This document shows positions 1 through 64,000 of a DNA stretch of 64,000 nt, in pieces (within the stretch, counting starts at the first letter, position 1; the number at the start of each line of letters is the position of its first letter). This DNA comes from Candidatus Methylomirabilota bacterium. GTDB lineage: Bacteria; Desulfobacterota; Binatia; Bin18. The position numbers were made by a program, and so were the translations under genes. The notes beneath the pieces are model-generated. The model made no database searches, was not told the origin of the DNA, and was given only the letters and a program-made list of their open reading frames with translations. Location: positions 369 to 64,368 of the forward strand of contig DATLYA010000005.1 of the NCBI GenBank assembly GCA_035575235.1, in the 5' to 3' direction.

Positions 1-71
1 GCGGCTTTCGGACCGGCGTTGTCCCCCTCGCGCTCAGGCGCCACCTTCGGCGGTATCAGAGGAGGCAGAAC

Positions 72-308
72 ATGGAAAAACGAGTAGAGATCTATACAAG
101 CCTGACCTGAGCCCCGTGCCGGGCAGCGAAAGAGTTCCTTTCGCAAAAGGGCGTGCCATTTGTCGACTATAACGTGGTGGAGGACACTGAGGCCCGGGAG
201 CGACTGAAGCAATTGACCGGTCGCATGGCGACGCCAGTAATCACAGTTGACGATGAGATCATCGTGGGCTTCGATCGCGGCAAGCTGCAGCGCCTGCTTG
301 GTGTGTAG
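72..308 (+). CDS. Glutaredoxin-like (YruB/NrdH-type) selenoprotein; in-frame UGA 108-110 gives redox motif U-A-P-C
   Basis: ATG 72 after GAGGAGG RBS. Translation MEKRVEIYTSLT[U]APCRAAKEFLSQKGVPFVDYNV...TPVITVDDEIIVGFDRGKLQRLLGV, TAG stop 306-308. The UGA sits where the first Cys of the Grx CPxC motif belongs. Hairpin 126-144 downstream. Confidence 0.85.
126..144 (+). promoter_or_regulatory. Candidate SECIS hairpin for UGA 108-110
   Basis: Perfect 7-bp stem GCGAAAG/CTTTCGC with loop AGUUC, starting 15 nt after the UGA. Confidence 0.6.
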
Positions 309-318
309 GAGAGAGGCG

Positions 319-594
319 ATGCCATCCCTAAGCTGCCTTGGTTGCGGAGAAGAAGTTGATATCAGCGGCCTGAAAGAAGGTGACCGCTTTGAGTGCGCTC
401 ATTGTGCCGGCCTCATTCTTGAGCTTGTGCGCCAGGAGGGCGAACTCACCTTGCGGCAGGTCCATCAGGTGAGCTGTCCCCTGTGCAGCCATATGCTTGA
501 AGTACCAGAGTACGCCAAAGCAGGGGACGCCATGACCTGCTGCGGTCGGACATTCCGGCTCACATACGAGTTTGGCACCTACGCGCTGGAGTAA
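319..594 (+). CDS. Double zinc-ribbon protein (LysW-like CxxC...CxxC, twice)
   Basis: MPSLSCLGCGEEVD...FECAHCAGLILEL...VSCPLCSHMLEV...MTCCGRTF. ATG 319 lies 10 nt after the Grx stop. The longer track ORF (247..594) overlaps the Grx gene. Confidence 0.6.
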   Translation: MPSLSCLGCGEEVDISGLKEGDRFECAHCAGLILELVRQEGELTLRQVHQVSCPLCSHMLEVPEYAKAGDAMTCCGRTFRLTYEFGTYALE

Positions 595-781
595 ACAACC
601 TGACCACGGCGTGGGATACCTTTGCTTCCGCTCTTTTCATCGAAAAAGGGACGCCGGAGCTATTCTAGACCGCTTTGACGTTAGCGGCGCGACCAGCAGT
701 TTCCTCGGAGTCTCCGTCATCATGCCTTGGCCCCAGTGACCTCCTGCCTTTCCCGGCCGCTTTGCTTTCCCACCTCCCCTC

Positions 782-813
782 TTGACCTTCTCCTATACTG
801 GAAGGTGTAGCTT
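782..813 (+). promoter_or_regulatory. MerR/CueR-type promoter-operator (long-spacer promoter with dyad)
   Basis: TTGACC (782-787), about 20-bp spacer, TAGCTT (808-813). Dyad ACCTTC-N10-GAAGGT at 785-806 inside the spacer. It resembles the CueR box of E. coli PcopA as I recall it. Confidence 0.6.
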
Positions 814-834
814 AACGTTGTGGAGGTCGTACCT

Positions 835-1299
835 ATGGCCGAGATGTTCATTGGAGAACTGGCTGCCCAGCTCGGGCTCAATCCGCGCACGCTGCGCTAC
901 TATGAAAATCTCGGCTTGCTTCCAGCGCCCGGTCGCACCGTGCACGGCTATCGCGTGTACGGCGAGGAGACCGCTCAGCGGCTGGCCTTTATTGCCAAGG
1001 CCAAAAGCCTCGGGCTCACTCTGAAGGAGATCCGGCAGATTCTCGCTCTGCGCGACAGTGGGCGGCTCCCCTGCGCCTCGGTACAGCGGCTCCTGCAGGA
1101 GCATGTCGCCCGCATCGACCGCCAACTCGCCCACTTGCAGGCGCTGAAGGCAGACCTGACCACCCTGCTCGACGGCTGGCGGCCGGAGAGGCAGCGCAAC
1201 GGGCAGGTTGTGCCCGGCGCCATCTGCCCCCGTATCGAGGCCAGCGGTGCGACCCCAAGAAAGTGCAACGCCACCAGGAAAGGAGATGAACGTCCATGA
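835..1299 (+). CDS. MerR-family heavy-metal-responsive transcriptional regulator
   Basis: MAEMFIGELAAQLGLNPRTLRYYENLGLLPAP...GYRVYGEE HTH, then a coiled-coil dimerisation helix. Cys80 is at the position used by divalent-metal MerR sensors; C-terminal Cys residues are present. TGA stop overlaps the next ATG. Confidence 0.9.
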   Translation: MAEMFIGELAAQLGLNPRTLRYYENLGLLPAPGRTVHGYRVYGEETAQRLAFIAKAKSLGLTLKEIRQILALRDSGRLPCASVQRLLQEHVARIDRQLAHLQALKADLTTLLDGWRPERQRNGQVVPGAICPRIEASGATPRKCNATRKGDERP

Positions 1300-1463
1300 C
1301 CAAGACTGTCTCGCTCTGCCCAAACTGTGACGCCTGTCCGATGGTCGAAATCGACGATCAGGAGGTACGTATCGGTGAGGAAGGGAACCTCGTGAAGTTA
1401 ACTCTGGCCGAGTGGAACGTCCTCGTGCAGGCGATTAAAGCCGGCGAGCTCGACGAACTGTAA
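1296..1463 (+). CDS. Small Cys-rich protein (55 aa, CPNCDACP motif), translationally coupled to merR-like gene
   Basis: ATGA overlap with the regulator stop, AGGAG RBS at 1281-1285. MTKTVSLCPNCDACPMVEIDDQEVRIGEEGNLVKLTLAEWNVLVQAIKAGELDEL. Below the ORF-track size cutoff. Confidence 0.5.
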   Translation: MTKTVSLCPNCDACPMVEIDDQEVRIGEEGNLVKLTLAEWNVLVQAIKAGELDEL

Positions 1464-1530
1464 CCCCCAGTACCAGGTTAAATCGAACCACATGACATTC
1501 GTACACTTGACGATGTGACCATCCATGGTT

Positions 1531-1590
1531 GTCATTCTGAGCGTAGCGAAGAATCTGACTGTGAGACCCTTCGCTTCACTCAGGGTGACA
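1531..1590. repeat. Palindromic intergenic repeat (GTCATTCTGAGCG..GAAGAATC / ..CTCAGGGTGAC family)
   Basis: Imperfect inverted repeat. A related copy lies at 62306-62397, with cousins at 47794-47870 and 53178-53247. Confidence 0.6.
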
Positions 1591-1754
1591 TAGCTAGTGA
1601 GCCAATCTCCTGTGGACTAATTTAGACCTCACTACCCTGGCTCTTTCTGCAAAGAGGAAAGAACGCTCTTCCTCGCAATGGAGAAGGTCTGGGTGAGGGT
1701 TGTGCAAAGGAGAACGAAGGCGGGCGAACCCTCTTCAGGAAAAGAAGTGAAGCG

Positions 1755-2054
1755 ATGGCACTGAAAGTCGTAGGTGCAAAAATCTCCTGCATGATCGGGA
1801 CGCTGTTCGCCCTCCCCTGGTGATGACTGCTACCATGGATCTTCTCCCTGCTCGGGTCAGCAGGGGTCGGAGTCGCAGCAGTATGGGTCGGGAAATTCAC
1901 GCCGGTGTTTCTCGTGATTTCCCTCGCCTTCCTTGGGCGAGCCCACTACCTGCTCTACCGGCGGCAACACGGAAACCGGCTGAGCAGGACATTGGTGTGG
2001 TTCTCAACGGTTACCGCAGTAGCTCTGTGGGCCTATCGGTTTGGAGTCATGTAA
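1755..2054 (+). CDS. MerT-like small membrane protein with tandem selenocysteines (UGA-UGA 1821-1826) replacing the CC pair
   Basis: MALKVVGAKISCMIGTLFALPW[UU]LLPWIFSLLGSAGVGVAAVWVGKFTPVFLVISLAFLGRAHYLLYRR...; single open frame apart from the two TGA. Aligns to the Cys paralogue 25764-26103 (LLSTCCRGPTLYVLFGVSVGG...GLLGYAFHHLYIR) and to the MerT ACCLGPLVL motif. Confidence 0.75.
1846..1865 (+). promoter_or_regulatory. Candidate SECIS hairpin for UGA-UGA 1821-1826
   Basis: CCCTGC/GCAGGG 6-bp stem with loop UCGGGUCA, 19 nt after the second UGA. Confidence 0.45.
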
Positions 2055-2070
2055 CAAGGAGGCGTCACCC

Positions 2071-2421
2071 ATGGAAAAAACAAAGAGAGTGATAGGGCTG
2101 ATCGCGTGTCTGCTCCTCCTGTCAGGTTTGCCGCATCCCTTTGTGGCGCAGGCCGCAGCAGGAGAGCGGGTGAAAGTCCAAGTAGCGGGGATGGTGTGAC
2201 AGTTCTGAGCGTATAACGTCAAGGCGGCCGTGAGCCGCTTGGATTTTGCTCCCTCCATTAACGAGATGAAAGTGGACTTGGAGGCGGGGACGCTAGAGTT
2301 CACTGCCCGTGCAGGCACGCGCATTGATCAGGAAAAGTTGAAGAAGGCCATTGAGGATGCGGGGTATAAGGTGGAAGGGATAGAGATGACCACCACGAGA
2401 AACAACGAAGGCACGCCATGA
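2071..2421 (+). CDS. MerP-like periplasmic heavy-metal-associated (HMA) protein with UxxU metal site (UGA 2197-2199 and 2206-2208)
   Basis: AAGGAGG RBS and signal peptide MEKTKRVIGLIACLLLLSGL...AQA. ERVKVQVAGMV[U]QF[U]AYNVKAAVSRL...KLKKAIEDAGYKVEG matches the HMA GMxCxxC fold. The Cys paralogue at 26141-26419 has GMSCAMC. Confidence 0.85.
2222..2240 (+). promoter_or_regulatory. Candidate SECIS hairpin for UGA 2197/2206
   Basis: 7-bp stem AAGGCGG.C/GCCGCUU (one G-U pair) with loop CGUGA, 13 nt after the second UGA. Confidence 0.5.
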
Positions 2422-3383
2422 CTGCAGGAGCCTTCGTGACCACAGCGTTCGGGATGGCCTGGGCGACCTTGCACTATATCGTCTTTTACCGCTTTGCTAT
2501 CGGGTTTGCCTTCTTCTTCTCTGTGCTCCTCCAGTTCTTCTTCCCCGCTGAGAGGTGGCTGCAAGTTATCCGTAAACATTCAGGGCCTATACCGATTCTG
2601 GCTGCGGCCGGCTTGGGGCTCACAACGTCGCCGGGCCGTCAGGCAATAGAGAACAACTTTTTCCAGCTGGTAGCTGTGAAAGCTCCGCTGACCGCGCTGG
2701 TGGCATACTTGATCTGCAGCCACAATTTGACGGTCTACTATCTCCTAATGCTGGGGCCGCTGCTCGGCAAGGACGTGCTCTTCTCACACGTGCTTGGGGG
2801 CGTGATGGTTTTCATCACCGCCAGTCTCGGCCTCAGCCTTGTTTTTGGCAAGACTCATAAGCCTGGCAAGCTTGAGGCGAACGAGGACGCTGCCGTTGCC
2901 CAACCCACTGTGCGGCTGGAGAGGCTCGTTCGGGCAGTGGGCTCGGAGCTGTGGGCAACAGGTCCCCTAGTCCTTTACGGCCTGCTGCTCGGTGGTCTCA
3001 TTGCCGCGTGGGGACTTTCTCCCTGGCACGTTGTCCCAGTGACCCTTTTGGGGAGCGGTCTGACCGCGCAAGTCACCAACGCCGTCCTTGGGCTTGGAGT
3101 ATCTTTTCTGACCTGGATGAGCCCCGTCGCAAACCTCTTTGTTGGCACCTATATCTGGAAGGTGGGCATCGCTCATGCGGGGCTCGTGAGTTTTTTCTTT
3201 GCCAGCCTCGTCTCCTGGCCGCGGGTACGCCTGTACCAAAGAACCCTGGGAGATAGACAGGGTGCAGTTTTCGCCATTGTACTGGCTCTAGCGGCTCTCG
3301 CAGCGGGGCTCCTCGTGGCGCTCTTCTTTCACGTCACCGGCCTGTCTATCCACTACAAGCTCATTGCTCAGCAGATGCTGTAG
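2418..3383 (+). CDS. Polytopic inner-membrane permease (possibly COG0701/ArsP_1-like)
   Basis: ATGA overlap with the MerP-like stop. 321 aa, about 8-10 hydrophobic spans. The family call is from general resemblance only. Confidence 0.7.
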   Translation: MTAGAFVTTAFGMAWATLHYIVFYRFAIGFAFFFSVLLQFFFPAERWLQVIRKHSGPIPILAAAGLGLTTSPGRQAIENNFFQLVAVKAPLTALVAYLICSHNLTVYYLLMLGPLLGKDVLFSHVLGGVMVFITASLGLSLVFGKTHKPGKLEANEDAAVAQPTVRLERLVRAVGSELWATGPLVLYGLLLGGLIAAWGLSPWHVVPVTLLGSGLTAQVTNAVLGLGVSFLTWMSPVANLFVGTYIWKVGIAHAGLVSFFFASLVSWPRVRLYQRTLGDRQGAVFAIVLALAALAAGLLVALFFHVTGLSIHYKLIAQQML

Positions 3384-3394
3384 GAGGAGCGGTC

Positions 3395-4288
3395 ATGGCA
3401 AAGCGGCAGTTTGGCGTCACAGTGGTTGTTGCAATCCTCTTGCTCCTGGGTGGGAAAGAGAGCCCGGCCCTGCCTATCCGTACGACTGATCCGAATGTCG
3501 GCATCTTCTCTGGCTCAGCCGCTCTGGGTCGAGTGGAGTTCGCAGAGGCGTCGAGGCCAGGGGTAGACGTCTCCGCTACGATCGTGCCCACCATGTTCCT
3601 CTATAGTCCCACGACTTACAGCGCGTTTGGCATTGTCGCCCCCTACGTAGAAAAACGCCTGAATCTCAAAGGCAAGGGAGACGAATTCACCCAGGGGATT
3701 TCTGATATCATGCTTCTCGGTCGGTACAAATTCTTTAGCCTGCCACAGAAGCAGGCGTGGAATCAGGCAGCGTTTCAGCTCACGCTCAAGCTCCCCACAG
3801 GTCCGACCGACAGACGTATCAACCTTCCCGTGCCTCCATCGGTAAAGCGGGCGTTGCAGCCTGGAACGGGCTCGACCGATTTCATCTTTGAGTTCGCCGG
3901 TGGCAGGTTCACCACCCGTTACAACCTGCTGGCCAACATCGGCTATCGGCTGAACACCGAAGATGATGAGATCTCCTTTGGCGACCAATTTTTTGTGAAG
4001 ACGGACCTTGAATACTTCCTTTTTCCGTGGCTGACACGAAAACATGGCCAAGAAGTCATTAGCCTGCTCGAGTTCAGCTTTGTCCATGCTGAACGAGATC
4101 AATTCAAGGACAGAGGCGTGCCCAACAGCGGTGGCAACAGCTTCTTCCTTGCCCCCGGTCTTCAATGGATTGTGAGTGAGCGGTTCCTGGTGGAAACCTC
4201 GATCCAGCTTCCCCTATCTCAAGACTTGGCGGGTAAACAGCCTATGCTCGACCAGAGTGTGCTGGTTGGAGTTCGCTTTGTGTACTGA
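3395..4288 (+). CDS. Outer-membrane beta-barrel protein (MetA-pathway/transporter-like)
   Basis: AGGAGGAG RBS, signal peptide, alternating beta-strand pattern, C-terminal ...VGVRFVY aromatic terminus. Confidence 0.7.
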   Translation: MAKRQFGVTVVVAILLLLGGKESPALPIRTTDPNVGIFSGSAALGRVEFAEASRPGVDVSATIVPTMFLYSPTTYSAFGIVAPYVEKRLNLKGKGDEFTQGISDIMLLGRYKFFSLPQKQAWNQAAFQLTLKLPTGPTDRRINLPVPPSVKRALQPGTGSTDFIFEFAGGRFTTRYNLLANIGYRLNTEDDEISFGDQFFVKTDLEYFLFPWLTRKHGQEVISLLEFSFVHAERDQFKDRGVPNSGGNSFFLAPGLQWIVSERFLVETSIQLPLSQDLAGKQPMLDQSVLVGVRFVY

Positions 4289-4363
4289 CAGAAAGGACAC
4301 CCAACGGCTCTGCCGCACGCTACACGGTTTCGTGTTCACCCCCACAGATCGCGCCCTCGGTTA

Positions 4364-4660
4364 TCACTCCACTAACTCCGCCCACATGGCGCTATGGGCT
4401 GTCGCCTCACCAATCACCGCCGCCGCCAGGACGCCTTCATTTAGCAACGCGCGTGCAAGCGCCTCCGCCTCGCGTTCAGGCACGGCGATCAAAAGTCCAC
4501 CTGACGTTTGTGGATCAAACGCCACTTCGTTCAGATCCTGGGGGACGCGCGGATCGACGCGCACTTTATCCGCCACATACGTACGATTGCGCTTGCTACC
4601 TCCGGTGACGTACCCTTCCAACGCGAGCCGCAGAGCGCCAGGCAATAGAGGCAGCGCGGC
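4364..4660 (-). pseudogene. selD: 3' remnant of selenophosphate synthetase gene (about 98 C-terminal codons only)
   Basis: ...LPLLPGALRLALEGYVTGGSKRN...AFDPQTSGGLLIAVPEREAEALARALLNEGVLAAAVIGE matches the SelD C-terminus (LPG..GG..RN...DPQTSGGLL). Homology stops near 4660, where the opposite-strand AhpD-like ORF begins. Confidence 0.7.
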
Positions 4661-4663
4661 AGC

Positions 4664-5548
4664 ATGCTGCCAGATGCGGCGATAGATGCCATTCACCGAG
4701 TAGTGACAGATTCCGGCCGGCTCACGCAGTCCTGGTTTCAGCAGACGATGGCGTCTGGAGAAATCACTGATGCGCAGTATGTGGAGATTATCGATGTAGT
4801 GGTGACGGTGGTCAGCATCGACAGCTTTTGTCGCGGCATTGGGGTTCCGCTGCATCCACTCCCTGAACCACAAGAGGGAGAACCGTCGCGCTATCGCCCT
4901 GCGACAGCTCAACTACAGGAAGCCTGGGTGCCTATGATTCCGGTAGAGGGAGCGACCGGGGCCGAAGCTGACCTGTGGAATCCCACAGGGCGGGTCGGCA
5001 ACGTGATCCGCGCCTTAAGTTTGATTCCTGACGCGGTGCGTCAGCTCATGGACCTGAGCAACGCCCACTACGTGCCTCGTGATCGCTTGATGGATTTCAC
5101 GTGGAGCCGGTCGTTGTCGCGTGCGCAAATGGAACTGATCGCGGGTCGCGTCTCAGCGCTCCGGGGGTGTTTCTATTGAACGACCGCGCACGCAATGCTG
5201 CTCCGGGCGAGCGGCCAGGCGACCGGTCAAGCCTTCGACCTCCACGCAGTGACTGAGGGAACGACCACAGTGAGAAGCGGAGTAGCCCATGAAGAAACCC
5301 TCGTAGCATCGGCGGAAGCAATGGTTAGTGACGACGAGCAGGCGCTGGCAACCGCTCGTACACGCGTCCTCGAAGAATTGGGACCTGAGGCGCTGGTTGA
5401 TGCGGCTGGGGTAGCGTCGAACTTCGAGCGGATGGTCCGCATTGCCGATGCTACGGGCATTCCCTTGGACAGCTTTCTCGATGAGATGACTGTCGACCTG
5501 AGAACGGAGCTGCACTTGACCCGGTTTGAGTCCGTCACGAACGTCTAG
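4664..5548 (+). CDS. AhpD/CMD-family (alkylhydroperoxidase-like) selenoprotein, motif C-F-Y-U (UGA 5177-5179)
   Basis: Track ORFs 4664..5179 and 5195..5548 are in the same frame, separated only by TGA. ...RVSALRGCFY[U]TTAHAMLL matches the AhpD-family N-x-C-x-Y-C-x-x-x-H signature. The 5' end may be truncated at the selD junction. Confidence 0.8.
5197..5215 (+). promoter_or_regulatory. Candidate SECIS hairpin for UGA 5177-5179
   Basis: GCUGCUC/GAGCGGC 7-bp stem (one G-U) with loop CGGGC, 17 nt after the UGA. Confidence 0.5.
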
Positions 5549-5738
5549 GAGAGCAACTCTCCGCTGTGGCGCCTCCTCGTCATTGCATTTGCACGGTCGG
5601 AAGCATGGCTTGTGTTCGGATTGCACAGTGGTGACGGGGACGTTCCAAGAGGACTTCCAGACGGGAGGAGCAACTCGTCACCAGCAGCCTACCCACGAGG
5701 AGCATCGTGAAGAAGTATCAAGAAGAGAGGAGGAAGTG

Positions 5739-6116
5739 ATGCAGAAACGGGGAGTGAGCTTTTTTCTGACCATCGGCGCAATAACTGTGGTCTCTCTTGC
5801 CGGAGGAACTTGGGTCCACGCGCAACAACACGCGGTCGCCAGAGCGGCGATTTCGGAGTCGCCGCCGATTCCGCCTGATCAGATTCCACAGCATATCCGG
5901 GATGCAGTGAATGCAGCCGACCGTCCCGCAGCGGACAAGAGTCTCGACGCCGGACGCAAACCTGAGCAGATGCTGGCGTTTTTCGGGATTCAGTCAGGAA
6001 TGAACGTTGCGGACCTTTCCGCCGGCGGTGGATACACCACTGAGCTGCTCTCGCGCGCCGTCGGGCCGACCGGTACCGTGTATTCACAGAATCCTCCCTT
6101 TCCGCGTTCTTGTTAA
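5739..6116 (+). pseudogene. Exported class I SAM-dependent methyltransferase, apparently 3'-truncated
   Basis: GAGAGGAGGA RBS. MQKRGVSFFLTIGAITVV... signal, then DRPAADKSLDAGRKPEQMLAFFGIQSGMNVADLSAGGGYTTELLSRAVGPTGTVYSQNP. It stops about 125 aa in, and no continuation appears in any frame. Confidence 0.5.
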
Positions 6117-6592
6117 CAAGTAGGGGCAGTAGTGATCGTGCTATGGAGCAGAAGTGGAGACAAGGCCTGTTGCGGTTGCTCCTGCTAGGGCTGGTGATGT
6201 TCCACTCTGTTCTGGGAACAGGGAGTACGTCTATTCCGTCCTGTTCCACATGCGTACATACGCGCCATCGTGCCGGTGGCTGTGCGGGTCATCATCCCGG
6301 AGCCCATTGTCCGCTCACACTGCGCGAGCAGAAGAGAATTCCTGCTCTTTCGTGTGCGCTGAGTTGTCGCCATCATCATCGCTCTGCTGGCGTGCCTGCA
6401 GCAGGCGAATGGTTTCTGCTGTCCGGCAATATCAGGTTACCCCTTCCTCTTTTCTTGCGTTTTACAGGACCATTTTTCCACCCCGCCTCTCCTGATGGTT
6501 ATCCCACTTTGCTCTTCAGACCCCCTCCTCTCTTTCGTGTCTGATCCCAAATTTTTGCTTTTTTACTGACAGACCCCAGAGGATCATCCTCC

Positions 6593-7510
6593 GTGGAGGA
6601 AATGAGGAGGACTCGTATGCGTCACGCATGGATGTATGTCTTCGCCAGTATAAGTACGTGTTTCGCCACTGCGGCTGCCCACGCCCACGGCGCGGTAGGA
6701 AAGCGAGTATTTATTGAACCTTTTGTGACAGAAGACGCCAACCCTAAAAATGAGTTTGTCATTGCGAAACCTGGATTTTTTAACACTGACGAGGGCAACG
6801 TATTTTCGCTTGGTTTTGCGCTGGAAAAGAAGCTGTCAAACAACTTCAGCCTCACCTTGGAAGGCGAGTGGACCTCTGAACGGGCTGGCGGCCAGCCGCA
6901 TGTAGAGGGATTTCAAAACCCGGGAATCCTGCTCAAGTACAGTGTGTGGAAAGATCTGGCGCGAGAGTTCATCCTCTCGCCGGCTCTGGAAATTGAGTTC
7001 CCACTTGGTGATCGGGAAGTGGGGGCAGCAAGGGAGCTGATCGTCGCCCCCCTCCTCCTTTTTGCCCGGGGATTGGGCGACCTGCCGCAAAGTCTGTCGT
7101 ACCTCCACCCTCTCGCGCTGATGGGAGACATCGGGTTTGAGATCCTGACGAATGCGGAGACCGAAACCGTCCTCAAATATGACATCCTGCTGATGTACAG
7201 CCTTCCCTATCTTCGCGCTCACGTTCGTGAGCTTGACGCTCCGTGGCCGTTCACTCGGCTTATCCCCTTGGTGGAGTTCAACTTTGAAACCGGGGTGAAT
7301 GGAGAAGCTCGCCTAACCAAGGCTCGGCTGACTCCCGGCGTGGTATACCAGGGGCAGTTCGTGCAACTTGGTGTAGCTGGGCAATTTCCCCTCAATCGTA
7401 CGACCGCTCGAGAGTTAGATCCCAGCCTCCTGTTCCTGGTAGATCTCTTCTACGACGATCTCTTTCCCGCACTCGCCCAAACGTCGTGGGGCACGGGGAG
7501 TAAGGAGTAA
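6593..7510 (+). CDS. Putative outer-membrane/exported beta-rich protein
   Basis: Signal-like N-terminus (MRHAWMYVFASISTCFATAAAHA) and amphipathic beta pattern. Start is uncertain (6593, 6602 or 6617). Confidence 0.55.
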   Translation: MEEMRRTRMRHAWMYVFASISTCFATAAAHAHGAVGKRVFIEPFVTEDANPKNEFVIAKPGFFNTDEGNVFSLGFALEKKLSNNFSLTLEGEWTSERAGGQPHVEGFQNPGILLKYSVWKDLAREFILSPALEIEFPLGDREVGAARELIVAPLLLFARGLGDLPQSLSYLHPLALMGDIGFEILTNAETETVLKYDILLMYSLPYLRAHVRELDAPWPFTRLIPLVEFNFETGVNGEARLTKARLTPGVVYQGQFVQLGVAGQFPLNRTTARELDPSLLFLVDLFYDDLFPALAQTSWGTGSKE

Positions 7511-7662
7511 CAAAAAAGAAGAACAGCACGTGCGCGTGCTCCCCCAAGGGTTCGCGTTGTACGCAGGGGTGCTCCGTATCTGCCGGCTCAATCTATAACT
7601 CTTGAGAAGAGAGGCGGTAACCTTTCTCATGGCGATTCCGTCTGTATTCTGGAGGAGGCGTC

Positions 7663-8259
7663 ATGGAGACGAAAGACGAGCTGACCCCTTTGTATGCAGA
7701 GTTTGGCCCTCGCATCTACAGCTACCTGCGACGCCTCACGCAAGATGCCGCGTTAGCGGAAGAGCTGACGCAAGACACGTTTCTCCGCGCGCTCGAACAT
7801 CTCCAGACCTTTCGCGGTGACGGGTCGGTGTCCAATTGGCTCTACCGCATCGCGACCAATCTCTTCCGTGACTATTTGCGCGCCCACAAAGGCAAAGGAC
7901 AACCATCGTGGGAAAACGGAGAAGACGCTGAAGGAACAGAAGATATGCTTGCGCGAATTCCTGACCCTGCCCCTCCGCTTCCTCAAGTTCTTGAACAGCA
8001 AGCGGTCACCCAGTGTGTCCGCGACTGTATTGCTTCGCTGCCCGCACCCTATCGGGCTGCGCTGTTACTGTATGCCGTCGAAGGGAAAACCGTAGAAGAG
8101 AGCGTCGCCATCCTCGGCTGCAGCAAAGAGGCGATTAAGGTTCGCCTCCATCGTGCTCGTCAGTTGTTCAAGGCGTTAGCATCGGAACGCTGTGAGATCT
8201 CCGCGGAGCGTGGCGGCGAGGTGAGTTGTGTACTCAAAGGGCCAGGCAAGGAGGTATGA
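7663..8259 (+). CDS. ECF (sigma-70 group 4) RNA polymerase sigma factor
   Basis: Region 2 (ELTQDTFLRALEHLQTFRGDGSVSNWLYRIATNLFRDYLR) and region 4 (YRAALLLYAVEGKTVEESVAILGCSKEAIKVRLHRARQ). Confidence 0.9.
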   Translation: METKDELTPLYAEFGPRIYSYLRRLTQDAALAEELTQDTFLRALEHLQTFRGDGSVSNWLYRIATNLFRDYLRAHKGKGQPSWENGEDAEGTEDMLARIPDPAPPLPQVLEQQAVTQCVRDCIASLPAPYRAALLLYAVEGKTVEESVAILGCSKEAIKVRLHRARQLFKALASERCEISAERGGEVSCVLKGPGKEV

Positions 8260-8261
8260 TC

Positions 8262-8500
8262 ATGAACTGCCGAGTATTTGTCGAATCGATGTTTGAGTTT
8301 GCCGGGGAGAGCTAGGACCCAATGACATGGCGCTACGCCGCGCTCATTTGGCCAGTTGCGTTAAGTGCCAACAGGAGTTGACTGAGACGGAAGCCTGTTT
8401 TGCCATGATGAAGTCGTGCTGTGGGACAGAAAAAATGCCTGAAGGACTGGACCAGAAGCTGCGGGAGCTAATGGCGAGTTGTTGTGGTTCGAGCAAGTAA
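8262..8500 (+). pseudogene. Soluble ZAS-type (RsrA-like, HxxxCxxC) anti-sigma factor with two CC pairs; 1-nt frameshift near 8305-8313
   Basis: MNCRVFVESMFEFAGE / LGPNDMALRRAHLASCVKCQQELTETEACFAMMKSCCGTEKMPEGLDQKLRELMASCCGSSK. The two parts are in different frames and join at a G4 run. This may be a sequencing error. Confidence 0.65.
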
Positions 8501-8506
8501 AGGTGG

Positions 8507-8695
8507 ATGATGTATCTCATCGGCTCTTGGTGGCTCTTTCCTCTCCTGGGGCTTCTGGTGATGGTAGGCATGAGGGTGTTGTGTATGCGGATGATGCACA
8601 CGGGCTGTTGCCACAGAGCCAGCCGCAGCCCAGGGCGTCAGGGGCCTGTAACCTTTTCTTCTGCACCTCCGTCTGTACCTGGTGAACGCGACTAA
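8507..8695 (+). CDS. Possible small membrane protein with HTGCCH motif
   Basis: MMYLIGSWWLFPLLGLLVMVGMRVLCMRMMHTGCCH... One TM span. RBS spacing is poor. Confidence 0.35.
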   Translation: MMYLIGSWWLFPLLGLLVMVGMRVLCMRMMHTGCCHRASRSPGRQGPVTFSSAPPSVPGERD

Positions 8696-8727
8696 AAGCG
8701 TATCTTCAACAGCAGGAGGAAAATCGA

Positions 8728-9330
8728 ATGGAAGCACGGCTCTCACAGAAAGAGAAAGAACTCGTCGCAGTCGGCGCCTCCGTGGCAGCGGGGTGTATCC
8801 CGTGTACCGAGTATCACCTGAAGGAAGTGAAGGGAGCTGGAGCCACGACCCAGGAAATTACGGCGGCCATTGATGCTGCTCTCTGTGTGAAAGGCAGCAC
8901 GCGCGGCATCATGGAGCAGGTGGCATACCAGGCGCTGGGCGTGCCCAGAGAAGAGCAGCCGTCCTGCTGCGCGGGGCCAACTGATCGCATGAAAGAGCTC
9001 GTCTCGATTGCGGCCGCAGTGGCGGTCAACTGTCCAACAAACCTGCGCAAGCATGGGGATGCCGGTCGCAGCGTGGGCGTGCGCACAGAAGAGATTCAGC
9101 TTGTCGTTGGATTGGCCAAAATGATTCGCAGCAAAGCGATGGAAAAGACTGATGAGGTGGCAAAGGAGTTAGCCGCTCCCACCTGTGCTCCGCTTCAGGC
9201 GTCTTGTGGCCCGACAGTGCAGATTGCACCCCAACCCCAGACGGCGATGGGAAGTTGTTGCGGTCCCAGCGTCAGCGTCCGACCCGGCGTACAGCCTGTG
9301 CAGGCATCGGCAAAGGGGTCATGCTGCTAA
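8728..9330 (+). CDS. Carboxymuconolactone decarboxylase (CMD/AhpD-like) family protein with Cys-pair-rich tail
   Basis: LSQKEKELVAVGASVAAGCIPCTEYHLKEVKGAGATTQEI. A second degenerate CMD repeat follows. Tail carries SCCAGP, GSCCGP and terminal GSCC. Good RBS. Confidence 0.85.
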   Translation: MEARLSQKEKELVAVGASVAAGCIPCTEYHLKEVKGAGATTQEITAAIDAALCVKGSTRGIMEQVAYQALGVPREEQPSCCAGPTDRMKELVSIAAAVAVNCPTNLRKHGDAGRSVGVRTEEIQLVVGLAKMIRSKAMEKTDEVAKELAAPTCAPLQASCGPTVQIAPQPQTAMGSCCGPSVSVRPGVQPVQASAKGSCC

Positions 9331-9416
9331 CGTGAGACAGAAAGGCGAGAGAGTATCCCGGGGATATTCTCTCGTGCCGCTACGCTCTTCAAGAGCCGGC
9401 CAATTTGTATGTTGCG

Positions 9417-9445
9417 TTGACATATCAAAAAAATTTGATACAAAG
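9417..9445 (+). promoter_or_regulatory. Putative promoter plus palindromic operator upstream of acr3
   Basis: TTGACA (9417-9422) followed by the perfect palindrome TATCAAAAAAATTTGATA (9423-9440). ArsR/SmtB-like operator is inferred; no arsR gene is seen in the window. Confidence 0.35.
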
Positions 9446-9598
9446 AAAGCGAAGAAGAAGGCGTCATTGCCTCTCACATGTCGGGCCGTACTGAACTGAA
9501 CAAGCACCGGAGTCCCATTCGCCAACGAAAATTCTTCGAATTGTATCTTGTCATCCTGCTGCGATATTCTCATGACTGATAAGGAGAGTCGAGGATTC

Positions 9599-10660
9599 AT
9601 GAACAACCACTTGTCGTTTCTCGATCGGTTTCTCACCCTGTGGATTTTTCTGGCGATGGCCGTTGGAGTCTCCGCGGGCCATCTCATCCCCAACGTGGAA
9701 TCCTTCATCAACCGCTTCCAGGTCGGCACGACTAACATTCCGATCGCCATTGGCCTCATCCTGATGATGTATCCACCGTTGGCGAAGGTGCGCTACGAAG
9801 AGCTGGGGCAGGTGTATCGCAACTGGAAAATCCTAGGCCTCTCGCTGGTGCAAAACTGGGTCATCGGCCCGATTCTCATGTTTGTCCTCGCCCTGTTGTT
9901 TCTGCGAGACTACCCTGAGTACATGGTCGGCTTGATCATGGTCGGCTTGGCTCGCTGTATCGCCATGGTCATTGTGTGGAATGAACTGGCCCGAGGAGAT
10001 ACCGAATACTGCGCCGGGCTGGTAGCGTTCAACAGTGTGTTTCAGGTGCTGTTTTACAGCGTCTATGCCTGGGTGTTCATTACGGTGTTGCCGCCGCTGT
10101 TTGGTCTGCAGGGCAGCATCGTCGATATCAGCATCGGGCAGATTGCCGAGAGTGTGTTTATTTACCTTGGGATTCCCTTCCTTGCAGGAATGGCTACCCG
10201 GTTCGTGTTAGTCAAAGCAAAAGGCAAGGAATGGTACCATACCGTCTTCATCCCGCATATTAGTCCCATTACCCTGATTGCGCTCCTCTTCACGATTGTG
10301 GTGATGTTCAGTCTCAAGGGCAATCTGATCGTTCAACTGCCGTTTGACGTCATTCGTATTGCCATCCCCCTCTTTTTCTACTTCGTGGCGATGTTTTTAG
10401 TGAGCTTTTATATGGGTCGGAAAGTTGGGGCGGATTACTCGCAGACAGCGACGCTCTCCTTTACGGCGGCCAGCAACAACTTTGAGCTCGCCATCGCCGT
10501 GGCGGTGGCGGTGTTTGGCATCAATTCCGGCACGGCCTTTGCCGCGGTGATCGGGCCGTTGGTGGAAGTGCCGGTGTTGGTTAGTTTAGTGAACGTGGCC
10601 TTGTGGTTTCAGCGGCAATATTTTGGGGGTAGTGCCCGGCCTTTCTTGGTGCGCTCCTAA
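9599..10660 (+). CDS. acr3: ACR3-family arsenite efflux transporter
   Basis: [24 protein letters not shown]...[26 protein letters not shown]...[24 protein letters not shown] 10 nt upstream of ATG 9599. Confidence 0.95.
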
Positions 10661-10807
10661 CACCAAATAAGGCAACGTACAAAAACCCCCTGGCGGTGAG
10701 CGCTGAGAGGAGGTTAAACAACAGAGCCCGTGTCCAGCTGAAACCGCCGTCGACCAGCACCCCGCAGGCGCCGTGTTTCTGGAGAATCGCGTGAAGGATA
10801 CAGAGAT

Positions 10808-10924
10808 TTATTTCTTTTGCATTTCCTCACCGCAGCATTTGAGCGTGCCCGCGCCGCCTTTGGTGACAATAACCTGGGCGCCGCATTTCGTACAGACATA
10901 CATTTTGCCAAGTTGATTGGGCAT
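10808..10924 (-). CDS. Desulforedoxin-like small FeS4/zinc-ribbon protein (38 aa)
   Basis: MPNQLGKMYVCTKCGAQVIVTKGGAGTLKCCGEEMQKK matches the desulforedoxin pattern YxCxxCG...G.L.CCG..M. AAGGAG RBS. Below the track cutoff. Confidence 0.75.
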   Translation of the reverse strand: MPNQLGKMYVCTKCGAQVIVTKGGAGTLKCCGEEMQKK

Positions 10925-11128
10925 ACTCGTATTTACTCCTTACCAGGAACGCGAGATCTCTATCACCATTAGCATGCTGATCTCGTTGGCAACAGGGGAA
11001 GAATGTTGTCATTGACGAGAGAGGAGACCTGACGACGCTGAACAGCCGCGAGCTGGTAACCTTTTCCCGGACTGAGTGGGGTAATCGCGACGATCTTCCC
11101 ATTGAACGGTAGGAAGGAAGAACATCTT

Positions 11129-11986
11129 GTGAAGAGTTTGTTGTTTCTCTGTGTGGCGAATTCGGCGCGTAGTCAAATGGCTGAGGGACTGGCGCGCCGT
11201 CTCTTCAGTGACACCGTGCAGGTGCAAAGTGCGGGATCGAACCCTACGCAGGTAAATCCACTGGCGATCGAGGTGATGGCGGAAATTGGTATAGATATTT
11301 CTGGCCACACCGCAAAGTCGATTGACGCACTTGACCTGGCGGCGGTGGATACGGTGATCACCCTGTGCGCCGAGGAAGTGTGTCCGGTTTTTCTCGGTCA
11401 AGCGGAACGACTACATTGGCCGATCCCCGATCCGGCAGGGCATGAGGGCGAATCGCCTGAGCAGCAACTGCACCGCTTTCGCGCCGCCCGCGAGCAGCTT
11501 CGCGGGCGGCTGGAAGTGCTCGCGGCGCTGCGCGAGGTCCCTACGGCGCCAACTTTTGACGAATTCCATTGTAGTGTGCGGGTTACTGATCTGCCGCGGA
11601 GCGCGCACTTTTACGCCTGGCTACTGGGAACCCGTCCTAAGGAGTGGACTCACCGATATGTGACGTTTCATCTGCCCCAGCGGCATACCAACTTCGTGCT
11701 GGTGGTGTCAGACGGCAAAGAGTTGCATCACGATACGTTGTATCATCTGGGGATCGGCGTGCCGGACAAGCAAGCCGTACTCGATTGGTATGAACGGGCG
11801 GTGAGGGCAGGATGGCCGATTGCCAAGCCGCCGCGCACCACCTGGCGCGGGACGCCCTTGCATGAACTGTGGCTCACCGACCCAGATGGAAACCTGATCG
11901 AGATCTACGCCCGGCTGACGGAGGCGGAGCTCGCTATGAAACCGGCAGACGAGGAACCGGTGTTCCTCGTCCCACGCACTCCCTAG
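11129..11986 (+). CDS. arsC: Arsenate reductase (LMW-PTP type) fused to a VOC/glyoxalase-fold domain
   Basis: [20 protein letters not shown] (CX5R-S P-loop), TLCAEEVCP Cys pair, DPAG. The C-terminal about 150 aa is VOC-like ([10 protein letters not shown]...[17 protein letters not shown]). GTG 11129 is taken by analogy with the paralogue at 30949. Confidence 0.85.
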
Positions 11987-12006
11987 GATGAATGCCGAGC
12001 ATGCCC

Positions 12007-13574
12007 TCAACGGGTCCAGGCGAGCCATTTGCTGAACAGCCGCTTCACAAACGGTGTCAGCCGTGTGCGGTTGAATTGATCGCCTAGTTTACGGATGGCC
12101 TCGGCGTGGGTCGGATAGGGGTGAATCGTGCCGCCAATCTTCTTCAGCCCGAGGCCGTGTGTGATCGCCAACGACAGTTCAGAGATCATATCGCCCGCGT
12201 GACGCGCGACAATGGTTGCACCCACGATAGTGTCTGTTCCTTTCTTCACGTGCACTTTGACGAAACCGTCCTCATCGCCGTCTAACACCGCGCGGTCGAC
12301 ATCGCGGAACTCCTGGACGAACGTGTCAACGTCGATCCCCTTTTCTTTCGCTTGGCCTTCGTACAGCCCCACATGGGCGATTTCGGGCGAGGTGTAGGTA
12401 CACCAGGGCATCCCAGCGAGGTGGACTTCTTGCGGCCTTTGAAGAGGGCATTGTGAATCACGATGCGCGCCATAAAATCGGCGGCATGGGTAAACTGGTA
12501 GGGTGAACAAATATCGCCCGCGGCGTAAATCCGGGGGTTTGTCGTCTGCAGGCGGTCGTTGACCTTCACGCCTTTCTTGTCGTACTCCACCCCCACCGCT
12601 GCCAGATTCAGATGTTCGACATTTGGCGCTCGGCCAACAGATACCAACAGTTGGTCGAGCGGCTCATCGTAGCTCTGCCCATGCGAGTCAACCGTGAGTC
12701 GAATGCCGCGCTCGTTTTTGATCGTCAAGTTTTGCCCGCAACAGAGGAGCGTGACGCCGTCTCGTGTGATCGCCCGTTGCACGACCTCCGCTGCGTCACG
12801 GTCTTCGCGCGGCAGGATGCCGTGTTCCGCCTCGACCAGAAACACTTCAGACCCCAGCTGCGCGAACGCCTGCGCCATCTCGCAACCGATCGGCCCGGCG
12901 CCAATGACGCCGAGTCGTCGGGGAAGCTCGGTCAGCGAGAATATTGTTTCGTTGGTCAGATAGTCCACTGAGTCCAAACCAGGAATCGGCGGCGCCGCGG
13001 CGCGCGCGCCGGTCGCGATCACGGCCTGCTTGAAGTTGAGCCGCGTCCCGTCCACCTCAACGGTGCTGGAATCTACAAACTGCGCCTGCCCGAAATAGAC
13101 GTCAACGCCAAGATCGCGGAATCGTTGCGCCGCATCATTCCGGCTGATACGGGCTCGCAACCGTCGCATCCGTTGCATGACGGCGGCAAAGTCCACCTTC
13201 ACCCCGGTTGACACTTCGACACCGAACTCGCGAGCAATGCCCACGGCTGCCGCGACGCGGGCGGCACTAATAACACCCTTCGACGGTACGCAGCCAACGT
13301 TCAGGCAGTCGCCGCCCATCAGGCTGTGCTCGATCAGCGCGACCTTGGCGCCCAGGCCAGCGGCTCCGGCTGCCGTCACCAACCCAGCAGTGCCAGCGCC
13401 GATGACAACCAGATTGTAGCGCCCACTTGGTTGCGGATTCACCCAGTCCAAGGGATGAATGTTACGAACCAGTTCCTGATTGAACTCGTCCGCCGGACTG
13501 GTTTGCGGTAAGTGCTCAATCACCGGCTGATCGACAAGATGCAGGCGTTTTTTCTGAATCACGGACTCCCCCAT
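12007..13574 (-). pseudogene. FAD-dependent pyridine nucleotide-disulfide oxidoreductase (mercuric-reductase/dihydrolipoamide-dehydrogenase family), frameshifted near 12408-12420
   Basis: GAGTAGLVTAAGAAGLGAKVALIE, redox-active CLNVGCVPSK, second GxGxxG. The C-terminal interface domain (IPWCTYTSPEIAHVGL...THPYPTHAE) continues in another frame (track ORFs 12282..13574 and 12007..12510). Confidence 0.85.
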
Positions 13575-13741
13575 TCTTCTTTCTCTTGGAGGAAATACAC
13601 GTGTGGGTCAACATACGGTGGGCGCACTCGCTCGCATTCAGTCTCGGCCGGCCTCGGTGTCCGCTCTTTCGCTCTCTTTGGCTACAAGAGCAGGCCGCGC
13701 CGATCGGCAGCCGGCTGCAGGCGCCCAGGGGCACGGCACGC

Positions 13742-13835
13742 AATCTGCCCGTTTGCCACGCCTGACTCCTCCACCTCGAGTGGTCTGGGAACTCTTTGTA
13801 GTAAACCAGTCTCGAGAAGCGATCGTTCCCGTTAT
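13742..13835 (-). repeat. Copy 1 of a 95-nt conserved leader/5'-end element (degenerate)
   Basis: About 92% identical to 40312-40406. Contains the CTCGAG...CTCGAG hairpin, the GGAGGAG RBS and the first codons (V)ANGQI of a Tat-signal ORF that decays after about 25 codons. Confidence 0.6.
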
Positions 13836-14133
13836 GTCCACGCTCCATACTTCTGAGAGCAGCAACTAGCGCAAGAGTTCCCCGAACCTGTCTTTAGCTC
13901 TCTTCTCTTTTTCCCACCTACCGACGTTCGCCCCAGCAATGATCAACTGCCCGGCGCTCTACGTGCATCGCGGCGCGTGTACGCGTGTCGGCAGACTTTT
14001 TCAGGGGAACCTTTGGGCGCCCGTGAGCGTTTATTCTCAAGCTCAAGGGGGGAAATGTGTTTGTGGGAACTTCTGCAGGCGATGAAGAGTTTTCTCTACA
14101 AAAGCCAAGCAGCCCGAGAGAAAGGAGGAGACT

Positions 14134-14715
14134 ATGACCTGGGTAAAAACTTTTGCTGAGCATGAGGCCAGCGGACGACTGGCCGAGGTATATGCCGAGT
14201 TAATGAAACACCCACTCGGTGGGGGTCGGGTACCCAACATCATGAAGTGCATGAGCCTGCGACCGGAAGCCCTCCTCGGCGTCTGGCGCCTCAACATGGG
14301 CATCACCTTTGGCGCCTCAACCCTTGGACGGGTGCGGGAGGAGATGATCGCTACTGCGGTCTCTGCCCTCAACCACTGCCATTATTGAACGAATTCCCAC
14401 GCAGAGTTTCTGCGTATGGAGACCGGAAACCACACTTTAGTGAAACATCTCAAGACCGACCCCACTAATGCTCCACTGGCGCCGCCAGACAAGGCCATGA
14501 TCGACTTCGCCCTCAAGCTCACACGCGAGCCCTGGACCGTCAAACAGGCAGATGTCGAGGGTCTCCAGCAGCACGGCTTCAGCGAAGAGCAGGTAGTAGA
14601 TATCGTGCTGATCACCTGCACCTTTAACTTTATGGATCGCCTGGCCGATGGCCTGGGGGTGGAGCTCGATCCTAGGATGCAACGGCTAGTAGAAATGAAT
14701 GCAGACAAGAGCTAG
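14134..14715 (+). CDS. AhpD/CMD-family peroxidase-related selenoprotein, motif C-H-Y-U (UGA 14386-14388)
   Basis: Track ORFs 14134..14388 and 14416..14715 share a frame. ...TAVSALNHCHY[U]TNSHAEFLR... matches S..N.C.YC...H. Strong RBS (AAAGGAGGAG). Confidence 0.85.
14399..14415 (+). promoter_or_regulatory. Candidate SECIS hairpin for UGA 14386-14388
   Basis: ACGCAG/CUGCGU perfect 6-bp stem with loop AGUUU, 10 nt after the UGA. Confidence 0.55.
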
Positions 14716-14929
14716 CAGGTGTCGGAGCGTGCTGCGGAGTAGAGCTGAGGGTGCGGAGGAAAAGCGAACCAAGGGGAGTAAAGAAAAACCGCACTTCCTC
14801 TCCTCCCAGCTGTTCCGGGGAACTTTCCGTAACACTTCTCTGTTCATCAAACTGCCGGGAAAGTGGACGAAGAGAAAGAAATTCCACGTACCCAGTTAGC
14901 TCTGGGGAGTAACCACGGAGAGGTACAGG

Positions 14930-15295
14930 ATGATGAAAAAATTTGTCATCGCGAGCCTGGGGTTGTTCCTTCTGGCAGGCGTATCACCTCTGGTGAGAGC
15001 GGCAGATGAAGGAGCAAAGACCGTTACGGGTGAGGTTATTGACTCTTTTTGTTATGTCGGCATGGGCGCCAGAGGCGCAAGTCATAAGCAGTGCGGCGTT
15101 GACTGTGCCAAAAAGGGCATGTCGGTGGGGCTTCTGGAGAACGGGACGGATAAGATTTATGTCTTGCTTCCGGACAAAGACAAGACACCTCTTCCTGACG
15201 GCGTTATCAATAAAATGGGGAGCACGGCCACGGTCACCGGCAAGTCGTATACGAGTGGCGGCGTCTCATTTCTGATGGTCAGCTCAGTCAGGTGA
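14930..15295 (+). CDS. Exported Cys-containing hypothetical protein
   Basis: Signal peptide MMKKFVIASLGLFLLAGVSPLVRA; four Cys (FCYVG...KQCGVDCAKKG). Confidence 0.6.
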   Translation: MMKKFVIASLGLFLLAGVSPLVRAADEGAKTVTGEVIDSFCYVGMGARGASHKQCGVDCAKKGMSVGLLENGTDKIYVLLPDKDKTPLPDGVINKMGSTATVTGKSYTSGGVSFLMVSSVR

Positions 15296-15299
15296 TCCT

Positions 15300-15785
15300 G
15301 TGCTAGACTCGGTCCTTCCGACAGGGGTGCAGCACCTCCAGAACGTCCATCCATTGGTGGTTCACTTTCCCCTAGCGTTTCTGACAGGCGCCGCGCTTCT
15401 CTATCTTCTTGCCGGGCTCGCCGGGCGGGAATCCTGGGCGTGGACGGCATTGTGGCTTCTCGGATTGGGGACCATGTCGGCAGCCGTCGCGGTGGCGACC
15501 GGCCTCTATGCTGAGCCCGGCGTGATGATTGCGCGCTCTGTGCGCGCCGAGTTGCTCGAGCCCCATAAGCGCTTGATGCTCGCCACCTTTGCGCTCAGTA
15601 CGGTACTGAGCCTGTGGGCCGTGGCTGACCGGCCTATTCCTACCAAGGGCAGGCTCATCTTTCTGCTGCTGCTCCTCCTCTTCCTTGCCGGGATGACCTG
15701 GGGCGCCGACTATGGCGGCCGACTCGTCTACGATAATAACGCTGGCGGTAACGCCTGCCACCAACCGATTGAATTCACCCAGTAG
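15300..15785 (+). CDS. DUF2231-like integral membrane protein
   Basis: HPLVVHFPLAFLTGAALLYLL motif and four TM spans. Confidence 0.7.
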   Translation: MLDSVLPTGVQHLQNVHPLVVHFPLAFLTGAALLYLLAGLAGRESWAWTALWLLGLGTMSAAVAVATGLYAEPGVMIARSVRAELLEPHKRLMLATFALSTVLSLWAVADRPIPTKGRLIFLLLLLLFLAGMTWGADYGGRLVYDNNAGGNACHQPIEFTQ

Positions 15786-15895
15786 TATCGGGCCACTCCG
15801 TTCAATAACGTATAAGTCAGCTTTGGGACTCTTTCCCGACTTTCGAAGCTGCGCACGCCCGGCGGATCGGTGCGAAGTCTGAAGTGATACGATCG

Positions 15896-17155
15896 CTACT
15901 CTGGTGACATGCCATGCAAGACTCGCAGCTCTTCAATCACTAACCGTTCATCCCCTTTCCAAATGCCCTCGTTCCCGAGATAGATATCAGCCAAAGCGCT
16001 ACGTCCCATAACCCGGCGGATGAAGTTTAAGATGGTGTCCGCCACAAAGAGCGGCTGATCCGTATGGGCAAAGTGCCCGGCTCGAGGAATGTAGGTAATT
16101 TGCACGTCATCCGTCCCCAACACATTGGCAAAGCGTTGCGTTTGCGCCGCCGGCATCATGTTGTCGAATTCTCCCCAGGCTATGAGCGTGGGAACGGTAA
16201 TCTTTTGGTAGTCCACGCCGCGAGGATTGTGCTCAGGATGATAGGGCAACAACAGCGCCGGACTTAAAATTGCCGCGCGTTCAGCCAACACGCGCAGGTT
16301 ATGGAGATGCAGCCGTAGCGTCGTGGCTTTCGCCACATCAGTGACGCCATCTCGCGCGGTATTGCGTTCGTAGTCCACATCGACATACGGAAAAATCAGT
16401 TTTCTCAGGTTGTACTGGTTATAGACGCCGGGGTTGTACACCATGGTCTTGAGAATCTGGACCAACGTCTGATCAAACGCACCAAAGGCGGCGGCAAACA
16501 TGGCGTCGCCTTCAGGAGTATCCGGAATCTGCGATGCCCGGCCAATAGCTTGGATTTCATTGACGGGATAGCCGTCGAAGGCAATGGCGTCCAGCTGGAT
16601 CAGGGCGTTGAGACGGTCATTGTGCGCAGCGGCATAATGCGACGCGATGCCGCTGCCCCAGTCAGCGGCAATAAAGATAAACTTGCGGCCTGGGTATTCG
16701 TGTTGCATGAGTTGCTCGACATACTCCACGTCGTTCACCCAGTGCCATTGCGCATCATTGGACGGGTTGTCTTTCTTGCCATAAAGACGCGGCTGCGTGC
16801 TCTCTCCCATGCCCAACATATCGATGGCGATGGTCTCACAGAAGCGACCAAGAAAGCGTTGGACTTCTTCCCACTGGGCGCGGTTGCATGGTACGCCATG
16901 GAGAAGCAACACCAGCGGCCCTCGGTTGCCGACTTTGGTGTAGGCAATTTCGAAATCGTCAGTCCAAGCTGTTTCGGCGTTGTGCGGCCCGCCCACCTGA
17001 ACTAATCCTTCAACTGGAGCTTTATACCGAAACGCACCATAGCGTGTCTCCCCGGCGTCGCGGTAAATAGACAAATCAACCTGATTCCCAGCCGAACGGA
17101 CCGGCGCATGACTCAACGCGGAGTAAAAGGTTGGATTGTTTGTTTCTCCCATCAT
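15896..17155 (-). CDS. Alpha/beta-fold hydrolase (419 aa)
   Basis: LLLHGVPCNRAQWEEV...IAIDMLGMGES; nucleophile-elbow region IAADWGSG; C-terminal IPRAGHFAHTDQP. Confidence 0.85.
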   Translation of the reverse strand: MMGETNNPTFYSALSHAPVRSAGNQVDLSIYRDAGETRYGAFRYKAPVEGLVQVGGPHNAETAWTDDFEIAYTKVGNRGPLVLLLHGVPCNRAQWEEVQRFLGRFCETIAIDMLGMGESTQPRLYGKKDNPSNDAQWHWVNDVEYVEQLMQHEYPGRKFIFIAADWGSGIASHYAAAHNDRLNALIQLDAIAFDGYPVNEIQAIGRASQIPDTPEGDAMFAAAFGAFDQTLVQILKTMVYNPGVYNQYNLRKLIFPYVDVDYERNTARDGVTDVAKATTLRLHLHNLRVLAERAAILSPALLLPYHPEHNPRGVDYQKITVPTLIAWGEFDNMMPAAQTQRFANVLGTDDVQITYIPRAGHFAHTDQPLFVADTILNFIRRVMGRSALADIYLGNEGIWKGDERLVIEELRVLHGMSPE

Positions 17156-17179
17156 GGTGTCTCCTTAGCAACCTCTGAT

Positions 17180-18103
17180 CTACGAACTGCTCGCAGGTTG
17201 TTGGTCCTCGACTGGAGGCGGTGCTCCTCGCGTCTTCTCTAACCACCGCACGATCGCGTTGCCGATCGCGTCAGGTTGATCTTCCTGGATGTAATGGAGT
17301 CCTTGGCCGACATCGACAACTGTCAGCTCGGGAAGGCGCTCACGAAACCACTGGACGCGCTCCGCGCTGTCAATGACGGCTCCAGGGTGCGCCCAGAGGA
17401 GGAGCGTCGGCATTGTTAAAGTTGATAACCCATCCTCGATCCTCTTGACCTCCTGATAGGCGTCGTGCGATTGGTCGCCGAACGGCAAGAGATTCGGCAT
17501 ACGCCACACTGGTTTGCGAGACTCCACGGTCGGAAAGGGTGTTCGATAGGCGTCATGTTCTGCTTGTGTGAGTGTACGGAGAATGAGCCCTGGTATGAGT
17601 TGCTCGATAAAGACGTTCTCTTCGCCGATCATCTTCCACCCGACCTCCGGCGTACGGAACGCCTTGAAGGTATCCCGCGCCCCTTCCAGGAAGTGCTCCC
17701 AACGAAAGGTAAAGGCGAGCGCCTCCATGAAGGCGATGCCCGTGACATTGTTTCGATGGCGCAACGCATAATCAAAGCCAAACGCGCCGCCCCAGTCATG
17801 CAGTACAAGCGTCAGGTTCTTGAGCCCCAACGCGGCGATGAAACCATCGACATACTTCACGTGGTCCGCATAGCCGTAGTCGATAGGCGGCTTGTCAGAC
17901 TTGCCAAAACCGATGAGGTCCATAGCGATGCAGCGACCCTGGGAGGCAACAATGGGAATGATGTTCCGCCAGAGATAGGACCAGGTGGGATTCCCATGGA
18001 GAAAGAGAATCGGGTCGCCGCTGCCTTGCTCAATATAGTGGATGCGTGATCCCTCTACGCTGACATAGTGCGATGCAAATGGAAATGCCGCGGAAATAGG
18101 CAT
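17180..18103 (-). CDS. Haloalkane dehalogenase-family alpha/beta hydrolase
   Basis: RIHYIEQGSGDPILFLHGNPTWSYLWRNIIP...DLIGFGKSDKP...LVLHDWGGAFGF (nucleophile Asp-Trp) ...GLHYIQEDQP. Start ATG 18103 (MPISAAFPF). Confidence 0.9.
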   Translation of the reverse strand: MPISAAFPFASHYVSVEGSRIHYIEQGSGDPILFLHGNPTWSYLWRNIIPIVASQGRCIAMDLIGFGKSDKPPIDYGYADHVKYVDGFIAALGLKNLTLVLHDWGGAFGFDYALRHRNNVTGIAFMEALAFTFRWEHFLEGARDTFKAFRTPEVGWKMIGEENVFIEQLIPGLILRTLTQAEHDAYRTPFPTVESRKPVWRMPNLLPFGDQSHDAYQEVKRIEDGLSTLTMPTLLLWAHPGAVIDSAERVQWFRERLPELTVVDVGQGLHYIQEDQPDAIGNAIVRWLEKTRGAPPPVEDQQPASSS

Positions 18104-18125
18104 AGTGGCCGTCCCTTCCCAGAAA

Positions 18126-18764
18126 TTAGGCCGACATTTCTGTCCTGGCGGCATCGTCAGCTGTTAAGGCTGCCAGCGCCTGGTCAATTTTCTCGGCCAT
18201 AGTCCATGTAGCGCTATACGCGATCACGCCTTGGCGATCGATGACATACACCATGTTGGGTAACGAACCGAAGCGCTCTGATATGTCATCATTCATGGTG
18301 TCCACCACAATCGTCGCTTTCATCTGCCGGGTTGTTGCTAACTCTTGCGCGTATTGTCGGCGTTGTTCCAACGTCTGAGGCTGCTGGTATTTGCGGTACG
18401 CGGGTTCTCCCGGATGGGGTTCGCGTACGTACACAACTACGAATTCCACGCCATAATGCTCATACTTGGCTTTCAGCTGTTCCATTGGGGCAACCTGCCC
18501 CAAGAAGGGTGGTCAAGTGATGGCGCCAAACTCCAGCACGACGATTTTCCCTCGTAGTCCAGCCAACGAGAAAGGCTCGCCGGTGCTCGTTTCTAAGACC
18601 AACTCCGGCGCTTGCGAGCCGATCGGTCGATAGGTAGCAAAGTTCGCAAAGGCGTGGCGCATGGCGGCGCCAAATTTCTTCTTCATCGTTTTCACGAGGT
18701 TGATTTTGAACATGTCTCTGAGCATCCCTGGGGGATTGCTCGGATAGTCGCCAGTCAATCGCAT
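18126..18764 (-). CDS. Iodothyronine-deiodinase-like thioredoxin-fold selenoprotein (UGA at 18513-18515)
   Basis: Track ORFs 18513..18875 and 18126..18503 share a frame. ...GKIVVLEFGAIT[U]PPFLGQVAPMEQLKAKY...EFVVVYVREPHPGE...IVVDTMNDDISERFGSLPNMVYVIDRQGVIAY matches the deiodinase FGS(A/C)T-U-PPF core. Start ATG 18764 after GGAGGAAAG. Confidence 0.85.
18485..18503 (-). promoter_or_regulatory. Candidate SECIS hairpin for UGA 18513-18515
   Basis: UUGGGGC/GCCCCAA perfect 7-bp stem with loop AGGUU, 9 nt after the UGA. Confidence 0.6.
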
Positions 18765-18817
18765 GGTCTTTCCTCCTGCAGTTCGTATGTTGTGTTCTCT
18801 CTCACCCACTTGCGCGG

Positions 18818-19768
18818 CTATTGCATTGCAGCCCGCCTCCGGCCTTTCCGTAAGATAGCGTCTATATCGCCCCATCCCCCTTGTCCCAGCACAGCAACGG
18901 GATTGGCAACCTTTCCTTGCCCGATAAGTTTGGCGATCGGAGACGGTTCAGGCGGATGGATATCAACCACGGTCGGGTCCTCCGGCCACTCAAAGGGGAG
19001 ATGCACGACGCCGCCGGGCTCTTGAATGTCGATCAACGCCTGCAGTGCGGCGCGAATCACTTGTAGTTGCCCTTCTCGATCGCCTGGCCGCCCGAGAGTG
19101 AGACCGAAGGGGTATTCCAGCGCCGCCACGCGGGGAAAACCATAGGCGCGGCTGTAATCCGGGATCATGTTGACGCAGATCGTCGATATTCCTGCTTCTT
19201 CGATCACACGTTGCACCAGTCCAACGGACCGGCAGCAGATGGGTCACACTGGCACAAGAAACGCCACCTCCACGCCTTCCGCATTCATCTGGGTGGCAAT
19301 CCGTGGAGCAGTGGCGCATACCAGATCCGTGGGATCGGTGTTGTACCCCATAATGGAGTAATGGGTGGGAGCCAGTTCACCGATTTCGCCTGACTGCGCC
19401 AACTCCTGAAAGCGTTGGAGCGGAAGCGCAACATCCAGGTCTTGATAGATGTACTCCGTCTTAATGTGGATGTGATTGACCGCGATATCCTTCTCCGTCG
19501 CCCAGCTGGGGAGCCTGCGGAAACTGGGATCGCCCCAGTACGGGTTCTGGCGTTCCCGCTCCATATTGAACGGCGGATCTGAGGTGAGTGAAATCCCCGC
19601 CGTGGTCAGGAGCGCCACACGACACGTCGAGAGTGGCTTCTTCAGAGGGGTCCAGGGAATCCAGTCATATTGCGGCTCTTGGGGAATAGCCTGGCGCATG
19701 ATCTTCGCTGCTGGTCCGGAAAACCGGTAGCTGTCCACCACCTTTCCTTCGACAATGATTGCCGGCAT
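18818..19768 (-). CDS. GrdB/PrdB-family (glycine/sarcosine/betaine reductase component B-like) selenoprotein, U-P-I-C (UGA at 19244-19246)
   Basis: Track ORFs 19244..19768 and 18818..19216 share a frame. ...VALLTTAG...ALPLQRFQELAQSGEIGELAPTHYSIMG...VEVAFLVPV[U]PICCRSVGLVQRVIEEAGISTICV parallels GrdB ...TST-U-GTCTRCGATMVKEIE.AGIP. Confidence 0.8.
19216..19232 (-). promoter_or_regulatory. Candidate SECIS hairpin for UGA 19244-19246
   Basis: CCGGUCC-GUU-GGACUGG (7 bp, one G-U), 11 nt after the UGA. The identical 17-mer at identical spacing occurs in the paralogue at 57704-57720. Confidence 0.55.
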
Positions 19769-19977
19769 TGTGTTCCTCCTTCCTCTCTTGCCTGCTCATG
19801 GCGCCTCTGTACCACAGGAACTTCTTTCCATTGCGGCGAGTTTATGCATACTGAGCTGCGGATAATTATGAGTCAGAACCATTTCCTGCGCAGAAAAGTT
19901 CCCTCGGCCATAGAGCAAGTGACAGATGTGGCCCTCTGCCATTGCCCCATGAACCAATACAGAAGGAGGACATTAAC

Positions 19978-20514
19978 ATGCCGCGTATTTCTCTTATGCC
20001 AGTAGAGTCCATGCAGGGACAGGTCAAAGAAGCCGCGCAGATACTTGAAGCCGCCTTGGGCGTCGTGCCGCACAGTTTCCGCACCTACGCCCACCGACCG
20101 GAGATCGCCCTCGCGTTCGCCAACCTCGCGCGCGCGGTGCTCGGAACCGGCACGGTCGACCGCAAGCTCAAAGTCATGGTCGCCTATAAAGTTTCCACCA
20201 CCAACGGTTGTCCTTACTGTATCGGTCATACCAGCGGCATGCTGCACGAAATTGGCTGTAGCACAACCGAACTCGAAGGCATCAAAACGCTGGCGATCAA
20301 CCTGTTCTCCGAACCGGAACAACTCGCGCTTCGGTTTGCCGAGCAGGCGACGCGCGACCCGGCGCGGGTGAGTGATGAATTGGTCGCGCAGTTGCGCCAG
20401 CATTTCACTGAAGGGGAAGTGGTGGAGATCGCCGCAGTGGTCGGCCTCATGAACTTCACCAACAAAGTGCATGAGGCCCTCGCTTTACCGTTAGAAGAAA
20501 AGTTTCTCCACTGA
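19978..20514 (+). CDS. AhpD/CMD-family protein (Cys form, CPYC)
   Basis: ...KVSTTNGCPYCIGHTSGML...; GAAGGAGGA RBS before ATG 19978. Confidence 0.85.
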   Translation: MPRISLMPVESMQGQVKEAAQILEAALGVVPHSFRTYAHRPEIALAFANLARAVLGTGTVDRKLKVMVAYKVSTTNGCPYCIGHTSGMLHEIGCSTTELEGIKTLAINLFSEPEQLALRFAEQATRDPARVSDELVAQLRQHFTEGEVVEIAAVVGLMNFTNKVHEALALPLEEKFLH

Positions 20515-20586
20515 CGTTGTGTTACACGGGTGGTGACCAACATCTACCCGTGATCCATATCACAATGAGTGTAGCATATCGAGTAT

Positions 20587-21348
20587 GTGAGGATGCCGGT
20601 GAAACATCTCACCATTGGAATGTTGGTTATAGCTACTGTCCTGGCGCCCCTTTCGAGTGAGGCCGCAGTGAATCATGAACCGTGGACCACACTATTGACA
20701 CGTTATGTCGATGCCCAGGGGCGTGTCGCATATCGCGACCTGCAGACACACGATCGTGCGGCCTTCGACGCCTATCTGGCAACGTTGGCGCACGCGCAAA
20801 CGGACGGCATGACCGACGCCGAGGAGAAGGCGTTGTGGATCAACGCCTACAATGCACTCATTATCAGCGGGGTCTTACAGGGCTATACGGCAGAATCGCT
20901 GCTGGCGCGGCAGCGGCTCTTTCGTTGGTTCACGGTGCGGATCGCCGGGAAGGATCGCACCGCCGATGAGATCGAACATCAGATTTTACGGAAGAAATTT
21001 CAGGATCCGCGCGTACATTTCGCCATCGTATGTGCGTCGAGCAGTTGTCCCCAATTGCGTCGCGAGGCGTATACTCCAGAGCGCCTGGATGCGCAGCTTG
21101 ATGAGGCGACCCAAGCATTTCTCCTCGACCCTACCCGCAACCATCTCGATGCGCAGCCCGTTGCGCTGTCACGAATCTTTGAGTGGTTTGCCGCCGATTT
21201 TATTAACAATGCGGGGTCGGTGGCGGCGTTCGTGCGTCGTTTTGTCCCTGAGAACAAGCGAGTACGGTTGAACCTCACCGATAGCGAGCTGCGCTATCTT
21301 GAATACGATTGGACTCTCAACGCGCAAGAGGGACAGCGGGTCTCATGA
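20587..21348 (+). CDS. DUF547 domain protein (exported)
   Basis: Signal peptide. ...EEKALWINAYNALIISGVL...HFAIVCASSSCPQLRREAYTPERLDAQLDEA... Confidence 0.85.
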   Translation: MRMPVKHLTIGMLVIATVLAPLSSEAAVNHEPWTTLLTRYVDAQGRVAYRDLQTHDRAAFDAYLATLAHAQTDGMTDAEEKALWINAYNALIISGVLQGYTAESLLARQRLFRWFTVRIAGKDRTADEIEHQILRKKFQDPRVHFAIVCASSSCPQLRREAYTPERLDAQLDEATQAFLLDPTRNHLDAQPVALSRIFEWFAADFINNAGSVAAFVRRFVPENKRVRLNLTDSELRYLEYDWTLNAQEGQRVS

Positions 21349-22538
21349 GGGAGGAGGTCCCGAGAGAGTGTGCGGGCTCCATGTTGAATGAGGGGCGCGG
21401 CGTTGAACCGCCGACGCTGCCGACCGATCGCCGCACGCACTGCCTGGATATCGTCGGCGTCGTTGTCATGCAAATAGGATGCGGTTAAGAGCGCACCCAG
21501 CGGCATCAGTTCTGGAAGGGCGTAGTAATCCGCCCCGGGCGGACCATTGCGTCCAATCTCGAGGCCAAAGAAGGGACGATATTGACCTAACATGCACCGC
21601 GAGGTGTAAAAGGGATCGCATGGCTCCAGGAAAGCCAGCTCGTAGTCGACCTCCTCACCGCCTGCCGCTCTACCATAGACGATATCGTCCGCGGTAAACC
21701 AGGGTTTATGCTTCCCGCTCAGAAGGTATTCCAGATACCCCGCCCAGGGAATGGTGCGATGGCGCTGCGGCGTTGTCTCTCCGCGATCCGGATAGAGTTC
21801 ATTCGATCGCTGCGCCGCGGCAAAAACCAGCCGTTTATCCGCAGGCAGTGGGAGATCACGACCGATAAGGTAAGCGCGATGATGGTTATGTTGCGCGAGA
21901 AGGACGGCAATCGGTGATTCGTGCTCATCAAGAACAATATGTACGGCGCAGAAATTATCCAGCTGATGCCAATCGTCAGGATCAAGGCGCATCAATCTGA
22001 GCGCCTGCTCGTAGATCCACGGGAGTCCCGCTGGTAAGCCGCTGCGGGCGAACACAACGTTGTACTTCAGGAACGTCCAGCGTCGACTCATGGAGGCGCC
22101 TTCTGCATCGAACAAGGCTACCGATTCGTGGTAGAGCCTTCCATACACGACTGGAGTTTTTCCGTCGCGACGGAGGTCTGGAACTTGCAGGAGGTCAAGA
22201 TACGCGTGCAAGCGTTCGTCCTCTTGCTGCAAGATCTCGCGGGTCACCTGCGTCGCAATAACCTTCCCTGCCTGATCGGCATCACGAAGGACCGTATTGG
22301 GGAGATAGTCCCGGTAGAAATCTATCGGCCACGGCGCCCCCGGAGCAACTACGATCCGAGGGCGAAATCGGTGGAGCAGGTATTGTGCTGCTTCATCCGA
22401 GTGGTCGCTCGCGGTTGGGCGGCAGCGATACTCGCGGAAACGTGGGAAGTCGGCGAAGGTCCACGGTGATGATGGCCTATAGCATCCAGCCGCCACTACC
22501 AGAATGAATATCCAGGTCCACAACACAAAACTCAGCAC
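21294..22538 (-). CDS. Hypothetical protein (N-terminal TM anchor)
   Basis: 414-aa ORF, MLSFVLWTWIFILVVAAGC anchor. No family recognised. Convergent 55-nt overlap with the DUF547 gene. Confidence 0.6.
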   Translation of the reverse strand: MLSFVLWTWIFILVVAAGCYRPSSPWTFADFPRFREYRCRPTASDHSDEAAQYLLHRFRPRIVVAPGAPWPIDFYRDYLPNTVLRDADQAGKVIATQVTREILQQEDERLHAYLDLLQVPDLRRDGKTPVVYGRLYHESVALFDAEGASMSRRWTFLKYNVVFARSGLPAGLPWIYEQALRLMRLDPDDWHQLDNFCAVHIVLDEHESPIAVLLAQHNHHRAYLIGRDLPLPADKRLVFAAAQRSNELYPDRGETTPQRHRTIPWAGYLEYLLSGKHKPWFTADDIVYGRAAGGEEVDYELAFLEPCDPFYTSRCMLGQYRPFFGLEIGRNGPPGADYYALPELMPLGALLTASYLHDNDADDIQAVRAAIGRQRRRFNAAPLIQHGARTLSRDLLPHETRCPSCALRVQSYSR

Positions 22539-22739
22539 GGTTCTGTACCCGCTTCGCGATCCTTTTTAGGTATCACGGCGGTCAGCCAAGATGACTTGAG
22601 CCAAAAGTGAACAACCGCCGCAGGGGAAAAGTTCCCAATCGCTCGGTTGATAGGAAAGAAACGGGAACTTTGTGACTCGGTGGTTGGTTTTCATACTGGA
22701 TAGACATGGCACTGCTGACACGGAGGAAAGGAGCTGACG

Positions 22740-23207
22740 ATGACGTTTCGCGGCGTGAATCATCTTGCACTCGTGTCCGCCAACATGGACCGCACCGTGC
22801 GTTTCTACACCCAGGTGCTCGGCTTACGGCTGGTCAGGACGCAACGGAATGATGACGATCCGAATTCTCGCCATTACTTCTTCGATCTCGGGGGAGGCAA
22901 TCTCCTGGCCTTTTTCGACTTTCCTGGATCCCAGCAAGGTCATGTCGGCACAGGGACGATGCACCATGTCGCTTTCTCCGTCGAGGATGTGGCGCAGCTG
23001 GAAGAATTGCAACGGCGCTTACGCGCTCAGGATGTTGAAGTGAGTCCGATCGTTGACCATGATTTCATCATGTCCATCTATTTCCGCGACCCCGACGGGA
23101 TTCTGCTGGAAGCGTCGGCCTACACTCGTCCGTTGACCGAAGCGGATAGATGGGCCGATCCTGATCCCGTTCCGGCTGTCACTGAGTTGCGTCGTGGGCA
23201 GCGATAA
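22740..23207 (+). CDS. VOC/glyoxalase-family protein
   Basis: GVNHLALVSANMDRTVRFYTQVLGLRLV...HHVAFSV...IYFRDPDGILLE; AAGGAG RBS. Confidence 0.85.
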   Translation: MTFRGVNHLALVSANMDRTVRFYTQVLGLRLVRTQRNDDDPNSRHYFFDLGGGNLLAFFDFPGSQQGHVGTGTMHHVAFSVEDVAQLEELQRRLRAQDVEVSPIVDHDFIMSIYFRDPDGILLEASAYTRPLTEADRWADPDPVPAVTELRRGQR

Positions 23208-23266
23208 AAACAGAGACAAGATGCCGGCCTTTTATTTTCTCACAGACCGTGCAGTAGGGGTAAGCA

Positions 23267-23782
23267 ATGAGCATGACAAGATCACGGTTCATGATGGTGC
23301 TGGGGTTGTGTGGCGTATTAGTGAGCAGCCTCTGGCTGGAAAGCGCGCTCGCGAAGAGCAAAGCGCCCCAACGTCCGCCCCTGACACAAGACAAGATCAA
23401 TACGTTTCTCAACAGGAAACATAACGCGATCCTGGCCACGATTAAGAAAGACGGCAGCCCGCAACTGACGCCGGTGATCTACCGCTGGGACGGTGAGCAG
23501 TTTTGGATCTCCACGACCAAAGACCGCGCGAAATACCTCAACATTCGGCGGGATCCGCGCATCAGCCTGTGCATTGATGAGACGACTACCAGCACGACCG
23601 TCATCGCGACGGGAAGAGCACAACTGACTGAGGACAACCTCTGGAACGAGACGCTCAAAATTGTGGAACGGTATCAAGGCCACGAGCGGGGCGCTGCCTA
23701 TGTGAAAAGTATGCAGGACAAAAAAGAACCACGCGTCCTCATCGTGCTGAAACCCGAGCACGTCATCTCATGGGGGCAATAA
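23267..23782 (+). CDS. PPOX-class (pyridoxamine-5'-phosphate oxidase / F420-dependent) family protein with signal peptide
   Basis: NAILATIKKDGSPQLTPVIYRWDGEQFWISTTKDRAKYLNIRRDPRISLCIDE; N-terminal MSMTRSRFMMVLGLCGVLVSSLWLESALA. Confidence 0.8.
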   Translation: MSMTRSRFMMVLGLCGVLVSSLWLESALAKSKAPQRPPLTQDKINTFLNRKHNAILATIKKDGSPQLTPVIYRWDGEQFWISTTKDRAKYLNIRRDPRISLCIDETTTSTTVIATGRAQLTEDNLWNETLKIVERYQGHERGAAYVKSMQDKKEPRVLIVLKPEHVISWGQ

Positions 23783-23806
23783 AGGCAAGAGCGACAGGAG
23801 CCACGC

Positions 23807-24523
23807 ATGATCGTTGTCATGGCAGTGATGTGCATCCTCACAACAAGTCGCCTCGTTCAGGCTGACGATGCTCTTCTCTCCCAATATTTCCCGCTGGCAA
23901 TTGGGAACCGCTGGGTCTACGAAGTGCAAGACCGCACCGATGGCGCACCTCCCACCGAGGAGTATTGGGAGGTGACCCGCGAAGAACAGGGAGCGTTTGT
24001 CCTGCGCATTCACCCAAGTGATCTGACTACCGGCGGCTTTGAAGAGTCCTTCATCCCGACCACGGACGGCATCAAGCGTATGGCTGCTGAAACAAAGGAC
24101 AAAGAGCAGCCCCCGTTTTATCTGAAAGGACCCTTGCAGGTGGGAACCACGTGGCAAGACGAAGATGGCGAGTACGAGATCACCGCGTTGCACAAAACTG
24201 TCACCGTGCCTGCGGGTAAGTTTTCCCACTGCGTGGAGGTGACCAATCGCCGCAAAGGCGGCAAAGCCACGGTCGTGACGCTCTATGCGCCCGGCGTCGG
24301 GGTAGTGCAACGAGAAGAAACGTTTCCCATCATCGAAGGGAGCGGCTCCTTTCATCCGCAACGGCAAGACAAGGCGCTGATGCGCTTGCGGGAATGGAAG
24401 CTGAGCGCCACCGTCTCTATGTGCCGGCTCTCGCTGCACGGCGCAGACGGCCAGGAGGCCCCTACTATTCCTACTGCGGCAGCTACAGTTACAGAGGGTC
24501 AAGAAAACTGCCGCCCACAGTAA
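23807..24523 (+). CDS. Exported hypothetical protein
   Basis: Signal peptide, then YFPLAIGNRWVYEV... The antisense ORF 23768..24502 was judged spurious. Confidence 0.6.
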   Translation: MIVVMAVMCILTTSRLVQADDALLSQYFPLAIGNRWVYEVQDRTDGAPPTEEYWEVTREEQGAFVLRIHPSDLTTGGFEESFIPTTDGIKRMAAETKDKEQPPFYLKGPLQVGTTWQDEDGEYEITALHKTVTVPAGKFSHCVEVTNRRKGGKATVVTLYAPGVGVVQREETFPIIEGSGSFHPQRQDKALMRLREWKLSATVSMCRLSLHGADGQEAPTIPTAAATVTEGQENCRPQ

Positions 24524-24637
24524 AGAGCAAAAGTCGCCACTGCAGGAAGCTTTTTCCTAATAATACAATCAGACGAAGGGCTTCACCCGACCTCTGCCCT
24601 TCTTCGCGCCTTCCTCTCTCTTTGTAGTAAACAGCTC

Positions 24638-24668
24638 TTGACTCTGCACTAAGGTACAGGGTTTATCT
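24638..24668 (+). promoter_or_regulatory. MerR-type promoter-operator (19-bp spacer, imperfect dyad)
   Basis: TTGACT (24638-24643), 19 bp, TTATCT (24663-24668). Imperfect dyad CTCTGCAC..GTACAGGG in the spacer, reminiscent of Tn501 merO. Confidence 0.5.
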
Positions 24669-24690
24669 TGCAGCAAGAAAGGAATGCCAG

Positions 24691-25101
24691 ATGAATGGAC
24701 AGACCATTGGCGCTGTCGCGAAGCAAGCGAGCGTGCATGTGGAAACACCGCGCTACTACGAGCGGCGCGGTCTCGTGGCGCGCCCCCTGCGCAGTGTGGC
24801 AAACTACCGCCTGTATCCTGAGGAGACGGCACAGCGCGTGCGTTTTATCAAACACGCACAGGCCCTCGGCTTCTCCTTAAAAGAAATCAAGGAACTCCTT
24901 GCTCTGCGAGCGGCGCCGCGCGCCCAGTGCGCAGACGTTCGTGTCCGCGCTGAAACGAAAATCATAGCTATCGAGGCAAAAATCCGCGCCCTGCTAGCAA
25001 TGAAAAAAGCGCTCACCCGGTTGGTGGTCGAGTGTGCAGGGCGTGGTCCCATTACCGACTGCCCCATTCTTGAGGCGTTGGATACGGAGGAGGAGACATG
25101 A
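24691..25101 (+). CDS. merR: MerR-family regulator, Hg(II)-sensor-like Cys triad
   Basis: HTH ...TIGAVAKQASVHVETPRYYERRGLV; Cys in QCADV (about residue 80) and in ECAGRGPITDCPILEAL (C-x8-CP), as in MerR. Confidence 0.85.
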   Translation: MNGQTIGAVAKQASVHVETPRYYERRGLVARPLRSVANYRLYPEETAQRVRFIKHAQALGFSLKEIKELLALRAAPRAQCADVRVRAETKIIAIEAKIRALLAMKKALTRLVVECAGRGPITDCPILEALDTEEET

Positions 25102-25421
25102 CGTACCGTGTGGAACTTGTGTACGACCGCGACTGTCCCAACGTCGACGCAGCGCGGGCAGCCTTGCGTTGCGCCTGTGCCGTGATGGGAATTGCTCCGA
25201 CCTGGGAGGAATGGGACCGCAATGCTCGAGACAGTCCAGGCCACGTCCGCGGATATGGTTCACCCACCATCCTGGTGAACGGGCAGGATGTGGCCGGTGT
25301 TGAACCAAATGCAAGCGCGGAGTGCTGTCGTCTGTACCGCGGCGACGACGGCGGGTTGCGCGGCGTCCCGCCGGTTGAACAGATCGTCGCAGCTATGAAG
25401 AAGAGCGCCCTTGAACACTAA
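25098..25421 (+). CDS. Thioredoxin-fold-like small protein (mer-cluster associated)
   Basis: ATGA-coupled to merR. MTYRVELVYDRDCPNVDAARAAL...GSPTILVNGQDV. Confidence 0.55.
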   Translation: MTYRVELVYDRDCPNVDAARAALRCACAVMGIAPTWEEWDRNARDSPGHVRGYGSPTILVNGQDVAGVEPNASAECCRLYRGDDGGLRGVPPVEQIVAAMKKSALEH

Positions 25422-25444
25422 GTCCTGCGGAAGGAGACCAAACT

Positions 25445-25714
25445 ATGACTACGAAACGACACATTGAAATCTTCAGCGCCGGATGCCCAGCCTGCGAGGA
25501 GACCATCACGCTCGTCAAGCGTGTAGCGTGTTCATCGTGCGAAGTCACCGTTCTCGATATGACAGACCCAGCAGTGTCGAGCCGAGCGAAGAACTTAGAC
25601 ATTCGTTCAGTACCAGCCGTGGTTATTGACGGGCGCCTGGCGGACTGCTGTGTCGCACGAGGACCGGATGAGGCAACACTCCGCGCCGCCGGATTAGGGC
25701 GACCACTACCGTGA
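25445..25714 (+). CDS. Thioredoxin_3/glutaredoxin-like small redox protein (CPAC)
   Basis: HIEIFSAGCPACEETITLVKRV...VPAVVIDGRL. Confidence 0.8.
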   Translation: MTTKRHIEIFSAGCPACEETITLVKRVACSSCEVTVLDMTDPAVSSRAKNLDIRSVPAVVIDGRLADCCVARGPDEATLRAAGLGRPLP

Positions 25715-25763
25715 TCATGTGTGATTCACACAAGAACGGCCATGCCCGGGAAGGAAAAATCAT

Positions 25764-26103
25764 ATGCGTAAAGAAGCCATTAGCAGTTTAAGCTCACTGG
25801 TTCCAGCGTTTTTGCTCAGCACTTGTTGCCGAGGGCCAACGCTGTACGTGCTGTTCGGGGTCAGCGTGGGGGGGGCTCAGCCTCTTTACTCCGCTCGAAC
25901 CGTACCGCCCGGCGTTTATGCTGGCGGCGGTGGGGCTGCTTGGCTACGCCTTTCATCATCTGTATATCCGCCCGCCGCAGTTTGACTGCGTAGAGAATGG
26001 GCGCTCGGCCCTGCGAACCAGCCGCATCGTGTTCTGGATCGCCAGCCTGGTCTTTGTCGTGGCCGCGCTTTACCCGGTGGTGTTGCCTCATTTCGTGTCC
26101 TGA
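25764..26103 (+). pseudogene. merT: MerT mercuric-ion transport protein (Cys form), frameshifted in a G8 tract (25868-25875)
   Basis: MRKEAISSLSSLVPAFLLSTCCRGPTLYVLFGVSVGG / LSLFTPLEPYRPAFMLAAVGLLGY...IVFWIASLVFVVAALYPVVLPHF. LEPYRP and the C-terminal helix match Tn501 MerT. With G7 the frame would be continuous. Confidence 0.75.
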
Positions 26104-26140
26104 AAAAGTCCGAAAGAAAGCTCAGAAAAGAGAATCGTCG

Positions 26141-26419
26141 ATGCAGAAGCAACAGTGGATGACACTCATAGGAGCTCTTGCCCTCGCTTTAAGCACGACA
26201 GCGTGGGCCGGGGAACGGACGGTGAATCTCAAAGTAGACGGCATGTCGTGCGCCATGTGTGCGCCAGCCGCCCGCAAAGCGCTAGAGAAAGTTGATGGCG
26301 TGCAGGCGGCGAAGGTGGAAGGTGACCGGGCGACGGTGGTGGCTGACGAAAAGGTGCAGGACACTGACCTCGTCAAAGCGATTGAAGGGGCAGGCTTCTC
26401 AGCAACCGTGGAGAATTGA
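26141..26419 (+). CDS. merP: MerP-like periplasmic HMA metal-binding protein (Cys form, GMSCAMC)
   Basis: Signal peptide, then TVNLKVDGMSCAMCAPAARKALEKVDGV...AIEGAGFSATVEN. Confidence 0.85.
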   Translation: MQKQQWMTLIGALALALSTTAWAGERTVNLKVDGMSCAMCAPAARKALEKVDGVQAAKVEGDRATVVADEKVQDTDLVKAIEGAGFSATVEN

Positions 26420-26519
26420 ATGACTGGCGTATGGGACAGCGCCCTTATGCTCCGCTCTTCCTTGTCCCCTCCCACACGGGAGACAGGAGACGTAGGATAC
26501 TACTCTATCGCCTTCTCCA

Positions 26520-27227
26520 TCAGGCTGGCTTCCATGCATAACGAAACACCGTCCAAAGGATCTTGCACCCAGCGAGGACCGTGCCCTTGATCGTGCCGCT
26601 TACTTTCGATTCTCCTCCAGCCCGTTTACGATAACGCACGGGCACTTCGGCAATCCGTAGTTTTTGTCGTATCGCCTTAATCTGCATCTCCACGGTCCAG
26701 CCATAAGTGCGGTCGATCATTCCCAACTCAAGAAGTGAAGAGAAACGGATGGCGCGAAACGGACCAAGGTCACTGTATGAAAAACCATAGAGCAGACGGA
26801 TCAGGAGCGTCGCCAAAGCGTTGCCAAAGCGAGCTTGCAGGAGCAGTGCGCCTGGTTCGGCTTTCCCTTTTGTCCGCGAGCCGATGACGAGATCACACTC
26901 CCCCGCCACGATCGGCCGCACGATCGTAGGAAGTTCGTCTGGGTGATCGCTATAATCCGCATCAAGGAACACAACGATATCGGGTCTCTTCGCCCTCAAA
27001 TACTCAATGCCGGCCAGGCATGCTGACCCATACCCACGCCGCGGTTCGCTCAGCACGGTAGCGCCACTCGCATGTGCGACCTGTACGGTGTGGTCAGAGG
27101 AGCCATTATCTATCACCACCACTTCGTCAATGACCTCGGTAGGAAGATCCGCCAGCACTGTAGGCAAAGTTGCCTCCTCATTGAGGGCAGGGATGAGAAC
27201 GGCAATGCGAGGCAAAAAGTTAGCCAT
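26520..27227 (-). CDS. Family 2 glycosyltransferase (dolichyl-phosphate mannosyltransferase-like)
   Basis: IAVLIPALNEEATLPTVL...VVVIDNGSSDHT...RRGYGSACLAGI...FLDADYSD. Confidence 0.85.
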   Translation of the reverse strand: MANFLPRIAVLIPALNEEATLPTVLADLPTEVIDEVVVIDNGSSDHTVQVAHASGATVLSEPRRGYGSACLAGIEYLRAKRPDIVVFLDADYSDHPDELPTIVRPIVAGECDLVIGSRTKGKAEPGALLLQARFGNALATLLIRLLYGFSYSDLGPFRAIRFSSLLELGMIDRTYGWTVEMQIKAIRQKLRIAEVPVRYRKRAGGESKVSGTIKGTVLAGCKILWTVFRYAWKPA

Positions 27228-27323
27228 ACAGCAGCGGACAGCTAGGCCACGCAGGCTTCGACAGCATCTGTCTTGAGCGCGATCGAAGGGTCAAAAGGCG
27301 AACGCGATCTTCTCTGGAGTTGT

Positions 27324-28022
27324 TCACGGGATTACCCGAAACGTCACGACGACTGGGGTCCCATCGGGCGGTAGCATATCGCTATTGGCCAGGAAACGCG
27401 AGGGAGCAGTAACATAATCAGAAATACTGAACGTTCCGTTGCTCACTTTGCCGCTTGGACAACTGTAGAGACACGCTAAACAGCCGGGTCGCGGAGCAAG
27501 AGGGACCCGGTTAAACCAGCGGTCGCGGTTGCCGCCAAAACGCCATGCGATCGCGGATTGCGGGTCATCACTGGCAACCTGACGGAACGTTCGATCAACA
27601 GAGATGCCTCTTGGATTCCCTTCCCAGGCAATCCACACGTCAAGAGCACTCCCGAGCACTTTTTCTTGCGGCGCGGCGCTTTGCGGATCGTGTCGCTTAC
27701 TCCAGGAATCCATTGTCAGGTTGTCCCCAGGCTGTACCCCCAGGGCAACCAGTGCCTCGTGAAAGACGAGATCATCGACTGGGGTTTCAATCAAGGCGGC
27801 TCTTGAGGTTCCGCCTTGCCACACGAGAAGATGATAATGGGCTTCGTCTCCCTGAGCAGCATTGAACCGTGCCGGATAGATACTGCCGAAAACCTGCATT
27901 TCTTTCGCTTCGGCGACAACCACCAAGGGAGTTGTAACGGTTGGCTGTCCTAAGCTCTGGCAATACCCCGGCGTATGCCGGAACAGCGCCACAACAAAGG
28001 TGACAGTAAACAAAACCTTCAC
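27324..28022 (-). CDS. Exported hypothetical protein
   Basis: 232-aa ORF with signal peptide MKVLFTVTFVVALF. No confident family. Confidence 0.55.
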   Translation of the reverse strand: MKVLFTVTFVVALFRHTPGYCQSLGQPTVTTPLVVVAEAKEMQVFGSIYPARFNAAQGDEAHYHLLVWQGGTSRAALIETPVDDLVFHEALVALGVQPGDNLTMDSWSKRHDPQSAAPQEKVLGSALDVWIAWEGNPRGISVDRTFRQVASDDPQSAIAWRFGGNRDRWFNRVPLAPRPGCLACLYSCPSGKVSNGTFSISDYVTAPSRFLANSDMLPPDGTPVVVTFRVIP

Positions 28023-28347
28023 TGTTCTTAGTCTCCGGCTCCCCCACTAAAAGGATAGAGAGACGCTTTTTTTATTTGATTTCGTCATCTGCAAAAGTAC
28101 CCAACGACAATGACGCCACCCGCTTCCGCGGCCTTGTCCGTACCGCTCGCAACTCGTGGTGTTCTCGTGTCATAGCTCTCTCCATAAAATCCTCTCGACT
28201 CCAAAAAGTTCCCAATCCATACACGGCGCTGTAACAATCTTGGGTTACCACGGGAACCACACGCAACCATCAATGGTTACAACATACAAAGCAGCACGCG
28301 CTGCTTGCGCGACAGCGGCAAACCGTCGTCACGGGAAAGGCTTCAAG

Positions 28348-29097
28348 ATGTATCGTGTCGTCGTTGGTGTCATACTTGTGGTGGTTCTTGCGGTAGGGGC
28401 GTTCATGCTGCCCGTGGAAGCATATCTCTCCCGCTTTCTGGCCTGGGTGCAAACCGTCGGCCCCTGGGGCACGTTCGTTCTTGGAGCAGGATATATCCCT
28501 GCGGCGCTTCTCTTCGTTCCTGGCTCTCTCTTAACACTCGGCGCGGGGTTTGTGTTTGGCGTGGGAGTCGGCACGGTCGCGGTTTCTCTCGGCAGTACTC
28601 TGGGCGCAGCCGCAGCGTTCCTGTTGGGTCGTACGTTCGCCAGGCGCGCGATCGAAGCCAAGGTTGCCGGAAACCCTCGATTCCACGCGCTTGACCAGGC
28701 CGTGAAACGTGAAGGGTTCAAGATCGTGTTGTTGATGCGGCTCTCGCCAGTCTTTCCCTTCAATCTGCTCAACTACGCCTTTGGCCTGACGCAAGTCTCC
28801 TTTGGCGACTATGTCCTGGCGTCGTGGATTGGCATGCTCCCTGGGACGCTCATGTACGTCTATCTTGGCTCTGCCGCGCAGAATCTGGCGGCATTGTCCA
28901 CTGGACAGGCGGCGGGAGGCGCTGGCCGCCACGTGCTGTTCGGTCTTGGACTCCTCGCCACTGTCGTGGTCACCGTGTTTGTCACCAGACTGGCGCGGAG
29001 AGCGCTTGACGAATTAGCACCGACAACGGTGAACGCACGGTCTCAACCGCCAGCCAACAAACTTACGCGGGATGAACAGCATCCTGTTCTTTCCTAA
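28348..29097 (+). CDS. TVP38/TMEM64 (DedA-related, VTT domain) membrane protein
   Basis: ...GYIPAALLFVPGSLLTLGAGFVFG...LGRTFAR...LLMRLSPVFPFNLLNYAFGLT. Start ATG 28348. Confidence 0.85.
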   Translation: MYRVVVGVILVVVLAVGAFMLPVEAYLSRFLAWVQTVGPWGTFVLGAGYIPAALLFVPGSLLTLGAGFVFGVGVGTVAVSLGSTLGAAAAFLLGRTFARRAIEAKVAGNPRFHALDQAVKREGFKIVLLMRLSPVFPFNLLNYAFGLTQVSFGDYVLASWIGMLPGTLMYVYLGSAAQNLAALSTGQAAGGAGRHVLFGLGLLATVVVTVFVTRLARRALDELAPTTVNARSQPPANKLTRDEQHPVLS

Positions 29098-29340
29098 CGA
29101 TTCCTATCTCTCTTGATCGACCATGAAGACTCCTGTTGAAACACCTTTGTGGCTGTGTCCATCGCAAAGAGAAGAGAGAGCGTCGAAATCGTGGAACAAA
29201 AGTCTCTGGAACTTTAGCCGGTACAGTAAGGTTACTGAAAAAATGACGTAGGCGTGCTGTCCGCAAGAGAGCTGTGAACGTGCCAACGTTTTCGGACAGA
29301 CCACACGTACGGAACTCAGTACAGTATTGAGGAGACAAAC

Positions 29341-30585
29341 ATGGAACCTTTCGCTATCGGATTGTATCTCGTCGGCGTTCTCCTGCTCGCGCTAACCTTT
29401 TTCCCTTTCTCCCCTATGACGCTCAAGTTCTGGATGCCGAAGCGCGAGACCATGCTCTTTGCTCATCAGCATCGCGTACTGCTCCGCGGACTTGGGAGCC
29501 TGAGCGTAGCAATCACTTTTTTTCTCGCCATGACGGGGGATGTCGCAACCGAGTGGGGTTGGGTTGCTGGGCTGACTGGAGTGTTTTTCCTCGCTTTTTG
29601 GTGGGGGGGCTATGTCCCGGTCATCATGGGCTCTCCCCAGGACCAGCAACTGCTCAGCGCTGAACAAGCTGAGACCATTCTGAAACCCCAAGACGATGTG
29701 TTAGGCGTGGTGCTGGATGGTGAGGCGCATGCGTATCCGCGGATGGCCATCACTAGGCCACATCTTTATCATGACACGATCGGCGGCATTCCCATCACCG
29801 TAACATATTGCATCCTGTGTAACTCGGGGGTTGCCTTACGGGCAGAGCTTGAAGGACAACCACTCTCTCTCCACCCTATCACCGCCTTCAATAACAACAT
29901 TATCTACTACGATGCTCAGAGTGGAAATTACATCCAACAGTTGGAAGGAGACGTTATTGCTGGCCCAGCAAAGGGAAAACGGCTCGCGACGCTGCCCACC
30001 ACCTTGACCACATGGCGGACCTGGAAAGAACTGTACCCACGGACTCGGGTGCTTTTTGCCCCAGAAACAAAACTGCGCGATCGTATGTTGACGAACATGC
30101 TGCACTGGATGATGCCGCTTGCTGGACTGATGCAACGTCGCACCCCTTGGCATCCATTAAATGTAAATGGTAATCGAGACGAACGGCTGCCAGCGATGAC
30201 TCCGATCTTTGGCGTAGAGGTGAAAAGGGAAAGAAAAGCCTATCCCCTCTCGTTGTTGCGCAACCGCAAGGTTGTAAACGATGCACTGGATGGTGTTCCT
30301 ATCGTGATACTCTACGATCCGGCGCGTGATACGGGAGGTGTCTTTACACGGGAAGTCGATGGCCGAGTCCTCACATTCCGCGCCTTTGCGAACGGGGTCT
30401 CTCAGATCGTAGCGATGGATGAAGAAACACGAAGCTTGTGGGATGTGAGAGGAAAAGCCTGCGAAGGAGTCTCAGCAGGCACAGGCTTGTCCCCGGTTCC
30501 TCACTTTGGGAAAGTATTTTGGTTTAGTTGGGCCACATTTCGACCGGGGACGAGACTCGAAACAGAGGTCGCCGGTGGACATTAA
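29341..30585 (+). CDS. DUF3179 domain protein (Cys form, TYCILCNSG) with N-terminal TM region
   Basis: ...GEAHAYPRMAITRPHLYHDTIGGIPITVTYCILCNSGVAL...TLTTWRTWKELYP. Serves as the Cys reference for the two Sec paralogues. Confidence 0.85.
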   Translation: MEPFAIGLYLVGVLLLALTFFPFSPMTLKFWMPKRETMLFAHQHRVLLRGLGSLSVAITFFLAMTGDVATEWGWVAGLTGVFFLAFWWGGYVPVIMGSPQDQQLLSAEQAETILKPQDDVLGVVLDGEAHAYPRMAITRPHLYHDTIGGIPITVTYCILCNSGVALRAELEGQPLSLHPITAFNNNIIYYDAQSGNYIQQLEGDVIAGPAKGKRLATLPTTLTTWRTWKELYPRTRVLFAPETKLRDRMLTNMLHWMMPLAGLMQRRTPWHPLNVNGNRDERLPAMTPIFGVEVKRERKAYPLSLLRNRKVVNDALDGVPIVILYDPARDTGGVFTREVDGRVLTFRAFANGVSQIVAMDEETRSLWDVRGKACEGVSAGTGLSPVPHFGKVFWFSWATFRPGTRLETEVAGGH

Positions 30586-30706
30586 AACTGAGCAAGAAGC
30601 CCACCCACGAGCGGCGTTGTGAAGAAGTAACGAGGAGCGAGCGTTGCTTTGACAATATACTCGCCGCGAGATCAAGCGCGCTGCGCCACCCTGAAGATGA
30701 TCGTAC

Positions 30707-30952
30707 GTGGGTTGCCTCACCTCGTGTGGCCGGGGAGCGACGCGGCACGACCGACCGTTTCATGCTTCTATTCAGGAAACCATAACCCAAACGGATAATG
30801 ACGGCTCCATGCTTAACACCCTGACAGAGCCTCCCGGCAATCTGCCAGCGGAGAGGGCGCATACGGTCGGCGACGGCGAAATGTTTTGGCGCATCTCTAC
30901 AGGAGCTGAGGGCATGCACGGCTTCGCGAGCGCTAGAAAGGAGCGTGAGTGA
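30707..30952 (+). pseudogene. Possible c-type-cytochrome-domain remnant
   Basis: Only the tail ...HTVGDGEMFWRISTGAEGMHGFA resembles the class I cytochrome c C-terminal helix region. No intact CxxCH. Confidence 0.25.
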
Positions 30953-31431
30953 AGAGTCTCTTGTTTCTCTGTGTAGCGAATTCGGCGCGCAGTCAAATGG
31001 CGGAAGGGTTGGCGCGTCGTCTTTTCGCCGAGACTGTCCGGGTGCAAAGCGCCGGCTCGCATCCGACTCACGTGCATCCGCTTGCCATTGCGGTTATGGC
31101 TGAAGTGGGGATCGACATCGCTGGACACACCTCGAAGTCTGTTGACACCATCGATCTAGCTGCCGTGGACACCGTGATTACCCTCTGCGCCGAGGAAGTA
31201 TGTCCGGTCTTTCTTGGTCAAGCGGAACGCTTACATTGGCCGACCCCTGATCCAGCCGGTCATGAAGACGAGTCGCACGCGCAGCAGTTGGAGCGATTTC
31301 GCGCGGCGCGAGAGCAGATTCGCGGGCGACTGAACATCCTGGCGGCGCGTCATGATGTCCTCGCCGCGCCGACCATGGCCGATTTTCATTGCAGGGTACG
31401 AGTGGCGGACTTGCTGCCTCGTGGAGTGTAA
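30949..31431 (+). CDS. arsC: Arsenate reductase (LMW-PTP type), paralogue of 11129-11986 with the VOC domain truncated
   Basis: About 80% nt identity to 11129-11600 by eye. [20 protein letters not shown]...TLCAEEVCP. It ends after the first VOC strand ([10 protein letters not shown]). Confidence 0.8.
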
Positions 31432-31544
31432 TTGGGAACTTGGGCGTTCATACGGCTGTTTCTGAGAAAAGATTCCACGCCAAGGGGAGACGAGCACCCA
31501 GGCTAAGAACCGGAAATGTATGATTATCGGACATAGACCCCCAT

Positions 31545-31764
31545 AGCGTGCAGCGCAAACTCACCGCTCTCTTCAGCGCCGATGTCCAGGGCTACAGCCG
31601 CCTGATGGGTGACGATGAGATTGCAATTATCCGCACCTTAACCGAGTATCGACAGCCCTTGATTGCTTTCATCCAGAGGTGTTTAGGGGCGTGATAGTGG
31701 ACTCGCCTGGCGATAACCTGCTCGCGGAGTTTGCCAGCGCCATCGACGCGGTTCAATATAGGTA
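31545..31764 (+). pseudogene. Class III adenylate/guanylate cyclase fragment (frameshifted, truncated)
   Basis: RKLTALFSADVQGYSRLMGDDEIAIIRTLTEYRQPLIAFI / VIVDSPGDNLLAEFASAIDAVQ in two frames, with no N- or C-terminal remainder. Confidence 0.6.
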
Positions 31765-32828
31765 GTGTGCGCAAAGCGGCTGACACGGTGTGAATCACAG
31801 CGCAGTTAGTGGCGGTGTCTCGAAGCGGAAACCAGGACATGAAAGGTTGGTGTCAAACACGGAAACGTTGGAATGTGCTCGCGGTCGCCGCGGTTGTGCT
31901 CCTTGCGTTTTTACCGCTCGTCTTCACCACAAAACATTTGCACTTTTCTCACACCACCGAAACAGCTTTCGCGCAATCCAACAGCCTCTCCCCGGCGACA
32001 CTCACGCTGGCGAACGCCACCATTGACATCGCCTTCGCTCCCGGGGCGCTGGAGTTGTCGCGTGACCACGTGCTGAAGTGGACCATGGCATCGGCTCAGG
32101 CCGTGGCTTCCTATTATGGCCAGTTTCCCGTGCCGCATGTGCGCCTGTTCCTAACCCCCTTCAAGGGGACAGGCGTCCGTTCTGGAACAACGTATGGCGG
32201 CCAGGACCCGTTGATCAAAGTCTCGCTCGGCGAATTCACCTCAGCAGCGATGCTGCAACGAGACTGGGTCCTGACACATGAGATGGTTCATCTGGCCTTT
32301 CCGTCCGTGCCGCGGGCACACCACTGGATTGAGGAAGGTCTTGCCACCTATGTTGAACCCTTAGCGCGCCACGCGGCGGGCCAACTCAGTGCAGAGGTCG
32401 TCTGGCGCGACCTGGTGGAAAGTTTGCCGAAAGGGTTGCCGAGGTCAGGAGATCAAGGACTGGATCATACGCCAACCTGGGGACGGACTTATTGGGGCGG
32501 CGCCTTATTCTGCTTGCTTGCGGATATTGAGATCCGCCAAAGGACAGCCAACCGCTATGGATTACGGGACGCCCTGCGCGCCATTATAGCGGCGGGCGGC
32601 TCAATGCAGGTGAGGTGGCCGCTGGTCCGTGCGTTGGAAATCGGCGATCAAGCAATTGAGGTCCCGGTGTTGATGGAACTGTACGCCCGGATGAAAGCCG
32701 CCCCTGCCGATATCGACTTGGCTGACCTGTGGCGACGCCTTGGGGTCAAAGTCCAGGAGGATGTCGTGCTCTTCCGGGATGATGCTCCACTCGCCTCGAT
32801 ACGCCGCGCCATCACTCCTGGGGAGTCT

Positions 32829-35237
<2,409 letters not shown>

Positions 35238-35242
35238 AGTGA

Positions 35243-35646
35243 TTATTCTCCAAGTGAACGAAAAAGATTCGGAGCGATCTCCTCCATCTCCGGCCCTTCT
35301 GTGACAATTGCTAATATCACTCTGTCCGAGCGGAAGAAACAGAGAGCATACTGCTCAAAGCTCTTGAGACAGCGTGGAGTGTCCCAGTTTGCCGCCTGTC
35401 TCTTCTCTTCAGAGAGGATCGCCTCGCCCGCGCGAGTGAACTCACATACCTGTACAAGGTCCGGGGAACAGCAGAGCCCTCGGCGCTCCGCATCACTGCT
35501 TCCTCAAGCGCGGACAGAACTTTCACCTTTTCCTGGCAGGAGGGGCAGGTAGTCAGGTGGCGTTGGATGGCACGCTCTTCCTCGGGGCTCAGCTCGCCAT
35601 CGAGGTGCGCGCTCAATTCTTCTAAAGGTTTATCACAGGACGTCAC
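35243..35646 (-). pseudogene. zf-HC2 anti-sigma-like protein, frameshifted near 35461-35466
   Basis: LSAHLDGELSPEEERAIQRHLTTCPSCQEKV... then, in another frame, ...PDLVQVCEFTRAGEAILSEEK...[25 protein letters not shown], ending 5 nt before the yyaL-like start. Confidence 0.5.
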
Positions 35647-35883
35647 AGGCTAGGTTATGCAACGGCAGGACGGATACCCATTTTCGACATTGTATATTAA
35701 CATGGGCATTTTACAGGGATGTTACAGAATTATGACTTATCTATGAAAAATGACGACGATAGAAGACTGTCTTCTCCCCTTTCCGTCTTCTTTGGTAGAG
35801 AGAGGTGCGCGCGCACTGTCAAGAATGCTCTGCCTGGTCACAAGTTCTCTACACGGCCAGAGGAAGGAAAGGAGGATCTCAGC

Positions 35884-37281
35884 ATGCGGAAGATCGGAAT
35901 GATATTTGGGGGAGGGCTGCTCGTGGTGAGCCTGTGGTCGACTAACCCAGCAGGAGCTCAGTCACAAGCGGCTGAAGTTTCAGAACTTGAGCAGCTTAAA
36001 CAAAAGATTGAAGAACTGGAGCAACTCAAACAGAGAGTTGAGCAGTTGGAAAAACACCAGGTAGCAGCGACCGTCAGTCCAGCACAGCCGCAGACAAAAT
36101 ACATCCCGGCGGATGTGCAGGCAGCGGTGGACAATGCGGTGCCGTCTTTTTTAAAGCACTTCAAGCTGTCCACTCTGATCTATGGTGACTGGGCTGCTTA
36201 TCCGCAGACCGGTTGGGGACCTCAGTTCCTCACCCAAATCAATCCACCCGGTCCTGGGAACGACAATGTCAACTCGTTCGATATCACCCGCACGTATCTC
36301 AACCTCTTGTGGACCCCGAGTGAGCGGTACACGATTCGCATTACCCCGAATATTTTCCGAGAAGTAGGCACGCCTGGGGCATTCAAAAACTCCAGCAACT
36401 CCAGCGTGGGGAGCAACTTGAATGGCAACCTCACGTTCCGTCTCAAGTACGGCTGGTTCCAGATGAACGATGTGCTCTATAAAGGGCAGAATGTCCGGAT
36501 CGGACAGATAGAGAACCCGCTCGTTCCTTGGGAAGAGGATCTGTACGGCTTTCGCTTCGTCAACCTCGTGCCGCTCAACTTCTTCGCTTACTCCTCCACG
36601 GATCTCGGCATTGCCGCCTTGGGTCCAATCAGGCTCAGCGATACCACGTATGGGGATTACTGGCTCGGCCTCTACAATGGCTCCTCGTTTCATGCCGCTG
36701 AGTTCAATGAAAAACGCTCCCCACAGGGACGGATCACCCTCTATCCTTTTGCCAAAACTCTTGCACTCGCCGGCTTAGGGTTCACGGGGTTTGGCAGTTA
36801 GGGGTACACCAATGTGGCGCCGGATACCAAAGACGCGGTGATCCGACGATTTGCCGGACTCGTGCACTACAGCAGTGAGCACTTTGGGCTCGCGTTTGAG
36901 TTTGATGCCACGCGCAACAACAACAGCTTCGGCAACTTCTTCTCAGGCTCGGGTCCACTTGACCAGACTCCAGCTCAACAATTGTACAGCAGCATTCTCA
37001 ATCCTAAGGCGCAAGCGCGAGGGTACTCCATGTTTGGCCATCGGGATATTGGCCATACCCCGTTTACGCTGTTTGGCATGTGGACCCGCTGGTATCCCAA
37101 TATCGATGTCCCCAACGATCCGCTCGATAGCGATCGGGTCATTGTCGGGGTCGCCTACCGCGCTAACTCTTGGTTACGAGTTGCGCTTGACACTCAGAAT
37201 TTCCTCTATCTCCATCACGGACCAGAAGGGCAGAGTGATATCCATGCGGTCTTTGCCAACTTTGAGATCAACTACAATTAA
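35884..37281 (+). pseudogene. Phosphate-selective-porin (OprO/P)-like outer-membrane porin interrupted by in-frame TAG 36799-36801
   Basis: Signal peptide, coiled-coil ELEQLKQKIEELEQLKQRVEQLEK, then a beta-barrel. Track ORFs 35719..36801 and 36814..37281 share a frame (...GLGFTGFGS*GYTNVAPD...). Confidence 0.7.
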
Positions 37282-37519
37282 GGAGCGCGTTCGGCGCGGT
37301 CAGGTCGCTCTGCCACCGGAGCGATTCCAGAAGGTCGGGCCCCCCTCTCTCGTCTCATCAGCTTGGAATCGCTCGGGCTATATGAGGTTGCATCAGTTTC
37401 TTGGAGGAAACGAGTGGACGCGATACGTCTCATCAACCCAGCGGTCATGGTCAACACGAGTATCAGTCCATACTGTTTCCCGTTCATCCTCAGTCCTCCT
37501 CCTGTGACTCCTGACACAC

Positions 37520-38899
37520 TCAGGGGGTTCCTCCCAGGGCTGTCACAGACATCTCCCCGATGGCCCACAGCAAACCTGCCTCCTCCTTGTTGTATTGAGC
37601 GATCACACTGACCAAAGCGGTACGGGTAGCGGTCAGCGTCGTTTGCGCTTCCAGGACTTCTAACGTCAGCCCGACTCCACCCTCAAGACGGACTTGGCTT
37701 AACGTGAGCGAGGCCTCAGCGGCTTGCACTCCGCGGTGCGCCGCTTCGATTTGCTCTTGCGCCGTGAGGACGGCTTCCCGAGCTTGAATGACCTCGGCCT
37801 TTACTGATTCGAGGATTCGTTCGGCTTGGACCTTCGTCTGATCAGCACGAGCCCTTGCGGCTTGGATCTCCCCGATGGAAGAGGGGGAAAGCGTCCACCC
37901 GATAAACCCGCCATAAATGTGGCGATTCCCCAAGTCAAAGCTGCGGCCGATTGCACTTTCCTCCACGGTCCCAACGACTTTAGGCCCCAGGGCTTTCCAC
38001 CACAGAGCCGTGTGTTGATCCTCCGCCGCTTCCGCCCGCAGCGCGAGTTCTCTCACTTCTGGGCGCTGGACAGCAGCCCGATTCGGGAGGTCGTCTAACG
38101 GGGTCGCGCTGGGAATCACTGTTAACTGCTTCACGGCAGGTTCGAGAGGAAACAACGTCACACTGGGGTCCACTTTGAGAGTCAGTGCAAGCTTGACAGA
38201 CGCATCGCGGAATTCCTTTTGGGCCTGAAACAGGAGCCCTTCATCCTGTGCGAGCCGGGCCTCGGCCCGCACGACATCGACCTTGAGTCCAACTCCTAAA
38301 CTCTCCCGCTCGCGGCTGAGGCGCACGAGCTCCTGCGAGGCGCGGACCGCCTGTTCGGCAATAGCTACGCGTGCTTGGGCCTGTTCCAAATCAAAGTACT
38401 GTTGAGCCACCGTGAGGAGCGTCTGTTGGGTGACTCTTGTTTCTTGCTAAGTGGCCGCGTCGAGCAGCTTATACGCAGCCAGCGTATCAAACAGAGCTCG
38501 GCCAGGGTCAATCGAAAGCACGACCACACCCGCAGGATTGAGTGTGCTGAAGGTACGATCTCCTAAGTCGCCAAACGAGGCCTGGATACGGCCGTCGATC
38601 TTACGGGCCGAGAAAGAATAGGCGGTGACGGGAAGGAAGGCTGCCAGAGCTTGAGTTTTCTCTCCACCTGCCTCACGCACACGAGCGCGGGCTTCGAGAA
38701 TCTCCAGGTTATTCGCCGTCGCCAGACGCAAAGCCGTCGAGAGATCAAGAGGGAGCCTCTCCCCGGCACGGACGAGGCGCAGATCAGTGGACGTCAAAGG
38801 CACGGCGATGGGAGAGGCTTGATCCTCCGCGCCCCACGCCCAGGTGATAATCGTAAAGGTTGCGACGATCACAGCGACCCAGCAAACCCACCGCCGCAT
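37520..38899 (-). pseudogene. TolC-family outer-membrane efflux protein interrupted by in-frame TAG 38447-38449
   Basis: Track ORFs 38447..38899 and 37520..38410 share a frame (...AAYKLLDAAT*QETRVTQQTLLTVAQQYFDLEQA...). Typical duplicated TolC repeat. Confidence 0.75.
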
Positions 38900-38916
38900 G
38901 ATACCACCTCCCCCCT

Positions 38917-39180
38917 TCAGTGAAGCACCGCTTGTGAGTTAGTCGCCAAAGCATCGGCGCGTACCGCGCGTACAGCGCCGCCGTTGTTCACCGCGCCGGC
39001 GCTCGTGCCCACATAGAAATCGAAGACCATCGCGGAGAAACTATTCCCAAATGAGTCGTCAAGCGCGGTCAGCACACCGATCTCGTACAAGGCCCCAGGC
39101 GCCCCTCCTCCATCCAGGACCAAAGCCGCCTTGGGCAGAGAGGTTTCAAACATTTTGGCCTCCGCGACCTTTACCGCCAT
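38917..39180 (-). pseudogene. Patatin-like phospholipase N-terminal fragment
   Basis: ALVLDGGGAPGALYEIGVL...FDFYVGTSAGAV (GGGxxG and GxSxG), but it stops after about 87 aa. Confidence 0.5.
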
Positions 39181-39345
39181 TCTTTCGCTCTCCTTTGCCA
39201 CAGTTGGTGACCATCGCCAACCGTCAACCACGTGAGGTTTTCCGGGAACACGCCTCTGTCCAGCAACGGGAAAAGCAAGAACGAGAGAGCAGAACGGTGG
39301 AAACGAATAGCCGCTCCCTGGCGCATATCAACCAACAGCTTCACC

Positions 39346-40329
39346 TCAAGTTTCGCGAAACGCCGGCATCACCTCCTTAGCGAAACGACGCAGCATCTCG
39401 CGATCATACGGAGGCGGCAGCCACACAATAAAATAGCGTACGCCAGCGTCGGCATAGGCTTGCACCTGTTGACGCACTTCCGCAGACGGTTGATTCAGCA
39501 GGGGAGGACGCAAAGTGAATGACTTCTCGATCTCAGCAGGATTCCGGCCTACTTGACGACACAGTGCGTCAAATTTGTCTCCAATCTGCTTCACCGCCTC
39601 GGGTCCTCCCTCGCGCACAACGAAATTCCAAATGTCGGCATGACGAGCGGCAAGGGGTTGAATCACTTTCGGTCCCATGCCCCCAATCAAGATGGGCGGG
39701 TGAGGTTTTTGCAGAGGTTTGGGCGCAAAGGGCGCGTCTTGCAGTTTATAGTATTTGCCGTTGTAGGTCGTCTTCTCTTGAGTGAACAACATTTTCACAA
39801 TTTCCACGGCTTCGACCAGCCGCCGAGCTCGTTCTCCTGGCGAGTAGAACGGGACGCCATACGCCGCATGTTCGCGTTCAAACCAACCTGCGCCCATTCC
39901 CAAGATCAACCGTCCCCCGCTGATATGATCGACGGTCGCCGCCATTTTGGCCAGTATCGCGGGATTCCTATAGGTGTTCCCCGTCACCAGCAATCCGACA
40001 CGAACATTTCGTGTCTGCGCCGCGAGGGCGGACAACAGCGTCCAGCCCTCAAGACACGGGCCGGTCGGTTCCGTATAGATGGGCAGGAAATGATCGTAGA
40101 GAAACACACTATCAAAGCCGAGCGTATCCGCTTCCTGCCATACGCGCTGAATGTCTTGGTAGCTTACTTCCTGAGGGAGCGTCTGTACGCCGAACCGCAG
40201 TCGTCGTGGCGCGGGCGACTCTGCACGCGCCGTCGTGAGCCGAGGCAGTTGTCCCGCCAGTGCGGCTGCCGCCGTGAACGCGCCAACATTTCTCAGAAAC
40301 CCACGCCGCGAAATCTGCCCGTTTGCCAT
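39346..40329 (-). CDS. LLM-class (luciferase-like, F420-dependent type) oxidoreductase with twin-arginine signal
   Basis: MANGQISRRGFLRNVGAFTAAAALAG...; FDSVFLYDHF...RVGLLVTGNTYRNPAILAKMAATVDHISGGRLILGMGAGW. Confidence 0.9.
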   Translation of the reverse strand: MANGQISRRGFLRNVGAFTAAAALAGQLPRLTTARAESPAPRRLRFGVQTLPQEVSYQDIQRVWQEADTLGFDSVFLYDHFLPIYTEPTGPCLEGWTLLSALAAQTRNVRVGLLVTGNTYRNPAILAKMAATVDHISGGRLILGMGAGWFEREHAAYGVPFYSPGERARRLVEAVEIVKMLFTQEKTTYNGKYYKLQDAPFAPKPLQKPHPPILIGGMGPKVIQPLAARHADIWNFVVREGGPEAVKQIGDKFDALCRQVGRNPAEIEKSFTLRPPLLNQPSAEVRQQVQAYADAGVRYFIVWLPPPYDREMLRRFAKEVMPAFRET

Positions 40330-40406
40330 GCCTAACTCCTCCACCTCGAGTGATCTGGGAACTCTCTGGAATAAACCAGACTCAAGAAGCGATCGTTCCC
40401 GTTATG
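40312..40406 (-). repeat. Copy 2 of the 95-nt conserved leader (functional context: 5' UTR and start of the LLM gene)
   Basis: See 13742-13835. CTTGAG..CTGG / CCAG..CTCGAG hairpin immediately upstream of the GGAGGAG RBS. Confidence 0.6.
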
Positions 40407-40629
40407 GCTGAGAAAATTGAGTTCCTGAGTTGTATCCTTCGCTCACAATGAATTGACCGCCATCCGCTCCTATCGTATTGCTGAACTCTTCCGCTGTTTC
40501 GTTCCCCATCCTCACGATGCTTCGACGGTAGCCGGGGTTTTAACCCACAGCGAGCTTTGAAAATGCTGGGTTTCGCAGAGCCTGTCCTGAGCACAGCGGA
40601 GCGGGGTCGAAGAGCTCAACCCAGTCTAC

Positions 40630-40655
40630 GGCCCTGCTGGCAAGCCAGCAGGGCC
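40630..40655. repeat. Perfect 11-bp-stem intergenic hairpin within a REP-like element
   Basis: GGCCCTGCTGG-CAAG-CCAGCAGGGCC. The neighbouring sequence (40575-40620) resembles the dispersed palindromic repeat families. Confidence 0.4.
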
Positions 40656-40726
40656 GCCAGGCTCCTGGGGCGAATCTGACTCCTTCACTTTGAGATCTGC
40701 CTAATGGTCGGATACGTTATCTGACC

Positions 40727-40990
40727 ATGCACACAAAGAGGAAAGTCTCTGTGACGGTAGAAGCCGCGCTCCTAGACGAAATTGATCGAGTCGCCGGATC
40801 GCTGAGTCGGAGCACCGTTTTTGAGCTAGCGCTTCTGTATTGGCTCCGGCAGCAGAGGCAGATCAACCTCGATCAGGCGATCGAACGGTATTACCGATCT
40901 CTCGGAAAGATCGAGCAATCAGAGGATGCCGAATGGGCGGCCTTAGGGGATGAGACTGTCCGGGAACGTTGGGCAGAAGCGGATGAGTGA
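40727..40990 (+). CDS. Ribbon-helix-helix (CopG/MazE-like) antitoxin
   Basis: KVSVTVEAALLDEIDRVAG..SRSTVFELALLYWL; stop overlaps the toxin start. Confidence 0.75.
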   Translation: MHTKRKVSVTVEAALLDEIDRVAGSLSRSTVFELALLYWLRQQRQINLDQAIERYYRSLGKIEQSEDAEWAALGDETVRERWAEADE

Positions 40991-41342
40991 GGATCCTCTC
41001 TCTTACCCACGACGCGGTCATCTGTATTGGGTGCGGATACTTGATGAACCAGGAGGCAAGCGTCGGCCAGCGCTCGTGGTGTCTTCTGATGTTCGCAACC
41101 GGCTTGCCAACGATGTCATCGTCGTCCCTCTCTCAACGGTTCTTCATGAGGCTCCGCCCCATGTGCGACTGCGTGCAGGAGAGGGCGGACTTCGCCAACC
41201 CTCGATGGTCAAGTGTGAGCAGATCACCACACTGCGTCGCGACCGATTGCTGACTCGTGCCTTGGGCGGGTCGCTCTCAAAGGCTCGGATGGTTGAGATC
41301 GAAAAAGCAATTTTACGCGCTATCGGCGTACCGGTGGAGTAA
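40983..41342 (+). CDS. PemK/MazF-family endoribonuclease toxin
   Basis: RRGHLYWVRILDEPGGKRRPALVVSSDVRNRLANDVIVVPLST...VKCEQITTLRRDRL. Confidence 0.85.
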   Translation: MSEDPLSYPRRGHLYWVRILDEPGGKRRPALVVSSDVRNRLANDVIVVPLSTVLHEAPPHVRLRAGEGGLRQPSMVKCEQITTLRRDRLLTRALGGSLSKARMVEIEKAILRAIGVPVE

Positions 41343-41656
41343 ACAGAGGTCTTGTCTCCATTTCCAGGCTACTCACCGCCCAGAAGACTGTTGCAAACCA
41401 TCAACCATACGCCATGAACCAGAAAGCGAGTAGAGCGAGCGGGCCATACAATACATAGTGAACAAGTCACCAGTGACTCCCTGTGCGTGCGATGACAATT
41501 CGTTCTAGGGCAGCAGAATGATCCCGTCATTCTGCTCGGTAAAGGTCACTTCCGCCGGATCAAAAGTTGTCAGAGCTGAGAAATCGACCACGCTATCAGT
41601 TCCATCGGCCAGCACCCTCACTGTCCCCCTTGGAATACTCGTCACTCCGCTCAAAT

Positions 41657-42877
41657 CTACCCGGTCCCCTTTTGCGTACGGGCTGCCAAACCAGGCCGTC
41701 GCACCTCGACGCGGACGCTGCGGTGCACGTCGCCTCTGAGCGGCGATTTATAGCCTACGGTGTATTGTTGCCGCAGCTCATCGGAAATTGTTTGCACTGC
41801 GAGATCAAGCACCGCCTGGTTACTGGCCACATCGCTGGTGTTCAACACGAAATGCCTGCCGCCAGTCTCGCTGCTCAACGTTTGCAACACACGCACATCC
41901 ACGGAGTCGTCAGAACCTCCGCCGCGTCTGCCCATTAGCGGCGGCATGGGCAGCCCCATCCCTGGCATGCCCAGTCCAGGCCATCCAAGCCCCCCATGGC
42001 GTCTTCCTCCACCAGGAAAAGGCCTTTGGTGCGATCCCATGCCAGGAGCCTGTCCGCCTCTAATAGGAGTGCCAATGCCAATAGTGTACATGGTCACCCC
42101 GCCACGGCGTACGGCGCTAAGCGCGTCATCCAACGAGGCTGCGCTCGCGGTATCAAGACCATCGGTCAGCAAGACAAGCGCACGTTTCTGCCGTCGCCCT
42201 TGCTTGACGCGCCGGAGTCCATCCAGGATGGCGTCATACAGAGCTGTATCGCCAAAGGGTTCTAAGAGAGAAGCGCCATGTTCCAATAGCGCACGATTGT
42301 CGGTGAAATCCTGCAGCGCAACAGGCCGCCGGTTAAATGCCTCCAAAAACACCTCATCGCGAGGGCGAATCGATTGAAAAAATCGGATAAGCGCATGGCG
42401 CGCGCGGCCAATTTTGTTCAGCATGCTGCCGCTCGTGTCAACGAGGAAGCCCAGGCTGACCGGTTCTTCCTGACCGGTGGCGAAATAGGTGATCTGCTGC
42501 GGCAGATCTTCCTCGTACACAAGAAAATCGTCGGGCTGGAGGCCAGGAACGTACCGCCCCTGGGCGTCGGTTACTGTCACGGTCAGAAGTTGCGTTGGCC
42601 GAGGAGATTCGGGTTGCAGGCGGGAGGGAATTTCAAGTTGCTGTCGCGCTGGCGGCAGGTTCGACTGCTGCATCTGCGGTGGAATCTCCAAGATTTGCTG
42701 ACCTGCCGGAGAGGGAGGTTGCGGCGCCGGTTTTGGCGGAGCTTTTTGTGGAGTCGGCCAGGGTCCTTGCCACCCTTCGGGCGGGCCCGTTCGTTCCTGC
42801 GCCTCGACATATGGTAATCCGCCCAACGCAAGCAACAGCATACAAACGAGCTTCATATACGTGTTCGCGTACATCAT
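41657..42877 (-). CDS. VWA-domain protein (Acidobacteria-type VWFA-related family)
   Basis: Signal peptide, Pro/Gln-rich linker, then LLTVTVTDAQGRYVPGL..., MIDAS LVDTSGSM and ...LLTDGLDTAS. Confidence 0.85.
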   Translation of the reverse strand: MMYANTYMKLVCMLLLALGGLPYVEAQERTGPPEGWQGPWPTPQKAPPKPAPQPPSPAGQQILEIPPQMQQSNLPPARQQLEIPSRLQPESPRPTQLLTVTVTDAQGRYVPGLQPDDFLVYEEDLPQQITYFATGQEEPVSLGFLVDTSGSMLNKIGRARHALIRFFQSIRPRDEVFLEAFNRRPVALQDFTDNRALLEHGASLLEPFGDTALYDAILDGLRRVKQGRRQKRALVLLTDGLDTASAASLDDALSAVRRGGVTMYTIGIGTPIRGGQAPGMGSHQRPFPGGGRRHGGLGWPGLGMPGMGLPMPPLMGRRGGGSDDSVDVRVLQTLSSETGGRHFVLNTSDVASNQAVLDLAVQTISDELRQQYTVGYKSPLRGDVHRSVRVEVRRPGLAARTQKGTG

Positions 42878-42970
42878 TAATCCTCTAGGGCTCGTCAGGA
42901 AAAAGACATTTCCGGGTATGGGTGATCGGGGTCAGTTGAAATAGTATAAGTCCTCGCTCCGCCCTTGACG

Positions 42971-44338
42971 TCAGTCACCATCAGACGGCGAGACGAGAAG
43001 ATCATAGTCTTCGACCTTCCGGTACAGATTGCGCAGACTCACCCCCAACACTTTGGCGGCTCGCGTTTTATTCCCTTGTTCTTCTCGCAATACCTGCTCG
43101 ATATAGGCCCGCTCCACCTCTTCCAGGGAGGGCCGTCGTCCCGGAGTGCGCCACAACTCTGCATGCGCCGGAGGCGCGGCACGCGCCACATCCTCGGGAG
43201 TAATACACCTCTCGCCGCAGAGAATCACCGCGCGCTCAAGCACGTTGGCGAGTTCCCGCACGTTGCCAGGCCACGCATACTGCATCAACACCGCCATCGC
43301 CTCTTTGGTCACGGTCACGGCCGGTCCCCCTCGCCGCGCGATGTTCTCAAGAAAGTAATGGACGAATAATGGAATATCTTCGCGCCGCTCGCGGAGGGGC
43401 GGCAAGACGACCGTCACGACATTCAGGCGATAGAACAGGTCCTCACGAAAGAGATCCTGGGCGATCCGTTGTCGCAGGTCTTTATTGGTGGCGCTGATTA
43501 TGCGGACGTTGGTGTGGATGGTCTTCGTGCTACCGACGCGCGTAAACTCTCCGAGGTCGAGGACGCGCAAGAGTTTGGCTTGCAAAACCAGCGGCATATC
43601 GCCGATTTCGTCCAAGAATAAGGTGGCCCCATCCGCGGCTTCAAACAAGCCAGTGGCGCGCTCCGTCGCGCCCGTGAACGCCCCTTTTTCATGGCCAAAG
43701 AGTTCATTTTCGAGGAGCGATTCCGGCAGCGCCGCACAGTTGACGGCGAAGAACGGCTTCGCCGCGCGCCGACTCATTTTGTGCAGCGTCCGGGCGATCA
43801 CCTCTTTCCCGGTCCCACTCTCTCCCAGGATCAAGACCGAGGCGTCGGTCGACGCAACCTTCTCGACGACGCATCGCACGGCCTGCATTGCCGCACTATG
43901 ACCAAAGACAGGAGTTTCTATTTCATGGCGGCGCAGTTCAATTTTGAGCAGACGGTTCTCTCGTTCCAGCGCCACCCGGTCACCCGCGTTGCGGATCGCC
44001 AGTTCGAGCTCCGCTAGTTTGCACGGTTTTGCCAGGTAGTCGAGCGCGCCGAGTTTCATCGCTTCAATCGCGGTGTCCATGGTCGCCTGCCCGGTCAGGA
44101 TCAAGATCGCCAGTGAGGGAAGCGTCTCCTTGAATTTCTTGAGCAACTCGATCCCGTTCATACCGGGCAGCCGGAGATCAATGAGGGCAATATCCCATTC
44201 CTCTCCCGCCGCCAACGCCTCTTCTCCGGAGCGAAAATCGCTCACCGTGTAGCCTCGCTCCGCCAGACGGGTGCGGAGCAGATGGCGATAGGGATCTTCA
44301 TCTTCTACAATGACGAGCCGCAACGGCGCTGCAATCAT
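42971..44338 (-). CDS. Sigma-54-dependent response regulator (NtrC family)
   Basis: REC domain, AAA+ (GESGTGKEVIARTLH, GAFTGA), C-terminal Fis-type HTH. Confidence 0.92.
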   Translation of the reverse strand: MIAAPLRLVIVEDEDPYRHLLRTRLAERGYTVSDFRSGEEALAAGEEWDIALIDLRLPGMNGIELLKKFKETLPSLAILILTGQATMDTAIEAMKLGALDYLAKPCKLAELELAIRNAGDRVALERENRLLKIELRRHEIETPVFGHSAAMQAVRCVVEKVASTDASVLILGESGTGKEVIARTLHKMSRRAAKPFFAVNCAALPESLLENELFGHEKGAFTGATERATGLFEAADGATLFLDEIGDMPLVLQAKLLRVLDLGEFTRVGSTKTIHTNVRIISATNKDLRQRIAQDLFREDLFYRLNVVTVVLPPLRERREDIPLFVHYFLENIARRGGPAVTVTKEAMAVLMQYAWPGNVRELANVLERAVILCGERCITPEDVARAAPPAHAELWRTPGRRPSLEEVERAYIEQVLREEQGNKTRAAKVLGVSLRNLYRKVEDYDLLVSPSDGD

Positions 44339-44811
44339 ACGCCCACTCCATTCTGAGGCGCCGGGAGCAGAACGGTAAAGGTCGTGCCGCGCCCAACATG
44401 ACTGGTGAAGCGCAGGGTCCCCCCGAGTCCCTCAATCAACAGACACGAGATCGGCAGACCCAAGCCCGTCCCCTGTCCAGGCGGTTTAGTGGTAAAGAAG
44501 GGATCAAAGATCTTCCGTTCCCATTCAGGGGGAATACCCGTCCCAGTGTCTGTCACCGTCACTTCGACGTGTGGACCGACACGTCGCGCGGCGATGCTCA
44601 CCTCCCCTTCCCCCACGATCGCCTCAATACCGTTTTTCACGAGATTAAAAAACACTTGTTGCAGGCTCGCGGTATCGCTCTCGAGGAGAGGGAGGTCAGA
44701 GGCAAGCTGGCAATGCAGGCGCACCCCACATTGACGCGCTTGTGGTTCGAGCAGCGCCACGACCTCCTCAAGAAGGGGACCAAGCTCCAGCGGCTCCAGG
44801 TGAGTATTACA
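44335..44811 (-). pseudogene. Sensor histidine kinase, 5'-truncated (HATPase_c domain only)
   Basis: N, G1 and G2 boxes (FFNLVKNGIEAI, DTGTGIP, GQGTGLGLPIS), but no HisKA/H-box. The open frame closes at the TGA at 44812-44814. Confidence 0.7.
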
Positions 44812-44838
44812 TCACCGATCAAGGAAAAGGCACCAACT

Positions 44839-45363
44839 ATGAAGCTAAGGAATGCCTACCTCTGCCACAACTGCCGCGAAGTATTCGCAGGCGCGCCGTA
44901 CGGTCACTGCCCGACGTGTCGCTCAGGCTCAATCTATCCACTCGGGTGGCTCGCCCTTGCAGAAGAAGACAGAACCCAATGGCTGGCTCGCATCTACGGC
45001 CATGGACGAGGGGCTACCCTTCATCACCGGAGGCCAACTGCAGTCGTGCGGCAGGCGCCGGCTGATCGGCGGCTCCTATCCGCCCGGCGGACGCGCCCGA
45101 AGACGGTCGGACACCTCACACTCATCAAGAACGGAGGCGTGGTCGAACAACCATCTCACAGCGAGCACGGTGAAAAGCGTCGTTCTCCCGTAGGCCGACA
45201 AGGAACGACACTCGTCGCCATTGGGAAAGAAACGGCTTGGGAGGAGTTGGCCGTGGAAAACAGCGGGAGTGCGTTTCATGCGCTGCCGCTCTTGCTGATT
45301 CTCCTGTGCGCTCACTTGCTTATCCCCTTTTTCCTGCCGACGGCTCACGCGCATGGAGGTTGA
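44839..45363 (+). CDS. Possible zinc-ribbon protein (only the N-terminal about 45 aa is convincing)
   Basis: MKLRNAYLCHNCREVFAGAPYGHCPTCRSGSIYPLGWL. The rest is Arg-rich and low complexity. Confidence 0.3.
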   Translation: MKLRNAYLCHNCREVFAGAPYGHCPTCRSGSIYPLGWLALAEEDRTQWLARIYGHGRGATLHHRRPTAVVRQAPADRRLLSARRTRPKTVGHLTLIKNGGVVEQPSHSEHGEKRRSPVGRQGTTLVAIGKETAWEELAVENSGSAFHALPLLLILLCAHLLIPFFLPTAHAHGG

Positions 45364-45366
45364 TAT

Positions 45367-45798
45367 ATGTCTCGGACTGGCACTATAACAACTCTGCTGC
45401 GTCACGCTCTAATGGCGGAAGAATATCCTCAAGGACTCCTCAAACCTAATATTTTGCTTCCCGCACAGTTTTTTTCTTTCTCAAGGGAGGCAACAAGAGG
45501 AGGGGTGGAACGAGCGCTCATGTGCGCCGTGCTTGAAGACGCAGTGTACTGTTTCCAGAAATATTTCGCCGGGACGCGGCGTTCACATCCGCGCCTGGCT
45601 CGGGAAACCGAGTGGTGGTTTTGGGCTAACGATTATCACTGGCCGTTTTCGTTCGTGAATATCTGCGCCGTGCTGGATCTCGATCCAGAGACGATTCGCG
45701 AGGCCCTGCAACGTTGGCGACGCACCGCCCAACGTCCACGCTACCGCTCTCCTCGGTGCGCCAGCGTTTTTCGCAACCGGACGCCACTCGCGATATAA
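45367..45798 (+). CDS. Hypothetical protein
   Basis: 143-aa ORF, ...ERALMCAVLEDAVYCFQKY...WPFSFVNICAVLDLDPETIREAL. No family named. Confidence 0.5.
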   Translation: MSRTGTITTLLRHALMAEEYPQGLLKPNILLPAQFFSFSREATRGGVERALMCAVLEDAVYCFQKYFAGTRRSHPRLARETEWWFWANDYHWPFSFVNICAVLDLDPETIREALQRWRRTAQRPRYRSPRCASVFRNRTPLAI

Positions 45799-46049
45799 CT
45801 TCAGCTCGCAAGGTAAATGTGACACGCGGCACGGAAGGCAAGGCGGCAATGCCCTCCCGGCTTCCCTTCGTGTCGGGAACTTTCTTCTTCCGCGGTTGGT
45901 TATGCTTATGATGAGAAGATCTACGACGAGGCGCCGTGATCAGCGGGGATGGGCGGCAGGGATTTCTCTCGCATGTCCTTCGCCGTGGGAACTTCCACCC
46001 CCCGGCGAGAGTTCATCCTTAAGACTTTGATCTCCAGAGGAGGAAGGGT

Positions 46050-46322
46050 ATGAAACTACAAAGCACAGGCGGGGCGCTGCTTTTGGCTGCGAGTCTGATC
46101 AGTTTTCCCTCTATATCCTTCACTGAAGAAGAGGGCTCCATGAGCGGCCAGGAGGCGCATGGCGGTCAGGCGCATCACGCCAAAGACAGTATGAAGAAAC
46201 AAACCGGCGCGGCAGAACACCCGCAAGCGGGGAGCAGCGCCGCCCCACAAGCCGCCACCGCTCAGGATGGTCATGGGAAGCGCGCTGCACAGCAGGAGCA
46301 GGCGGATGAAGGTTCTCATTGA
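46050..46322 (+). CDS. Small secreted His/Gln/Ala-rich protein
   Basis: GGAGGAAGGG RBS, signal peptide MKLQSTGGALLLAASLISF. Confidence 0.45.
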   Translation: MKLQSTGGALLLAASLISFPSISFTEEEGSMSGQEAHGGQAHHAKDSMKKQTGAAEHPQAGSSAAPQAATAQDGHGKRAAQQEQADEGSH

Positions 46323-46672
46323 ACGCGGCTTTCCGTTCCTTGCGCGCGTCGTTCCTGCTCCATATACGCCCGTGCCGAGGAGAATGAAGAGACGCAATAC
46401 GGCACCGAGAAGGTCAACAATACTTTCATCCAAAAGCGAGGGGAAAACTCCAGACGGAGCAAGACATCATATTGGTTAATCAGAGTTAAGATGGGCCCGA
46501 CGACGCCGGCTATCTTGAGCGCCCGGGTCACGGTGTCGCGGCGAAACCATTGCACGAGAAAACGGCGTGCACTGCTCTGCTGAGATCCCGTATTCACAAC
46601 CCCTCCATTCTTCTCAGAAGAAAACTCCCATTGATGACCAAACGTTCCCGAAAGAATTGGGGACCAGCGCAT
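46316..46672 (-). CDS. NrtS-like small membrane protein (start uncertain)
   Basis: ...VTRALKIAGVVGPILTLINQYDVLL...KVLLTFSVPYCVSSFS resembles the NrtS family pattern from memory. Confidence 0.5.
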   Translation of the reverse strand: MRWSPILSGTFGHQWEFSSEKNGGVVNTGSQQSSARRFLVQWFRRDTVTRALKIAGVVGPILTLINQYDVLLRLEFSPRFWMKVLLTFSVPYCVSSFSSARAYMEQERRAQGTESRVQ

Positions 46673-46694
46673 ATACTAAGGAATTGAGGTTGTC

Positions 46695-47582
46695 TTGGGC
46701 AGAGATCGCGTGTTTCCGAAAAACATATGGCGCTGGGCGCTCGGGTTGTTCCTCGTCGGAGCTGCTGCGGGTGGGGGGCGCTGGTGGCTTGGTCCAGCGC
46801 CCCCCGTGCAGGAGATTCGCCTGAGATCGTCCTCTTTTTTTCCGACTCAGTTCCCCATCTCCATTCATCGGCCAGGCCAGTATCGGCTTATGAGCGACCT
46901 GGTGGTGACCGATCCCGATGCCGACGCCATCCAAATTCTCACGTACGGCGTTGTCGTGGATTTGCAAGGCTTCACGATTAGTGGCCCCCGGCGCGGAGGA
47001 CACGGACGCGGTATTTCGACCGGGGGAGTGGATCGGAATTATATCACCATTCGCAATGGCGCCATCTCAGGCTTTGGCGGCGCCGGTGTAGCATTGCCAG
47101 GTCTGTATCAACGAGTCGAACACGTTCACGTACATCACAATGGCGGGGATGGCATTGCCGTGGGACCGCACAGCGCGATCGTGGATAATCGGATTATCAG
47201 CAATGGCGGCGGCTTGAACGTCAGTCGTGGAGAAAGCCTCATCTGGCGGAACACTATCCAGCGGAACGCGGGGCATGGGATCGACGGCGGCGGCGTCAGT
47301 TGGATAGAAAGGAATACGATCGAAGACAATGGCGGAGAAGGGATTTTTGTCACCGTGGGTTCTTTACTCCGGGCAAATATCGTGCGTCGCAGCGGCCGCA
47401 ATGGGCTGCTTCTAGGCACGTTTAGCACAGTGGAAGACAACGAGATCCACGGCAGCCGAGAAGCCGGCGTCATGACCTATGGCAAATCGAATCGCATCAT
47501 CGGTAACCGTATTACGGACAATCTCGGCAGCGGCGCTAAACTTGGCGGGCCGGAGAACTACCTTGCGCGCAACACGTTTTAG
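46695..47582 (+). CDS. Right-handed parallel beta-helix repeat protein (NosD/pectate-lyase-fold)
   Basis: Repeated ...N.I..N.G.GI... units (HHNGGDGIAV, ISNGGGLNV, QRNAGHGIDG, EDNGGEGIFV, RRSGRNGLLL). Confidence 0.75.
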   Translation: MGRDRVFPKNIWRWALGLFLVGAAAGGGRWWLGPAPPVQEIRLRSSSFFPTQFPISIHRPGQYRLMSDLVVTDPDADAIQILTYGVVVDLQGFTISGPRRGGHGRGISTGGVDRNYITIRNGAISGFGGAGVALPGLYQRVEHVHVHHNGGDGIAVGPHSAIVDNRIISNGGGLNVSRGESLIWRNTIQRNAGHGIDGGGVSWIERNTIEDNGGEGIFVTVGSLLRANIVRRSGRNGLLLGTFSTVEDNEIHGSREAGVMTYGKSNRIIGNRITDNLGSGAKLGGPENYLARNTF

Positions 47583-47793
47583 AATAATGCGGCAGGAGCG
47601 TTGACGGCGGCAGCAGATGACACGATCGCACGGAACGAATACGCCAATATTTTCCTGCTTGATTCTGGTGAAATTGATGTCGCGGGTGTGACACGCGGCG
47701 CGACCCGCCAAATCGAAGGGTGGGGACAGTGAGTGTTTCGACGCAACCTTAGGACATTGAGACAGAACCTATAGGCGTCAGCTGGAGAAGGTT

Positions 47794-47870
47794 GTCCTTG
47801 CGAAGAACCGTAGGCGATGAAGCAATCTCAGAGAGAGGCAAAGAGCGCTGCGCTCCGCTCGCAAGGACAG
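47794..47870. repeat. Palindromic intergenic repeat (GTCCTTGCGA...GAAGCAATCT...CGCTCCGCTCGCAAGGAC)
   Basis: Terminal inverted arms GTCCTTGCGA/TCGCAAGGAC. Shares core motifs with 53178-53247. Confidence 0.6.
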
Positions 47871-47934
47871 CGTGCCAATACGACGGCCAAGGCGTTTTGT
47901 TCCATAGTCCTTACGTACACTATTGTCCCTGGTC

Positions 47935-48399
47935 TTAGGCCGACTGATCGGGCACGTTCCCTGGCCAGTAGCGACACATAAATATCCGTAGCCGGGCGGA
48001 GAGATGCGTCAGAAAAAACGGCTTGGCGAGAAAGTCATCCGCCGCCAGCGCGAAGGCTTTCTCCTGCTGGTCCCCTGAGGAGAGACGAGACATAGCAATG
48101 ACGTGGGGGAATGGCCCTCTCCGCTCATCCCGCACGTGGCGTAGCACGGTAAATCCATCCAGTTCTGGCAGCTGTAAATCGAGGAGCAACACATGGACTT
48201 CTTCCTTCGCCAAGATAGCAAGGGCGGCTTTTCCATCACCGGCAGTTCGTACACGATAGCCCTGGTGGTGCAGGTGCTGCACGAGGATCTCCCGAAGCCT
48301 ATCGTTGTCGTCGGCGATCAAAACCGTGGGATGCTTCGGCAATGCCACCGCCGATCGTGTCTTCCGCTGTTGAGCGGCAAACTTTATCACCTGTCCCAT
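47935..48399 (-). CDS. Stand-alone response-regulator receiver protein
   Basis: VLIADDNDRLREIL...LLLDLQLPELDGFTVLRHVR...DFLAKPF. Confidence 0.85.
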   Translation of the reverse strand: MGQVIKFAAQQRKTRSAVALPKHPTVLIADDNDRLREILVQHLHHQGYRVRTAGDGKAALAILAKEEVHVLLLDLQLPELDGFTVLRHVRDERRGPFPHVIAMSRLSSGDQQEKAFALAADDFLAKPFFLTHLSARLRIFMCRYWPGNVPDQSA

Positions 48400-48445
48400 G
48401 GCAGCATGCCATTCTCCTTGGACTATTCTCTACACATTGATTTGC

Positions 48446-49360
48446 CTACTTCGTCACCATGTATACGGGTGCATCGGGATGAAACGTCGCCCACGCAAAC
48501 CAATAAGCAATAACGGAGGGAATGAGCTTGCCGGAGACAGTCTCCCTCACTTGGGCGCTGTCGGCGGCGGCATCGTAGGTAATGGTGATTTGCACCTTGC
48601 CAATCTGATCGTCGAGCGGCGCCTGTTGTTCGCGCAGAAGTTTCAACGGATAGGCTTTGTGGGCGTCGCCAATCGTGACCCCCACCACCTTCTCTTTCGG
48701 CGAGAGTCGTGAGTCTTCATTCTTCACCGGAAACATGGGATTAGGACTCTTGGCGTACGCCAGATAGGGCAAACGATTATAATCCCGATGAAAGCCGGTC
48801 TGAGTCGAAAGCACCAGGGTCTTCGGGTGCTGCTCGCGCCACGCCCTCCAGGTCGTGGTCACCGACGGCATGGGAGAAAGACGAGCCCCGGTCTGCGGAC
48901 CGGTAACCGCTTCTTCTTTGAGCTGTGACCACAGACTTTCCGTCTGGTGGTCGTAAAACAACACGTTGCTCTCGTAGAGCAATCCAGAGACGCCGAAGGT
49001 CAGCTCTTTATCCTTGACTTTGCGGTCGTACACGACGCCGCTGGCCGTCAACGGTCAATAGGTAACGGCAATTGGTTTCTCCCCCAGTCGATCATTGACC
49101 ACCTCATGCCACGTCAGAATGCGCAGCGGGTAAGCCTTGGCTACACCTTTATCTACGATGCCAATGACTTCATCAGCATCCTCCAGGAAGGTCGCTTCCG
49201 CGGCTGGAACAAACTGCGGATCAAGAATAGCGGGAATGCCGTCTTTGGGGGGGCCGCCGCCGCGAATCTCTTCCGGGGGAATACTATGCTTCGAGTAGTC
49301 AAAACCGCTCAGGCACCCAACCATTGCCAGCAAGCCAATAGTGCGAAGACCTTTCTGCAT
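48446..49360 (-). CDS. DUF3179-family selenoprotein (lipoprotein/exported), TY-U-PLT (UGA at 49055-49057)
   Basis: Track ORFs 49055..49360 and 48446..49051 share a frame. ...KAYPLRILTWHEVVNDRLGEKPIAVTY[U]PLTASGVVYDRKV...TTTWRAWREQHP aligns with TVTYCILCNSGVAL of 29341-30585. Confidence 0.8.
49022..49039 (-). promoter_or_regulatory. Candidate SECIS hairpin for UGA 49055-49057 (weak)
   Basis: GGCGUCG-UGUA-CGAC(C)GC, 15 nt after the UGA. An alternative 5-bp hairpin CCGUU-N7-AGCGG starts directly after the UGA. Confidence 0.35.
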
Positions 49361-49392
49361 AACACCTCCAAGGCAACGACTGTGAGACTCTC

Positions 49393-49902
49393 CTACTGCG
49401 CTTCGAGCACACGAATGCGATACGCCCGAAACTCAGGCACGTCATTCTTAAAGAAGATGAAGCGAAAATCGTCCTGCGCGCCGGCCGCGATGCGCTCCAC
49501 CCCCATGTCGGCCGGCGCCTTGTTCCCAACTTCATAGGCTTCTTCACGCAACGCTTCGGCTTTGCGGTTGTAGCCATAGTCACGGAAGACGACAATGTCG
49601 TTTTCACCGAGGAGTTCGAACTGGAGCTTGACATAGGTCAGGGGCTTCTCGGCAGCATTCTCCAGTCGGCCATTGATCAAGAGGATCGGTTCGGACCCAC
49701 CACTCATGCTGAAGAATGAGGTCCATTCTCCACGGTGGGAGAGCAAGCGTACGCCCAGCCCGTCCGTCGGAACCAGACTGCCTGGCACGGCGGTCGGGGC
49801 GTCGGGAATGCCCGTAGCGTCGGGCGGCGCAGCATAGGCGTGAGATGAACCGAGGATGGCTATGCAGAGGAGGATAAGGAAAAGTACATTGTGGGTCACC
49901 AT
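49393..49902 (-). CDS. Exported hypothetical protein
   Basis: Start taken at MVTHNVLFLILLCIAILGSSHAYA (internal Met of track ORF 49393..49995). Lies 32 nt upstream of the DUF3179 Sec gene. Confidence 0.55.
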   Translation of the reverse strand: MVTHNVLFLILLCIAILGSSHAYAAPPDATGIPDAPTAVPGSLVPTDGLGVRLLSHRGEWTSFFSMSGGSEPILLINGRLENAAEKPLTYVKLQFELLGENDIVVFRDYGYNRKAEALREEAYEVGNKAPADMGVERIAAGAQDDFRFIFFKNDVPEFRAYRIRVLEAQ

Positions 49903-50077
49903 AATAAGCCTCCACAGGCGCGAAGCTGCACGCGCAACGTGCAGCTTTCTCTGTTCCATTGTTTTCAACCACGGGCGCGTTCCGGAAGTTCCCACGGTCG
50001 TGTCGGGGTGCTCCCTTCCGGGAACTTTCAGGCTTCTTCATTGGTTTTTCTTTCCATGACTATAGGGAGGGAATGCT

Positions 50078-51235
50078 ATGGCGGCAGTCACAAACATGGA
50101 ACGAACGGTACAGGAGCAATATACAGCGGGCGCCCGAGTGGCGGAGGCGGCGCTGTGTTGTCCGGTGGACTATAATCCGGAGTATCTTACCATCTTGCCT
50201 CAAGAAATCATCGACAAGGACTATGGCTGCGGTGATCCGTCTCGCTATCTGCGAGCCGGTGAAACCGTACTCGATCTGGGCTGCGGCGCGGGCAAGATCT
50301 GCTATATCGCCGCGCAGGTGGTGGGTCCCACCGGCCTCGTCATTGGCGTTGATATGACGCCTGAGATGCTCGCCGTCGCTGAAAAATACCGTCAACAGAT
50401 CGGCGAGCGCCTGGGTTTCCACAATGTGGAGTTTCGTCGCGGCCGTATTCAGGACCTGCGTACAAATCTCGACGCCGTCGAGCAGTACCTGCAACGTCAC
50501 CCCATCGCTTCGGTCGCGGACTTGCAGGCCTTCTCTACCTTTCAGGCCGAACAGCGCGTGGAGCGACCGTTGATTGTTGATGAATCCGTTGATGTCGTGG
50601 TGTCCAACTGCGTCCTCAACCTGGTCGATGACGCGGACAAACGACAGCTCTTCGGCGAGATTTTCCGTGTCCTGCGCAAAGGTGGCCGAGCGGTCATTTC
50701 GGACATTGTCGCGGATGAGCCCGTTCCCCTCCATCTCAAGAGCGATCCAGACCTCTGGAGCGGCTGCATCTCTGGCGCACTGCAAGAGCACGACTTTCTC
50801 CGGGCGTTTGCTGAAGCCGGGTTCCACGGGATCGAAATCCTCAAACGCGACCAACAACCGTGGCGTACAGTGGAAGGGATAGAATTCCGCTCCGTGACCG
50901 TGGCCGCCTATAAAGGCAAGCAAGGCCCATGCTGGGATTGTAATCACGCCGTCATCTACAAAGGCCCCTGGAGTGCAGTGACAGATGATGATGGCCACAC
51001 GCTCATCCGTGGGGTGCCAATGGCGGTGTGTGAGAAAACGTTTCGCTTGTACACGCGCGAACCCTATGCACATCACATTATCCCTGTGCAACCGCTGACG
51101 CCGATCGCGCTGGAAGATGCTCAGCCATTCGATTGCAGTCGCGATACGGTGCGCAGCCCACGAGAAACGAAGGGCTTGGAGTATCGCGCGACAACCGAGT
51201 CGACCGCCTGCTGTGAGCCGGGAAAATGTTGTTAA
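50078..51235 (+). CDS. arsM: Arsenite S-adenosylmethionine methyltransferase-like (ArsM family)
   Basis: ALCCPVDY, DYGCGDP, VLDLGCGAGK SAM motif, VVSNCVLNLV, LWSGCISGAL. This is the conserved ArsM Cys pattern. Confidence 0.85.
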   Translation: MAAVTNMERTVQEQYTAGARVAEAALCCPVDYNPEYLTILPQEIIDKDYGCGDPSRYLRAGETVLDLGCGAGKICYIAAQVVGPTGLVIGVDMTPEMLAVAEKYRQQIGERLGFHNVEFRRGRIQDLRTNLDAVEQYLQRHPIASVADLQAFSTFQAEQRVERPLIVDESVDVVVSNCVLNLVDDADKRQLFGEIFRVLRKGGRAVISDIVADEPVPLHLKSDPDLWSGCISGALQEHDFLRAFAEAGFHGIEILKRDQQPWRTVEGIEFRSVTVAAYKGKQGPCWDCNHAVIYKGPWSAVTDDDGHTLIRGVPMAVCEKTFRLYTREPYAHHIIPVQPLTPIALEDAQPFDCSRDTVRSPRETKGLEYRATTESTACCEPGKCC

Positions 51236-51258
51236 CAGGAGAGGAACAAGCAGGATTT

Positions 51259-52230
51259 ATGCAACCGATGCCATTTGCCGCACGACTCCGCCGCGAGGGC
51301 GTCTCTTTAACACGCTCCGGTATTGGCGCCGTCCAACTCAATGTCGGCAAACGCTGTAATCAAGCCTGTCTCCATTGTCACGTGGATGCCGGCCCTAAGC
51401 GCACGGAAATTATGGATCGGCGGACTGCCGAACTCGCGCTCGAGTTCATCCGGGCCGCCGGGGTGTGGACAGTAGATATCACCGGCGGCGCGCCAGAATT
51501 GAATCCCTCGTTTCGCTTTCTGGTGGAACAGGCGCGGTGCGACGGCCGTCAGGTGCTGGATCGCTGTAACCTCACGGTGCTCCTGGAGCCCGGACAAGAG
51601 GACCTGCCACCCTTCCTCGCGGCGATGGGCGTCGAAGTGATCGCCAGCCTGCCCTGTTACCTGCTGGAGAATGTCGAAAGACAACGCGGGCGCGGGGTGT
51701 ACGACAAATCCATCGAGGCGCTGCGCCGTCTGAACGCCGAAGGGTACGGACAGGAACGCTCTGGTCTTGTGCTGAATCTCGTCTACAACCCGATTGGCGC
51801 GCACTTGCCGCCGCAGGATAACCTTGAGGCGGATTATAAACGGGAGCCCGGCACGAGATTCGGCATCCGCTTCAATCACCTGTACACGCTCACCAACATG
51901 CCGATCGCGCGTTTCGCCCACACACTCCAGCGGGAAGGCCAATTCGACGCGTACCTTGAGCTGCTCGCCACTGCATTCAACCCGGCGACGCTGAACAATC
52001 TTATGTGCCGGAATCTGGTGAGTATTTCCTGGGATGGGTTTTTCTACGACTGTGATTTCAACCAGATGCTCGATTTGCGTCTCGGTAATGGCAAACCACT
52101 GCGCTTGGGCGAGCAGTCCGGCGCTGAGCTTGTGCGCCAGGTAGTGCGGCGGGAAATTCTCACAGACTCGCACTGCTACGGGTGCACGGCTGGGACCGGG
52201 AGTTCGTGTGGTGGAGCGTTAGCTGCCTGA
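51259..52230 (+). CDS. arsS: Radical SAM/Cys-rich protein of the arsenosugar-biosynthesis ArsS family
   Basis: LNVGKRCNQACLHCH radical-SAM CxxxCxxC, ...ITGGAPELNP..., C-terminal HCYGCTAGTGSSCGG. Confidence 0.9.
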   Translation: MQPMPFAARLRREGVSLTRSGIGAVQLNVGKRCNQACLHCHVDAGPKRTEIMDRRTAELALEFIRAAGVWTVDITGGAPELNPSFRFLVEQARCDGRQVLDRCNLTVLLEPGQEDLPPFLAAMGVEVIASLPCYLLENVERQRGRGVYDKSIEALRRLNAEGYGQERSGLVLNLVYNPIGAHLPPQDNLEADYKREPGTRFGIRFNHLYTLTNMPIARFAHTLQREGQFDAYLELLATAFNPATLNNLMCRNLVSISWDGFFYDCDFNQMLDLRLGNGKPLRLGEQSGAELVRQVVRREILTDSHCYGCTAGTGSSCGGALAA

Positions 52231-52276
52231 AACCTGTCCCTCGTGGGAACAGCAATCGCCAGCAAACGCAGGGGTT

Positions 52277-53125
52277 ATGCTCGTGCGCAGAACAACAACG
52301 CTCTCTTTTCCTTCTTTCGTGCTGACGATCATTTGCTTGGGGCGCTTTTTGAGTGTGAACGCGCATGCCGAGCAGTTGACACTCGCCGGGTCGAGCACGA
52401 TACAGCCGGTTGCCGAAGTGCTGGGGCAAAAATTTGAACAGCTGCATCCTGAATCCCAAATCAATGTCCAGGGTGGAGGCTCGTCCGTTGGCATCACCGC
52501 ACCACAGAGCGGCCTGGCTGATATCGGCATGGTCTCCCGCGCGCTCCATGCTGAGGAAGCGCAGAAACTCGTGCCAACGACCTTCGCGCTGGACGGCATC
52601 GCCCTGATCGCGCACGCCAGTAACCCGGTCTCAGGTCTCAGCCGCCAGCAGGTCATCGACATTTATACGGGGAAAGTTTCGAACTGGGGGGCGCTCGGCT
52701 GGCGTGACGCCCGTATTGTCGTGGTCAACAAAGAAGAAGGGCGCGCCACGCTCGAGCTGTTTGCCCAGTACTTCGAGCTCACGGGCACCTTCGTGCGCGG
52801 CGCCATCATCATAGGTCCCAATGGGCAAGCGATTGCGACGGTCGCCGGGAATCCACAGGCGATCGCCTATGTGTCGATCGGCTCTGCCGAGGTAGCGGTG
52901 GAACAAGGGACCTCGATCAAACTGCTCGCCCTGGATGGCGTGGCCGCGACGAGCATCAATGTCAAAAGTGGAGCCTATGGACTGACCCGCCCGCTCAACT
53001 TCGTCACAATGGGACCGCCACACGGGCTGGCCAAAGCATTCTTGGATTTCGTACTGACACCCATGGGGCAACAGATCGTCACGGAGCAAGGGTTCGTACC
53101 CGTGCGAAAGATCATCACACGGTAG
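52277..53125 (+). CDS. pstS: PstS-family phosphate(-like oxyanion) ABC substrate-binding protein
   Basis: LTLAGSSTIQPVAEVL...VQGGGSSVGI...IGMVSR...ALDGIALI...TGKVSNW. Confidence 0.85.
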   Translation: MLVRRTTTLSFPSFVLTIICLGRFLSVNAHAEQLTLAGSSTIQPVAEVLGQKFEQLHPESQINVQGGGSSVGITAPQSGLADIGMVSRALHAEEAQKLVPTTFALDGIALIAHASNPVSGLSRQQVIDIYTGKVSNWGALGWRDARIVVVNKEEGRATLELFAQYFELTGTFVRGAIIIGPNGQAIATVAGNPQAIAYVSIGSAEVAVEQGTSIKLLALDGVAATSINVKSGAYGLTRPLNFVTMGPPHGLAKAFLDFVLTPMGQQIVTEQGFVPVRKIITR

Positions 53126-53177
53126 TAGTGGCTCATCGCAGTAATTGTGAGGGGCGAAGGAGACTCAAGAGAGACAG

Positions 53178-53247
53178 AGATTGCTTCGCTCCGCTCGCAA
53201 TGACCCCTCGCTCTGTCATTGCGAGGAGCAGAGCGACGAAGCAATCT
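53178..53247. repeat. Palindromic intergenic repeat (AGATTGCTTCGCTCCGCTCGCAATGAC / GTCATTGCGAGGAGC..GACGAAGCAATCT) between pstS and pstC
   Basis: About 30-nt inverted arms around a 10-nt centre. Confidence 0.65.
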
Positions 53248-53283
53248 TTGCCTGGCAAAATCATTGAGAGGAAGTAGTAGCAC

Positions 53284-54216
53284 ATGGCCAATTCCCATTC
53301 CCTTGACAATCAGTTTCTCACTCATGACCTCGCGCTTCCAGATATCGATGCGACGGGACAGGGAAGCGCGTGGAGGGAGCGGCTGTTCGTGTGGGGCCTG
53401 CGGGGGTGCGCCGGGTTGGCGGGCGTCATCACTCTCCTCATCGTGGTGTATCTGTGCGCCCAAAGCTTCCCCCTGTTGCACCAGATCGGGATGACACGTT
53501 TCTTCACCGATCAGAGGTGGGCCCCGACGCGTGGTCAGTTCAACCTCGTACCGATGTTTGTTGGTACGCTTTACGCCACGCTTGGAGCCGTGACGGTAGC
53601 AGCCCCCTGCGGTATCGCCCTGGCAGTGTTTGCCGCCTTTTACGCACCGTCACCAATCGCCCGTGTCGTACACGGTGTATTGGGACTCCTCGCCGGCATT
53701 CCGTCCGTGGTGTTTGGTCTCTGGGGACTGGTGACGCTTGTGCCGCTTCTCAATCGGGTACATCCTCCGGGGCTTTCGCTGTTGATGGGCATTGTCATCT
53801 TAACATTGATGATCCTCCCCACCATCGCGCTGATCGCGGAGGCGGCGCTGCGCGCCGTGCCACGGGAATATGTGCTTGGTGGAGCGGCGCTGGGCTGCGG
53901 TCGGTGGCAGATCGTGCGAAACATTGCGTTGCCGACCGCTCGCGCGGGTTTGCTCACGGCAGTGCTGCTCGGCGTCGGGCGCGCGCTCGGCGAGACCATG
54001 GCCGTCAGCATGGTCATGGGCAATACCATCCAGATTCCAGATACCGTGTGGGTTCCTGCGCGGACGTTGACCGCGCATATCGGTCTGGAAATGGCCTATG
54101 CCATGGGGAGCCATCGCGCAGCGCTCTTTGTCGCCGGGTTATGGTTACTGAGCGCCGTCATCGGCTTGGTGTTCGTCGTCGAGTGGATCAATCGGGATCG
54201 TATACATGGAGCCTAA
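53284..54216 (+). CDS. pstC: Phosphate ABC transporter permease PstC
   Basis: 6-TM ABC permease with EAA-like loop (...AAPREYVLGGAALGCGRWQIV...). Confidence 0.9.
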   Translation: MANSHSLDNQFLTHDLALPDIDATGQGSAWRERLFVWGLRGCAGLAGVITLLIVVYLCAQSFPLLHQIGMTRFFTDQRWAPTRGQFNLVPMFVGTLYATLGAVTVAAPCGIALAVFAAFYAPSPIARVVHGVLGLLAGIPSVVFGLWGLVTLVPLLNRVHPPGLSLLMGIVILTLMILPTIALIAEAALRAVPREYVLGGAALGCGRWQIVRNIALPTARAGLLTAVLLGVGRALGETMAVSMVMGNTIQIPDTVWVPARTLTAHIGLEMAYAMGSHRAALFVAGLWLLSAVIGLVFVVEWINRDRIHGA

Positions 54217-55096
54217 CCGCGCGTCGATCACGCGTCCTGGTCTGCTGCCTCTGTTTGTTCATCCTGCGTCGGCGTGGCCAGAACACTTCGTCACAGGTGG
54301 ACTCTGGCTCGTGACCTTGGGGGTAATTGGCGTGTTCGCCTGGATTCTGGGGGATCTGCTGTACCACGGCGCCACCGCGCTCTCTCTTGACTTTGTGCTC
54401 CAACCGCCCCTGCAGGCTGGACGAGCAGGCGGCATCTCAACGGTCATCATCGGGACGCTCCTCATCGTTGGCGTCGCCCTTGGCAGCGCCGTGCCGATCA
54501 GTCTGGGAACGGCGATCCTCCTGGCCGAGGCGAGCAACGCGGAGACATCCTTTGGTCGTGTCGTACGACGCAGCTTGGACGTGTTGGCTGGCGTCCCCTC
54601 CATTGTTTTTGGGCTGTTTGGTCTGGCGTTGTTCGGACAGTTTTTGGGCTGGTCGATTCTCTCGGGCGGCTTGACCCTGGCGTGTATGATTCTCCCGGTG
54701 TTGATCCGCTCCACCGAAGAGAGTGTGCGCGCCGTACCGGCCAGCCTTCGGCATGGCGCTGCAGCGTTGGGACTCTCGCCACGGGCAATCTTGTGTCATC
54801 TGACGCTCCCGGCAGCCACTCCTGGCATCCTCGCGGGACTGGTCTTGAGCGTGGGGCGGGCGCTGGCGGAAACGGCCGCTCTGCTCTTTACCGCAGGAGC
54901 GGCGATCCGCATGCCGACCTCCCTGTTTGATTCGGCCCGATCGCTTTCCTACCACATTTACTTATTGGCCATCGAAGTGCCGGGAGGGCAGGAGCGCGCG
55001 TACGCCTCAGCGGTCGTCCTGGTCGGCATGCTCTTGCTGCTTAACGGCGCGGCGGTGCTGCTGGCGCGACGCTTTCAACGAAGGCTGGCGCCGTAA
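54206..55096 (+). CDS. pstA: Phosphate ABC transporter permease PstA
   Basis: Overlaps the pstC end. ...ESVRAVPASLRHGAAALGLSPRAILCHLTLPAA... Confidence 0.9.
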   Translation: MEPNRASITRPGLLPLFVHPASAWPEHFVTGGLWLVTLGVIGVFAWILGDLLYHGATALSLDFVLQPPLQAGRAGGISTVIIGTLLIVGVALGSAVPISLGTAILLAEASNAETSFGRVVRRSLDVLAGVPSIVFGLFGLALFGQFLGWSILSGGLTLACMILPVLIRSTEESVRAVPASLRHGAAALGLSPRAILCHLTLPAATPGILAGLVLSVGRALAETAALLFTAGAAIRMPTSLFDSARSLSYHIYLLAIEVPGGQERAYASAVVLVGMLLLLNGAAVLLARRFQRRLAP

Positions 55097-55110
55097 CGAG
55101 AGGAATTTTC

Positions 55111-55926
55111 ATGAACGCAACGCAGGTCATCCGGCGGGAAAAGTCAGGCTGTTGTATTCCGGTCACGAAATTAGAAACGCGCCGTCTGTCCGTCAGGTAC
55201 GGCAGACGGACGGTGCTCCGCAAGGTGTCGCTGCCGATGCATAAGTGTTGTGCAACCGCCATCATTGGACCCTCAGGCTGTGGCAAGTCCAGTTTTCTTA
55301 TGGCGCTGAATCGTCTGACGGATCTTATTCCAGGCGCCAGCGTCACGGGAGAGGTGCTGCTGGACGGTGACAATCTCCTGGCTGATGACGTCAACGTCAC
55401 CATGGTGCGTCGCCGCATCGGCATGATCTTTCAGAAACCCAATCCCTTCCCGCTGTCGATCGAACGCAACCTCACACTGGCGCTTGAACATCACGGGGTC
55501 AAAGAGCGGACAAGACAAGCGGAGATCGTGGAAACGAGCCTCCAAGCGGTCGGATTATGGCAGGAGGTCAAAGACAAGCTCCGCACGTCCGGTCTCGCAC
55601 TCTCCGGCGGCCAGCAGCAGCGTCTGTGCATTGCCCGCGCTATTGCCCTGCAGCCGGAAGTGTTGCTCATGGACGAGCCGTGCAGCGCGCTGGACCCGCG
55701 CGCCAGCGCCCAGGTGGAAGAGTTGATCCGCGCGCTCGCCAGGCGCTTTACTGTCGTTGTCGTCACCCACAACCTCCACCAAGCCCGGCGCGTGAGCGAT
55801 TACGCCGCGCTATTTTGGCAAGAGGAGGGGTACGGTGCGCTTGTAGAAGCTGGCCCCACTGAGGCGCTCTTTGACGACCCCCAACATGTCAAAACCCGGG
55901 CGTATGTCCAGGGCGTGATTGGCTGA
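55111..55926 (+). CDS. pstB: Phosphate ABC transporter ATP-binding protein PstB
   Basis: Walker A GPSGCGKSS, signature LSGGQQQR, Walker B LLMDEP. PstB-typical ...FQKPNPFP.SI..N. Confidence 0.95.
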   Translation: MNATQVIRREKSGCCIPVTKLETRRLSVRYGRRTVLRKVSLPMHKCCATAIIGPSGCGKSSFLMALNRLTDLIPGASVTGEVLLDGDNLLADDVNVTMVRRRIGMIFQKPNPFPLSIERNLTLALEHHGVKERTRQAEIVETSLQAVGLWQEVKDKLRTSGLALSGGQQQRLCIARAIALQPEVLLMDEPCSALDPRASAQVEELIRALARRFTVVVVTHNLHQARRVSDYAALFWQEEGYGALVEAGPTEALFDDPQHVKTRAYVQGVIG

Positions 55927-55973
55927 GAGAAAAAAATACAGCTGAAGAACGTACGCAAAGAAAAGAGCGGTGC

Positions 55974-56078
55974 ATGGTCTGGATCAAAACGTTTGAGGAG
56001 AAAGAGGCCAGCGGACAGCTGGCTGAAGTGCTCGCTCGCACCCAGCGGTTGGTCGAACAAAACGCCGACAAGGGATGA
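55974..56078 (+). pseudogene. N-terminal fragment (34 codons) of an AhpD/peroxidase-related paralogue
   Basis: MVWIKTFEEKEASGQLAEVLARTQ... parallels MTWVKTFAEHEASGRLAEVYAEL of 14134. It stops 4 nt before the convergent DUF3179 gene end. Confidence 0.45.
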
Positions 56079-56081
56079 CCT

Positions 56082-57020
56082 TCAAGACGGGTCTGCCTTG
56101 TAGAACAGGGAGTGCGGATAAAACGTGTTCCAGGTCGCGCGGTACGTGACTACGGAAGACAGACGTTCGCCAGTGATCTTTTCGGCATACGCGAATGCAC
56201 TCTCCGGCACAAAGACGATCCGCACTTCTGTTCCTTCGATTATGTCGGTCAGAGACGCCGTGCGCGCCAATATAGCGAGCGGATACGCTTTCTGTACTTC
56301 ACCCATAGTCACCCCAAGCACAAGCTCATCGAGCGCTATCTGCGGACGCGCACTGAGCGGCCAGTGGATACCGCCGAGTGGAGAGAGCAATGTTTGCAGG
56401 GTTTTCCCTAAAGCGGAAAAGACAGCCGGAACACGCCGTTCGACCACGACGCGGCTATGCGGGTGTTGCTGTCGCCATTCGCGCCACGTCGTCATCATAA
56501 AGGGAACCGTGCGCAATTTCGCGCCGGTCATCCGTCCCGCCACCGCCTCGGCGGTGATCTGTGACCAGAGGCTGTCCGTCTGACGATCATACAGCAAGAG
56601 GTTGCTATGATAGAGCCGTCCGGAAACGCCAAAGCTGAGCGTCTGTTCTCCGACATTGCGGTCGTACACGACGCCGCTGACCGTAAGCGGTCACCACGTG
56701 ACGGCGATCGGCCGGCCTCCGATGTCGTCATTGACGATCTCGTGACCATGAAGGATGCGGATCGGATAGGCGCGCGCTTCCTCACCGATAACCACGCCGA
56801 TGACCTGCTCTTCAGGAACCAGGTCGTCGACCGCGCTGGCCGGAACCACTTCCGGATTATCGATTGCGGGGATGGCGTCCTTCGGCACGACTTGAATTGA
56901 TAGCGCGGGAACCGGCGCACTGTGGCGCGTGAGATCAAAGCCCCAGGCTGGGGTGGTCAGCGACAAGAGGAAAAAACAGGAAACGTAACGCTTCAACGAG
57001 CTGAGAAGGATGCGTATCAT
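56082..57020 (-). CDS. DUF3179-family selenoprotein (exported), TW-U-PLT (UGA at 56691-56693)
   Basis: Track ORFs 56691..57020 and 56082..56669 share a frame. ...RAYPIRILHGHEIVNDDIGGRPIAVTW[U]PLTVSGVVYDRNV...MTTWREWRQQHP. Confidence 0.8.
56658..56675 (-). promoter_or_regulatory. Candidate SECIS hairpin for UGA 56691-56693 (weak)
   Basis: Same 18-mer GGCGUCGUGUACGACCGC as at 49022-49039, at the same 15-nt spacing. An alternative CCGCU-N7-AGCGG hairpin lies directly after the UGA. Confidence 0.35.
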
Positions 57021-57176
57021 GAGCTCTGCTCCTCTCTAGAGAAACCGCCCTACCGTAAGAAAAGTTTCCTCTCGCGTTTTCTCACAGAATGGAAACTTTT
57101 CGCTGGGTCCTCTGGTTAGAGTATGTACCTTTCTATAGTCTGCTGTTCTGGGAATGGCGTATACACCGGAGGACCC

Positions 57177-57983
57177 ATGGAGCTGCATCGCTGGCGGACT
57201 CAACTCATCGCGTTGTTCTTTAGCCGGTTTCCGACATTAACCGCGCGCTGGGTGAAAAAACAACAACTCGATGAGTATGGACCTCCCCCCTGGAGCCCAG
57301 TAACGAAACCGGTGACGCAATGTCGAGTGGCTTTGGTCACCACCGCCGGTGTGCATCGCAAAGAGGACACCCCGTTCAATATGGAGGATAGACAGGGAGA
57401 TCCTACGTATCGCGTCATCCCGCGAGATATCCCCCGCGAAGATTTATGCATCACGCATGATTACTATGATCATCGTGATGCTGACAAAGACTTGAACATC
57501 GTCCTCCCGTTAGATCGTCTACAGGAGCTCGTGCAAGAGCGCATCGTCGGTGAAGTGGCGCCGTTTCACTATAGTTTTATGGGTCATATCGACGGACCGC
57601 ATGTGTCGCGCCTGCTGGCCGACACCGCGCCATCCGTGGCCCGGCGCCTCAAGCGCGAACAGGTTGATGCGGTTGTGTTGACCCCTGCATGAGGGCTGTG
57701 TAACCGGTCCGTTGGACTGGTCGCACGGACAATCGAGCAGCATGGCGTTCCCACGGTAGCGCTTAGTATTCAACGGGAATTGACGGAAAAGACCCGTCCA
57801 CCGCGCGCGCTCTTTGTGCGCTGGCCGTATGGGCATCCGTTAGGAGAACCTTTCAATGTGGCGCAACAGCGCTGGGTGTTGCGCGACGCCTTAAAAGCGC
57901 TGGAAGAGATTCACACACCCGGCGTCATCATCGACCTGCCCTATCTCTGGCGTCGTCCGGGGCCGTGGGCTACAAAAAAATGA
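57177..57983 (+). CDS. GrdB/PrdB-family selenoprotein paralogue, U-G-L-C (UGA 57690-57692)
   Basis: Track ORFs 57123..57692 and 57780..57983 share a frame. ...RVALVTTAG...LPLDRLQELVQERIVGEVAPFHYSFMG...VDAVVLTPA[U]GLCNRSVGLVARTIEQHGVPTVAL. Start ATG 57177 after CGGAGGA. Confidence 0.8.
57704..57720 (+). promoter_or_regulatory. Candidate SECIS hairpin for UGA 57690-57692
   Basis: CCGGUCC-GUU-GGACUGG, 11 nt after the UGA. Identical to the element at 19216-19232. Confidence 0.55.
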
Positions 57984-58164
57984 AGAAGGGAGGTACTCAA
58001 CGACACCGGAGAGCGAGGGGATTAGAGCATTTCCCGGCTGAGACCAGCATTGACAATCACACCAGGCTGTCCCCATCCTGCCTTTCTTGTCAATCTCGCC
58101 CTCGGGTTCGTCATCTCTGCCTGTCTATTGCTGCACTCACTTAACGCCAGAAAAAGTCTACAGG

Positions 58165-58380
58165 TCAGACATTCCGAGTACGCCGGCGCTCAAAGGTTTC
58201 CGCCAGACGCATGAGGGCAATACCGGGCAACACCAGGAGTCCACCATTCAACAGGAGGCCTCGCAGGGTAAAATCATTCGAGGCGAAGGCCCAGGGCAGC
58301 CCGATCATGTTACTCATCCCGGCGAAACCGAGCACAAACCCGACAGTACGGAGAAACCCAGGTCGTTGTAGGAAGTGCAT
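58165..58380 (-). CDS. Small two-TM membrane protein
   Basis: AAGGAGAC RBS. MHFLQRPGFLRTVGFVLGFAGMSNMIGLPWAF...GGLLVLPGIALMRLAE. Confidence 0.5.
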   Translation of the reverse strand: MHFLQRPGFLRTVGFVLGFAGMSNMIGLPWAFASNDFTLRGLLLNGGLLVLPGIALMRLAETFERRRTRNV

Positions 58381-58583
58381 ACCGTCTCCTTTGGCACAAT
58401 CAGCTTGCGCTCAGTGTTGAATGGTTTAGCGTCCTGCCTTTTAGAGAACCACTGACCCAGCGCAAAAGTTCCCTTGCGCCCGTCGTGCGCTGGAGTCGCC
58501 ATGCCGGGAACTTTTACGCTGTTCCCCTGGTTTACTGCTGCATGGAGCTGTGTTGGAGCGACGGTCGTGGTATTAGTGTGTCC

Positions 58584-59216
58584 ATGGCTGCACGGGACGC
58601 CGAGGAACAGAAACACGCGTTGTTTGCCCAGTGGGCGCTGCCTCATAAAGATTACCTCTATATAGCCTGTCTCTACCTGACCCGGCAGCGGGACGACGCG
58701 GAGGACTTGTTTCAAGAAACCTACCTGCACGCCTTTCGCTTTTTTCATCAGTTCACCCCGGGAACCAATTGCCGTGCATGGTTACTGACGATCATGCACA
58801 ATGTGTTCAAGAATCGCTATCGACACTACCAGCGCACCAATCAGACCTTGGAGTTCGATCTGGCGGCCCATGAGTACGAGAAAAAACGGCTGGCGGATGG
58901 CGAGGCAGGCCGGGACGATCCAGCTGACCTCCTGTTCTCACAACTTGTTGACAATGAAATCACCGACGCGCTGCAGACCTTACCGGAGGAATATCGCTCC
59001 ACGCTCGTGCTGGTCGACATCGAAGAGTTAACGTATGAAGAGGCGGCCGCAATCTTGGGTTGTCCGATCGGCACCGTACGCTCGCGGCTGTCACGCGCAC
59101 GGCGGTTACTCCGCACCGCCTTGACCGCCTATGCTCGAGGCCGCGGGTATGTGCGAGAAAAGAAGCCACGCAGTGAATCTACTGAGGCGTTACCGAAAAC
59201 AGAGAGCAAATTATGA
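58584..59216 (+). CDS. ECF RNA polymerase sigma factor
   Basis: DAEDLFQETYLHAFRFFHQF..GTNCRAWLLTIMHNVFKNRYR; region 4 YRSTLVLVDIEELTYEEAAAILGCPIGTVRSRLSRARR. Start is uncertain (58485 to 58584). Confidence 0.85.
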   Translation: MAARDAEEQKHALFAQWALPHKDYLYIACLYLTRQRDDAEDLFQETYLHAFRFFHQFTPGTNCRAWLLTIMHNVFKNRYRHYQRTNQTLEFDLAAHEYEKKRLADGEAGRDDPADLLFSQLVDNEITDALQTLPEEYRSTLVLVDIEELTYEEAAAILGCPIGTVRSRLSRARRLLRTALTAYARGRGYVREKKPRSESTEALPKTESKL

Positions 59217-60019
59217 ACTGTGACCTGTATGAGGATCTGGTTGCCGCGCACGTTGATGATGCGCTGACGGAAGCGGAGGCGGTGGCAGTGCAGGCGCATC
59301 TTTACGCTTGTGACCGCTGCCGCCGTGTATTTGAGGAAGAGGCGCGGTTTCACGCCGCTTTCTCCGCGCGTGAGCTCGTTGTTCCTGTCCCCATTGATGT
59401 GGAGCGACGCCTGCGCCAGAGTTTGGCGGACGAAAGCGAGGCGGGTCGTTCGTTCTGGGCGCGTCTGGGCGCGGGGTTCGGCTCTCTGCCTATGATCCCC
59501 CGTGTGGCGTTCGGACTCGCCGCGGCGGGGATTTTCCTCGTCCTGCTGCTTCCCCACCTGTTCCGCTCGACTCCAACCAGGGATGTCTTTGCCCAGGCCG
59601 TGTACTACTATCAAACCATGAGCGCCGGCGCCTTCCCGATTGAGTACGCCACGGAGGACCCCCAGGGTTTACAGTCCCAGTTGAATACCTCTGGTCGTCT
59701 CGATTTTGCTACTCAAGTCTCCGACCTCCGGCCGGCAGGGTACCGCCTCCGCGGTGGAAGGGTGATAGAAACGGAGGGTCGTCTCCTGGCCGTGGCGCTC
59801 TACGAAGAAGAGGGGGAGGAGCCGATCGTGTGTCTGCGCCAACGCGGATCACTTCCCCCTCTACCCCAGGGTGCGGTAGGAGGAAAGAATCACTACTGGT
59901 ATACGGCGGGTGGGTATACCGCCCTGTTTACGCAATTCCCCGATCATTTTTGCATTATGATCTCGCGCCAACCTCCCGAGATCTTTCTCCAACGCCTGGC
60001 CAGGGCGGCGGAGCCTTGA
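59213..60019 (+). CDS. Membrane-anchored zf-HC2 anti-sigma factor
   Basis: ATGA-coupled. MNCDLYEDLVAAHVDDALTEAEAVAVQAHLYACDRCRRV, one TM span (VAFGLAAAGIFLVLLLPHLF), periplasmic domain. Confidence 0.8.
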   Translation: MNCDLYEDLVAAHVDDALTEAEAVAVQAHLYACDRCRRVFEEEARFHAAFSARELVVPVPIDVERRLRQSLADESEAGRSFWARLGAGFGSLPMIPRVAFGLAAAGIFLVLLLPHLFRSTPTRDVFAQAVYYYQTMSAGAFPIEYATEDPQGLQSQLNTSGRLDFATQVSDLRPAGYRLRGGRVIETEGRLLAVALYEEEGEEPIVCLRQRGSLPPLPQGAVGGKNHYWYTAGGYTALFTQFPDHFCIMISRQPPEIFLQRLARAAEP

Positions 60020-60051
60020 CTTCTGCCGCCGTACCAACCGGCGGCCCCTCT

Positions 60052-60462
60052 TCATGACCGTGAACCGACCACCCAGCGGGTGTCACACTCTCGAAGAATA
60101 TAGAGCGCATAACACGCCGCCAGGGCGGGCCACGCGGCGAAAAAAAGCAGATTCGGCCCATCGAAGGGGTGAAGATATTGGCGAAAGGCTGAAACTGTAG
60201 AGATCCCGTGCAGGATCAACACGGCGCCGTAGGTCAGTGATTTCTGTACGCCGAGCACAAAGCCAACGATAATCACTAATTCGATGAGGCCGACGAGATA
60301 CATCGCGGCGGCTCCCAGGCCACCGAGGAAATAGAAATTGGCGTACACCCGAGCCGCATGCTCAGGGTTAAGGAATTTATCGATTGTCCACATGAACAGC
60401 AAGAGAAACACGCTCAGCCGCAAGCAGGCGAGCGCGAGCGGCAAACGCTCTTCCAGTCGCAT
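60052..60462 (-). CDS. DoxX-family membrane protein
   Basis: Four TM spans, ...LRLSVFLLLFMWTIDKFLNPEHAA...LIELVIIVGFVLG... Start taken at MRLEERL. Confidence 0.75.
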   Translation of the reverse strand: MRLEERLPLALACLRLSVFLLLFMWTIDKFLNPEHAARVYANFYFLGGLGAAAMYLVGLIELVIIVGFVLGVQKSLTYGAVLILHGISTVSAFRQYLHPFDGPNLLFFAAWPALAACYALYILRECDTRWVVGSRS

Positions 60463-60484
60463 AGTGTTCTCCTCCCAGGTCTCG

Positions 60485-60946
60485 TTATTGCGGCGGCGCC
60501 GGCAGGGGTGAGACATGATACAGCACTAACCGCCACTGTCCATCCGATTTCACATACGTCCGTGTAAAGCGCACCGTGCTTGTCGTCGGGGGTTTATCTT
60601 TTGGTTTCGTCGTGACCGTGTACTCGCCCCACACTATGCCGGTGTTGTCGACGACGCGGAATTGTGGATGCTGCGGTGTAACCGTAACGCTCTCAGTCGC
60701 GGCAAAGGCGGTTTGATAGGCGTGCCGCCGGGCGGCTTTGCCGTCGACTGGCGTTGGCGACGTTGGATTGAGCGCCACAACGTGTTCATGTTGATTGCTC
60801 ATGAGCGTCTCCAGGTCACGTGCATTAAAAGCCGCGATTTCGCGTTCGAACGAAGCGCGCAGACGATCAACTTCATCACCGTGGACGGATGACCGGCCCG
60901 TCGCCATAAACAACAGAACCAGCAGGAAGACCCTGGGACGTCGCAT
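60485..60946 (-). CDS. NTF2-like (SnoaL/DUF4440) exported protein
   Basis: AAGGAG RBS, signal peptide MRRPRVFLLVLLFMATG. ...AFNARDLETLMSNQHEHVV...VRFTRTYVKSDGQWRLVLYH. Confidence 0.75.
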   Translation of the reverse strand: MRRPRVFLLVLLFMATGRSSVHGDEVDRLRASFEREIAAFNARDLETLMSNQHEHVVALNPTSPTPVDGKAARRHAYQTAFAATESVTVTPQHPQFRVVDNTGIVWGEYTVTTKPKDKPPTTSTVRFTRTYVKSDGQWRLVLYHVSPLPAPPQ

Positions 60947-61224
60947 ATAGGAATGTCTCCTTTCCTTCTCCCACACAATGCGGTGTCGTGTACTGATTGC
61001 ACAACATTCTTCTTGCAGCGAGAGTTCCCATGGCTGCCGCAGGAACTTCGCTGCCGGCTTGGCGTGTGGCATGTCGGGCAACGATCTTTTTGTTGAAATT
61101 GTACCCCTTACCCGTTGCAACTAGAAATTGAGCGCGTTATCGACGCCACCCCAGTTAGCGTTGATGTCTATGAAGCCGGAGAATTTGCGTTGTACCGGAA
61201 TGCAAAAAGAGACGGACTTGCCAC

Positions 61225-61626
61225 ATGAAAACAGAGGCCTCTGACCTCTGGGCTCGGGCGTTACAAGCGTTGCGCACTGCCCAATTCATTTTGCCTTCAG
61301 ACCCAGACGCTTCTGCCTCACGGGCCTACTACGCGGCTTTCTACGCAGTGTCCGCTTTATTCGCACTGGAAAGAAAATCATTCTCCAAACATGCTGCGGT
61401 GAGATCAGCTGTTCATCGAGATTTGGTTAAAGCTGGCTCCTGGCCTAAAGAGCGAGGAGAGGACTATTCACTCCTCTTCAAGCTTCGTGACACTGGCGAC
61501 TACGGTGGAGGTGCTCATGTATCCGATGAAGATGCTGCCGAAGCGCTGGAGGCTGCCCGCCGCATACCTCAAGCCGTGTACAACGCTAGCCCACAGGACT
61601 CTCCGAAGCCGGACGATACCCCTTAG
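61225..61626 (+). CDS. HEPN-domain protein (MNT-HEPN-type toxin-like)
   Basis: ...ASASRAYYAAFYAVSALFALE...AVHRDLV...FKLRDTGDYG (R-x4-6-H-like region). About 85 nt upstream encodes only a C-terminal scrap of a nucleotidyltransferase-like partner. Confidence 0.75.
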   Translation: MKTEASDLWARALQALRTAQFILPSDPDASASRAYYAAFYAVSALFALERKSFSKHAAVRSAVHRDLVKAGSWPKERGEDYSLLFKLRDTGDYGGGAHVSDEDAAEALEAARRIPQAVYNASPQDSPKPDDTP

Positions 61627-62287
61627 GGTTCGCCGCCAGCATGGGCTGCCGAAATTTCCGCAGTTGGAGGAACGGCTCTGTGAGCAGGAGCGGGACGGCC
61701 CAGGAGAGCCATACCGTCGCCTTTTCCACATCGCTGAAGTCGCTGACGCCCAGATAAACCGCCACTTCTTCAAACAAGCGTCCGAAGACAAACGCGAGGG
61801 TCACGACATAACTGCGGATCATCCATTCCCGATGCTGATCGATGAGTCGGCGGCGAATCGCCCAATAAGCCATTCCTGTCGTGATCGTCCACGCAACCGC
61901 CAAGCCAAAGAGGCCAGAGGCATACACCCATCCATAGTCCCGCGTCGTGAGCGCCAGATAATACCCACCGAGACAGCCCACCGTCACCCCTAACAAGTAC
62001 GCCGCGCCCAACGTCCGGTGCCACGCAAGCGCCCAACGGGTCTCGCCCAGCCACAGTTGCACGGGGCCGGTCACAATCGCCACGGAACTACCTGCTATGT
62101 GTATGAGCAAGCCGTACCGTCGCGGCCAAAACGTGTCACCATAGACTTGCGGGTCCCACGACACATACCGCGCCGCGTAGACGAGTAGAAACCGGATCAC
62201 CAGCGGCACGGCGATAATTAGCAACAAAAAAAACATCCAGGACATCCCCAGTATCGCTTGCTGTTTCACCGGAACGGTGTGGTTCAT
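61586..62287 (-). CDS. DUF2306-like integral membrane protein
   Basis: Six TM spans, ...YGLLIHIAGSSVAIVTGPVQLW...HRTLGAAYLLGV... Start at MNHTVPV. Confidence 0.7.
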   Translation of the reverse strand: MNHTVPVKQQAILGMSWMFFLLLIIAVPLVIRFLLVYAARYVSWDPQVYGDTFWPRRYGLLIHIAGSSVAIVTGPVQLWLGETRWALAWHRTLGAAYLLGVTVGCLGGYYLALTTRDYGWVYASGLFGLAVAWTITTGMAYWAIRRRLIDQHREWMIRSYVVTLAFVFGRLFEEVAVYLGVSDFSDVEKATVWLSWAVPLLLTEPFLQLRKFRQPMLAANPKGYRPASESPVG

Positions 62288-62305
62288 GATGCCTCCTTTC
62301 GATGC

Positions 62306-62397
62306 TGTCATTCTGAGCCGCAGGCGAAGAATCTCATGAAAAGACGAAACCCTTCGCGGAGTTTCTCCTGAGCGTAGCCGAAGGGCTCAAGGTGACA
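62306..62397. repeat. Palindromic intergenic repeat (same family as 1531-1590)
   Basis: TGTCATTCTGAGCCGCAGGCGAAGAATCTC ... CTCCTGAGCGTAGCCGAAGGGCTCAAGGTGACA. Confidence 0.6.
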
Positions 62398-62460
62398 TTA
62401 CTGTCACGGAAATGACTGAATGAATTGCAACCCGGTATCGGGAATCACCCTGGGAGACCA

Positions 62461-62886
62461 TTACATCGTGTCATCCTTCTCCTGGATCTCTACCCCAGGC
62501 GGATATACCATCCAGTGCTGGGCCGACCGCGTCCACATGTGCACGGGCAGCGCGAACCAGTTCGGATCATCAAAGGTTCCTCCAGCAACTGCACGCATCC
62601 CCGGCACGGCTTCTGCTGTCCAGGTCACCCTCGTCCCGCAGGTCGGACAAAATTCTGTCTTGACCCATCGGTGACTTTCATCGGAGCGGTACTCATACGT
62701 CTTGAGGGCGCCCCGCGTGATTGCGATGTTCGCATCGTCAAAATACACCGAGATGCCAAAGGCGCTGCCGGTGCGTCGCTGACATGAGGTACAATGACAC
62801 ACCCCAGTCAGGGCAGGATTCGGAGCCCCGACGACACGATACCGCACCGCGCCACAATGACACCCACCTGCATGGATTTCCGCCAT
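62461..62886 (-). CDS. GFA-family (glutathione-dependent formaldehyde-activating/CENP-V-like) zinc protein
   Basis: GGCHCGAVRY...GVCHCTSCQRRTGSAF...FCPTCGT. Confidence 0.85.
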   Translation of the reverse strand: MAEIHAGGCHCGAVRYRVVGAPNPALTGVCHCTSCQRRTGSAFGISVYFDDANIAITRGALKTYEYRSDESHRWVKTEFCPTCGTRVTWTAEAVPGMRAVAGGTFDDPNWFALPVHMWTRSAQHWMVYPPGVEIQEKDDTM

Positions 62887-63005
62887 TTCGACCCCCTATT
62901 TCTTTGCTCCTTGCGTATCTTGTGAGACAGTGAGGTTAACACAGCATCAGCAAGAACGTATGTGAGATTGGTGAAAATTTGGTGTGAGTGTGGTAAAAGT
63001 TGGCT

Positions 63006-64000
63006 GTGAAAACACAGACGTGCTTCGTCTTTCCCCCCTTCCGGCTCGACGTGAGCAACGAGCAACTATGGCGCCATGCGCTAGCGATTGCGCTCCGTCC
63101 CAAGACGTTCGCGGTGCTACGCTACCTGGTCGAGCATCGCGGCGTGTTAGTGACCAAGGATGCCGTGCTTGACGCCGTCTGGTCTGGGATAGTGGTGTCT
63201 GACGCCGCCCTTAAGACGTGTATCCGTGAACTGCGTCACGCCCTGGGGGATAATGAGAAGGCTCCACGGTTTATCGAAACCGTGCACGGGCGGGGCTACC
63301 GTTTCCTCCCCACCATCACCACCCAGCCAGTTCCAGGTGCAAAGTTGAAGGTTCAAAGTGCCCAATCCCTACCACCGAGCACCCAACATCCAGCACCGAT
63401 TTTAGTAGGGCGTGAATCCGAACTCACACAACTCCACCGCTGGTTCGGTAAAACTTTGAACGGTGAACACCAGATAGTCTTCGTCACCGGTGAGCCGGGA
63501 ATTGGGAAAACAACCGTGGTGGAAACGTTCCTCTCTCAGATTGCTCCATCAGGAAAAATCTGGATTGGCCGCGGCCAGTGCGTCGAACAGTACGGAGCTG
63601 GGGAAGCGTATATGCCGATCCTGGAGGCGTTGGGACGTTTGTGCCGTGAACCGGAAGGAGGGCGTCTTCTTGCCTTACTCCACCGCTATGCACCGACATG
63701 GCTGGTGCAGATGCCGGCGGTACTGGACCCCATGGAGATGGAAACGCTCCAACGAAGGACTCAACACGCCACACGAGAACGCATGCTGCGAGAGCTAGCC
63801 GAGGCGGTTGTCGCCCTAACGGCTGAACAGCCTCTCGTGTTGCGACTCGAAGACTTACACTGGAGCGATAGTTCAACTCTCGAATTGTTATCAGTCTTAG
63901 CTCGCTGGCAAGAACCGGCTCGGCTCTTCGTGCTTGGCACCTATCGACCGGTGGAAATGCTCCAGAATGGCAATCCCCTTCGTGCAGTCACCCAAGAGCT
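63006..64000 (+). CDS. Large regulator: OmpR/PhoB-type winged-helix DNA-binding domain fused to AAA/NTPase domain (partial; runs off the window)
   Basis: Absent from the ORF track because it has no stop. FRLDVSNEQLWRHALAIALRPKTFAVLRYLVEHRGVLVTKDAVLDAVW...ETVHGRGYRF, then P-loop VTGEPGIGKTT and Walker B LVLRLEDLHWSD. Open to nt 64000. Confidence 0.8.
   Translation, partial: MKTQTCFVFPPFRLDVSNEQLWRHALAIALRPKTFAVLRYLVEHRGVLVTKDAVLDAVWSGIVVSDAALKTCIRELRHALGDNEKAPRFIETVHGRGYRFLPTITTQPVPGAKLKVQSAQSLPPSTQHPAPILVGRESELTQLHRWFGKTLNGEHQIVFVTGEPGIGKTTVVETFLSQIAPSGKIWIGRGQCVEQYGAGEAYMPILEALGRLCREPEGGRLLALLHRYAPTWLVQMPAVLDPMEMETLQRRTQHATRERMLRELAEAVVALTAEQPLVLRLEDLHWSDSSTLELLSVLARWQEPARLFVLGTYRPVEMLQNGNPLRAVTQE

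Follow-up and report, generated by a model that had tools for sequence, protein, structure and literature searches.

A MerR-regulated operon beside mercury-resistance genes in which selenocysteine very likely replaces the metal-binding cysteines of a MerT-like and HMA-domain protein pair

In the 64,000-nucleotide stretch of DNA analysed here (the window), selenocysteine (Sec, U) very likely stands in for every metal-binding cysteine in a membrane protein and in its periplasmic partner, the genes of which lie beside mercury-resistance genes. The two genes belong to a gene string on the forward strand (782–4288), all parts of which, as named in the original prediction, were re-found by sequence and translation: a 2-Cys MerR-family regulator, a CxxCxxC miniprotein, the MerT-like (UU) and HMA (UxxU) proteins, an ArsP_1 permease and an outer-membrane barrel, in that order (Table 1). 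Comparison with related loci supports the view that the operon is conserved, with permease, barrel and MerR-type long-spacer promoter, and a role in metal handling is supported by the HMA and MerT_RC607 homologies and by the MerR-family regulator with its conserved operator. On balance, we favour the reading that the operon is a functional, MerR-family-regulated accessory metal-trafficking unit of a mercury-resistance island, in which both metal-ligand sites would be made of Sec.

Table 1. Features of the operon and the evidence on which they were assigned
Feature	Position	Strand	Evidence or detail
MerR-type promoter/operator: TTGACC, 20-bp spacer with dyad ACCTTC-N10-GAAGGT, TAGCTT	782..813	+	sequence and conservation
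MerR-family metal-sensor regulator, 2-Cys subtype	835..1299	+	Pfam MerR_1, MerR-DNA-bind, MerR
CxxCxxC miniprotein (LCPNCDACP), 55 aa, cytoplasmic	1296..1463	+	ATGA overlap/translational coupling with regulator gene
MerT-like 3-TM membrane selenoprotein, 99 codons	1755..2054	+	vicinal Sec-Sec, UGA UGA 1821-1826 in TM1; hydropathy profile
Putative SECIS hairpin, merT-like gene, serving both UGA	1845..1866	+	stem UCCCUGCU/AGCAGGGG, loop CGGGUC, 19 nt past second UGA
Periplasmic signal-peptide HMA-domain selenoprotein, UxxU metal site	2071..2421	+	UGA 2197-2199, 2206-2208; Pfam HMA
Putative SECIS hairpin, HMA gene	2222..2240	+	stem AGGCGGC/GCCGCUU, loop CGUGA, 14 nt past second UGA
ArsP_1/YraQ-type inner-membrane permease, 321 aa	2418..3383	+	ATGA-coupled to HMA gene; Pfam PF03773 52.9 bits vs 32.3 cut-off
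Outer-membrane beta-barrel with signal peptide	3395..4288	+	Pfam PF13557 Phenol_MetA_deg 27.1 bits vs cut-off 22

Translation of the merT-like ORF gives ...FALPW-TGA-TGA-LLPW..., and the UU pair falls on the sole invariant columns (CC) of an alignment of 33 merT-like sequences, which confirms the predicted placing of UGA-UGA at the CC pair. The protein matches NF033560 (merT_RC607) under its cut-off, at E 5e-9 across 81 of its 99 residues, and has no Pfam MerT match. The signal-peptide HMA protein (GMV-TGA-QF-TGA-AYN) was likewise confirmed with both of its UGA codons, and scores 39.2 bits against the Pfam HMA cut-off of 24.8 over the full domain. It had also been claimed that all four UGA align with the ligand cysteines of a Cys-type pair at 25764–26419 of the window. 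This held directly for the HMA protein, in which UxxU occupies the CxxC columns of the MerP encoded in the window (26143–26419), and for the MerT-like protein only after repair of a frameshift, the Cys-type merT (25764–26103) being frameshifted in a G8 run (25868–25875); with one G removed, UU aligns on its CC, and the repair is confirmed by an intact paralogue in locus L028.

Cys/Sec alternation at the UGA columns, which the original prediction had proposed as a check, was found among the relatives with every intermediate state (CC-CU-UU and CxxC-CxxU-UxxU). The merT-like relatives carry UU, CU (L023) or CC, while the HMA genes encode UxxU (12 of 17 distinct homologues) or CxxU (5 of 17), with Cys forms (CPFC) in L019 and L024, and the two partners always match in state (CC/CxxC, CU/CxxU or UU/UxxU). 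Positions 1755–2421, the four TGA included, are 100% identical across five independent assemblies (L011, L028, L029, L030 and L031), and the TGAs are therefore not assembly errors. Codons N-terminal to the UGAs are conserved, and beyond the UGAs synonymous changes are about as numerous as nonsynonymous ones. TGA is the ordinary stop of 8 of 20 genes in the window, which also holds three further selenoprotein genes of known kinds, one of them scoring 397 bits against the 175-bit cut-off of NF041238.

Hairpins had been predicted to follow the UGAs, and both were found; they fold no more stably than shuffled sequence and show invariance, not covariation. Their support comes from conservation rather than from energy. 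In the HMA gene, all 17 distinct sequences, which come from Myxococcales, Desulfurellales, Gemmatimonadota and unclassified metagenomes, share GCGGCCGTGAGCCGC (2224–2238, 15 nt) without a single change, even at the synonymous positions of its five codons, as expected for a bacterial SECIS; elsewhere in the alignment, invariant Gly, Pro and Leu residues have third-position entropies of 1.45–1.74 bits. The hairpin of the merT-like gene is present in all Sec forms (approximately -14 to -16 kcal/mol), those of L022 and L023 having changes compatible with wobble pairing. The Cys forms L019 (-2.2 kcal/mol) and L018 (-8.4 kcal/mol) have a weak hairpin or none, although L019 retains the same amino acid motif in this region (LGLAG) and L018 a related one (VGITG). 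There is strong support for both UGA of each gene being served by a single downstream SECIS hairpin. The identical TGAs, the Cys/Sec alternation, the conserved hairpins, the use of TGA as a stop and the other selenoprotein genes together make it very likely that the four UGA are Sec codons at the metal-ligand columns of the pair.

The predicted long-spacer dyad promoter was borne out, and its arrangement is kept in homologous operons: TTGACCTTC-N10-GAAGGTGTA together with TAnnnT, with a variable centre, also lies upstream in L017, L021, L022, L013 and L014. The dyad is near-identical to the box bound by CueR at E. coli PcopA, TTGACCTTCCCCTTGCTGGAAGGTTTAACC, in which TTGACCTTC...GGAAGGT, with almost the same half-sites, likewise lies inside the spacer of a long-spacer promoter; the E. 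coli spacer is, however, 19 bp rather than 20 bp long, and the half-sites here are one bp further apart. Alignment of the regulator with its orthologues in L017, L014 and L013 and with canonical 3-Cys MerRs identified Cys80 and a single loop Cys ('AICPRIE'), the first loop Cys being replaced and the loop longer. A MerR-family regulator with Cys80 had been called correctly; it is not, however, a canonical MerR, nor is it a CueR. Its NCBIfam scores against CadR, MerR, ZntR and CueR (83–102 bits) are all under the cut-offs of 143–168 bits. Compared to CueR, which has Ser77 and Cys112, it has a Cys at the Ser77 position and no Cys112 equivalent. The missing first loop Cys of MerR and the likeness of the operator to the box of the Cu(I) sensor CueR speak against the favoured reading. 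MerR-type activators usually drive efflux, which also speaks against it.

The ATGA-coupled 55-aa ORF (CPNCDACP) was re-found as predicted, overlapping the regulator gene; its product is kept in L011, L017, L021 and L013 (57–100% identity) and has no family match in Pfam or NCBIfam. The coupled permease and the barrel were also recovered. The permease carries 'GLTTSPG' in place of the vicinal-Cys motif of ArsP/SO_0444, and the approximately 40 relatives, all metagenomic, have no conserved Cys; the invariant residues include His102, His124 and Asp119, His253 is present in at least 90%, and the AF2 model has a pLDDT of 86. Its relatives ArsP and SO_0444 are described as exporters, again at odds with uptake. 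The barrel gene is syntenic with the HMA gene and the permease in all related loci, and these three form a conserved core. The merT-like gene is absent from more distant loci that retain this core, an observation that counts against the favoured reading, and is an accessory of one clade.

With regard to the substrate, merA (C-terminal ...SCCAA), merT and merP of the same species end 73 nt before the window start. Among the relatives, MerA, MerC, MerT, MerP or MerB flank the operon in L017, L021, L022 and L023, L002 carries merT and merP, and canonical 3-Cys MerRs adjoin it in L013 and L014; all-Cys versions stand under a canonical MerR in L019 and L026, the latter with a merO-like promoter too. 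A soft thiophilic metal, as originally suggested, is the sensible substrate, and as mer genes lie directly upstream in the same species and beside most relatives, Hg(II) is the likeliest. The metal ion, most probably Hg(II), would cross the outer membrane via the co-encoded barrel and be captured by the periplasmic UxxU protein, which would hand it by ligand exchange to the MerT-like UU pair and/or the Cys-less permease of the inner membrane; in the cytoplasm it would be handled by the miniprotein and the neighbouring MerA, and its arrival there would lead the 2-Cys activator to turn the operon on at the 20-bp-spacer promoter. Selenolates are deprotonated at neutral pH, bind Hg more tightly and exchange ligands more quickly than thiolates, which would allow metal to be stripped from strong environmental ligands or the system to work at very low concentration. 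As first proposed, the hand-off relay and its direction were overstated, as they derive from homology. Transfer of Hg from selenolates to the thiols of MerA is thermodynamically uphill, which tells against this scheme.

The same parts may, with a clearly lower probability, work in the other direction and on another metal, namely in efflux and periplasmic detoxification of Cu(I)/Ag(I)/Au(I) (or Cd), the permease exporting, the UxxU protein acting as a CusF/CopZ-like chaperone, the barrel releasing the ion and the MerT-like UU protein serving as adaptor. The CueR-like operator, the exporter relatives of the permease and a conserved core without the MerT-like importer all fit such a role, as do the CopZ models that are the best NCBIfam matches of the HMA protein; furthermore, some Cys-type merT-like genes stand under CsoR-type repressors, and one of these adjoins a P1B ATPase, a setting that points to Cu(I). 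Against this, most of the longer loci consistently have mer genes (MerA, MerB, MerC, MerT, MerP or canonical MerR) as neighbours, cop and cus genes were not seen adjoining Sec-type operons, and in the regulator a Cys takes the place of Ser77 of the monovalent-ion sensor CueR, with no equivalent of Cys112.

It is improbable that UxxU and UU are redox centres instead of metal ligands, forming a selenol/diselenide oxidoreductase pair that deals in the envelope with, for example, Se, Te, As or oxidative damage. Redox proteins make up most of the known bacterial selenoproteins, and the neighbourhood is rich in redox selenoproteins (a Grx-like and two AhpD/CMD-like) and in ars genes, but the fold and motifs belong to HMA and MerT sites that bind metal, the regulator is of the metal-sensor type with a long-spacer promoter, and the operon encodes no reductant-recycling partner. 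That the TGAs arose by sequencing error or as nonsense mutations of pseudogenes, act as plain stops that give truncated products, or are reassigned to Trp or Gly is scarcely credible, for although the window contains apparent frameshifts elsewhere (merT at the G8 run and a MerA-like gene), gene callers split the merT-like and HMA genes, public databases end both proteins early at the UGA codons (all 23 matches to the HMA protein being 63–66-aa fragments), and Sec-insertion genes and tRNA-Sec are absent from the 64-kb window save for a selD C-terminal fragment, this is contradicted by the five identical assemblies, by TGA at the same codons in 12–17 divergent genes with intact selected frames on both sides, by columns that pair with Cys and never Trp or Gly, by TGA termination of other genes and by the hairpin core conserved at synonymous sites.

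The favoured metal-trafficking unit resembles the MerT/MerP Hg(II) uptake pair (Tn21/Tn501 type; Bacillus RC607-type MerT, NF033560) in encoding, side by side, a small 3-TM protein that has two adjacent ligands in TM1 and a secreted HMA protein whose site is of the xxxGMxCxxC type, in its MerR-family activator and long-spacer promoter, and in the adjoining merA. It differs in that the ligands are Sec, that the cytoplasmic Cys pair of the TM2-TM3 loop is missing, that scores are far under the family cut-offs (36 vs 130 and 24 vs 93 bits), that permease, barrel and CxxCxxC miniprotein are added, and that the regulator carries only two of the usual three Cys and has a CueR-like operator. The original statement that a MerT/MerP Sec relay is undescribed was too strong, since MerT-family and UxxU HMA-type selenoproteins are already in reviews and NCBIfam; the vicinal UU motif, both families and the four-Sec operon are not described in the literature and databases that were searched. 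Catalogued MerT-related transporters that carry Sec in or close to the metal site, which comparative genomics had revealed and the NCBI annotation pipeline uses, comprise a 'putative mercuric transport protein' (PF02411, ABB16073.1) as well as MerT selenoproteins with a CU motif, among them WP_250634603.1 (set apart here by its description); these have one Sec (C/SxxU or CU) compared to two adjacent Sec here. NF041115 ('UxxU_metal_bind', formerly 'putative mercuric reductase', Olavius symbiont) is also HMA-type with two Sec in UxxU, but the HMA protein here reaches 19.9 bits over 29 residues against a 95-bit cut-off and belongs to another, signal-peptide family, with the motif U-x-F-U-[AV]-Y-N-[VI]-KAAVSRL and an operon with permease and barrel. 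NF045683, a MerT/CopZ fusion-like heavy metal transport selenoprotein, shows that the pairing of MerT-like and CopZ/HMA parts with Sec is already curated, within a single protein as opposed to two separate genes here; the HMA protein scores 21 bits against its 375-bit cut-off, and the merT-like protein does not match it. Finally, in the SAO system (Haft and Gwadz), an ArsP/SO_0444-type permease (PF03773) is encoded with several selenoproteins thought to bind a mercury-like metal via CC, CU or U motifs; the permease here has neither Cys nor Sec motif, ABC importer and MerB-like lyase do not form part of the operon, and the system occurs in Gram-negative lineages from soil and includes an outer-membrane component.

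The gene string originally read from the DNA, including four in-frame TGA codons in a merT-like gene and a secreted HMA gene, is present in the sequence as described. The merT-like ORF reads MALKVVGAKISCMIGTLFALPW-TGA-TGA-LLPWIFSLLG..., while the HMA ORF reads ...VQVAGMV-TGA-QF-TGA-AYNVKAAVSRL.... The region 1755–2421 was found to be 100% identical, including all four TGA codons, in the related locus L011 and in four assemblies of the same species (L028, L029, L030 and L031), which represent different samples and sources, and the assumption that these codons are not read errors is thus borne out at assembly level by five assemblies.

Features of the operon and of the hairpins within it (window coordinates)
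Feature	Position	Strand	Remarks
MerR-family gene	835-1299	+	Cys80
55-aa LCPNCDACP ORF	1296-1463	+	ATGA-coupled to MerR-family gene
merT-like ORF	1755-2054	+	99 codons; TGA TGA at 1821-1826
Putative SECIS, merT-like gene	1845-1866	+	UCCCUGCU-CGGGUC-AGCAGGGG
Secreted HMA ORF	2071-2421	+	TGA at 2197-2199 and 2206-2208
Putative SECIS, HMA gene	2222-2240	+	AGGCGGC-CGUGA-GCCGCUU, 14 nt past second UGA
321-aa permease	2418-3383	+	ATGA-coupled to HMA gene; Pfam ArsP_1 52.9 bits
Signal-peptide barrel	3395-4288	+	Pfam Phenol_MetA_deg 27.1 bits

Five independent lines of evidence indicate that the four UGA codons are almost certainly decoded as selenocysteine (Sec, U). Firstly, the TGA columns in the family alignments match Cys and never Trp or Gly, and the alternation of Cys and Sec looked for in relatives occurs at these same columns, as UU, CU or CC in the merT-like protein and as UxxU, CxxU or CxxC in the HMA protein. 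Secondly, both flanks of the UGAs read as translated sequence with the frame kept, as the N-terminal parts 5' of them are conserved, and synonymous and nonsynonymous changes are about equally frequent in the codons downstream (e.g. 12 versus 12 of 74 codons). Thirdly, a putative RNA signal follows the UGAs. Fourthly, the genetic code is the standard one, with TGA terminating 8 of the 20 confidently identified genes of the window. Finally, the window contains three further Sec genes of known families (Grx-like, AhpD-related and CMD), and the organism thus uses Sec elsewhere. ARAGORN detected no tRNA in the 64-kb window, tRNA-Sec included, and no sel gene was found there except a C-terminal remnant of selD; a scan over species-representative genomes gave five loci only, all of them distant and from lineages other than that of the window.

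A search with P0043, a Cys homologue of the merT-like protein, over 1.84 billion representative proteins yielded only 37 relatives, and the only invariant columns in the alignment of this family are those of the CC pair (motif LPWCC[ILV]xP), where the UU of the window falls. At the DNA level this pair is UU in the window and in the related loci L011, L012, L017, L021 and L022, CU in L023, and CC in L018 and L019. The merT-like protein shares with MerT (PF02411 / NF033560) a vicinal pair in the first transmembrane helix (TM1), situated inside the motif LPW-UU-LLP, and a total of three such helices, since in its hydropathy profile two neighbouring TM helices are separated by a basic loop from a third. 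Conversely, it lacks the second Cys pair of MerT in the cytoplasmic loop, there being no Cys in its loop GRAHYLLYRRQHGNRLSR, and its score against NF033560 (merT_RC607) is 36.4 bits versus a cut-off of 130; the protein was without match in Pfam.

The HMA protein possesses a signal peptide, an HMA fold and a pair of ligands at the CxxC position, as in MerP. Its match to PF00403 extends over the full domain (39.2 bits, above the threshold of 24.8), and its N-terminus has the h-region LLLLSG and ends in AQA; it falls short of the MerP equivalog TIGR02052 (23.6 versus 92.55 bits). A reading of the signal peptide as that of a lipoprotein (LIAC) was rejected, as the Cys is not conserved in the orthologues. 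Seventeen distinct DNA versions of the gene were recovered, 12 of which are UxxU and five CxxU; those with a named source come from MAGs of Desulfurellales, Myxococcales and Gemmatimonadota, and the others from unclassified soil and sediment metagenome contigs. Cys versions (CPFC) are present in the related loci L019 and L024. All 23 database relatives of the protein, among them GenBank MGH7818924.1 from a Candidatus Binatia MAG, are fragments of 63–66 aa starting after the second UGA, so that the selenoprotein nature of these families at present goes unrecognised.

The four UGAs had been proposed to align with the ligand Cys of a second, Cys-type merT/merP pair in the window. For merP this is as claimed: the MerP encoded at 26143-26419 aligns with the HMA protein (E 2e-8), its CxxC falling on UxxU. 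For merT it is true only after correction of a frameshift, as a run of eight G residues (25868-25875) divides the Cys-type gene (25764-26103, + strand) between two frames; removal of one G restores a 112-aa MerT whose CC aligns on the UU of the merT-like protein, and an intact paralogue in L028 confirms this repair. The run is a slippage-prone tract or else reflects an indel of the assembly. With the Cys-type merT as called, the merT-like protein gave no BLASTP match because that gene is frameshifted, not for want of homology.

Shortly downstream of the UGAs, each of the two genes carries a stem-loop that we regard, based on its conservation, as a putative SECIS. In the HMA gene, 17 of 17 sequences share the five codons GCG GCC GTG AGC CGC after UxxU, with no change at any synonymous position, whereas the third positions of invariant Gly, Pro and Leu codons in the same alignment, serving as control, display an entropy of 1.45-1.74 bits; these 15 invariant nucleotides form the core of the hairpin. 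The 17 HMA sequences gave no covariation signal, but as the core stem never varies this count is uninformative, and synonymous-site invariance was used instead. All Sec forms of the merT-like gene retain its hairpin, at about -14 to -16 kcal/mol, and the changes that L022 and L023 have in it are compatible with G-U pairing. In the Cys forms of L019 (-2.2 kcal/mol) and L018 (-8.4 kcal/mol) it is weak or lacking, despite the peptide motif at this site, LGLAG, being the same in L019 and related (VGITG) in L018. The apical loops of both hairpins contain G/U. Thus, hairpins following the UGAs are present as predicted and the core of the one in the HMA gene is invariant, yet no energy signal distinguishes them, shuffled versions of the post-UGA regions folding just as well (z 0.03 and -0.91). 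Neither a SECIS nor any other RNA family of Rfam was detected in a gathering scan of the window or in a permissive scan of 1750-2450, which says little, since Rfam to our knowledge holds no general bacterial SECIS model.

The conserved core of all related loci consists of the HMA gene, an ArsP_1-type permease and a barrel; most of them also encode a 2-Cys MerR-family regulator and several the 55-aa protein, while a merT-like gene accompanies the Sec-type core only in the clade of the window and in L023. Among the all-Cys loci, L019 comprises MerR, a barrel, merT-like(CC), two HMA(CPFC) genes and a second barrel; L024 comprises CsoR, merT-like(CC) and a secreted HMA(CPFC) gene; L026 MerR, merT-like(CC) and a barrel; and L018 CsoR, merT-like(CC) and a P1B ATPase. 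Wherever a locus has both partners, the two proteins agree in selenium state: six assemblies, all from one clade, combine UU with UxxU, L023 combines CU with CxxU, and L019 (5001-6809) and L024 (628-1307) combine CC with CxxC. In L023 (4467-4781, 6983-7213 and 7268-7609), a second CxxU HMA paralogue was also observed. Such matching, which represents few independent events, fits a direct partnership of the two predicted proteins. Furthermore, all Sec forms of both proteins have Sec at whichever ligand position is nearer the hairpin, and in the mixed forms CU and CxxU this is the sole Sec.

Selenoproteins related to MerT have been listed since 2006, in the form of a 'putative mercuric transport protein' (PF02411, ABB16073.1), and NCBIfam holds both an HMA-type UxxU 'metal-binding (seleno)protein' (NF041115) and a MerT/CopZ fusion-like selenoprotein (NF045683). 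The HMA protein differs from both, scoring far below their cut-offs (19.9 versus 95 bits and 21.1 versus 375 bits, respectively), as does the merT-like protein from merT_RC607 (36 versus 130 bits). A review of May 2026 counts 119 prokaryotic selenoprotein families and has a MerT entry with one Sec; an adjacent-UU motif appears neither in its text (as UUx, xUU or Sec-Sec) nor in the stretches of its table covered here. The NCBIfam family 'ArsM_AhpD_UU' was considered as a precedent for adjacent UU and rejected, being given in the 2026 review as UxxG/CxxU with three Sec. A literature search gave no relevant report of bacterial Sec residues in tandem or side by side. Overall, the original prediction stands as regards the observation itself, its Sec reading is strongly supported and its relay is plausible; its claim to an undescribed kind of system fails in that form, as MerT-family and HMA UxxU selenoproteins were already listed. 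The vicinal UU site, these two families and the operon as a whole nonetheless appear undescribed in the literature searched.

A long-spacer dyad promoter had been placed ahead of the operon, and the same arrangement, TTGACCTTC-N10-GAAGGTGTA followed by TAnnnT with a 20-bp spacer, recurs upstream in five related loci (L017, L021, L022, L013 and L014), with the half-sites conserved and the centre variable; to judge from this recurrence, the predicted promoter is real. The operator is almost equal to the CueR box of E. coli PcopA (compared with the K-12 record). The regulator has the HTH and dimerisation helix of MerR-family activators, and the dyad lies inside the 20-bp spacer, within the 19-20-bp range of their promoters. 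MerR sensu stricto is defined by three Cys (79/82, 114/117 and 123/126) and CueR by Ser77, Cys112 and Cys120, whereas the orthologues of this regulator keep only Cys80 and one loop Cys (ICPxI), the first loop Cys being missing, and its scores are 93.3 versus 150.85 bits for MerR and 82.7 versus 147.4 bits for CueR. By these sequence features the regulator is neither CueR nor MerR; canonical 3-Cys MerRs adjoin its orthologues in L013 and L014.

The permease exceeds the ArsP_1 (PF03773) threshold of 32.3 bits, although it has GLTTSPG in place of the vicinal Cys of ArsP / SO_0444 (CSC/USC, TPFCSCS), and was without match in NCBIfam. Among 26 relatives His102, His124 and Asp119 are invariant, His253 is conserved in at least 90%, and no Cys is conserved. 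No solved structure was matched by its sequence profile, and the best fold matches of its AF2 model (pLDDT 86), to YdaH/TRAP-type transporters, are weak (TM 0.47, E 0.06), so that the direction of transport cannot be inferred from them. The 55-aa protein matched no family in Pfam or NCBIfam. The 290-nt spacer between its gene and the merT-like gene contains a 61-nt imperfect palindrome at 1530-1590 (TGTCATTCTGAGCGTAGCGAAGAATCTGAC / GTGAGACCCTTCGCTTCACTCAGGGTGACA), which occurs once in the window; in L021 this spacer is filled by an MFS transporter gene.

No MerA gene lies inside 782-4288; one is nearby in L017, L021 and L022 and directly upstream in L028, whose operon is identical. In the latter assembly, positions 1-1631 hold the 3' end of merA (product ending ...KHLSCCAA), merT (112 aa) and merP, which ends 73 nt before window position 1, and the Sec operon would thus be the downstream part of a mer locus cut off by the window. 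Further mer neighbours are MerC, MerA, MerT and MerP in L017, MerA, MerT and MerP in L021, MerTP, MerC and MerA in L022, MerR and MerB in L023, and merT and merP in L002. A second cluster in the window, at 24.7-26.4 kb, comprises MerR, Trx-like, merT and merP genes, and ars genes are also present. This neighbourhood is the strongest clue to the substrate, making Hg(II) the most likely one, and uptake along a path from MerP to the MerT-like protein, which would feed MerA, is the most economical reading. An efflux or periplasmic-detoxification module in place of Hg uptake seems unlikely to us, but is retained as a rival in view of the CueR-like operator, the linkage of some Cys relatives to CsoR and a P1B ATPase, and the description of relatives of the permease as exporters, all of which count against Hg uptake. 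Additionally, on general chemical grounds, the transfer of Hg from Se to S would be thermodynamically unfavourable, which counts against uptake likewise.

Within the Hg-uptake reading, a relay of capture and hand-off is plausible. It is possible, though we would stop a little short of calling it probable, that the operon encodes a route for a soft metal (Hg) whose ligand sites in periplasm and membrane are wholly selenolate and comprise the first documented prokaryotic vicinal Sec-Sec, with adjacent UGAs under one SECIS; that donor and acceptor were converted in step (CC/CxxC to CU/CxxU to UU/UxxU), implying direct Se-to-Se hand-off; and that such routes are widespread in uncultured soil lineages and invisible to current annotation. 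If true, selenium would act as a systematic metal ligand along a whole trafficking route rather than as a redox catalyst, and the handling of Hg by soil bacteria, among them a Candidatus Binatia relative, Gemmatimonadota and Myxococcales, would be tied to the availability of Se. Adjacent UGAs under one SECIS could furthermore serve as a natural system for testing what spacing SelB tolerates, while the graded Cys/Sec series would provide ready-made variants for gauging the effect of Sec on metal affinity and exchange rate. As every public HMA protein record found is a 63-66-aa fragment, models for both families would put annotation right and benefit surveys of the diversity of mer genes.

The first ~30 kb of the window constitute a metal(loid) island rich in selenoproteins. 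A Grx-like gene (72-308, +) has TGA 108-110 at the first active-site position (YTSLT-U-APC) and scores 84 bits against TIGR02196 (cut-off 88.6) and 61.6 bits against Uxx_star (cut-off 66); its counterpart in L017 is called as a 49-aa fragment. Between it and the promoter lies a gene for a LysW-like zinc-ribbon protein with four CxxC-type pairs (319-594, +), conserved at this place in L017, L021 and L028. An AhpD-related 'CFYUT' gene (4664-5548, +) is split into two ORFs by TGA 5177-5179 and reaches 397 bits against NF041238 (cut-off 175), its profile match beginning at position 66, and its N-terminus may thus be shortened. Directly after the barrel gene, a fragment encoding the C-terminus of SelD (4364-4681, -; NF002098 positions 252-338 of 347, E 5e-13) overlaps the AhpD-related gene with its 5' end on the opposite strand. 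The fragment has no counterpart among the related loci L001-L023, a set that excludes the same-species assemblies L028-L031, and thus looks like a gene remnant rather than a conserved part of the system. The CMD/AhpD-family gene at 14134-14715 (+), with TGA 14386-14388 in the motif CHYU (PF02627, 37 bits), is a further selenoprotein of known kind. An arsenic-type cluster (8728-11986, +) encodes a GSU3128-family AhpD-domain protein in its Cys form, a transporter of SBF/ACR3 type (9548-10660) and a fusion of ArsC with an ArsI/CadI-like domain (11102-11986). A MerA-like FAD oxidoreductase (12007-13574, -) matches NF004991 with 597 bits over profile positions 7-399 of 509 only, and its C-terminus probably continues in the overlapping ORF 12007-12510, through a second frameshift. 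DUF3179 genes are each broken into two calls, one of about 100 and one of 184-199 aa, in L017 (11733-12659 and 13976-14884) and L021 (11072-11998), as expected for the known DUF3179 selenoprotein, and the copy in the window (29341-30585) is an uninterrupted Cys form (TYCILCNSG).

Follow-up and report, generated by a model that had tools for sequence, protein, structure and literature searches.

The gene at 1755-2054 of the window, by which we mean the whole 64,000-nt (64-kb) stretch of DNA that was analysed, carries two consecutive in-frame TGA codons at the columns where its relatives carry a vicinal Cys pair. Considering the sequence comparisons below, we estimate a probability of about 0.75 that this is one functional gene in which both UGAs are read as selenocysteine (Sec, U) with a single SECIS. 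The reading frame runs from ATG at 1755 to TAA at 2052-2054 (99 codons; MALKVVGAKISCMIGTLFALPW-*-*-LLPWIFSLLGSAGVGVAAVWVGKFTPVFLVISLAFLGRAHYLLYRRQHGNRLSRTLVWFSTVTAVALWAYRFGVM) and is interrupted solely by TGA-TGA at 1821-1826. The initial annotation of this DNA had described the frame as open except for two consecutive TGA codons, and these were located at 1821-1823 and 1824-1826. At the codon-23 column, the CU relatives have Cys, and the single-Sec relatives from Planctomycetota have Asn or Thr. The gene and its neighbourhood contain the following features.

782-813, + strand: candidate MerR-type promoter/operator (TTGACC, a 20-nt spacer with the dyad ACCTTC-N10-GAAGGT, TAGCTT)
835-1299, + strand: MerR-family regulator (Pfam MerR_1 1e-19, MerR-DNA-bind 2e-19), ending in a TGA stop
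1296-1463, + strand: small Cys-rich protein (CPNCDACP) with a weak Usp-48 match only
1755-2054, + strand: predicted gene of a MerT-like three-helix membrane selenoprotein, 99 codons (MALKVVGAKISCMIGTLFALPW-U-U-LLPWIFSLLG...)
1821-1823, + strand: first in-frame UGA, codon 23, aligned to the first Cys of the CC pair
1824-1826, + strand: second in-frame UGA, codon 24, at the family-wide invariant Cys/Sec column
1846-1865, + strand: bacterial SECIS-like hairpin, 7-bp stem CCCUGCU/AGCAGGG with the 6-nt loop CGGGUC
2071-2421, + strand: secreted HMA/MerP-like partner with the motif GMV-U-QF-U (Pfam HMA E=9.6e-10; TGA at 2197-2199 and 2206-2208)
2222-2240, + strand: one hairpin, AGGCGGC-CGUGA-GCCGCUU, behind the two UGAs of the HMA gene, with spacers of 13 and 22 nt
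2418-3383, + strand: ArsP_1-type predicted permease (Pfam PF03773 E=4e-14), whose start overlaps the HMA stop
3395-4288, + strand: outer-membrane beta-barrel of the Phenol_MetA_deg family (Pfam E=5e-6)

To search for homologues, we used the 1755-2054 product with U replaced by C as the query, which returned a full-length Cys homologue (P0003, ...VVLPWCCLMPAVLSLVG...) and two proteins that start right behind the site. On the contigs of the two shortened proteins, L001 and L002, the site reads TGT-TGA and TGC-TGA (Cys-Sec) and the frame is otherwise continuous. Further loci came from protein-guided scans of genomes and metagenomes, with TGA-TGA in L010, AAC-TGA (Asn-Sec) in Planctomycetota loci and TGY-TGY (Cys-Cys) in Nitrospirales and other loci. 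The contig of L010, separately assembled, is 100% identical to 1228-2881 of the window, TGA-TGA included; all 63 differences between L010 and the window fall in merR, the MerT-like gene is identical, and L010 is a replicate assembly and no evolutionary sample. TGA-TGA is also present in L004, from a MAG labelled Verrucomicrobiales, with 68% amino acid identity downstream of the site. MAG labels, "Alcaligenaceae" and "Verrucomicrobiales" among them, may be due to wrong binning. The UU had been placed at the CC motif of MerT in the initial annotation, and relatives with CC, CU, UU and (N/T)U at identical columns support this placement; the homologue search for UU, UC, CU or CC that it had proposed found abundant Cys or Sec at exactly both columns.

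A profile search gave 236 matches, and the best 120 of these include 31 full-length PWCC proteins (LPW-CC-LxP). Another 83 among the best 120 of 236 are fragments of ~68 aa that start at or just before "LSLLGLAG", directly 3' of the Sec site, as expected if gene callers stop at the UGA. None of the best 120 of 236 has an informative name, and most family members have been wrongly annotated as hypothetical proteins, truncated to ~68 aa. The N-terminal part is kept across UU, CU and CC forms, the CU forms being L001, L002, L024, L025, L039, L041 and L042.

The UU state is conserved together with its hairpin. The DNA pattern TGATGA-N19-CCCTGCTCGGGTNAGC specifies 21 bases and should by chance occur ~0.3 times in a genome collection of ~1.2e12 positions. 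Nine GTDB genome contigs matched, all in-frame in homologous genes of ~100 codons, so that UU with the hairpin is beyond chance. These nine genes, L004 among them, read "...SLPW-UU-I[IL]...", with one PP-UU. When a protein-level scan was built from the sequence downstream of the site alone (pattern ...FW[TSM]W), without hairpin input, the same eight Planctomycetota-type UU loci were recovered again, plus two new ones. One of these, L035, has a Cys form that may be degraded and in which hairpin codons have drifted to CTA GGT CTA. The other, L028, contains a single-Sec paralogue and a U-AIT-U variant with the exact hairpin in both; this U-x3-U variant extends the pattern of one hairpin with two UGAs. 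A more general pattern of one TGA and the hairpin matched ~36 genes of the family, besides 9 matches due to chance. The site was NU in 12, TU in ~11, CU in 4 (Acidobacteriota, Blastocatellia and Latescibacterota) and UU in 9. A neighbour-joining (NJ) tree groups the UU genes of Planctomycetota in a single clade, whose sister is the single-Sec clade, and resolves the window group as (window-UU, (L004-UU, (L001-CU, L002-CU))). As UU is thus found in two separate clades, it originated at least twice and has persisted through ~32% protein divergence.

In three Planctomycetota loci (L017, L018 and L023), MerT-like single-Sec and UU paralogues lie side by side, and a signal-peptide protein directly upstream also contains in-frame TGA-TGA. 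The motifs of this second UU protein are ...HMS-UU-GGVARD... and ...EMP-UU-GGLVRD..., followed by a hairpin of its own, AGUGGCG-CGGGA-CGCCACU, and the protein has no match in Pfam or NCBIfam. The presence of UU in a neighbouring secreted protein indicates that tandem Sec is not confined to one gene. As further observations on these loci, L023 has a B12-binding radical SAM gene and a DUF169 gene upstream, and N-terminally similar ORFs are present in L018.

The hairpin at 1846-1865, first pointed out in the initial annotation, coincides exactly with the conserved core of the Sec forms. It consists of the 5' arm CCCUGCU (1846-1852), the loop CGGGUC (1853-1858) and the 3' arm AGCAGGG (1859-1865), with a stem of 8 bp when U1845-G1866 is counted, and starts 19 nt past the second UGA and 22 nt past the first. 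Every Sec form has the consensus CCCUGCU-CGGGUY-AGCRGGG, 19 nt past the family-invariant second UGA, which in codons is (U/G)CC-CUG-CUC-GGG-U(U/C)A-GC(A/G)-GGG, and the rare Leu codon UUA is fixed in the loop despite GC-rich genomes. The hairpin is under constraint at the RNA level. We compared the share of identical residues that use the identical codon in the hairpin with that in the remaining gene, and this share was 86.6% in the hairpin versus 43.2% outside for 24 Sec forms, and 84.4% versus 39.3% for pairs of Sec forms below 50% amino acid identity, whereas 5 Cys forms gave 45.9% versus 42.5%. Several hairpin positions are changed in the Cys forms L003, L005, L006, L013, L014 and L035. 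Part of the codon conservation could result from strong conservation of the SLLG(L/S)AG peptide, yet Cys forms with a similar peptide drift.

RNAalifold returned the 7-bp hairpin alone, with 98% of stem cells paired and a U-A/U-G alternation at one pair. By RNAalifold and pair counting, the stem contains 0 double (compensatory) changes and no conserved lower stem reaches the UGAs. Since compensatory changes are zero, the RNA-level argument rests on conservation and synonymous-site suppression and not on covariation. The isolated hairpin has a folding energy of -14.2 kcal/mol (z=-2.0), MFE z-scores of 60-nt segments were uninformative (-1.8 to +0.6), and no Rfam SECIS family had a match in the whole window at the gathering threshold or in 1-2500 at E<=10. 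Among the features by which selenoproteins are recognised, the in-frame UGA falls on the Cys of homologues, and a stem-loop with G in its apical loop is present immediately 3' of the UGA, conserved in Sec forms and lost in Cys forms. In the E. coli fdhF SECIS, G23 and U24 of the loop are critical and the essential stem-loop is 11 nt from the UGA (PMC8659212). Both this element and 1846-1865 are hairpins within coding sequence just 3' of the UGA and have GGU in the apical loop, but the stem of 1846-1865 lies at 19-22 nt instead of 11, its loop is ~10 nt farther from the UGA, no bulged U is evident, and one hairpin follows two consecutive UGAs.

The relation of this family to MerT is remote. The 1755-2054 product scored 13.1 bits (E=0.1) with Pfam MerT (PF02411; cutoff 32.9) and 36.4 bits (E=5.2e-9, residues 16-96) with NCBIfam merT_RC607 (cutoff 130), missing both cutoffs, and the Planctomycetota and Acidobacteria forms scored 24-40 bits with MerT models. 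No model in NCBIfam release 20 or Pfam captures the family. The window provides a Cys paralogue for comparison.

25764-26103: in-window Cys paralogue MerT with the CC motif (Pfam MerT E=2.6e-15 after frameshift repair)

This paralogue, whose existence had been proposed beforehand and was borne out, belongs to a second mer-like locus (MerR, Trx-like, MerT, MerP). An apparent frameshift in a run of G residues around 25869-25876 interrupts its frame, and the two parts were joined for the Pfam match. The alignment of the flanks to MerT, also proposed beforehand, proved to be real but remote, with BLASTP of the 1755-2054 product against the in-window MerT at E=0.001 and hhalign of the family profile against it at 78.5% (E=1.7e-5) with CC on CC. 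The family is, as judged from these scores, a remote MerT relative with significant homology and not a curated member.

Compared with canonical MerT (Tn501/Tn21; PF02411, NF010314) and the Bacillus RC607 MerT (NF033560), the predicted product is alike in its length of ~100-116 aa and its three TM helices. The vicinal TM1 pair is followed by Pro in both (CC-LGP versus UU-LLP), and the CCxxP of TM1 in MerT has its counterpart in LPW-UU-LLP of the window; the basic cytoplasmic loop past TM2 and the MerR and periplasmic HMA neighbours are also shared. In an AF2 model of P0011, the full-length CC homologue that is closest, helices span 14-36, 39-76 and 81-101 with PWCC in helix 1, and since its confidence is moderate (pLDDT 67.6, pTM 0.32), we take the three TM helices as supportive only. 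A search of PDB sequences with the family profile gave no meaningful match, MerF included. Tn501 MerT has a second Cys pair, C76/C82, in the cytoplasmic loop, and in the alignment the bona fide MerT of the window likewise has C...C there, whereas the 1755-2054 product has Sec for Cys in TM1, lacks a cytoplasmic Cys pair after helix 2 (its basic loop YRRQHGNRLSR is without Cys) and falls below the curated cutoffs. The gene also differs from canonical MerT genes in lacking an adjacent merA and in having an ArsP-type permease and an outer-membrane barrel as neighbours.

The organism of the window appears to use Sec, as further in-frame TGA codons in the window indicate.

TGA 108: Grx-like gene, T-U-APC (U-xx-C), in-frame TGA, UGA-to-stem spacer of 15 nt
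TGA 5177: AhpD-like gene, C-F-Y-U-T, read-through product, UGA-to-stem spacer of 17 nt
14386, 19246 (- strand) and 57690 (+ strand): other CxxU and UxxC candidates with in-frame TGA

The AhpD-like read-through product matched the curated selenoprotein family AhpD_rel_CFYUT with 397 bits (cutoff 175). These other selenoprotein genes, one of them with a curated-family match, imply that the Sec trait is present. The 64-kb window itself contains none of selA, selB, selC or an intact selD, with a SelD C-terminal remnant at 4364-4600, and no tRNA or tRNA-Sec was found in it by ARAGORN. A sigma-54 regulator, compared for taxonomic placement, had named matches of no more than ~50% (Binatia, Nitrospirota, Planctomycetota) and gave no placement. 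The UGA-to-stem spacers in the window are 13/22 nt in the HMA gene, 15 nt in the Grx-like gene, 17 nt in the AhpD-like gene and 18-19/21-22 nt in the MerT-like gene. Given this range of 13-22 nt, both tandem UGAs are within spacings already in use.

Based on these results, other readings of the tandem were weighed. That the gene is in fact two unrelated ORFs, a 22-codon peptide closed by a tandem stop, followed by an independent ORF, was raised in the initial annotation and is hardly credible, even though gene callers do split the gene and 83 of the best 120 matches (of 236) are N-terminally truncated. The CC homologues are uninterrupted ORFs across both halves with LPW-CC-LxP within one helix, the N-terminal part is conserved in UU, CU and CC forms, and there is no in-frame start codon from 1827 to GTG 1905; the continuous CC homologues refute this reading. 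The chance that UGA has been reassigned genome-wide, for instance to Trp or Gly, so that the tandem consists of ordinary sense codons, is next to nil. Several in-frame TGAs in the window could be read in that way, but TGA ends merR (1297-1299), the HMA gene (2419-2421) and the outer-membrane gene (4286-4288), and the in-frame TGAs are found at Cys-aligned redox or metal motifs with hairpins behind them, one of them in the product with the curated 397-bit match. Reassignment is thus refuted by the TGA stops of adjacent genes. We regard it as very unlikely that the first TGA arose through faulty sequencing or assembly, or that a CU-type gene recently became a pseudogene by a nonsense mutation from TGY to TGA. 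The closest relatives, L001 and L002, differ by one base at this codon (TGT-TGA and TGC-TGA) and the bona fide MerT paralogue of the window carries an apparent frameshift, which would be in keeping with such an event; however, the separately assembled L010 has the identical TGA-TGA, and TGA-TGA recurs in L004, whose identity is 68%, and in 8 genes of the Planctomycetota type, all of them with downstream frames and hairpins intact. These comparative data effectively refute it, and TGA-TGA at 1821-1826 is neither an error nor the mark of a pseudogene.

It is also unlikely, though this is the chief rival left, that only the second UGA encodes Sec, the first being read otherwise (near-cognate Trp/Cys, Cys-tRNA-Sec or hopping) or acting as a selenium-dependent terminating attenuator. 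The second UGA has the 19-nt spacing common to all single-Sec forms, the first position takes Cys, Asn or Thr in relatives so that Sec is not essential for the fold there, and tandem recoding would be inefficient at E. coli efficiencies (PMC4513850). On the other hand, the first TGA has survived ~32% divergence between proteins of the window clade, and it is present throughout the Planctomycetota clade. A single mutation would convert it to TGG or TGY, either of which would be much more efficient if the gene called for Trp or Cys here. Furthermore, the HMA neighbour shows that a spacer of 22 nt is tolerated, and the second operon protein keeps UU too. The reading in which both UGAs specify Sec is the most likely one.

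Bacterial Sec insertion is usually told as one hairpin serving one adjacent UGA, with termination competing at each event. If both codons are Sec, the two UGAs would be recoded by the SelB/tRNA-Sec system of the organism via the single hairpin at 1846-1865. The hairpin-bound SelB-GTP-Sec-tRNA would decode the first UGA and the ribosome would then advance by 3 nt, which would leave 19 nt between the A-site codon and the stem, so that the hairpin should stay folded. A second SelB-GTP-Sec-tRNA complex would presumably load on the same hairpin and decode the second UGA. The efficiency of Sec recoding in E. coli is ~30-40% per UGA (PMC4513850), and if similar efficiencies hold, the full-length yield would be low, at ~10-15%. 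The initial annotation had called one hairpin for two Sec codons mechanistically unusual. This view holds in that a single conserved hairpin is present, and is softened by the HMA gene, in which one hairpin follows two UGAs 9 nt apart in the known motif UxxU. A conserved UGA-UGA on one hairpin would mean that the SECIS is used twice per translocation step, and such decoding would set limits to models of how SelB is released and reloaded and of when the ribosome unwinds the SECIS. On balance, we lean towards the broader view that the SelB/SECIS systems of several phyla natively decode consecutive UGAs with one hairpin, producing Sec-Sec in a MerT-like protein and, in Planctomycetota, in a secreted partner too.

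Among known systems, a few of the MerT-related proteins contain Sec in a CU motif, for example WP_250634603.1 (Haft, bioRxiv 10.1101/2022.07.06.499078), and a 'putative mercuric transport protein' selenoprotein, ABB16073.1, has 1 Sec (PMC9312934; motif C/SxxU in PMC13188914). The CU proteins resemble the 1755-2054 product in being small, MerT-related and in having Sec in or close to the metal site of the vicinal Cys residues, but the CU and C/SxxU types have one Sec whereas both residues would be Sec here. The CU state and the MerT-like family are thus known, at least to curators. An inventory of prokaryotic selenoproteins from May 2026, with 119 families and subfamilies, lists UxxU, UxxxxU and CU and at most 2-3 Sec per protein, and the UU dipeptide is absent from it. 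Known double selenoproteins (Table 1 of PMC13188914) include the UxxU metal-binding (seleno)protein NCBIfam NF041115, Prx-like UxxU, FmdB UxxU and TsoB UxxxxU. These share with the present gene, and with the HMA gene of the window, two near UGAs, a metal or redox motif and one or overlapping SECIS, but their UGAs are 2-4 codons apart whereas those of 1755-2054 are adjacent, with no elongation cycle between them. Searches, of incomplete coverage, for bacterial tandem, adjacent or consecutive UGA or Sec returned eukaryotic, viral or irrelevant papers only. Adjacent Sec-Sec, its recurrence and its single-hairpin context appear to be undescribed in the literature so covered. If true, this would be natural back-to-back Sec insertion in bacteria and a natural template for engineered Sec-Sec (diselenide) sites that leaves EF-Tu unrewired.

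In the window, the gene order is MerR, the small Cys-rich ORF, the MerT-like UU gene, the HMA UxxU gene, the ArsP_1 permease and the Phenol_MetA_deg barrel. From its motifs only, we infer a MerR-type promoter at 782-813, upstream of merR; a scan for sigma-70 promoters with 16-18-nt spacers found nothing. MerA is absent within 1-8000, and the sole Pyr_redox_2 protein, at 12282-13574, is 10 kb off and has no dimerisation-domain match.

Transfer of metal between the Cys pairs of MerP and MerT is known for Tn501 and Tn21. In the proposed product, a small inner-membrane protein, the vicinal Cys-Cys of TM helix 1 (consensus LPW-CC-LxP) would be replaced by Sec-Sec, and by analogy with MerT/MerP, this diselenol pair may take a thiophilic metal by ligand exchange from the secreted HMA partner, which has UxxU here. 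Across the family, the partner handing metal to Sec-Sec would be of the UxxU, CxxU or UU type, and the metal might then be passed through the membrane or along it, in a system controlled by a MerR-type regulator. If so, the site could form a vicinal diselenide or an ultra-high-affinity soft-metal site and would be the basis of a selenolate-to-selenolate metal relay. A TM vicinal diselenol that receives metal from a periplasmic partner with UxxU or UU would point to an all-selenolate pathway of metal handling, which would bear on Hg-Se antagonism and on the metal resistance of uncultured soil and sediment bacteria.

The neighbours are in part shared by the relatives. The UxxU of the HMA partner is kept in L001 and L002, and the partner in L004 has C-GF-U. 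The linkage of MerR and HMA is also found in L001, L024 and L025, and the ArsP_1 permease lies behind the HMA gene in L001 too. The Phenol_MetA_deg family adjoins the CU homologues of the Acidobacteria loci L024 and L025, which are surrounded by the same components as the gene in the window.

The MerT-like gene with tandem TGA codons (UU denotes two adjacent predicted selenocysteines) is accompanied in the window by the following features.

1530-1590: imperfect inverted repeat with 30-nt arms (TGTCATTCTGAGCGTAGCGAAGAATCTGAC / GTGAGACCCTTCGCTTCACTCAGGGTGACA)
2071-2421, + strand: secreted HMA/MerP-like protein with the motif GMV-U-QF-U (TGA at 2197-2199 and 2206-2208)
4364-4600, - strand: SelD-like C-terminal part of about 70 residues (...DPQTSGGLLIAVPEREAEALARAL...), weak AIRS_C match

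Both UGA codons of the HMA gene are served by a single hairpin (2222-2240). The UxxU motif is kept in L001 and L002, two contigs with CU homologues of the MerT-like protein, and appears as C-GF-U in the orthologue of L004, a MAG with a UU homologue. The inverted repeat, possibly a terminator or an element of the REP type, lies inside the 290-nt gap that separates the small Cys-rich ORF from the MerT-like gene. The SelD-like sequence is devoid of the N-terminal part and looks like a selD remnant adjoining the metal locus. When window positions 946-2881 were compared with L010, the separately assembled contig with an identical TGA-TGA gene, 63 nucleotide differences were found, all of them in merR (993-1227). 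Considering that the other 1.65 kb contains no difference at all, this clustering suggests recombination or strain mosaicism at merR.

The second mer-like locus of the window includes the following genes.

24691-25101: MerR
25445-25714: Trx_3
25764-26103, + strand: bona fide MerT (CC)
26140-26419: MerP

A frameshift within a run of G (about 25869-25876) breaks this MerT into two ORFs that overlap; either the homopolymer was misread in sequencing or the gene may be a pseudogene.

In the Planctomycetota loci, the MerT-like pair is adjoined by the gene of a secreted protein that also carries an in-frame TGA-TGA.

L017, about 5838: secreted UU protein
L018, - strand, about 3358 (reverse-complement coordinate): secreted UU protein
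L023, about 3210: secreted UU protein

The motifs are HMS-UU-GGVARD and EMP-UU-GGLVRD; a hairpin follows after 5 nt, and no match was found in Pfam or NCBIfam. The protein may represent a second tandem-Sec family. Upstream of the Sec-gene cluster in L023 (772-3083), Pfam identified a radical SAM protein of the B12-binding type together with a member of DUF169, and ORFs closely resembling them at their N-termini are present in L018 (4971-7307, - strand). Based on these genes, a larger conserved system around the cluster is hinted at.

The Gemmatales locus, L028, holds a variant of the UU gene and a paralogue.

L028, about 2890-3230: U-AIT-U variant, ending in three consecutive TGAs
L028, about 160-1300: single-Sec paralogue

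The paralogue has a long C-terminal extension (GMKLVLIPAGKFQMGSP...), which suggests a gene fusion.

Other genes of the window with an in-frame or nearby TGA are listed below.

72-308, + strand: glutaredoxin-like, TGA 108-110, motif T-U-APC (UxxC)
4664-5548, + strand: AhpD-related selenoprotein, TGA 5177-5179, motif C-F-Y-U-T
About 14086-14712, + strand: second CxxU AhpD-like read-through candidate, TGA 14386, HCHY-U
About 18818-19768, - strand: UxxC read-through candidate, TGA 19246
29341-30585, + strand: DUF3179 protein (Pfam 4e-58)
About 57123-57980, + strand: UxxC read-through candidate, TGA 57690

The glutaredoxin-like product matched Pfam Glutaredoxin (3.7e-17); against the NCBIfam models it scored 84 bits for GlrX_YruB and 62 bits for Uxx_star, in both cases slightly below the cutoff. 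Its UGA is followed after 15 nt by the hairpin GCGAAAG-AGUUC-CUUUCGC. The AhpD-related read-through product scored 397 bits against AhpD_rel_CFYUT of NCBIfam (cutoff 175), and since the alignment begins at model position 66 of 357, the real start may lie upstream of 4664. DUF3179 is a selenoprotein family on existing lists (UxxC/T). An in-frame TGA (L-U-TCQ) is found at 29275, 66 nt 5' of the DUF3179 start, and an N-terminal Sec extension is uncertain because only 12 open codons precede it. The two UxxC candidates are paralogous, with the motifs VPV-U-PICC (TGA 19246) and TPA-U-GLCN (TGA 57690); their downstream sequences are similar to one another and look GrdB/PrdB-like.

Follow-up and report, generated by a model that had tools for sequence, protein, structure and literature searches.

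It is established for the HMA family that Cys14 and Cys17 of MerP bind Hg(II). At neutral pH selenolates are in the deprotonated form, and their binding to mercury is tighter than that of thiolates. The use of selenocysteine (Sec, U) in HMA-type metal sites is already known, from family NF041115, from the UxxC HMA domains of ATPases and from MerT-like proteins with a C-U pair. NF041115 ("UxxU_metal_bind") corresponds to the "putative mercuric reductase" UxxU candidate of Zhang & Gladyshev (2007) and appears in the reviews PMC9312934 and PMC13188914. The UxxC HMA domains of P1B cation-transporting ATPases have likewise been catalogued, and a "putative mercuric transport protein" of the MerT-like kind, with a C-U pair, is described from Carboxydothermus (ABB16073.1) and from GOS reads (Zhang & Gladyshev 2007, 2008; Haft & Gwadz 2022). 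The PGAP selenoprotein catalogue of Haft & Gwadz (bioRxiv 10.1101/2022.07.06.499078) was, by their account, without any mercury-resistance selenoprotein. A "MerP" selenoprotein of the 2008 GOS set was considered as a further precedent and set aside, as the deposited sequence is an unrelated U-C fragment. Our literature search on Binatia/Binatota together with selenocysteine returned nothing relevant.

We analysed a 64 kb stretch of DNA (the window) in which a gene for a small HMA protein, here called Sec-HMA, is interrupted by two in-frame TGA codons at its metal ligands. The gene lies in a cassette with the following features.

835-1299, + strand: MerR-family metal-sensing regulator (Pfam MerR_1 and MerR-DNA-bind), heading the cassette
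1296-1463, + strand: conserved 55-residue protein with C-P-N-C-D-A-C, adjoining the MerR-family regulator gene in most Binatia-type loci
1755-2054, + strand: MerT-like membrane protein, ALPW-TGA-TGA-LLP, with the TGAs at 1821-1826 and its own conserved hairpin at 1846-1865
2056-2062, + strand: Shine-Dalgarno AAGGAGG, 8 nt before the Sec-HMA ATG, as read from the sequence
2071-2421, + strand: Sec-HMA gene, 116 codons with two in-frame TGA, ATG start at 2071
2071-2154, + strand: Sec-type signal peptide predicted from sequence features, residues 1-28, ...VAQA|AAG
2197-2199, + strand: first predicted Sec codon, ligand 1 of G-M-x-C-x-x-C, TGA in 12 of 17 orthologues
2206-2208, + strand: second predicted Sec codon, ligand 2, TGA in 17 of 17 orthologues
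2222-2240, + strand: SECIS-like hairpin AGGCGGC-CGUGA-GCCGCUU, 7 pairs, 13 nt after UGA2 and 22 nt after UGA1
2419-2421, + strand: stop TGA of Sec-HMA, overlapping the ATG of the next gene
2418-3383, + strand: ArsP_1-family permease (Pfam ArsP_1, 52.9 bits), core module partner
3395-4288, + strand: predicted outer-membrane beta-barrel, Phenol_MetA_deg-like (Pfam, 27.1 bits), core module partner

The translation of Sec-HMA reads MEKTKRVIGLIACLLLLSGLPHPFVAQAAAGERVKVQVAGMV-TGA-QF-TGA-AYNVKAAVSRLDFAPSINEMKVDLEAGTLEFTARAGTRIDQEKLKKAIEDAGYKVEGIEMTTTRNNEGTP-TGA, and the segment after the second TGA begins AYNVKAAVSRL. Written with C for U, the protein scores 39.2 bits on Pfam HMA (PF00403), above the gathering threshold of 24.8, residues 36-100 aligning to profile positions 2-62 of 62, and both TGAs of G-M-V-U-Q-F-U fall exactly on the two ligand columns of the HMA motif. 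A family profile made from seven Sec-HMA orthologues matches the PDB structures of CopZ, MerP and the ATP7B metal-binding domain across the whole domain, and this full-length alignment suggests a beta-alpha-beta-beta-alpha-beta fold. At the N-terminus, K/R residues are followed by 12 residues that form a hydrophobic core (Kyte-Doolittle mean 2.9) and then by A-Q-A; the same signal-peptide-like pattern (K/R n-region, hydrophobic core, AxA) is found in 17 of 17 orthologues. The preliminary description of this DNA had claimed an HMA domain with TGA at both ligand positions, a Sec-type signal peptide and a strong AAGGAGG ribosome-binding site. The domain and the ribosome-binding site are borne out by these results, and the export signal stands as a well conserved prediction. 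Its label "MerP-like" holds for architecture and gene context but not for sequence: the protein shares 29% identity with the canonical MerP of its own contig (L010), and the MerP score is 23.6 bits against an equivalog cut-off of 92.55.

Sec-HMA resembles MerP (TIGR02052; 1AFI, 1AFJ, 1OSD) in having a predicted signal peptide, one HMA domain and a metal pair in the same loop, and, in Binatia-type loci, in being encoded beside a MerT-family gene within mer operons. It differs in staying below the MerP cut-off, in having Sec for Cys and in that its gene always precedes those of an ArsP-like permease and an outer-membrane barrel. NF041115 is also MerP-like, since its model aligns at full length to the canonical MerP of the window's contig (62.2 bits, positions 1-72 of 74), and it shares with Sec-HMA the small HMA form in which both metal ligands are Sec (UxxU). 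Sec-HMA nevertheless falls outside NF041115, with 19.9 bits against a cut-off of 95 over model positions 2-30 only, and is set apart by an invariant YNVKAAVSRL/SECIS signature and a gene module of its own. The P1B ATPase UxxC domains share Sec in the HMA metal motif but are cytoplasmic pump domains, whereas Sec-HMA is a separate protein with predicted export. NF045683, a MerT/CopZ fusion-like selenoprotein, joins MerT and HMA modules in one polypeptide, whereas here they are separate genes (1755-2054 and 2071-2421); the Sec-HMA score is 21.1 bits against a cut-off of 375. The best sequence scores come from the CopZ/Atx1-type chaperones (CopZ_Bs 41 bits, below its cut-off of 91; PDB 1K0V 36.5 bits), but CopZ is a cytoplasmic protein with Cys ligands that lacks a signal peptide.

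The MerT-like partner has merT_RC607 as its best family match (36.4 bits against a cut-off of 130) and is 33% identical (E 5e-14) to the GOS "CU" MerT-like selenoprotein. The Sec of the GOS protein lies at the same first-helix pair, which is C-U there and U-U here. Because Sec-HMA stays below the cut-offs of NF041115, MerP and NF045683, it represents a new, uncurated family, although its kind is already catalogued. We regard these HMA selenoproteins, which are predicted to be exported and carry UxxU or CxxU, as a genuine and widespread family that has so far escaped curation.

The exact TGA-bearing sequence of the window was found in at least eight independent assemblies (L010-L016, L024). Orthologues were gathered by fetching the DNA around relatives from the protein search and by scanning genome and metagenome collections, which gave 16 more distinct sequences with the TGA or TGAs in frame. 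The 17 distinct orthologues span Candidatus Binatia, Desulfurellales, Myxococcales, Candidatus Multivoraceae, Acidobacteria and Gemmatimonadota MAGs. Ligand 1 is encoded by TGC (Cys) in the 5 of 17 that do not have TGA there (L003, L019-L022). The "Q-F" subgroup and the "G-F" subgroup each contain both states, indicating that Cys and Sec were exchanged more than once, by a single-base change. No same-module orthologue among the 17 has Cys at ligand 2; this state was found only in distant HMA homologues outside the module (L023, P0066, P0070), so the classical Sec/Cys pair at that position comes from distant homologues only. The Bradymonadia sequence L023 was considered as a Cys orthologue and rejected: it is a CxxC homologue with a glycosyltransferase, not the module, as its neighbour, and is kept as a distant homologue only.

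Measured against the window copy, the 42 codons that precede the first TGA have a dN/dS of 0.21-0.76, which is the level expected for a signal peptide, and the part downstream has one of 0.12-0.29. These values point to purifying selection on both flanks of the TGAs. TGA is also used as an ordinary stop, ending both the MerR-family regulator gene and the Sec-HMA gene, and is therefore not globally reassigned. Taken together, the conservation of TGA in 17 orthologues, the purifying selection and the ordinary TGA stops exclude both a sequencing error and a global reassignment. The preliminary description had named a sequencing error at either TGA as a result that would speak against its reading, and here too the independent assemblies, in which the TGAs are kept, settle the matter; the metagenome search that it proposed, for HMA domains with in-frame TGA at the CxxC columns, yielded orthologues in several phyla.

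Public gene calls reflect this arrangement indirectly. A protein search with the U-to-C query found 23 close relatives, all of 63-66 residues and covering the C-terminal half only, which indicates gene calls that start just after the second TGA; the 66-residue stub MGH7818924.1 (NCBI) is an example of a mis-annotated family member. When 1.84 billion cluster representatives were searched exhaustively with HMMER, 49 relatives were obtained, the nearest of which almost all begin, within residues 1-8, with MSRLDF, MKAAVSRL or MFNIKAAVSRLDF and so are cut short at this same TGA. Among these cluster representatives no Sec form annotated at full length was seen, and full-length Cys forms occurred only among distant HMA proteins. 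On plasmids, tblastn matched only distant ATPase HMA domains. Reading through the TGAs restores the full protein in Binatia-type, Myxococcota, Acidobacteriota and Gemmatimonadota MAGs, where the public calls that we found are all 63-66-residue stubs. On this comparative evidence we regard it as very likely that Sec-HMA is a real selenoprotein.

The hairpin proposed at 2222-2240 is present, and the lack of conservation in orthologues that had been named as speaking against it was not seen: 99.1% of the hairpin cells are paired across 16 distinct sequences. Its loop, CGUGA, is invariant in these sequences and contains G-U. A single pair shows compensatory change (GC/GU/AU), and covariation is weak, 50 of 500 shuffles reaching the observed score; it is not significant because the variation in the hairpin sequence is too low. 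The fold of the single sequence is unexceptional (z = -1.5, and z = -0.05 for a longer stretch). Codon entropy, computed on residues invariant across the 16 orthologues, is 0.33 bits for the six codons inside the hairpin (K-A-A-V-S-R) and 1.28 bits elsewhere in the gene (Mann-Whitney p = 0.002). This suppression of synonymous sites is a stronger signal for the hairpin than covariation, and the frozen synonymous sites explain the invariance of the YNVKAAVSRL peptide across phyla.

Bacterial SECIS elements are recognised as a stem-loop just 3' of the UGA with a G in the apical loop, and the 7-bp stem with its CGUGA loop has this form, making it a candidate SelB site. In the model of Zhang and Gladyshev the distance between a UGA and the apical-loop G is reportedly 16-37 nt. 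Counted to the first G of the loop (position 2230), this distance is 22 nt for UGA2 and 31 nt for UGA1; either codon would be within the range, and a single hairpin may serve the two of them.

The window offers indirect evidence on decoding. Across its whole 64 kb, the tRNA scan found no tRNA and the Rfam gathering scan no family, and its ten largest ORFs include no SelA, SelB or SelD. The ORF at 4664-5179 extends through the TGA at 5177-5179 to 5548, with TGA exactly at the U of C-F-Y-U-T, and the read-through product scores 396.9 bits against a cut-off of 175 for NF041238 (AhpD_rel_CFYUT), reaching the end of the model; a member of a curated selenoprotein family is thus located 2.2 kb downstream of Sec-HMA. 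A glutaredoxin-like UxxC gene with the motif T-U-A-P-C is found at 72-308. These selenoprotein genes, with the MerT-like gene (72-308, 1755-2054 and 4664-5548), suggest that the organism has the Sec machinery.

The order of genes in Binatia-type loci is MerR-family regulator, 55-residue C-P-N-C-D-A-C protein, MerT-like (UU), Sec-HMA, ArsP_1 permease and barrel. The cassettes lie within or beside canonical mer genes (merT, merP, merA, merB, merC): directly after merT-merP in L009, directly after merR in L004, and beside merA, merB or merC in L001, L003, L005 and L006. In L010, the contig with the window sequence, a canonical Cys merT-merP pair is found just upstream of the window. The regulator scores 102.5 bits as CadR-PbrR and 93.3 bits as MerR, both below cut-off. 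A MerR-type operator/promoter was sought upstream of the MerT-like gene, and the sigma-70 scan found none; a TTGACG-N20-CATTCT candidate at 1507 was dropped because it is not conserved, and in other loci the gene directly follows a merR, merP or MFS gene. The window also encodes ACR3 and ArsC/ArsI.

Loci other than L003 and those of the Binatia type have no MerT-like gene, with the permease and barrel still adjacent. Permease homologues of 37-38% identity adjoin Sec-HMA in L018 and L019, together with barrel homologues that are 52% identical in L018 and 35% in L019. In Acidobacteria and Gemmatimonadota the module lies beside P1B ATPases, not mer genes; the ATPase neighbours carry YHS/HMBD or HMA domains in L019 and L021. 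In L018 a zf_CopZ protein is the neighbour. The conserved core therefore consists of Sec-HMA, permease and barrel, with the mercury association specific to Binatia-type loci. The number of Sec residues matches between the partners, UxxU occurring with UU in the window and CxxU with CU in L003, the sole locus that combines a CxxU HMA with a MerT-like gene.

We consider it probable that Sec-HMA is, as a whole, an exported HMA metallochaperone whose Sec ligands are inserted through one SECIS and which serves in the handling of soft metals or mercury. Metal binding itself is the firmer part of this reading: fold and motif make it likely that a soft, thiophilic metal is held through a Se-Se site (Se-S in the CxxU orthologues). 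In the mechanism that we propose, Sec would be inserted at UGA 2197 and UGA 2206 via the single in-frame hairpin at 2222-2240, and in the exported protein two selenolates (a selenolate and a thiolate in CxxU) would bind the soft metal as Cys14 and Cys17 do in MerP. Hg(II), possibly also organomercury, would be captured in the periplasm by Sec-HMA and passed by ligand exchange to the U-U pair in the first helix of the MerT-like protein. The ArsP-like permease and the outer-membrane barrel would provide passage through the envelope. That mercury is the metal handled here, with capture of Hg(II), transfer to the MerT-like UU pair and an envelope route completed by permease and barrel, is a reading drawn from gene context for which we see an even chance.

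As selenolates bind mercury more tightly, a Sec-to-Sec relay would capture the metal at lower concentrations than the Cys-based MerP/MerT encoded alongside. In the oxidising periplasm the UxxU pair may be a very stable diselenide that is unable to bind metal, and the transfer of mercury from selenolates to downstream thiols would be thermodynamically uphill. The data show the coding, the Sec codons, the hairpin and that the module is conserved; that a metal is bound, which metal this is, which way it travels and that a partner receives it are inferred. A broader model is only tentative and in our view somewhat unlikely: Binatia-type bacteria would possess a second, selenium-dependent mercury route in parallel to Cys MerT/MerP, in which Hg(II) or methylmercury moves by Sec-to-Sec relay and on through permease and barrel, the module having been recruited to copper-type efflux in other phyla.

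The same selenoprotein could instead be a chaperone for Cu(I), Ag(I), Au or Cd/Pb, acting with the permease and barrel in efflux or sequestration rather than in MerP-style import, so that its link to mer would be a co-location on a metal-resistance island. The composition of the conserved core, to which only L003 and the Binatia-type loci add a MerT-like gene, agrees with this, as do the P1B ATPase neighbours in L019 and L021 and the zf_CopZ protein in L018, the cation-efflux gene just downstream in L009 and the presence of arsenic genes (ACR3, ArsC/ArsI) in the window. The scores lean the same way, with CopZ (41 bits) and not MerP (23.6 bits) at the top and a regulator slightly better as CadR/PbrR than as MerR; yet the CopZ scores are all far below cut-off, and both regulator scores are below theirs. 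Against a mere co-location stand the Binatia-type cassettes, every one of which lies within a mer operon or adjoins one, with its genes running the same way (in L009 it comes straight after merT-merP), and the fact that the MerT-family protein paired with Sec-HMA in these loci likewise has Sec in its metal-binding pair. We judge a chaperone for another metal to be improbable.

The motif could also be a redox centre and no metal site at all, making Sec-HMA a periplasmic diselenide/selenol oxidoreductase on a ferredoxin-like fold that, for example, keeps the Sec/Cys pairs of its partners reduced. UxxC, CxxU and UxxU are redox motifs in most prokaryotic selenoproteins (PMC1976440, PMC2398784), and redox selenoproteins (glutaredoxin-like UxxC, AhpD-related) are encoded nearby, but the predicted fold is HMA and not thioredoxin-like, the motif sits at the canonical metal loop and the neighbours are metal transporters and metal regulators; we hold this possibility to be very slight. 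Still less credible is that the UGAs act mainly as stops, in a decayed HMA pseudogene, in two small ORFs or in a selenium-gated attenuator with the hairpin as intrinsic terminator. Gene callers do split the gene into 42- and 63-residue pieces, and a simple consensus scan flags 2222-2240 as terminator-like. However, such a split would sever the domain where the metal is bound in HMA proteins, the start codon of the 63-residue piece is a GTG within the loop of the hairpin, and the T-run 3' of the hairpin is not conserved, reading CTCCCCGCC in L021 and L022. The TGAs and the frame, moreover, are kept across phyla with purifying selection on both sides, and the identical sequence recurs in at least eight independent assemblies.

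What Sec-HMA adds to the catalogued cases of Sec in such sites is a conserved three-gene module, a matched Sec pair in the MerT-like partner and a physical integration into mer operons, inside which both Sec-HMA and its UU MerT-like partner are placed. If the metallochaperone indeed hands its metal to that partner, these would be the first selenoproteins shown as integral parts of the mer operon, and a Sec-to-Sec mercury relay would considerably raise the interest of Sec-HMA. The natural UxxU and CxxU forms, with an engineerable CxxC form, on a simple and well-studied fold would make the contribution of selenium to soft-metal capture measurable, and the UxxU/CxxU/CxxC series would offer a handle on mercury-selenium antagonism. 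The gene is likewise a natural test case for one bacterial SECIS serving two UGAs 9 nt apart. Among the orthologues, the invariant Sec codon is UGA2, the one nearer the hairpin.

The selenocysteine (Sec) codons of the cassette are not confined to the Sec-HMA gene, and the following selenoprotein-type genes lie in the same window:

1755-2054: MerT-like membrane protein, with TGA codons at 1821-1826 and a hairpin at 1846-1865
72-308: glutaredoxin-like (YruB-type) gene, with TGA at 108-110 and the motif T-U-A-P-C
4664-5548: AhpD-related C-F-Y-U-T selenoprotein (NF041238), with TGA at 5177-5179

The MerT-like protein, encoded before Sec-HMA, reads ALPW-U-U-LLP, with two Sec codons side by side where MerT itself carries C-C, and the gene has a conserved hairpin of its own (CCCUGCU-CGGGUC-AGCAGGG). 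The related locus L003 has C-U at this site, and the window protein shares 33% identity with the "CU" putative mercuric transport selenoprotein from GOS. In the orthologous gene of another locus, L005, a TAG stands in frame at about 5650 (GTC TAG GTC) where other orthologues have TGG (Trp). Possible explanations include a pseudogene and an assembly error, among others. The same locus also has an inserted MFS transporter gene 5' of the MerT-like gene.

With U written as C, the glutaredoxin-like protein scores just under the cut-off on both TIGR02196 (84.1 bits) and the Uxx-star (seleno)protein family (61.6 bits). The AhpD-related gene, which gene callers divided in two (171 and 117 residues), reaches 396.9 bits on NF041238 when its TGA is read through. 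Since this match begins at model position 66, the true start of the gene may be further upstream. DUF3179 genes in three related loci (L001 9939-10865, L005 11260-12186 and L006 11304-12192) were likewise called as two neighbouring stretches, about 101 and 199 residues long, which is what members of the known DUF3179 selenoprotein family would be expected to show. The window has a DUF3179 gene as well:

29341-30585: unbroken DUF3179 ORF of 414 residues

Many members of the Sec-HMA family continue past the HMA domain for another 60-70 or so conserved residues at the C-terminus (...G.L......LE....GQ.F.L......), an extension found in L019-L022, L028 and L029 and in the related proteins P0024, P0027, P0031, P0033, P0040 and P0071. 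The Binatia-type Sec-HMA proteins do not carry it.

Two further features lie near the head of the cassette:

1296-1463: 55-residue protein with the motif C-P-N-C-D-A-C-P
1530-1590: imperfect inverted repeat in the gap 5' of the MerT-like gene; its 30-nt arms are 77% complementary

The gene of the 55-residue protein shares nucleotides with the stop codon of the MerR-family gene, and is kept in most Binatia-type loci and missing in L004; the protein falls in no assigned family. The inverted repeat, which includes GTCATTCTGAGCGTAGCGAAGAATC (translated as the pseudo-ORF "HSERSEES") and is absent from the matching position of L001, looks like a REP/MITE-type element.

Further along the window lies another gene cluster:

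8728-11986: metalloid-resistance gene cluster

This cluster encodes an ACR3 arsenite efflux pump, scoring 462.8 bits, and a protein resembling an ArsC-ArsI fusion, along with a protein that has an AhpD domain and a Cys-rich tail and weakly matches the GSU3128 (seleno)protein family. The combination marks the region as a metal/metalloid resistance island. L010 5687-6607 seems to belong to the window's own contig, where it lies upstream of the window. It holds just one 306-residue Pyr_redox_2/Pyr_redox_dim protein ending in C-C, at the place where related loci have a 554-residue MerA. The merA of this genome looks truncated or rearranged, whereas its Sec cassette is intact.

Follow-up and report, generated by a model that had tools for sequence, protein, structure and literature searches.

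The window analyzed here, a 64-kb stretch of DNA, contains on its reverse strand a gene of the DUF3179 family whose reading frame is crossed by a TGA codon (Table 1). The gene translates in a single frame of 304 codons followed by a TAG stop, with a GGAGG located 5 nt ahead of its ATG, and the sole internal stop is the TGA at 49055-49057, which falls at codon 102 among the residues PIAVTY-*-PLTASGVVY. With a cysteine put at codon 102, the product matches the PF11376 (DUF3179) profile at 315.2 bits (E 6e-94; cutoff 27 bits), and the match extends over residues 39-273, on both sides of the TGA, and over profile positions 1-235 of 292. The C-terminal YWFAWATFHP block of the product also aligns with its orthologues. 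No NCBIfam model was found for the product. A search for DUF3179 at E ≤1e-10 returned over 7,600 database proteins, and the family is functionally uncharacterized in the selenoprotein catalogues too, in agreement with an earlier note on this DNA that gave it no assigned function. That note had also placed the gene between an exported protein and a receiver-only response regulator on the same strand and had pointed to a cysteine form of the family elsewhere in the window; both neighbors are as described, and the paralogue, which matches DUF3179, does read PITVTYCILCNSGVAL in its motif region.

Table 1. Positions of the genes and sequence features of the window that are discussed in the text
Feature	Position	Strand	Description
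PrdB/GrdB-like gene with in-frame TGA	18818-19768	-	TIGR04483 positions 20-234 of 238 across the TGA; U-x-x-C
VTT/DedA gene	28156-29097		Flanks the Cys-form DUF3179 paralogue
Cys-form DUF3179 paralogue (TYCILC)	29341-30585	+	N-terminal membrane segment; DUF3179 E 4e-58
ArsC-type gene	30949-31431		Flanks the Cys-form DUF3179 paralogue
Receiver-only response regulator	47935-48399	-	PF00072 only; 46 nt downstream of DUF3179
DUF3179 gene, predicted selenoprotein	48446-49360	-	304 codons; predicted Sec codon 102; motif VTY-U-PLT
SECIS-like hairpin	49022-49041	-	GCGGCGU-CGUGU-ACGaCCGC; nt +17 to +36 from the U of UGA
UGA predicted to be read as selenocysteine	49055-49057	-	Aligned with TGC/TGT in 118 and TGA in 30 homologous sites
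N-terminal K/R and hydrophobic segment, MQKGLRTIGLLAMVGCLSG	49304-49360	-	Putative signal peptide or membrane anchor
Exported 169-aa partner	49393-49902	-	Signal peptide ...SSHAYA/APPD; weak DUF3426/FxLYD-like domain; 32 nt upstream of DUF3179
ArsM-like SAM methyltransferase	50078-51235	+	Divergent from the DUF3179 operon; NF040538 (ArsM) 352 bits, below the cutoff of 500 bits
ArsS-family radical SAM protein, DUF3641 C-terminal domain	51226-52230	+	TIGR04167 421 bits (cutoff 300); PF12345, PF04055
Pst-like ABC transporter	52277-55926	+	Four genes
PstS-family gene	52277-53125	+	
PstC-like gene	53284-54216	+	
PstA gene	54206-55096	+	
PstB-like gene	55111-55926	+	
Second DUF3179 gene with in-frame TGA	56082-57020	-	TGA 56691-56693; IAVTW-U-PLTVSGVVY
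PrdB/GrdB-like gene with in-frame TGA	~57177-57983	+	TIGR04483 positions 17-235 of 238 across the TGA; U-x-x-C

In order to determine which codon homologues carry at position 102, 160 loci were fetched from GTDB species representatives and metagenomes and the aligned codon was read. Of the 162 homologous sites so aligned, 65 have TGC, 53 TGT and 30 TGA, and none has TAA or TAG; the 14 remaining sites include Asn, Ser and Gly in addition to several off-register alignments of an internal repeat. The TGA therefore occupies the first conserved cysteine of the family, in the column T[YFW]-C-P-L-[CT], as the earlier note had proposed, and in an alignment of 80 sequences (A1) C102 is invariant. The replacement of the second motif cysteine by threonine is likewise real and holds throughout the clade of the gene, and the Sec clades have either Thr or Ser at this residue. 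The 30 TGA sites stem from independent assemblies, both metagenomes and metagenome-assembled genomes (MAGs). All 19 of the orthologues found at 67-90% identity in a metagenome scan carry TGA, and the four closest full-length orthologues (P0001-P0004; 71-82% identity, 307-308 aa) read VTY-C-PLT. More distant TGA forms, with U-P-L-T, U-P-L-S or U-P-L-C, come from MAGs labelled Thermodesulfobacteriota, Deltaproteobacteria, Methylomirabilota, Desulfobacteraceae and Terriglobia. A protein-pattern scan of GTDB representatives returned no relative above 53% identity, and a DNA pattern combining the TGA with the hairpin described below hit two Candidatus Binatia MAGs, where an orthologue of 70% identity is encoded. 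In addition, many database entries of 195-199 aa at 77-99% identity proved to be the C-terminal halves of TGA genes that had been shortened by gene callers.

Measured against 12 orthologues, dN/dS is 0.05-0.10 upstream and downstream of the TGA alike, with dS at least 0.7 or saturated. In a neighbor-joining tree, the clade of the gene is mostly Sec, with Cys forms (L167, L168 and the pair L161 and L162) nested in it at no fewer than two places, and Sec forms are also present in at least four other clades. Repeated interconversion of Sec and Cys of this kind at position 102 marks the position as the functional center of the protein.

Downstream of the TGA lies a hairpin with a 5-nt apical loop (+24 to +28) that contains GU and a stem of 7 bp, which in the clade of the gene carries one bulged A. 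Each of the 29 unique sequences of the Sec form folds this hairpin, and five different stems occupy the same position: GCGGCGU/ACGaCCGC, CGGGAGU/ACUCCCG, CCGGCCA/UGGCCGG, CGGGCGU/ACGaCCCG and CGGGGAU/AUUCCCG. It is also the consensus structure given by RNAalifold, with compensatory changes in four of its seven pairs. In the same alignment, 91.6% of the cells of the hairpin are paired, compared with 27-43% when the partner strand is slid by 1-3 columns, and the covariation score of 0.292 (0.119 in shuffles) was reached by none of 500 shuffled alignments. The Sec forms have a mean local minimum free energy of -10.1 kcal/mol, and 106 Cys forms one of -6.0 kcal/mol (Mann-Whitney p = 5e-9, for sequences that are not independent of one another). 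The codons that encode the hairpin tell the same story, as nowhere else in the gene is third-position conservation within its clade as strong as at codons 107-113 (SGVVYDR), where each of the seven third positions is invariant across 13 orthologues, against about 5% for other codons of invariant residues. In the four closest TGC orthologues, by contrast, the changes GGC to GGG or GGT, GTC to ATC or ATT, TAC to TAT and GAC to GAT weaken or destroy the stem, and these are synonymous or conservative at the protein level.

The hairpin thus behaves at the sequence level as is expected of a bacterial SECIS element. The criteria followed here, which are reportedly those of the bSECISearch of Zhang and Gladyshev, call for a hairpin directly 3' of the UGA. 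When the 81 nt around the TGA were folded whole, the z-score was an unremarkable -0.14, so that the signal emerges only from a comparison of the local hairpin among homologues. A search of the window with Rfam at gathering thresholds gave no match, which is to be expected for a gene-specific bacterial SECIS, yet provides no positive support for one.

The same window contains three more genes with an in-frame TGA: a second DUF3179 gene and two PrdB-like genes. The second DUF3179 gene has the same hairpin, at 56658-56677, and an orthologous second copy is present in three other loci (L088, L089 and L090). D-proline reductase (TIGR04483, motif UxxC; PrdB) is an established selenoprotein family. 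ARAGORN found no tRNA and no tRNA-Sec in the window, and none of selA, selB or selD is among its ten longest open reading frames; the capacity of the host to insert selenocysteine is inferred from the presence of these other in-frame TGA genes.

The fold of the protein was viewed on an AlphaFold2 model of P0001, the Cys orthologue at 82% identity, which was built from the 80-sequence alignment. The model is confident (pLDDT 92.9, pTM 0.89) and all-beta with an internal duplication, in which strands 64-112 resemble 224-273. Strand 95-102 ends at Cys102, after which come the CPLT turn and strand 107-112. Foldseek returned no usable match to this model in the PDB (best E 0.035, TM below 0.2), and sequence and family-profile searches of the PDB had best E values of 1.7 and 0.44, respectively, neither of them usable. 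A thiol oxidoreductase of thioredoxin fold was considered for the product and rejected, as there is no thioredoxin-type Pfam hit, the model is all-beta with a duplication and no PDB structure matches.

These results bear on how the TGA is read. A lone in-frame stop resembles a fresh nonsense mutation, and the fragmentation of such genes by gene callers into entries of 195-199 aa would also suit a pseudogene, or an assembly or sequencing error in which a TGC was miscalled. The low dN/dS past the TGA, however, means that the downstream two-thirds of the gene is translated in frame under purifying selection, which excludes both; together with the recurrence of TGA, and never of TAA or TAG, at 30 homologous sites in independent assemblies, and with a conserved, covarying hairpin just downstream that is lost in TGC orthologues, this leaves a broken or misread gene a negligible probability. 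It is also scarcely credible that translation ends at the UGA and that the gene yields two polypeptides, one of residues 1-101 and one that starts internally and covers the C-terminal part. An open reading frame with a TTG start (48446-49051) does follow directly after the TGA, but the Pfam domain and the modelled fold are both continuous across the site, the cysteine ends a strand that is paired with the next one, and the close orthologues are single proteins of 307-308 aa with Cys at this position.

Failure to find the Sec machinery in the window, by tRNA scan and among the ten longest reading frames, would fit a third possibility, in which the whole genome uses UGA for Trp or Gly (code 4 or 25), or a near-cognate tRNA reads through it. 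As TGA ends about half of the mapped open reading frames of the window, including the family-supported ArsS and PstB genes, a reassigned code is not the explanation; reading beyond these stops gives only short extensions with no recognizable continuation. The aligned residue of the homologues is Cys rather than Trp or Gly, a gene-specific hairpin would be needless under reassignment, and the profile of a known selenoprotein family, PrdB, spans the TGA in both copies in the window. We therefore give reassignment or read-through only a very slight chance. Selenocysteine, which the earlier note had called, is borne out by the Cys/Sec pairs in close orthologues, the purifying selection on both sides of the codon and the covarying SECIS-like hairpin, and it is highly probable that the gene truly encodes Sec and belongs to a selenoprotein family that is already in the catalogues. 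The call matters chiefly for annotation: gene callers cut genes of this type into pieces of 101 aa and about 195 aa, many of which are in the database, and the window contains four such split Sec genes.

The N-terminus of the product consists of Lys/Arg residues and a hydrophobic segment, and the corresponding residues 2-16 of the orthologue P0001 are modelled as a helix. The protein is therefore likely to be exported or anchored in a membrane. One DUF3179 member is listed in the literature as predicted in the cytoplasmic membrane. Lipidation is more doubtful. The earlier note had seen a lipoprotein-like signal here, and a hydrophobic segment followed by Cys does exist in the product and its closest relatives, with a lipobox-like A-M-V-G-C in the product itself, P0001 and P0002. 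The lipobox part of the claim fares less well, as the residue at -1 is I or V in P0003 and P0004 and the Cys is absent from the more distant P0023, P0044 and P0062.

Homologues of the exported 169-aa partner adjoin DUF3179, on its upstream side, in 18 loci, and a homologue of the response regulator adjoins it in 17. In other organisms, the C-terminal domain of the partner is fused to the C-terminus of DUF3179 proteins of 445-472 aa; the partner shares 44% identity (E 4e-21) with residues 356-454 of one of them, P0013. This fusion argues that the two proteins act together. The signal or anchor segment, combined with apparent co-transcription with the partner, a small beta-domain protein that is exported and, elsewhere, fused to the family, suggests that the DUF3179 protein probably acts outside the cytoplasm.

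On the opposite strand, the ArsM-like, ArsS-family and Pst-like genes run divergently from this operon and are followed by the second Sec-DUF3179 gene and then by a PrdB-like gene. Three Cys-form loci (L161, L162 and L168) have the same gene order as the window, with an ArsM-like gene in the same position. Elsewhere in the window, a VTT/DedA gene and an ArsC-type gene flank the Cys-form paralogue, and an ACR3-type gene and an ArsC-ArsI fusion are located at 9.5-12 kb. To put this context on a broader footing, homologues of ArsM, ArsS, ArsC or ACR3 were counted in the fetched loci of at least 6 kb. Such a homologue occurs near DUF3179 in 4 of 7 loci at ≥65% DUF3179 identity and in 9 of 23 loci at 45-65%, so that 13 of 30 loci at ≥45% identity are positive versus none of 73 below 45%, although these loci are not phylogenetically independent. 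The positive loci belong to Binatia-like, Nitrospinota, Omnitrophota/Omnitrophica and Candidatus Manganitrophus lineages. No ars homologue was found near the distant Sec forms L004-L007 and L016. Unbiased clustering of the neighbors shows that MerA-like oxidoreductases, DedA, ECF sigma/anti-sigma, AhpD/CMD and ArsR-like genes recur as well, and the MerA-like, DedA, ECF sigma and AhpD neighbors are about as frequent as the ars genes. In one locus MerA-like and DedA are fused to each other, and one MerA-like pyridine-nucleotide disulfide oxidoreductase ends in CCAG.

A sequence of events can be proposed from these data. The UGA at codon 102 would be read as selenocysteine during translation, with the hairpin that begins at +17, within codons 107-113, recruiting SelB with Sec-tRNA(Sec) in the manner of other selenoprotein genes of bacteria, a SelB dependence that we infer. 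In the modelled fold, Sec would take the place of the first Cys in the C-P-L-C/T turn that joins two beta-strands. Its selenol, or the thiol in Cys forms, may then bind or reduce a soft metalloid, an arsenical being the likeliest, in connection with the ArsM-like/ArsS/Pst-like cluster. A possible redox or chalcogen/metal chemistry at the Sec, which the earlier note had favored, fits the gene neighborhood. An arsenic role for this particular protein, drawn from gene context, is nevertheless tentative. We put forward with similar reserve that the subfamily of about 300 aa with the signature FDxSxHSIP...T[YFW]-C/U-PL could, with its exported partner, be an unrecognized extracytoplasmic part of arsenic and metalloid clusters (ArsM-like/ArsS/Pst-like/ArsC/ACR3). 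There, the role of the Sec or Cys would be to capture an arsenical, or reduce it, outside the cytoplasm. If true, this would provide a first function for DUF3179 and an extra step in organoarsenical metabolism; the metalloid neighborhood and the fusion partner at least supply a concrete first hypothesis for what the family does.

Several observations count against an arsenic role. As(III) is poorly chelated by a lone Sec or Cys, no ars homologue was found near the distant Sec forms L004-L007 and L016, MerA-like, DedA, ECF sigma and AhpD neighbors are about as frequent as ars genes, and the loci counted are not phylogenetically independent. The main rival holds that the Sec/Cys turn is part of a Cu, Zn, Fe or Hg site with His or other ligands, in a general metal-stress or envelope redox module that has no particular tie to arsenic, and we regard it as possible, though short of probable. 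The CPLCG turn of most DUF3179 members resembles a rubredoxin-type knuckle. His25 and His85 are near-invariant in the 80-sequence alignment, in which many aromatic and acidic residues are invariant, and the recurrent MerA-like, DedA/VTT, ECF sigma/anti-sigma, ArsR/SmtB-like and AhpD/CMD neighbors would suit a module of this kind. A 2026 AEM review (PMC13188914) also states that metal or metalloid resistance is where many uncharacterized selenoproteins are implicated. Against a fixed metal site, however, the second Cys is dispensable, being Thr or Ser in the Sec clades, and the first is replaced by Asn, Ser or Gly in some lineages, which would be unusual for such a site; the ArsM, ArsS, ArsC and ACR3 neighbors, moreover, are arsenic-specific.

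With respect to known systems, the hairpin resembles bacterial SECIS elements of the SelB-dependent fdhF type in that it lies within the coding sequence downstream of the UGA, has an apical loop that begins 23 nt past the U of the UGA and contains G/GU, and is kept in UGA forms only; it differs from them in its short stem of 7 bp with one bulged A and in having no Rfam model. The arsenite methyltransferase selenoproteins and the "ArsS radical SAM (seleno)protein" (NF041536, NF041537, TIGR04167) are comparable as Sec/Cys proteins of arsenic-transformation clusters, and the ArsS and ArsM-like genes of the window adjoin both of its Sec-DUF3179 genes. The ArsS and ArsM-like proteins of the window, however, are Cys forms, DUF3179 shows no homology to them, and its link to arsenic is one of neighborhood only. 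Other predicted selenoproteins with the monothiol and selenol redox motifs UxxT/CxxT (OsmC-like UxxT, distant Grx-like UxxT and VPGUxxT in PMC13188914) share with the gene product a Thr at +3 of the Sec and the lack of a resolving Cys, and they have Cys-containing orthologues as DUF3179 does. Where their fold is stated it is thioredoxin- or OsmC-like, whereas DUF3179 is all-beta and internally duplicated, with no PDB neighbor.

The closest known system is the DUF3179 selenoprotein itself. The earlier note did not recall the family among catalogued selenoproteins, and on this point it was mistaken: a table in Zhang et al. 2022 (PMC9312934) contains a DUF3179 domain-containing protein, PF11376, with the motif UxxC/T, and the same entry appears in the tabulated families of PMC13188914. 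Both credit the selenoprotein to Zhang and Gladyshev 2007 (PMC1976440) and the Olavius symbiont metagenome. We have not equated DUF3179 with "OS_HP1" of PMC1976440, as the sections of the two reviews and of the 2007 paper used here do not state that mapping; these sections also make no mention of an arsenic neighborhood, a fusion partner or paired Sec paralogues. The selenoprotein family and its U-x-x-T motif are thus already known, and the Sec call is not new. Judged by family and motif (example accessions in the catalogue are MBW1804167.1 and MDJ0986319.1), the catalogued protein and the product of this gene have the same Pfam family, the same Sec position and the same motif, which reads U-P-L-T in this gene, the further Sec forms that we found having U-P-L-C, -T or -S, with one Sec per protein, and there is no essential difference between them.

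Cys-form orthologues of the main DUF3179 gene (L161, L162, L167 and L168) lie inside its Sec clade in at least two places on a neighbour-joining tree, and in all four the former SECIS region is decaying through synonymous change. Set against the window clade, these loci are a clean case of recent Sec-to-Cys replacement.

A second DUF3179 gene in the window carries a TGA at the same motif as the main gene and is transcribed towards the Pst-like operon's end. The hairpin of the main gene is also found 3' of this TGA (56658-56677), and the homologous loci L088, L089 and L090 have this same second copy as well.

Features in the window and in locus L170
Feature	Coordinates	Strand	Remarks
AhpD/CMD protein	8728-9330		arsenic-type set; C-terminal CC
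SBF/ACR3-type transporter	9548-10660		arsenic-type set
ArsC-ArsI/CadI fusion	11102-11986		arsenic-type set
MerA-like pyridine-nucleotide disulfide oxidoreductase	~12070-13574	-	tblastn alignment to homologue
PrdB/GrdB-like gene 2	18818-19768	-	in-frame TGA 19244-19246, AFLVPV-U-PIC
DedA/VTT protein	28156-29097		arsenic-type set; directly upstream of Cys-form DUF3179
ArsC-type LMW-PTP reductase	30949-31431		arsenic-type set
Second DUF3179 gene	56082-57020	-	in-frame TGA 56691-56693, IAVTW-U-PLTVSGVVY
PrdB/GrdB-like gene 1	~57177-57983	+	in-frame TGA 57690-57692, VVLTPA-U-GLC
Radical SAM + ArsM-like methyltransferase fusion, 841 aa	L170 11743-14268	-	Candidatus Manganitrophus MAG

Arsenic-type genes are dispersed over the window (9548-13574 and 28156-31431). 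The called open reading frame of the MerA-like gene lacks the dimerisation domain, and its tblastn alignment to a homologue breaks into two overlapping segments, 13289-12336 and 12420-12070, that do not share a reading frame. A frameshift, misassembly or recoding could account for this split. In other lineages, homologues of the oxidoreductase are found repeatedly close to DUF3179. DedA/VTT proteins and FAD-dependent disulfide oxidoreductases, apart or together, are among the most frequent neighbours of the main gene's DUF3179 subfamily (L015, L021, L098-L102 and L172); in L015 the two form a single 766-aa fusion (3184-5484, minus strand), and in L172 the DUF3179 gene is overlapped at its start by a CMD/AhpD gene and at its end by a VTT gene. 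Next to the L170 fusion are genes for a phosphate transporter (PHO4) and an LMW-PTP/ArsC-like protein, and a Cys-form DUF3179 is about 4 kb away.

L161 and L165 each have an orthologue of PrdB/GrdB-like gene 1 adjoining their DUF3179 cluster. In both window PrdB/GrdB-like genes the TIGR04483 profile runs through the TGA, scoring 197 bits for gene 1 and 158 bits for gene 2. As these scores are below the 300-bit equivalog cutoff, both genes are PrdB-like selenoprotein candidates and not proline reductase proper.
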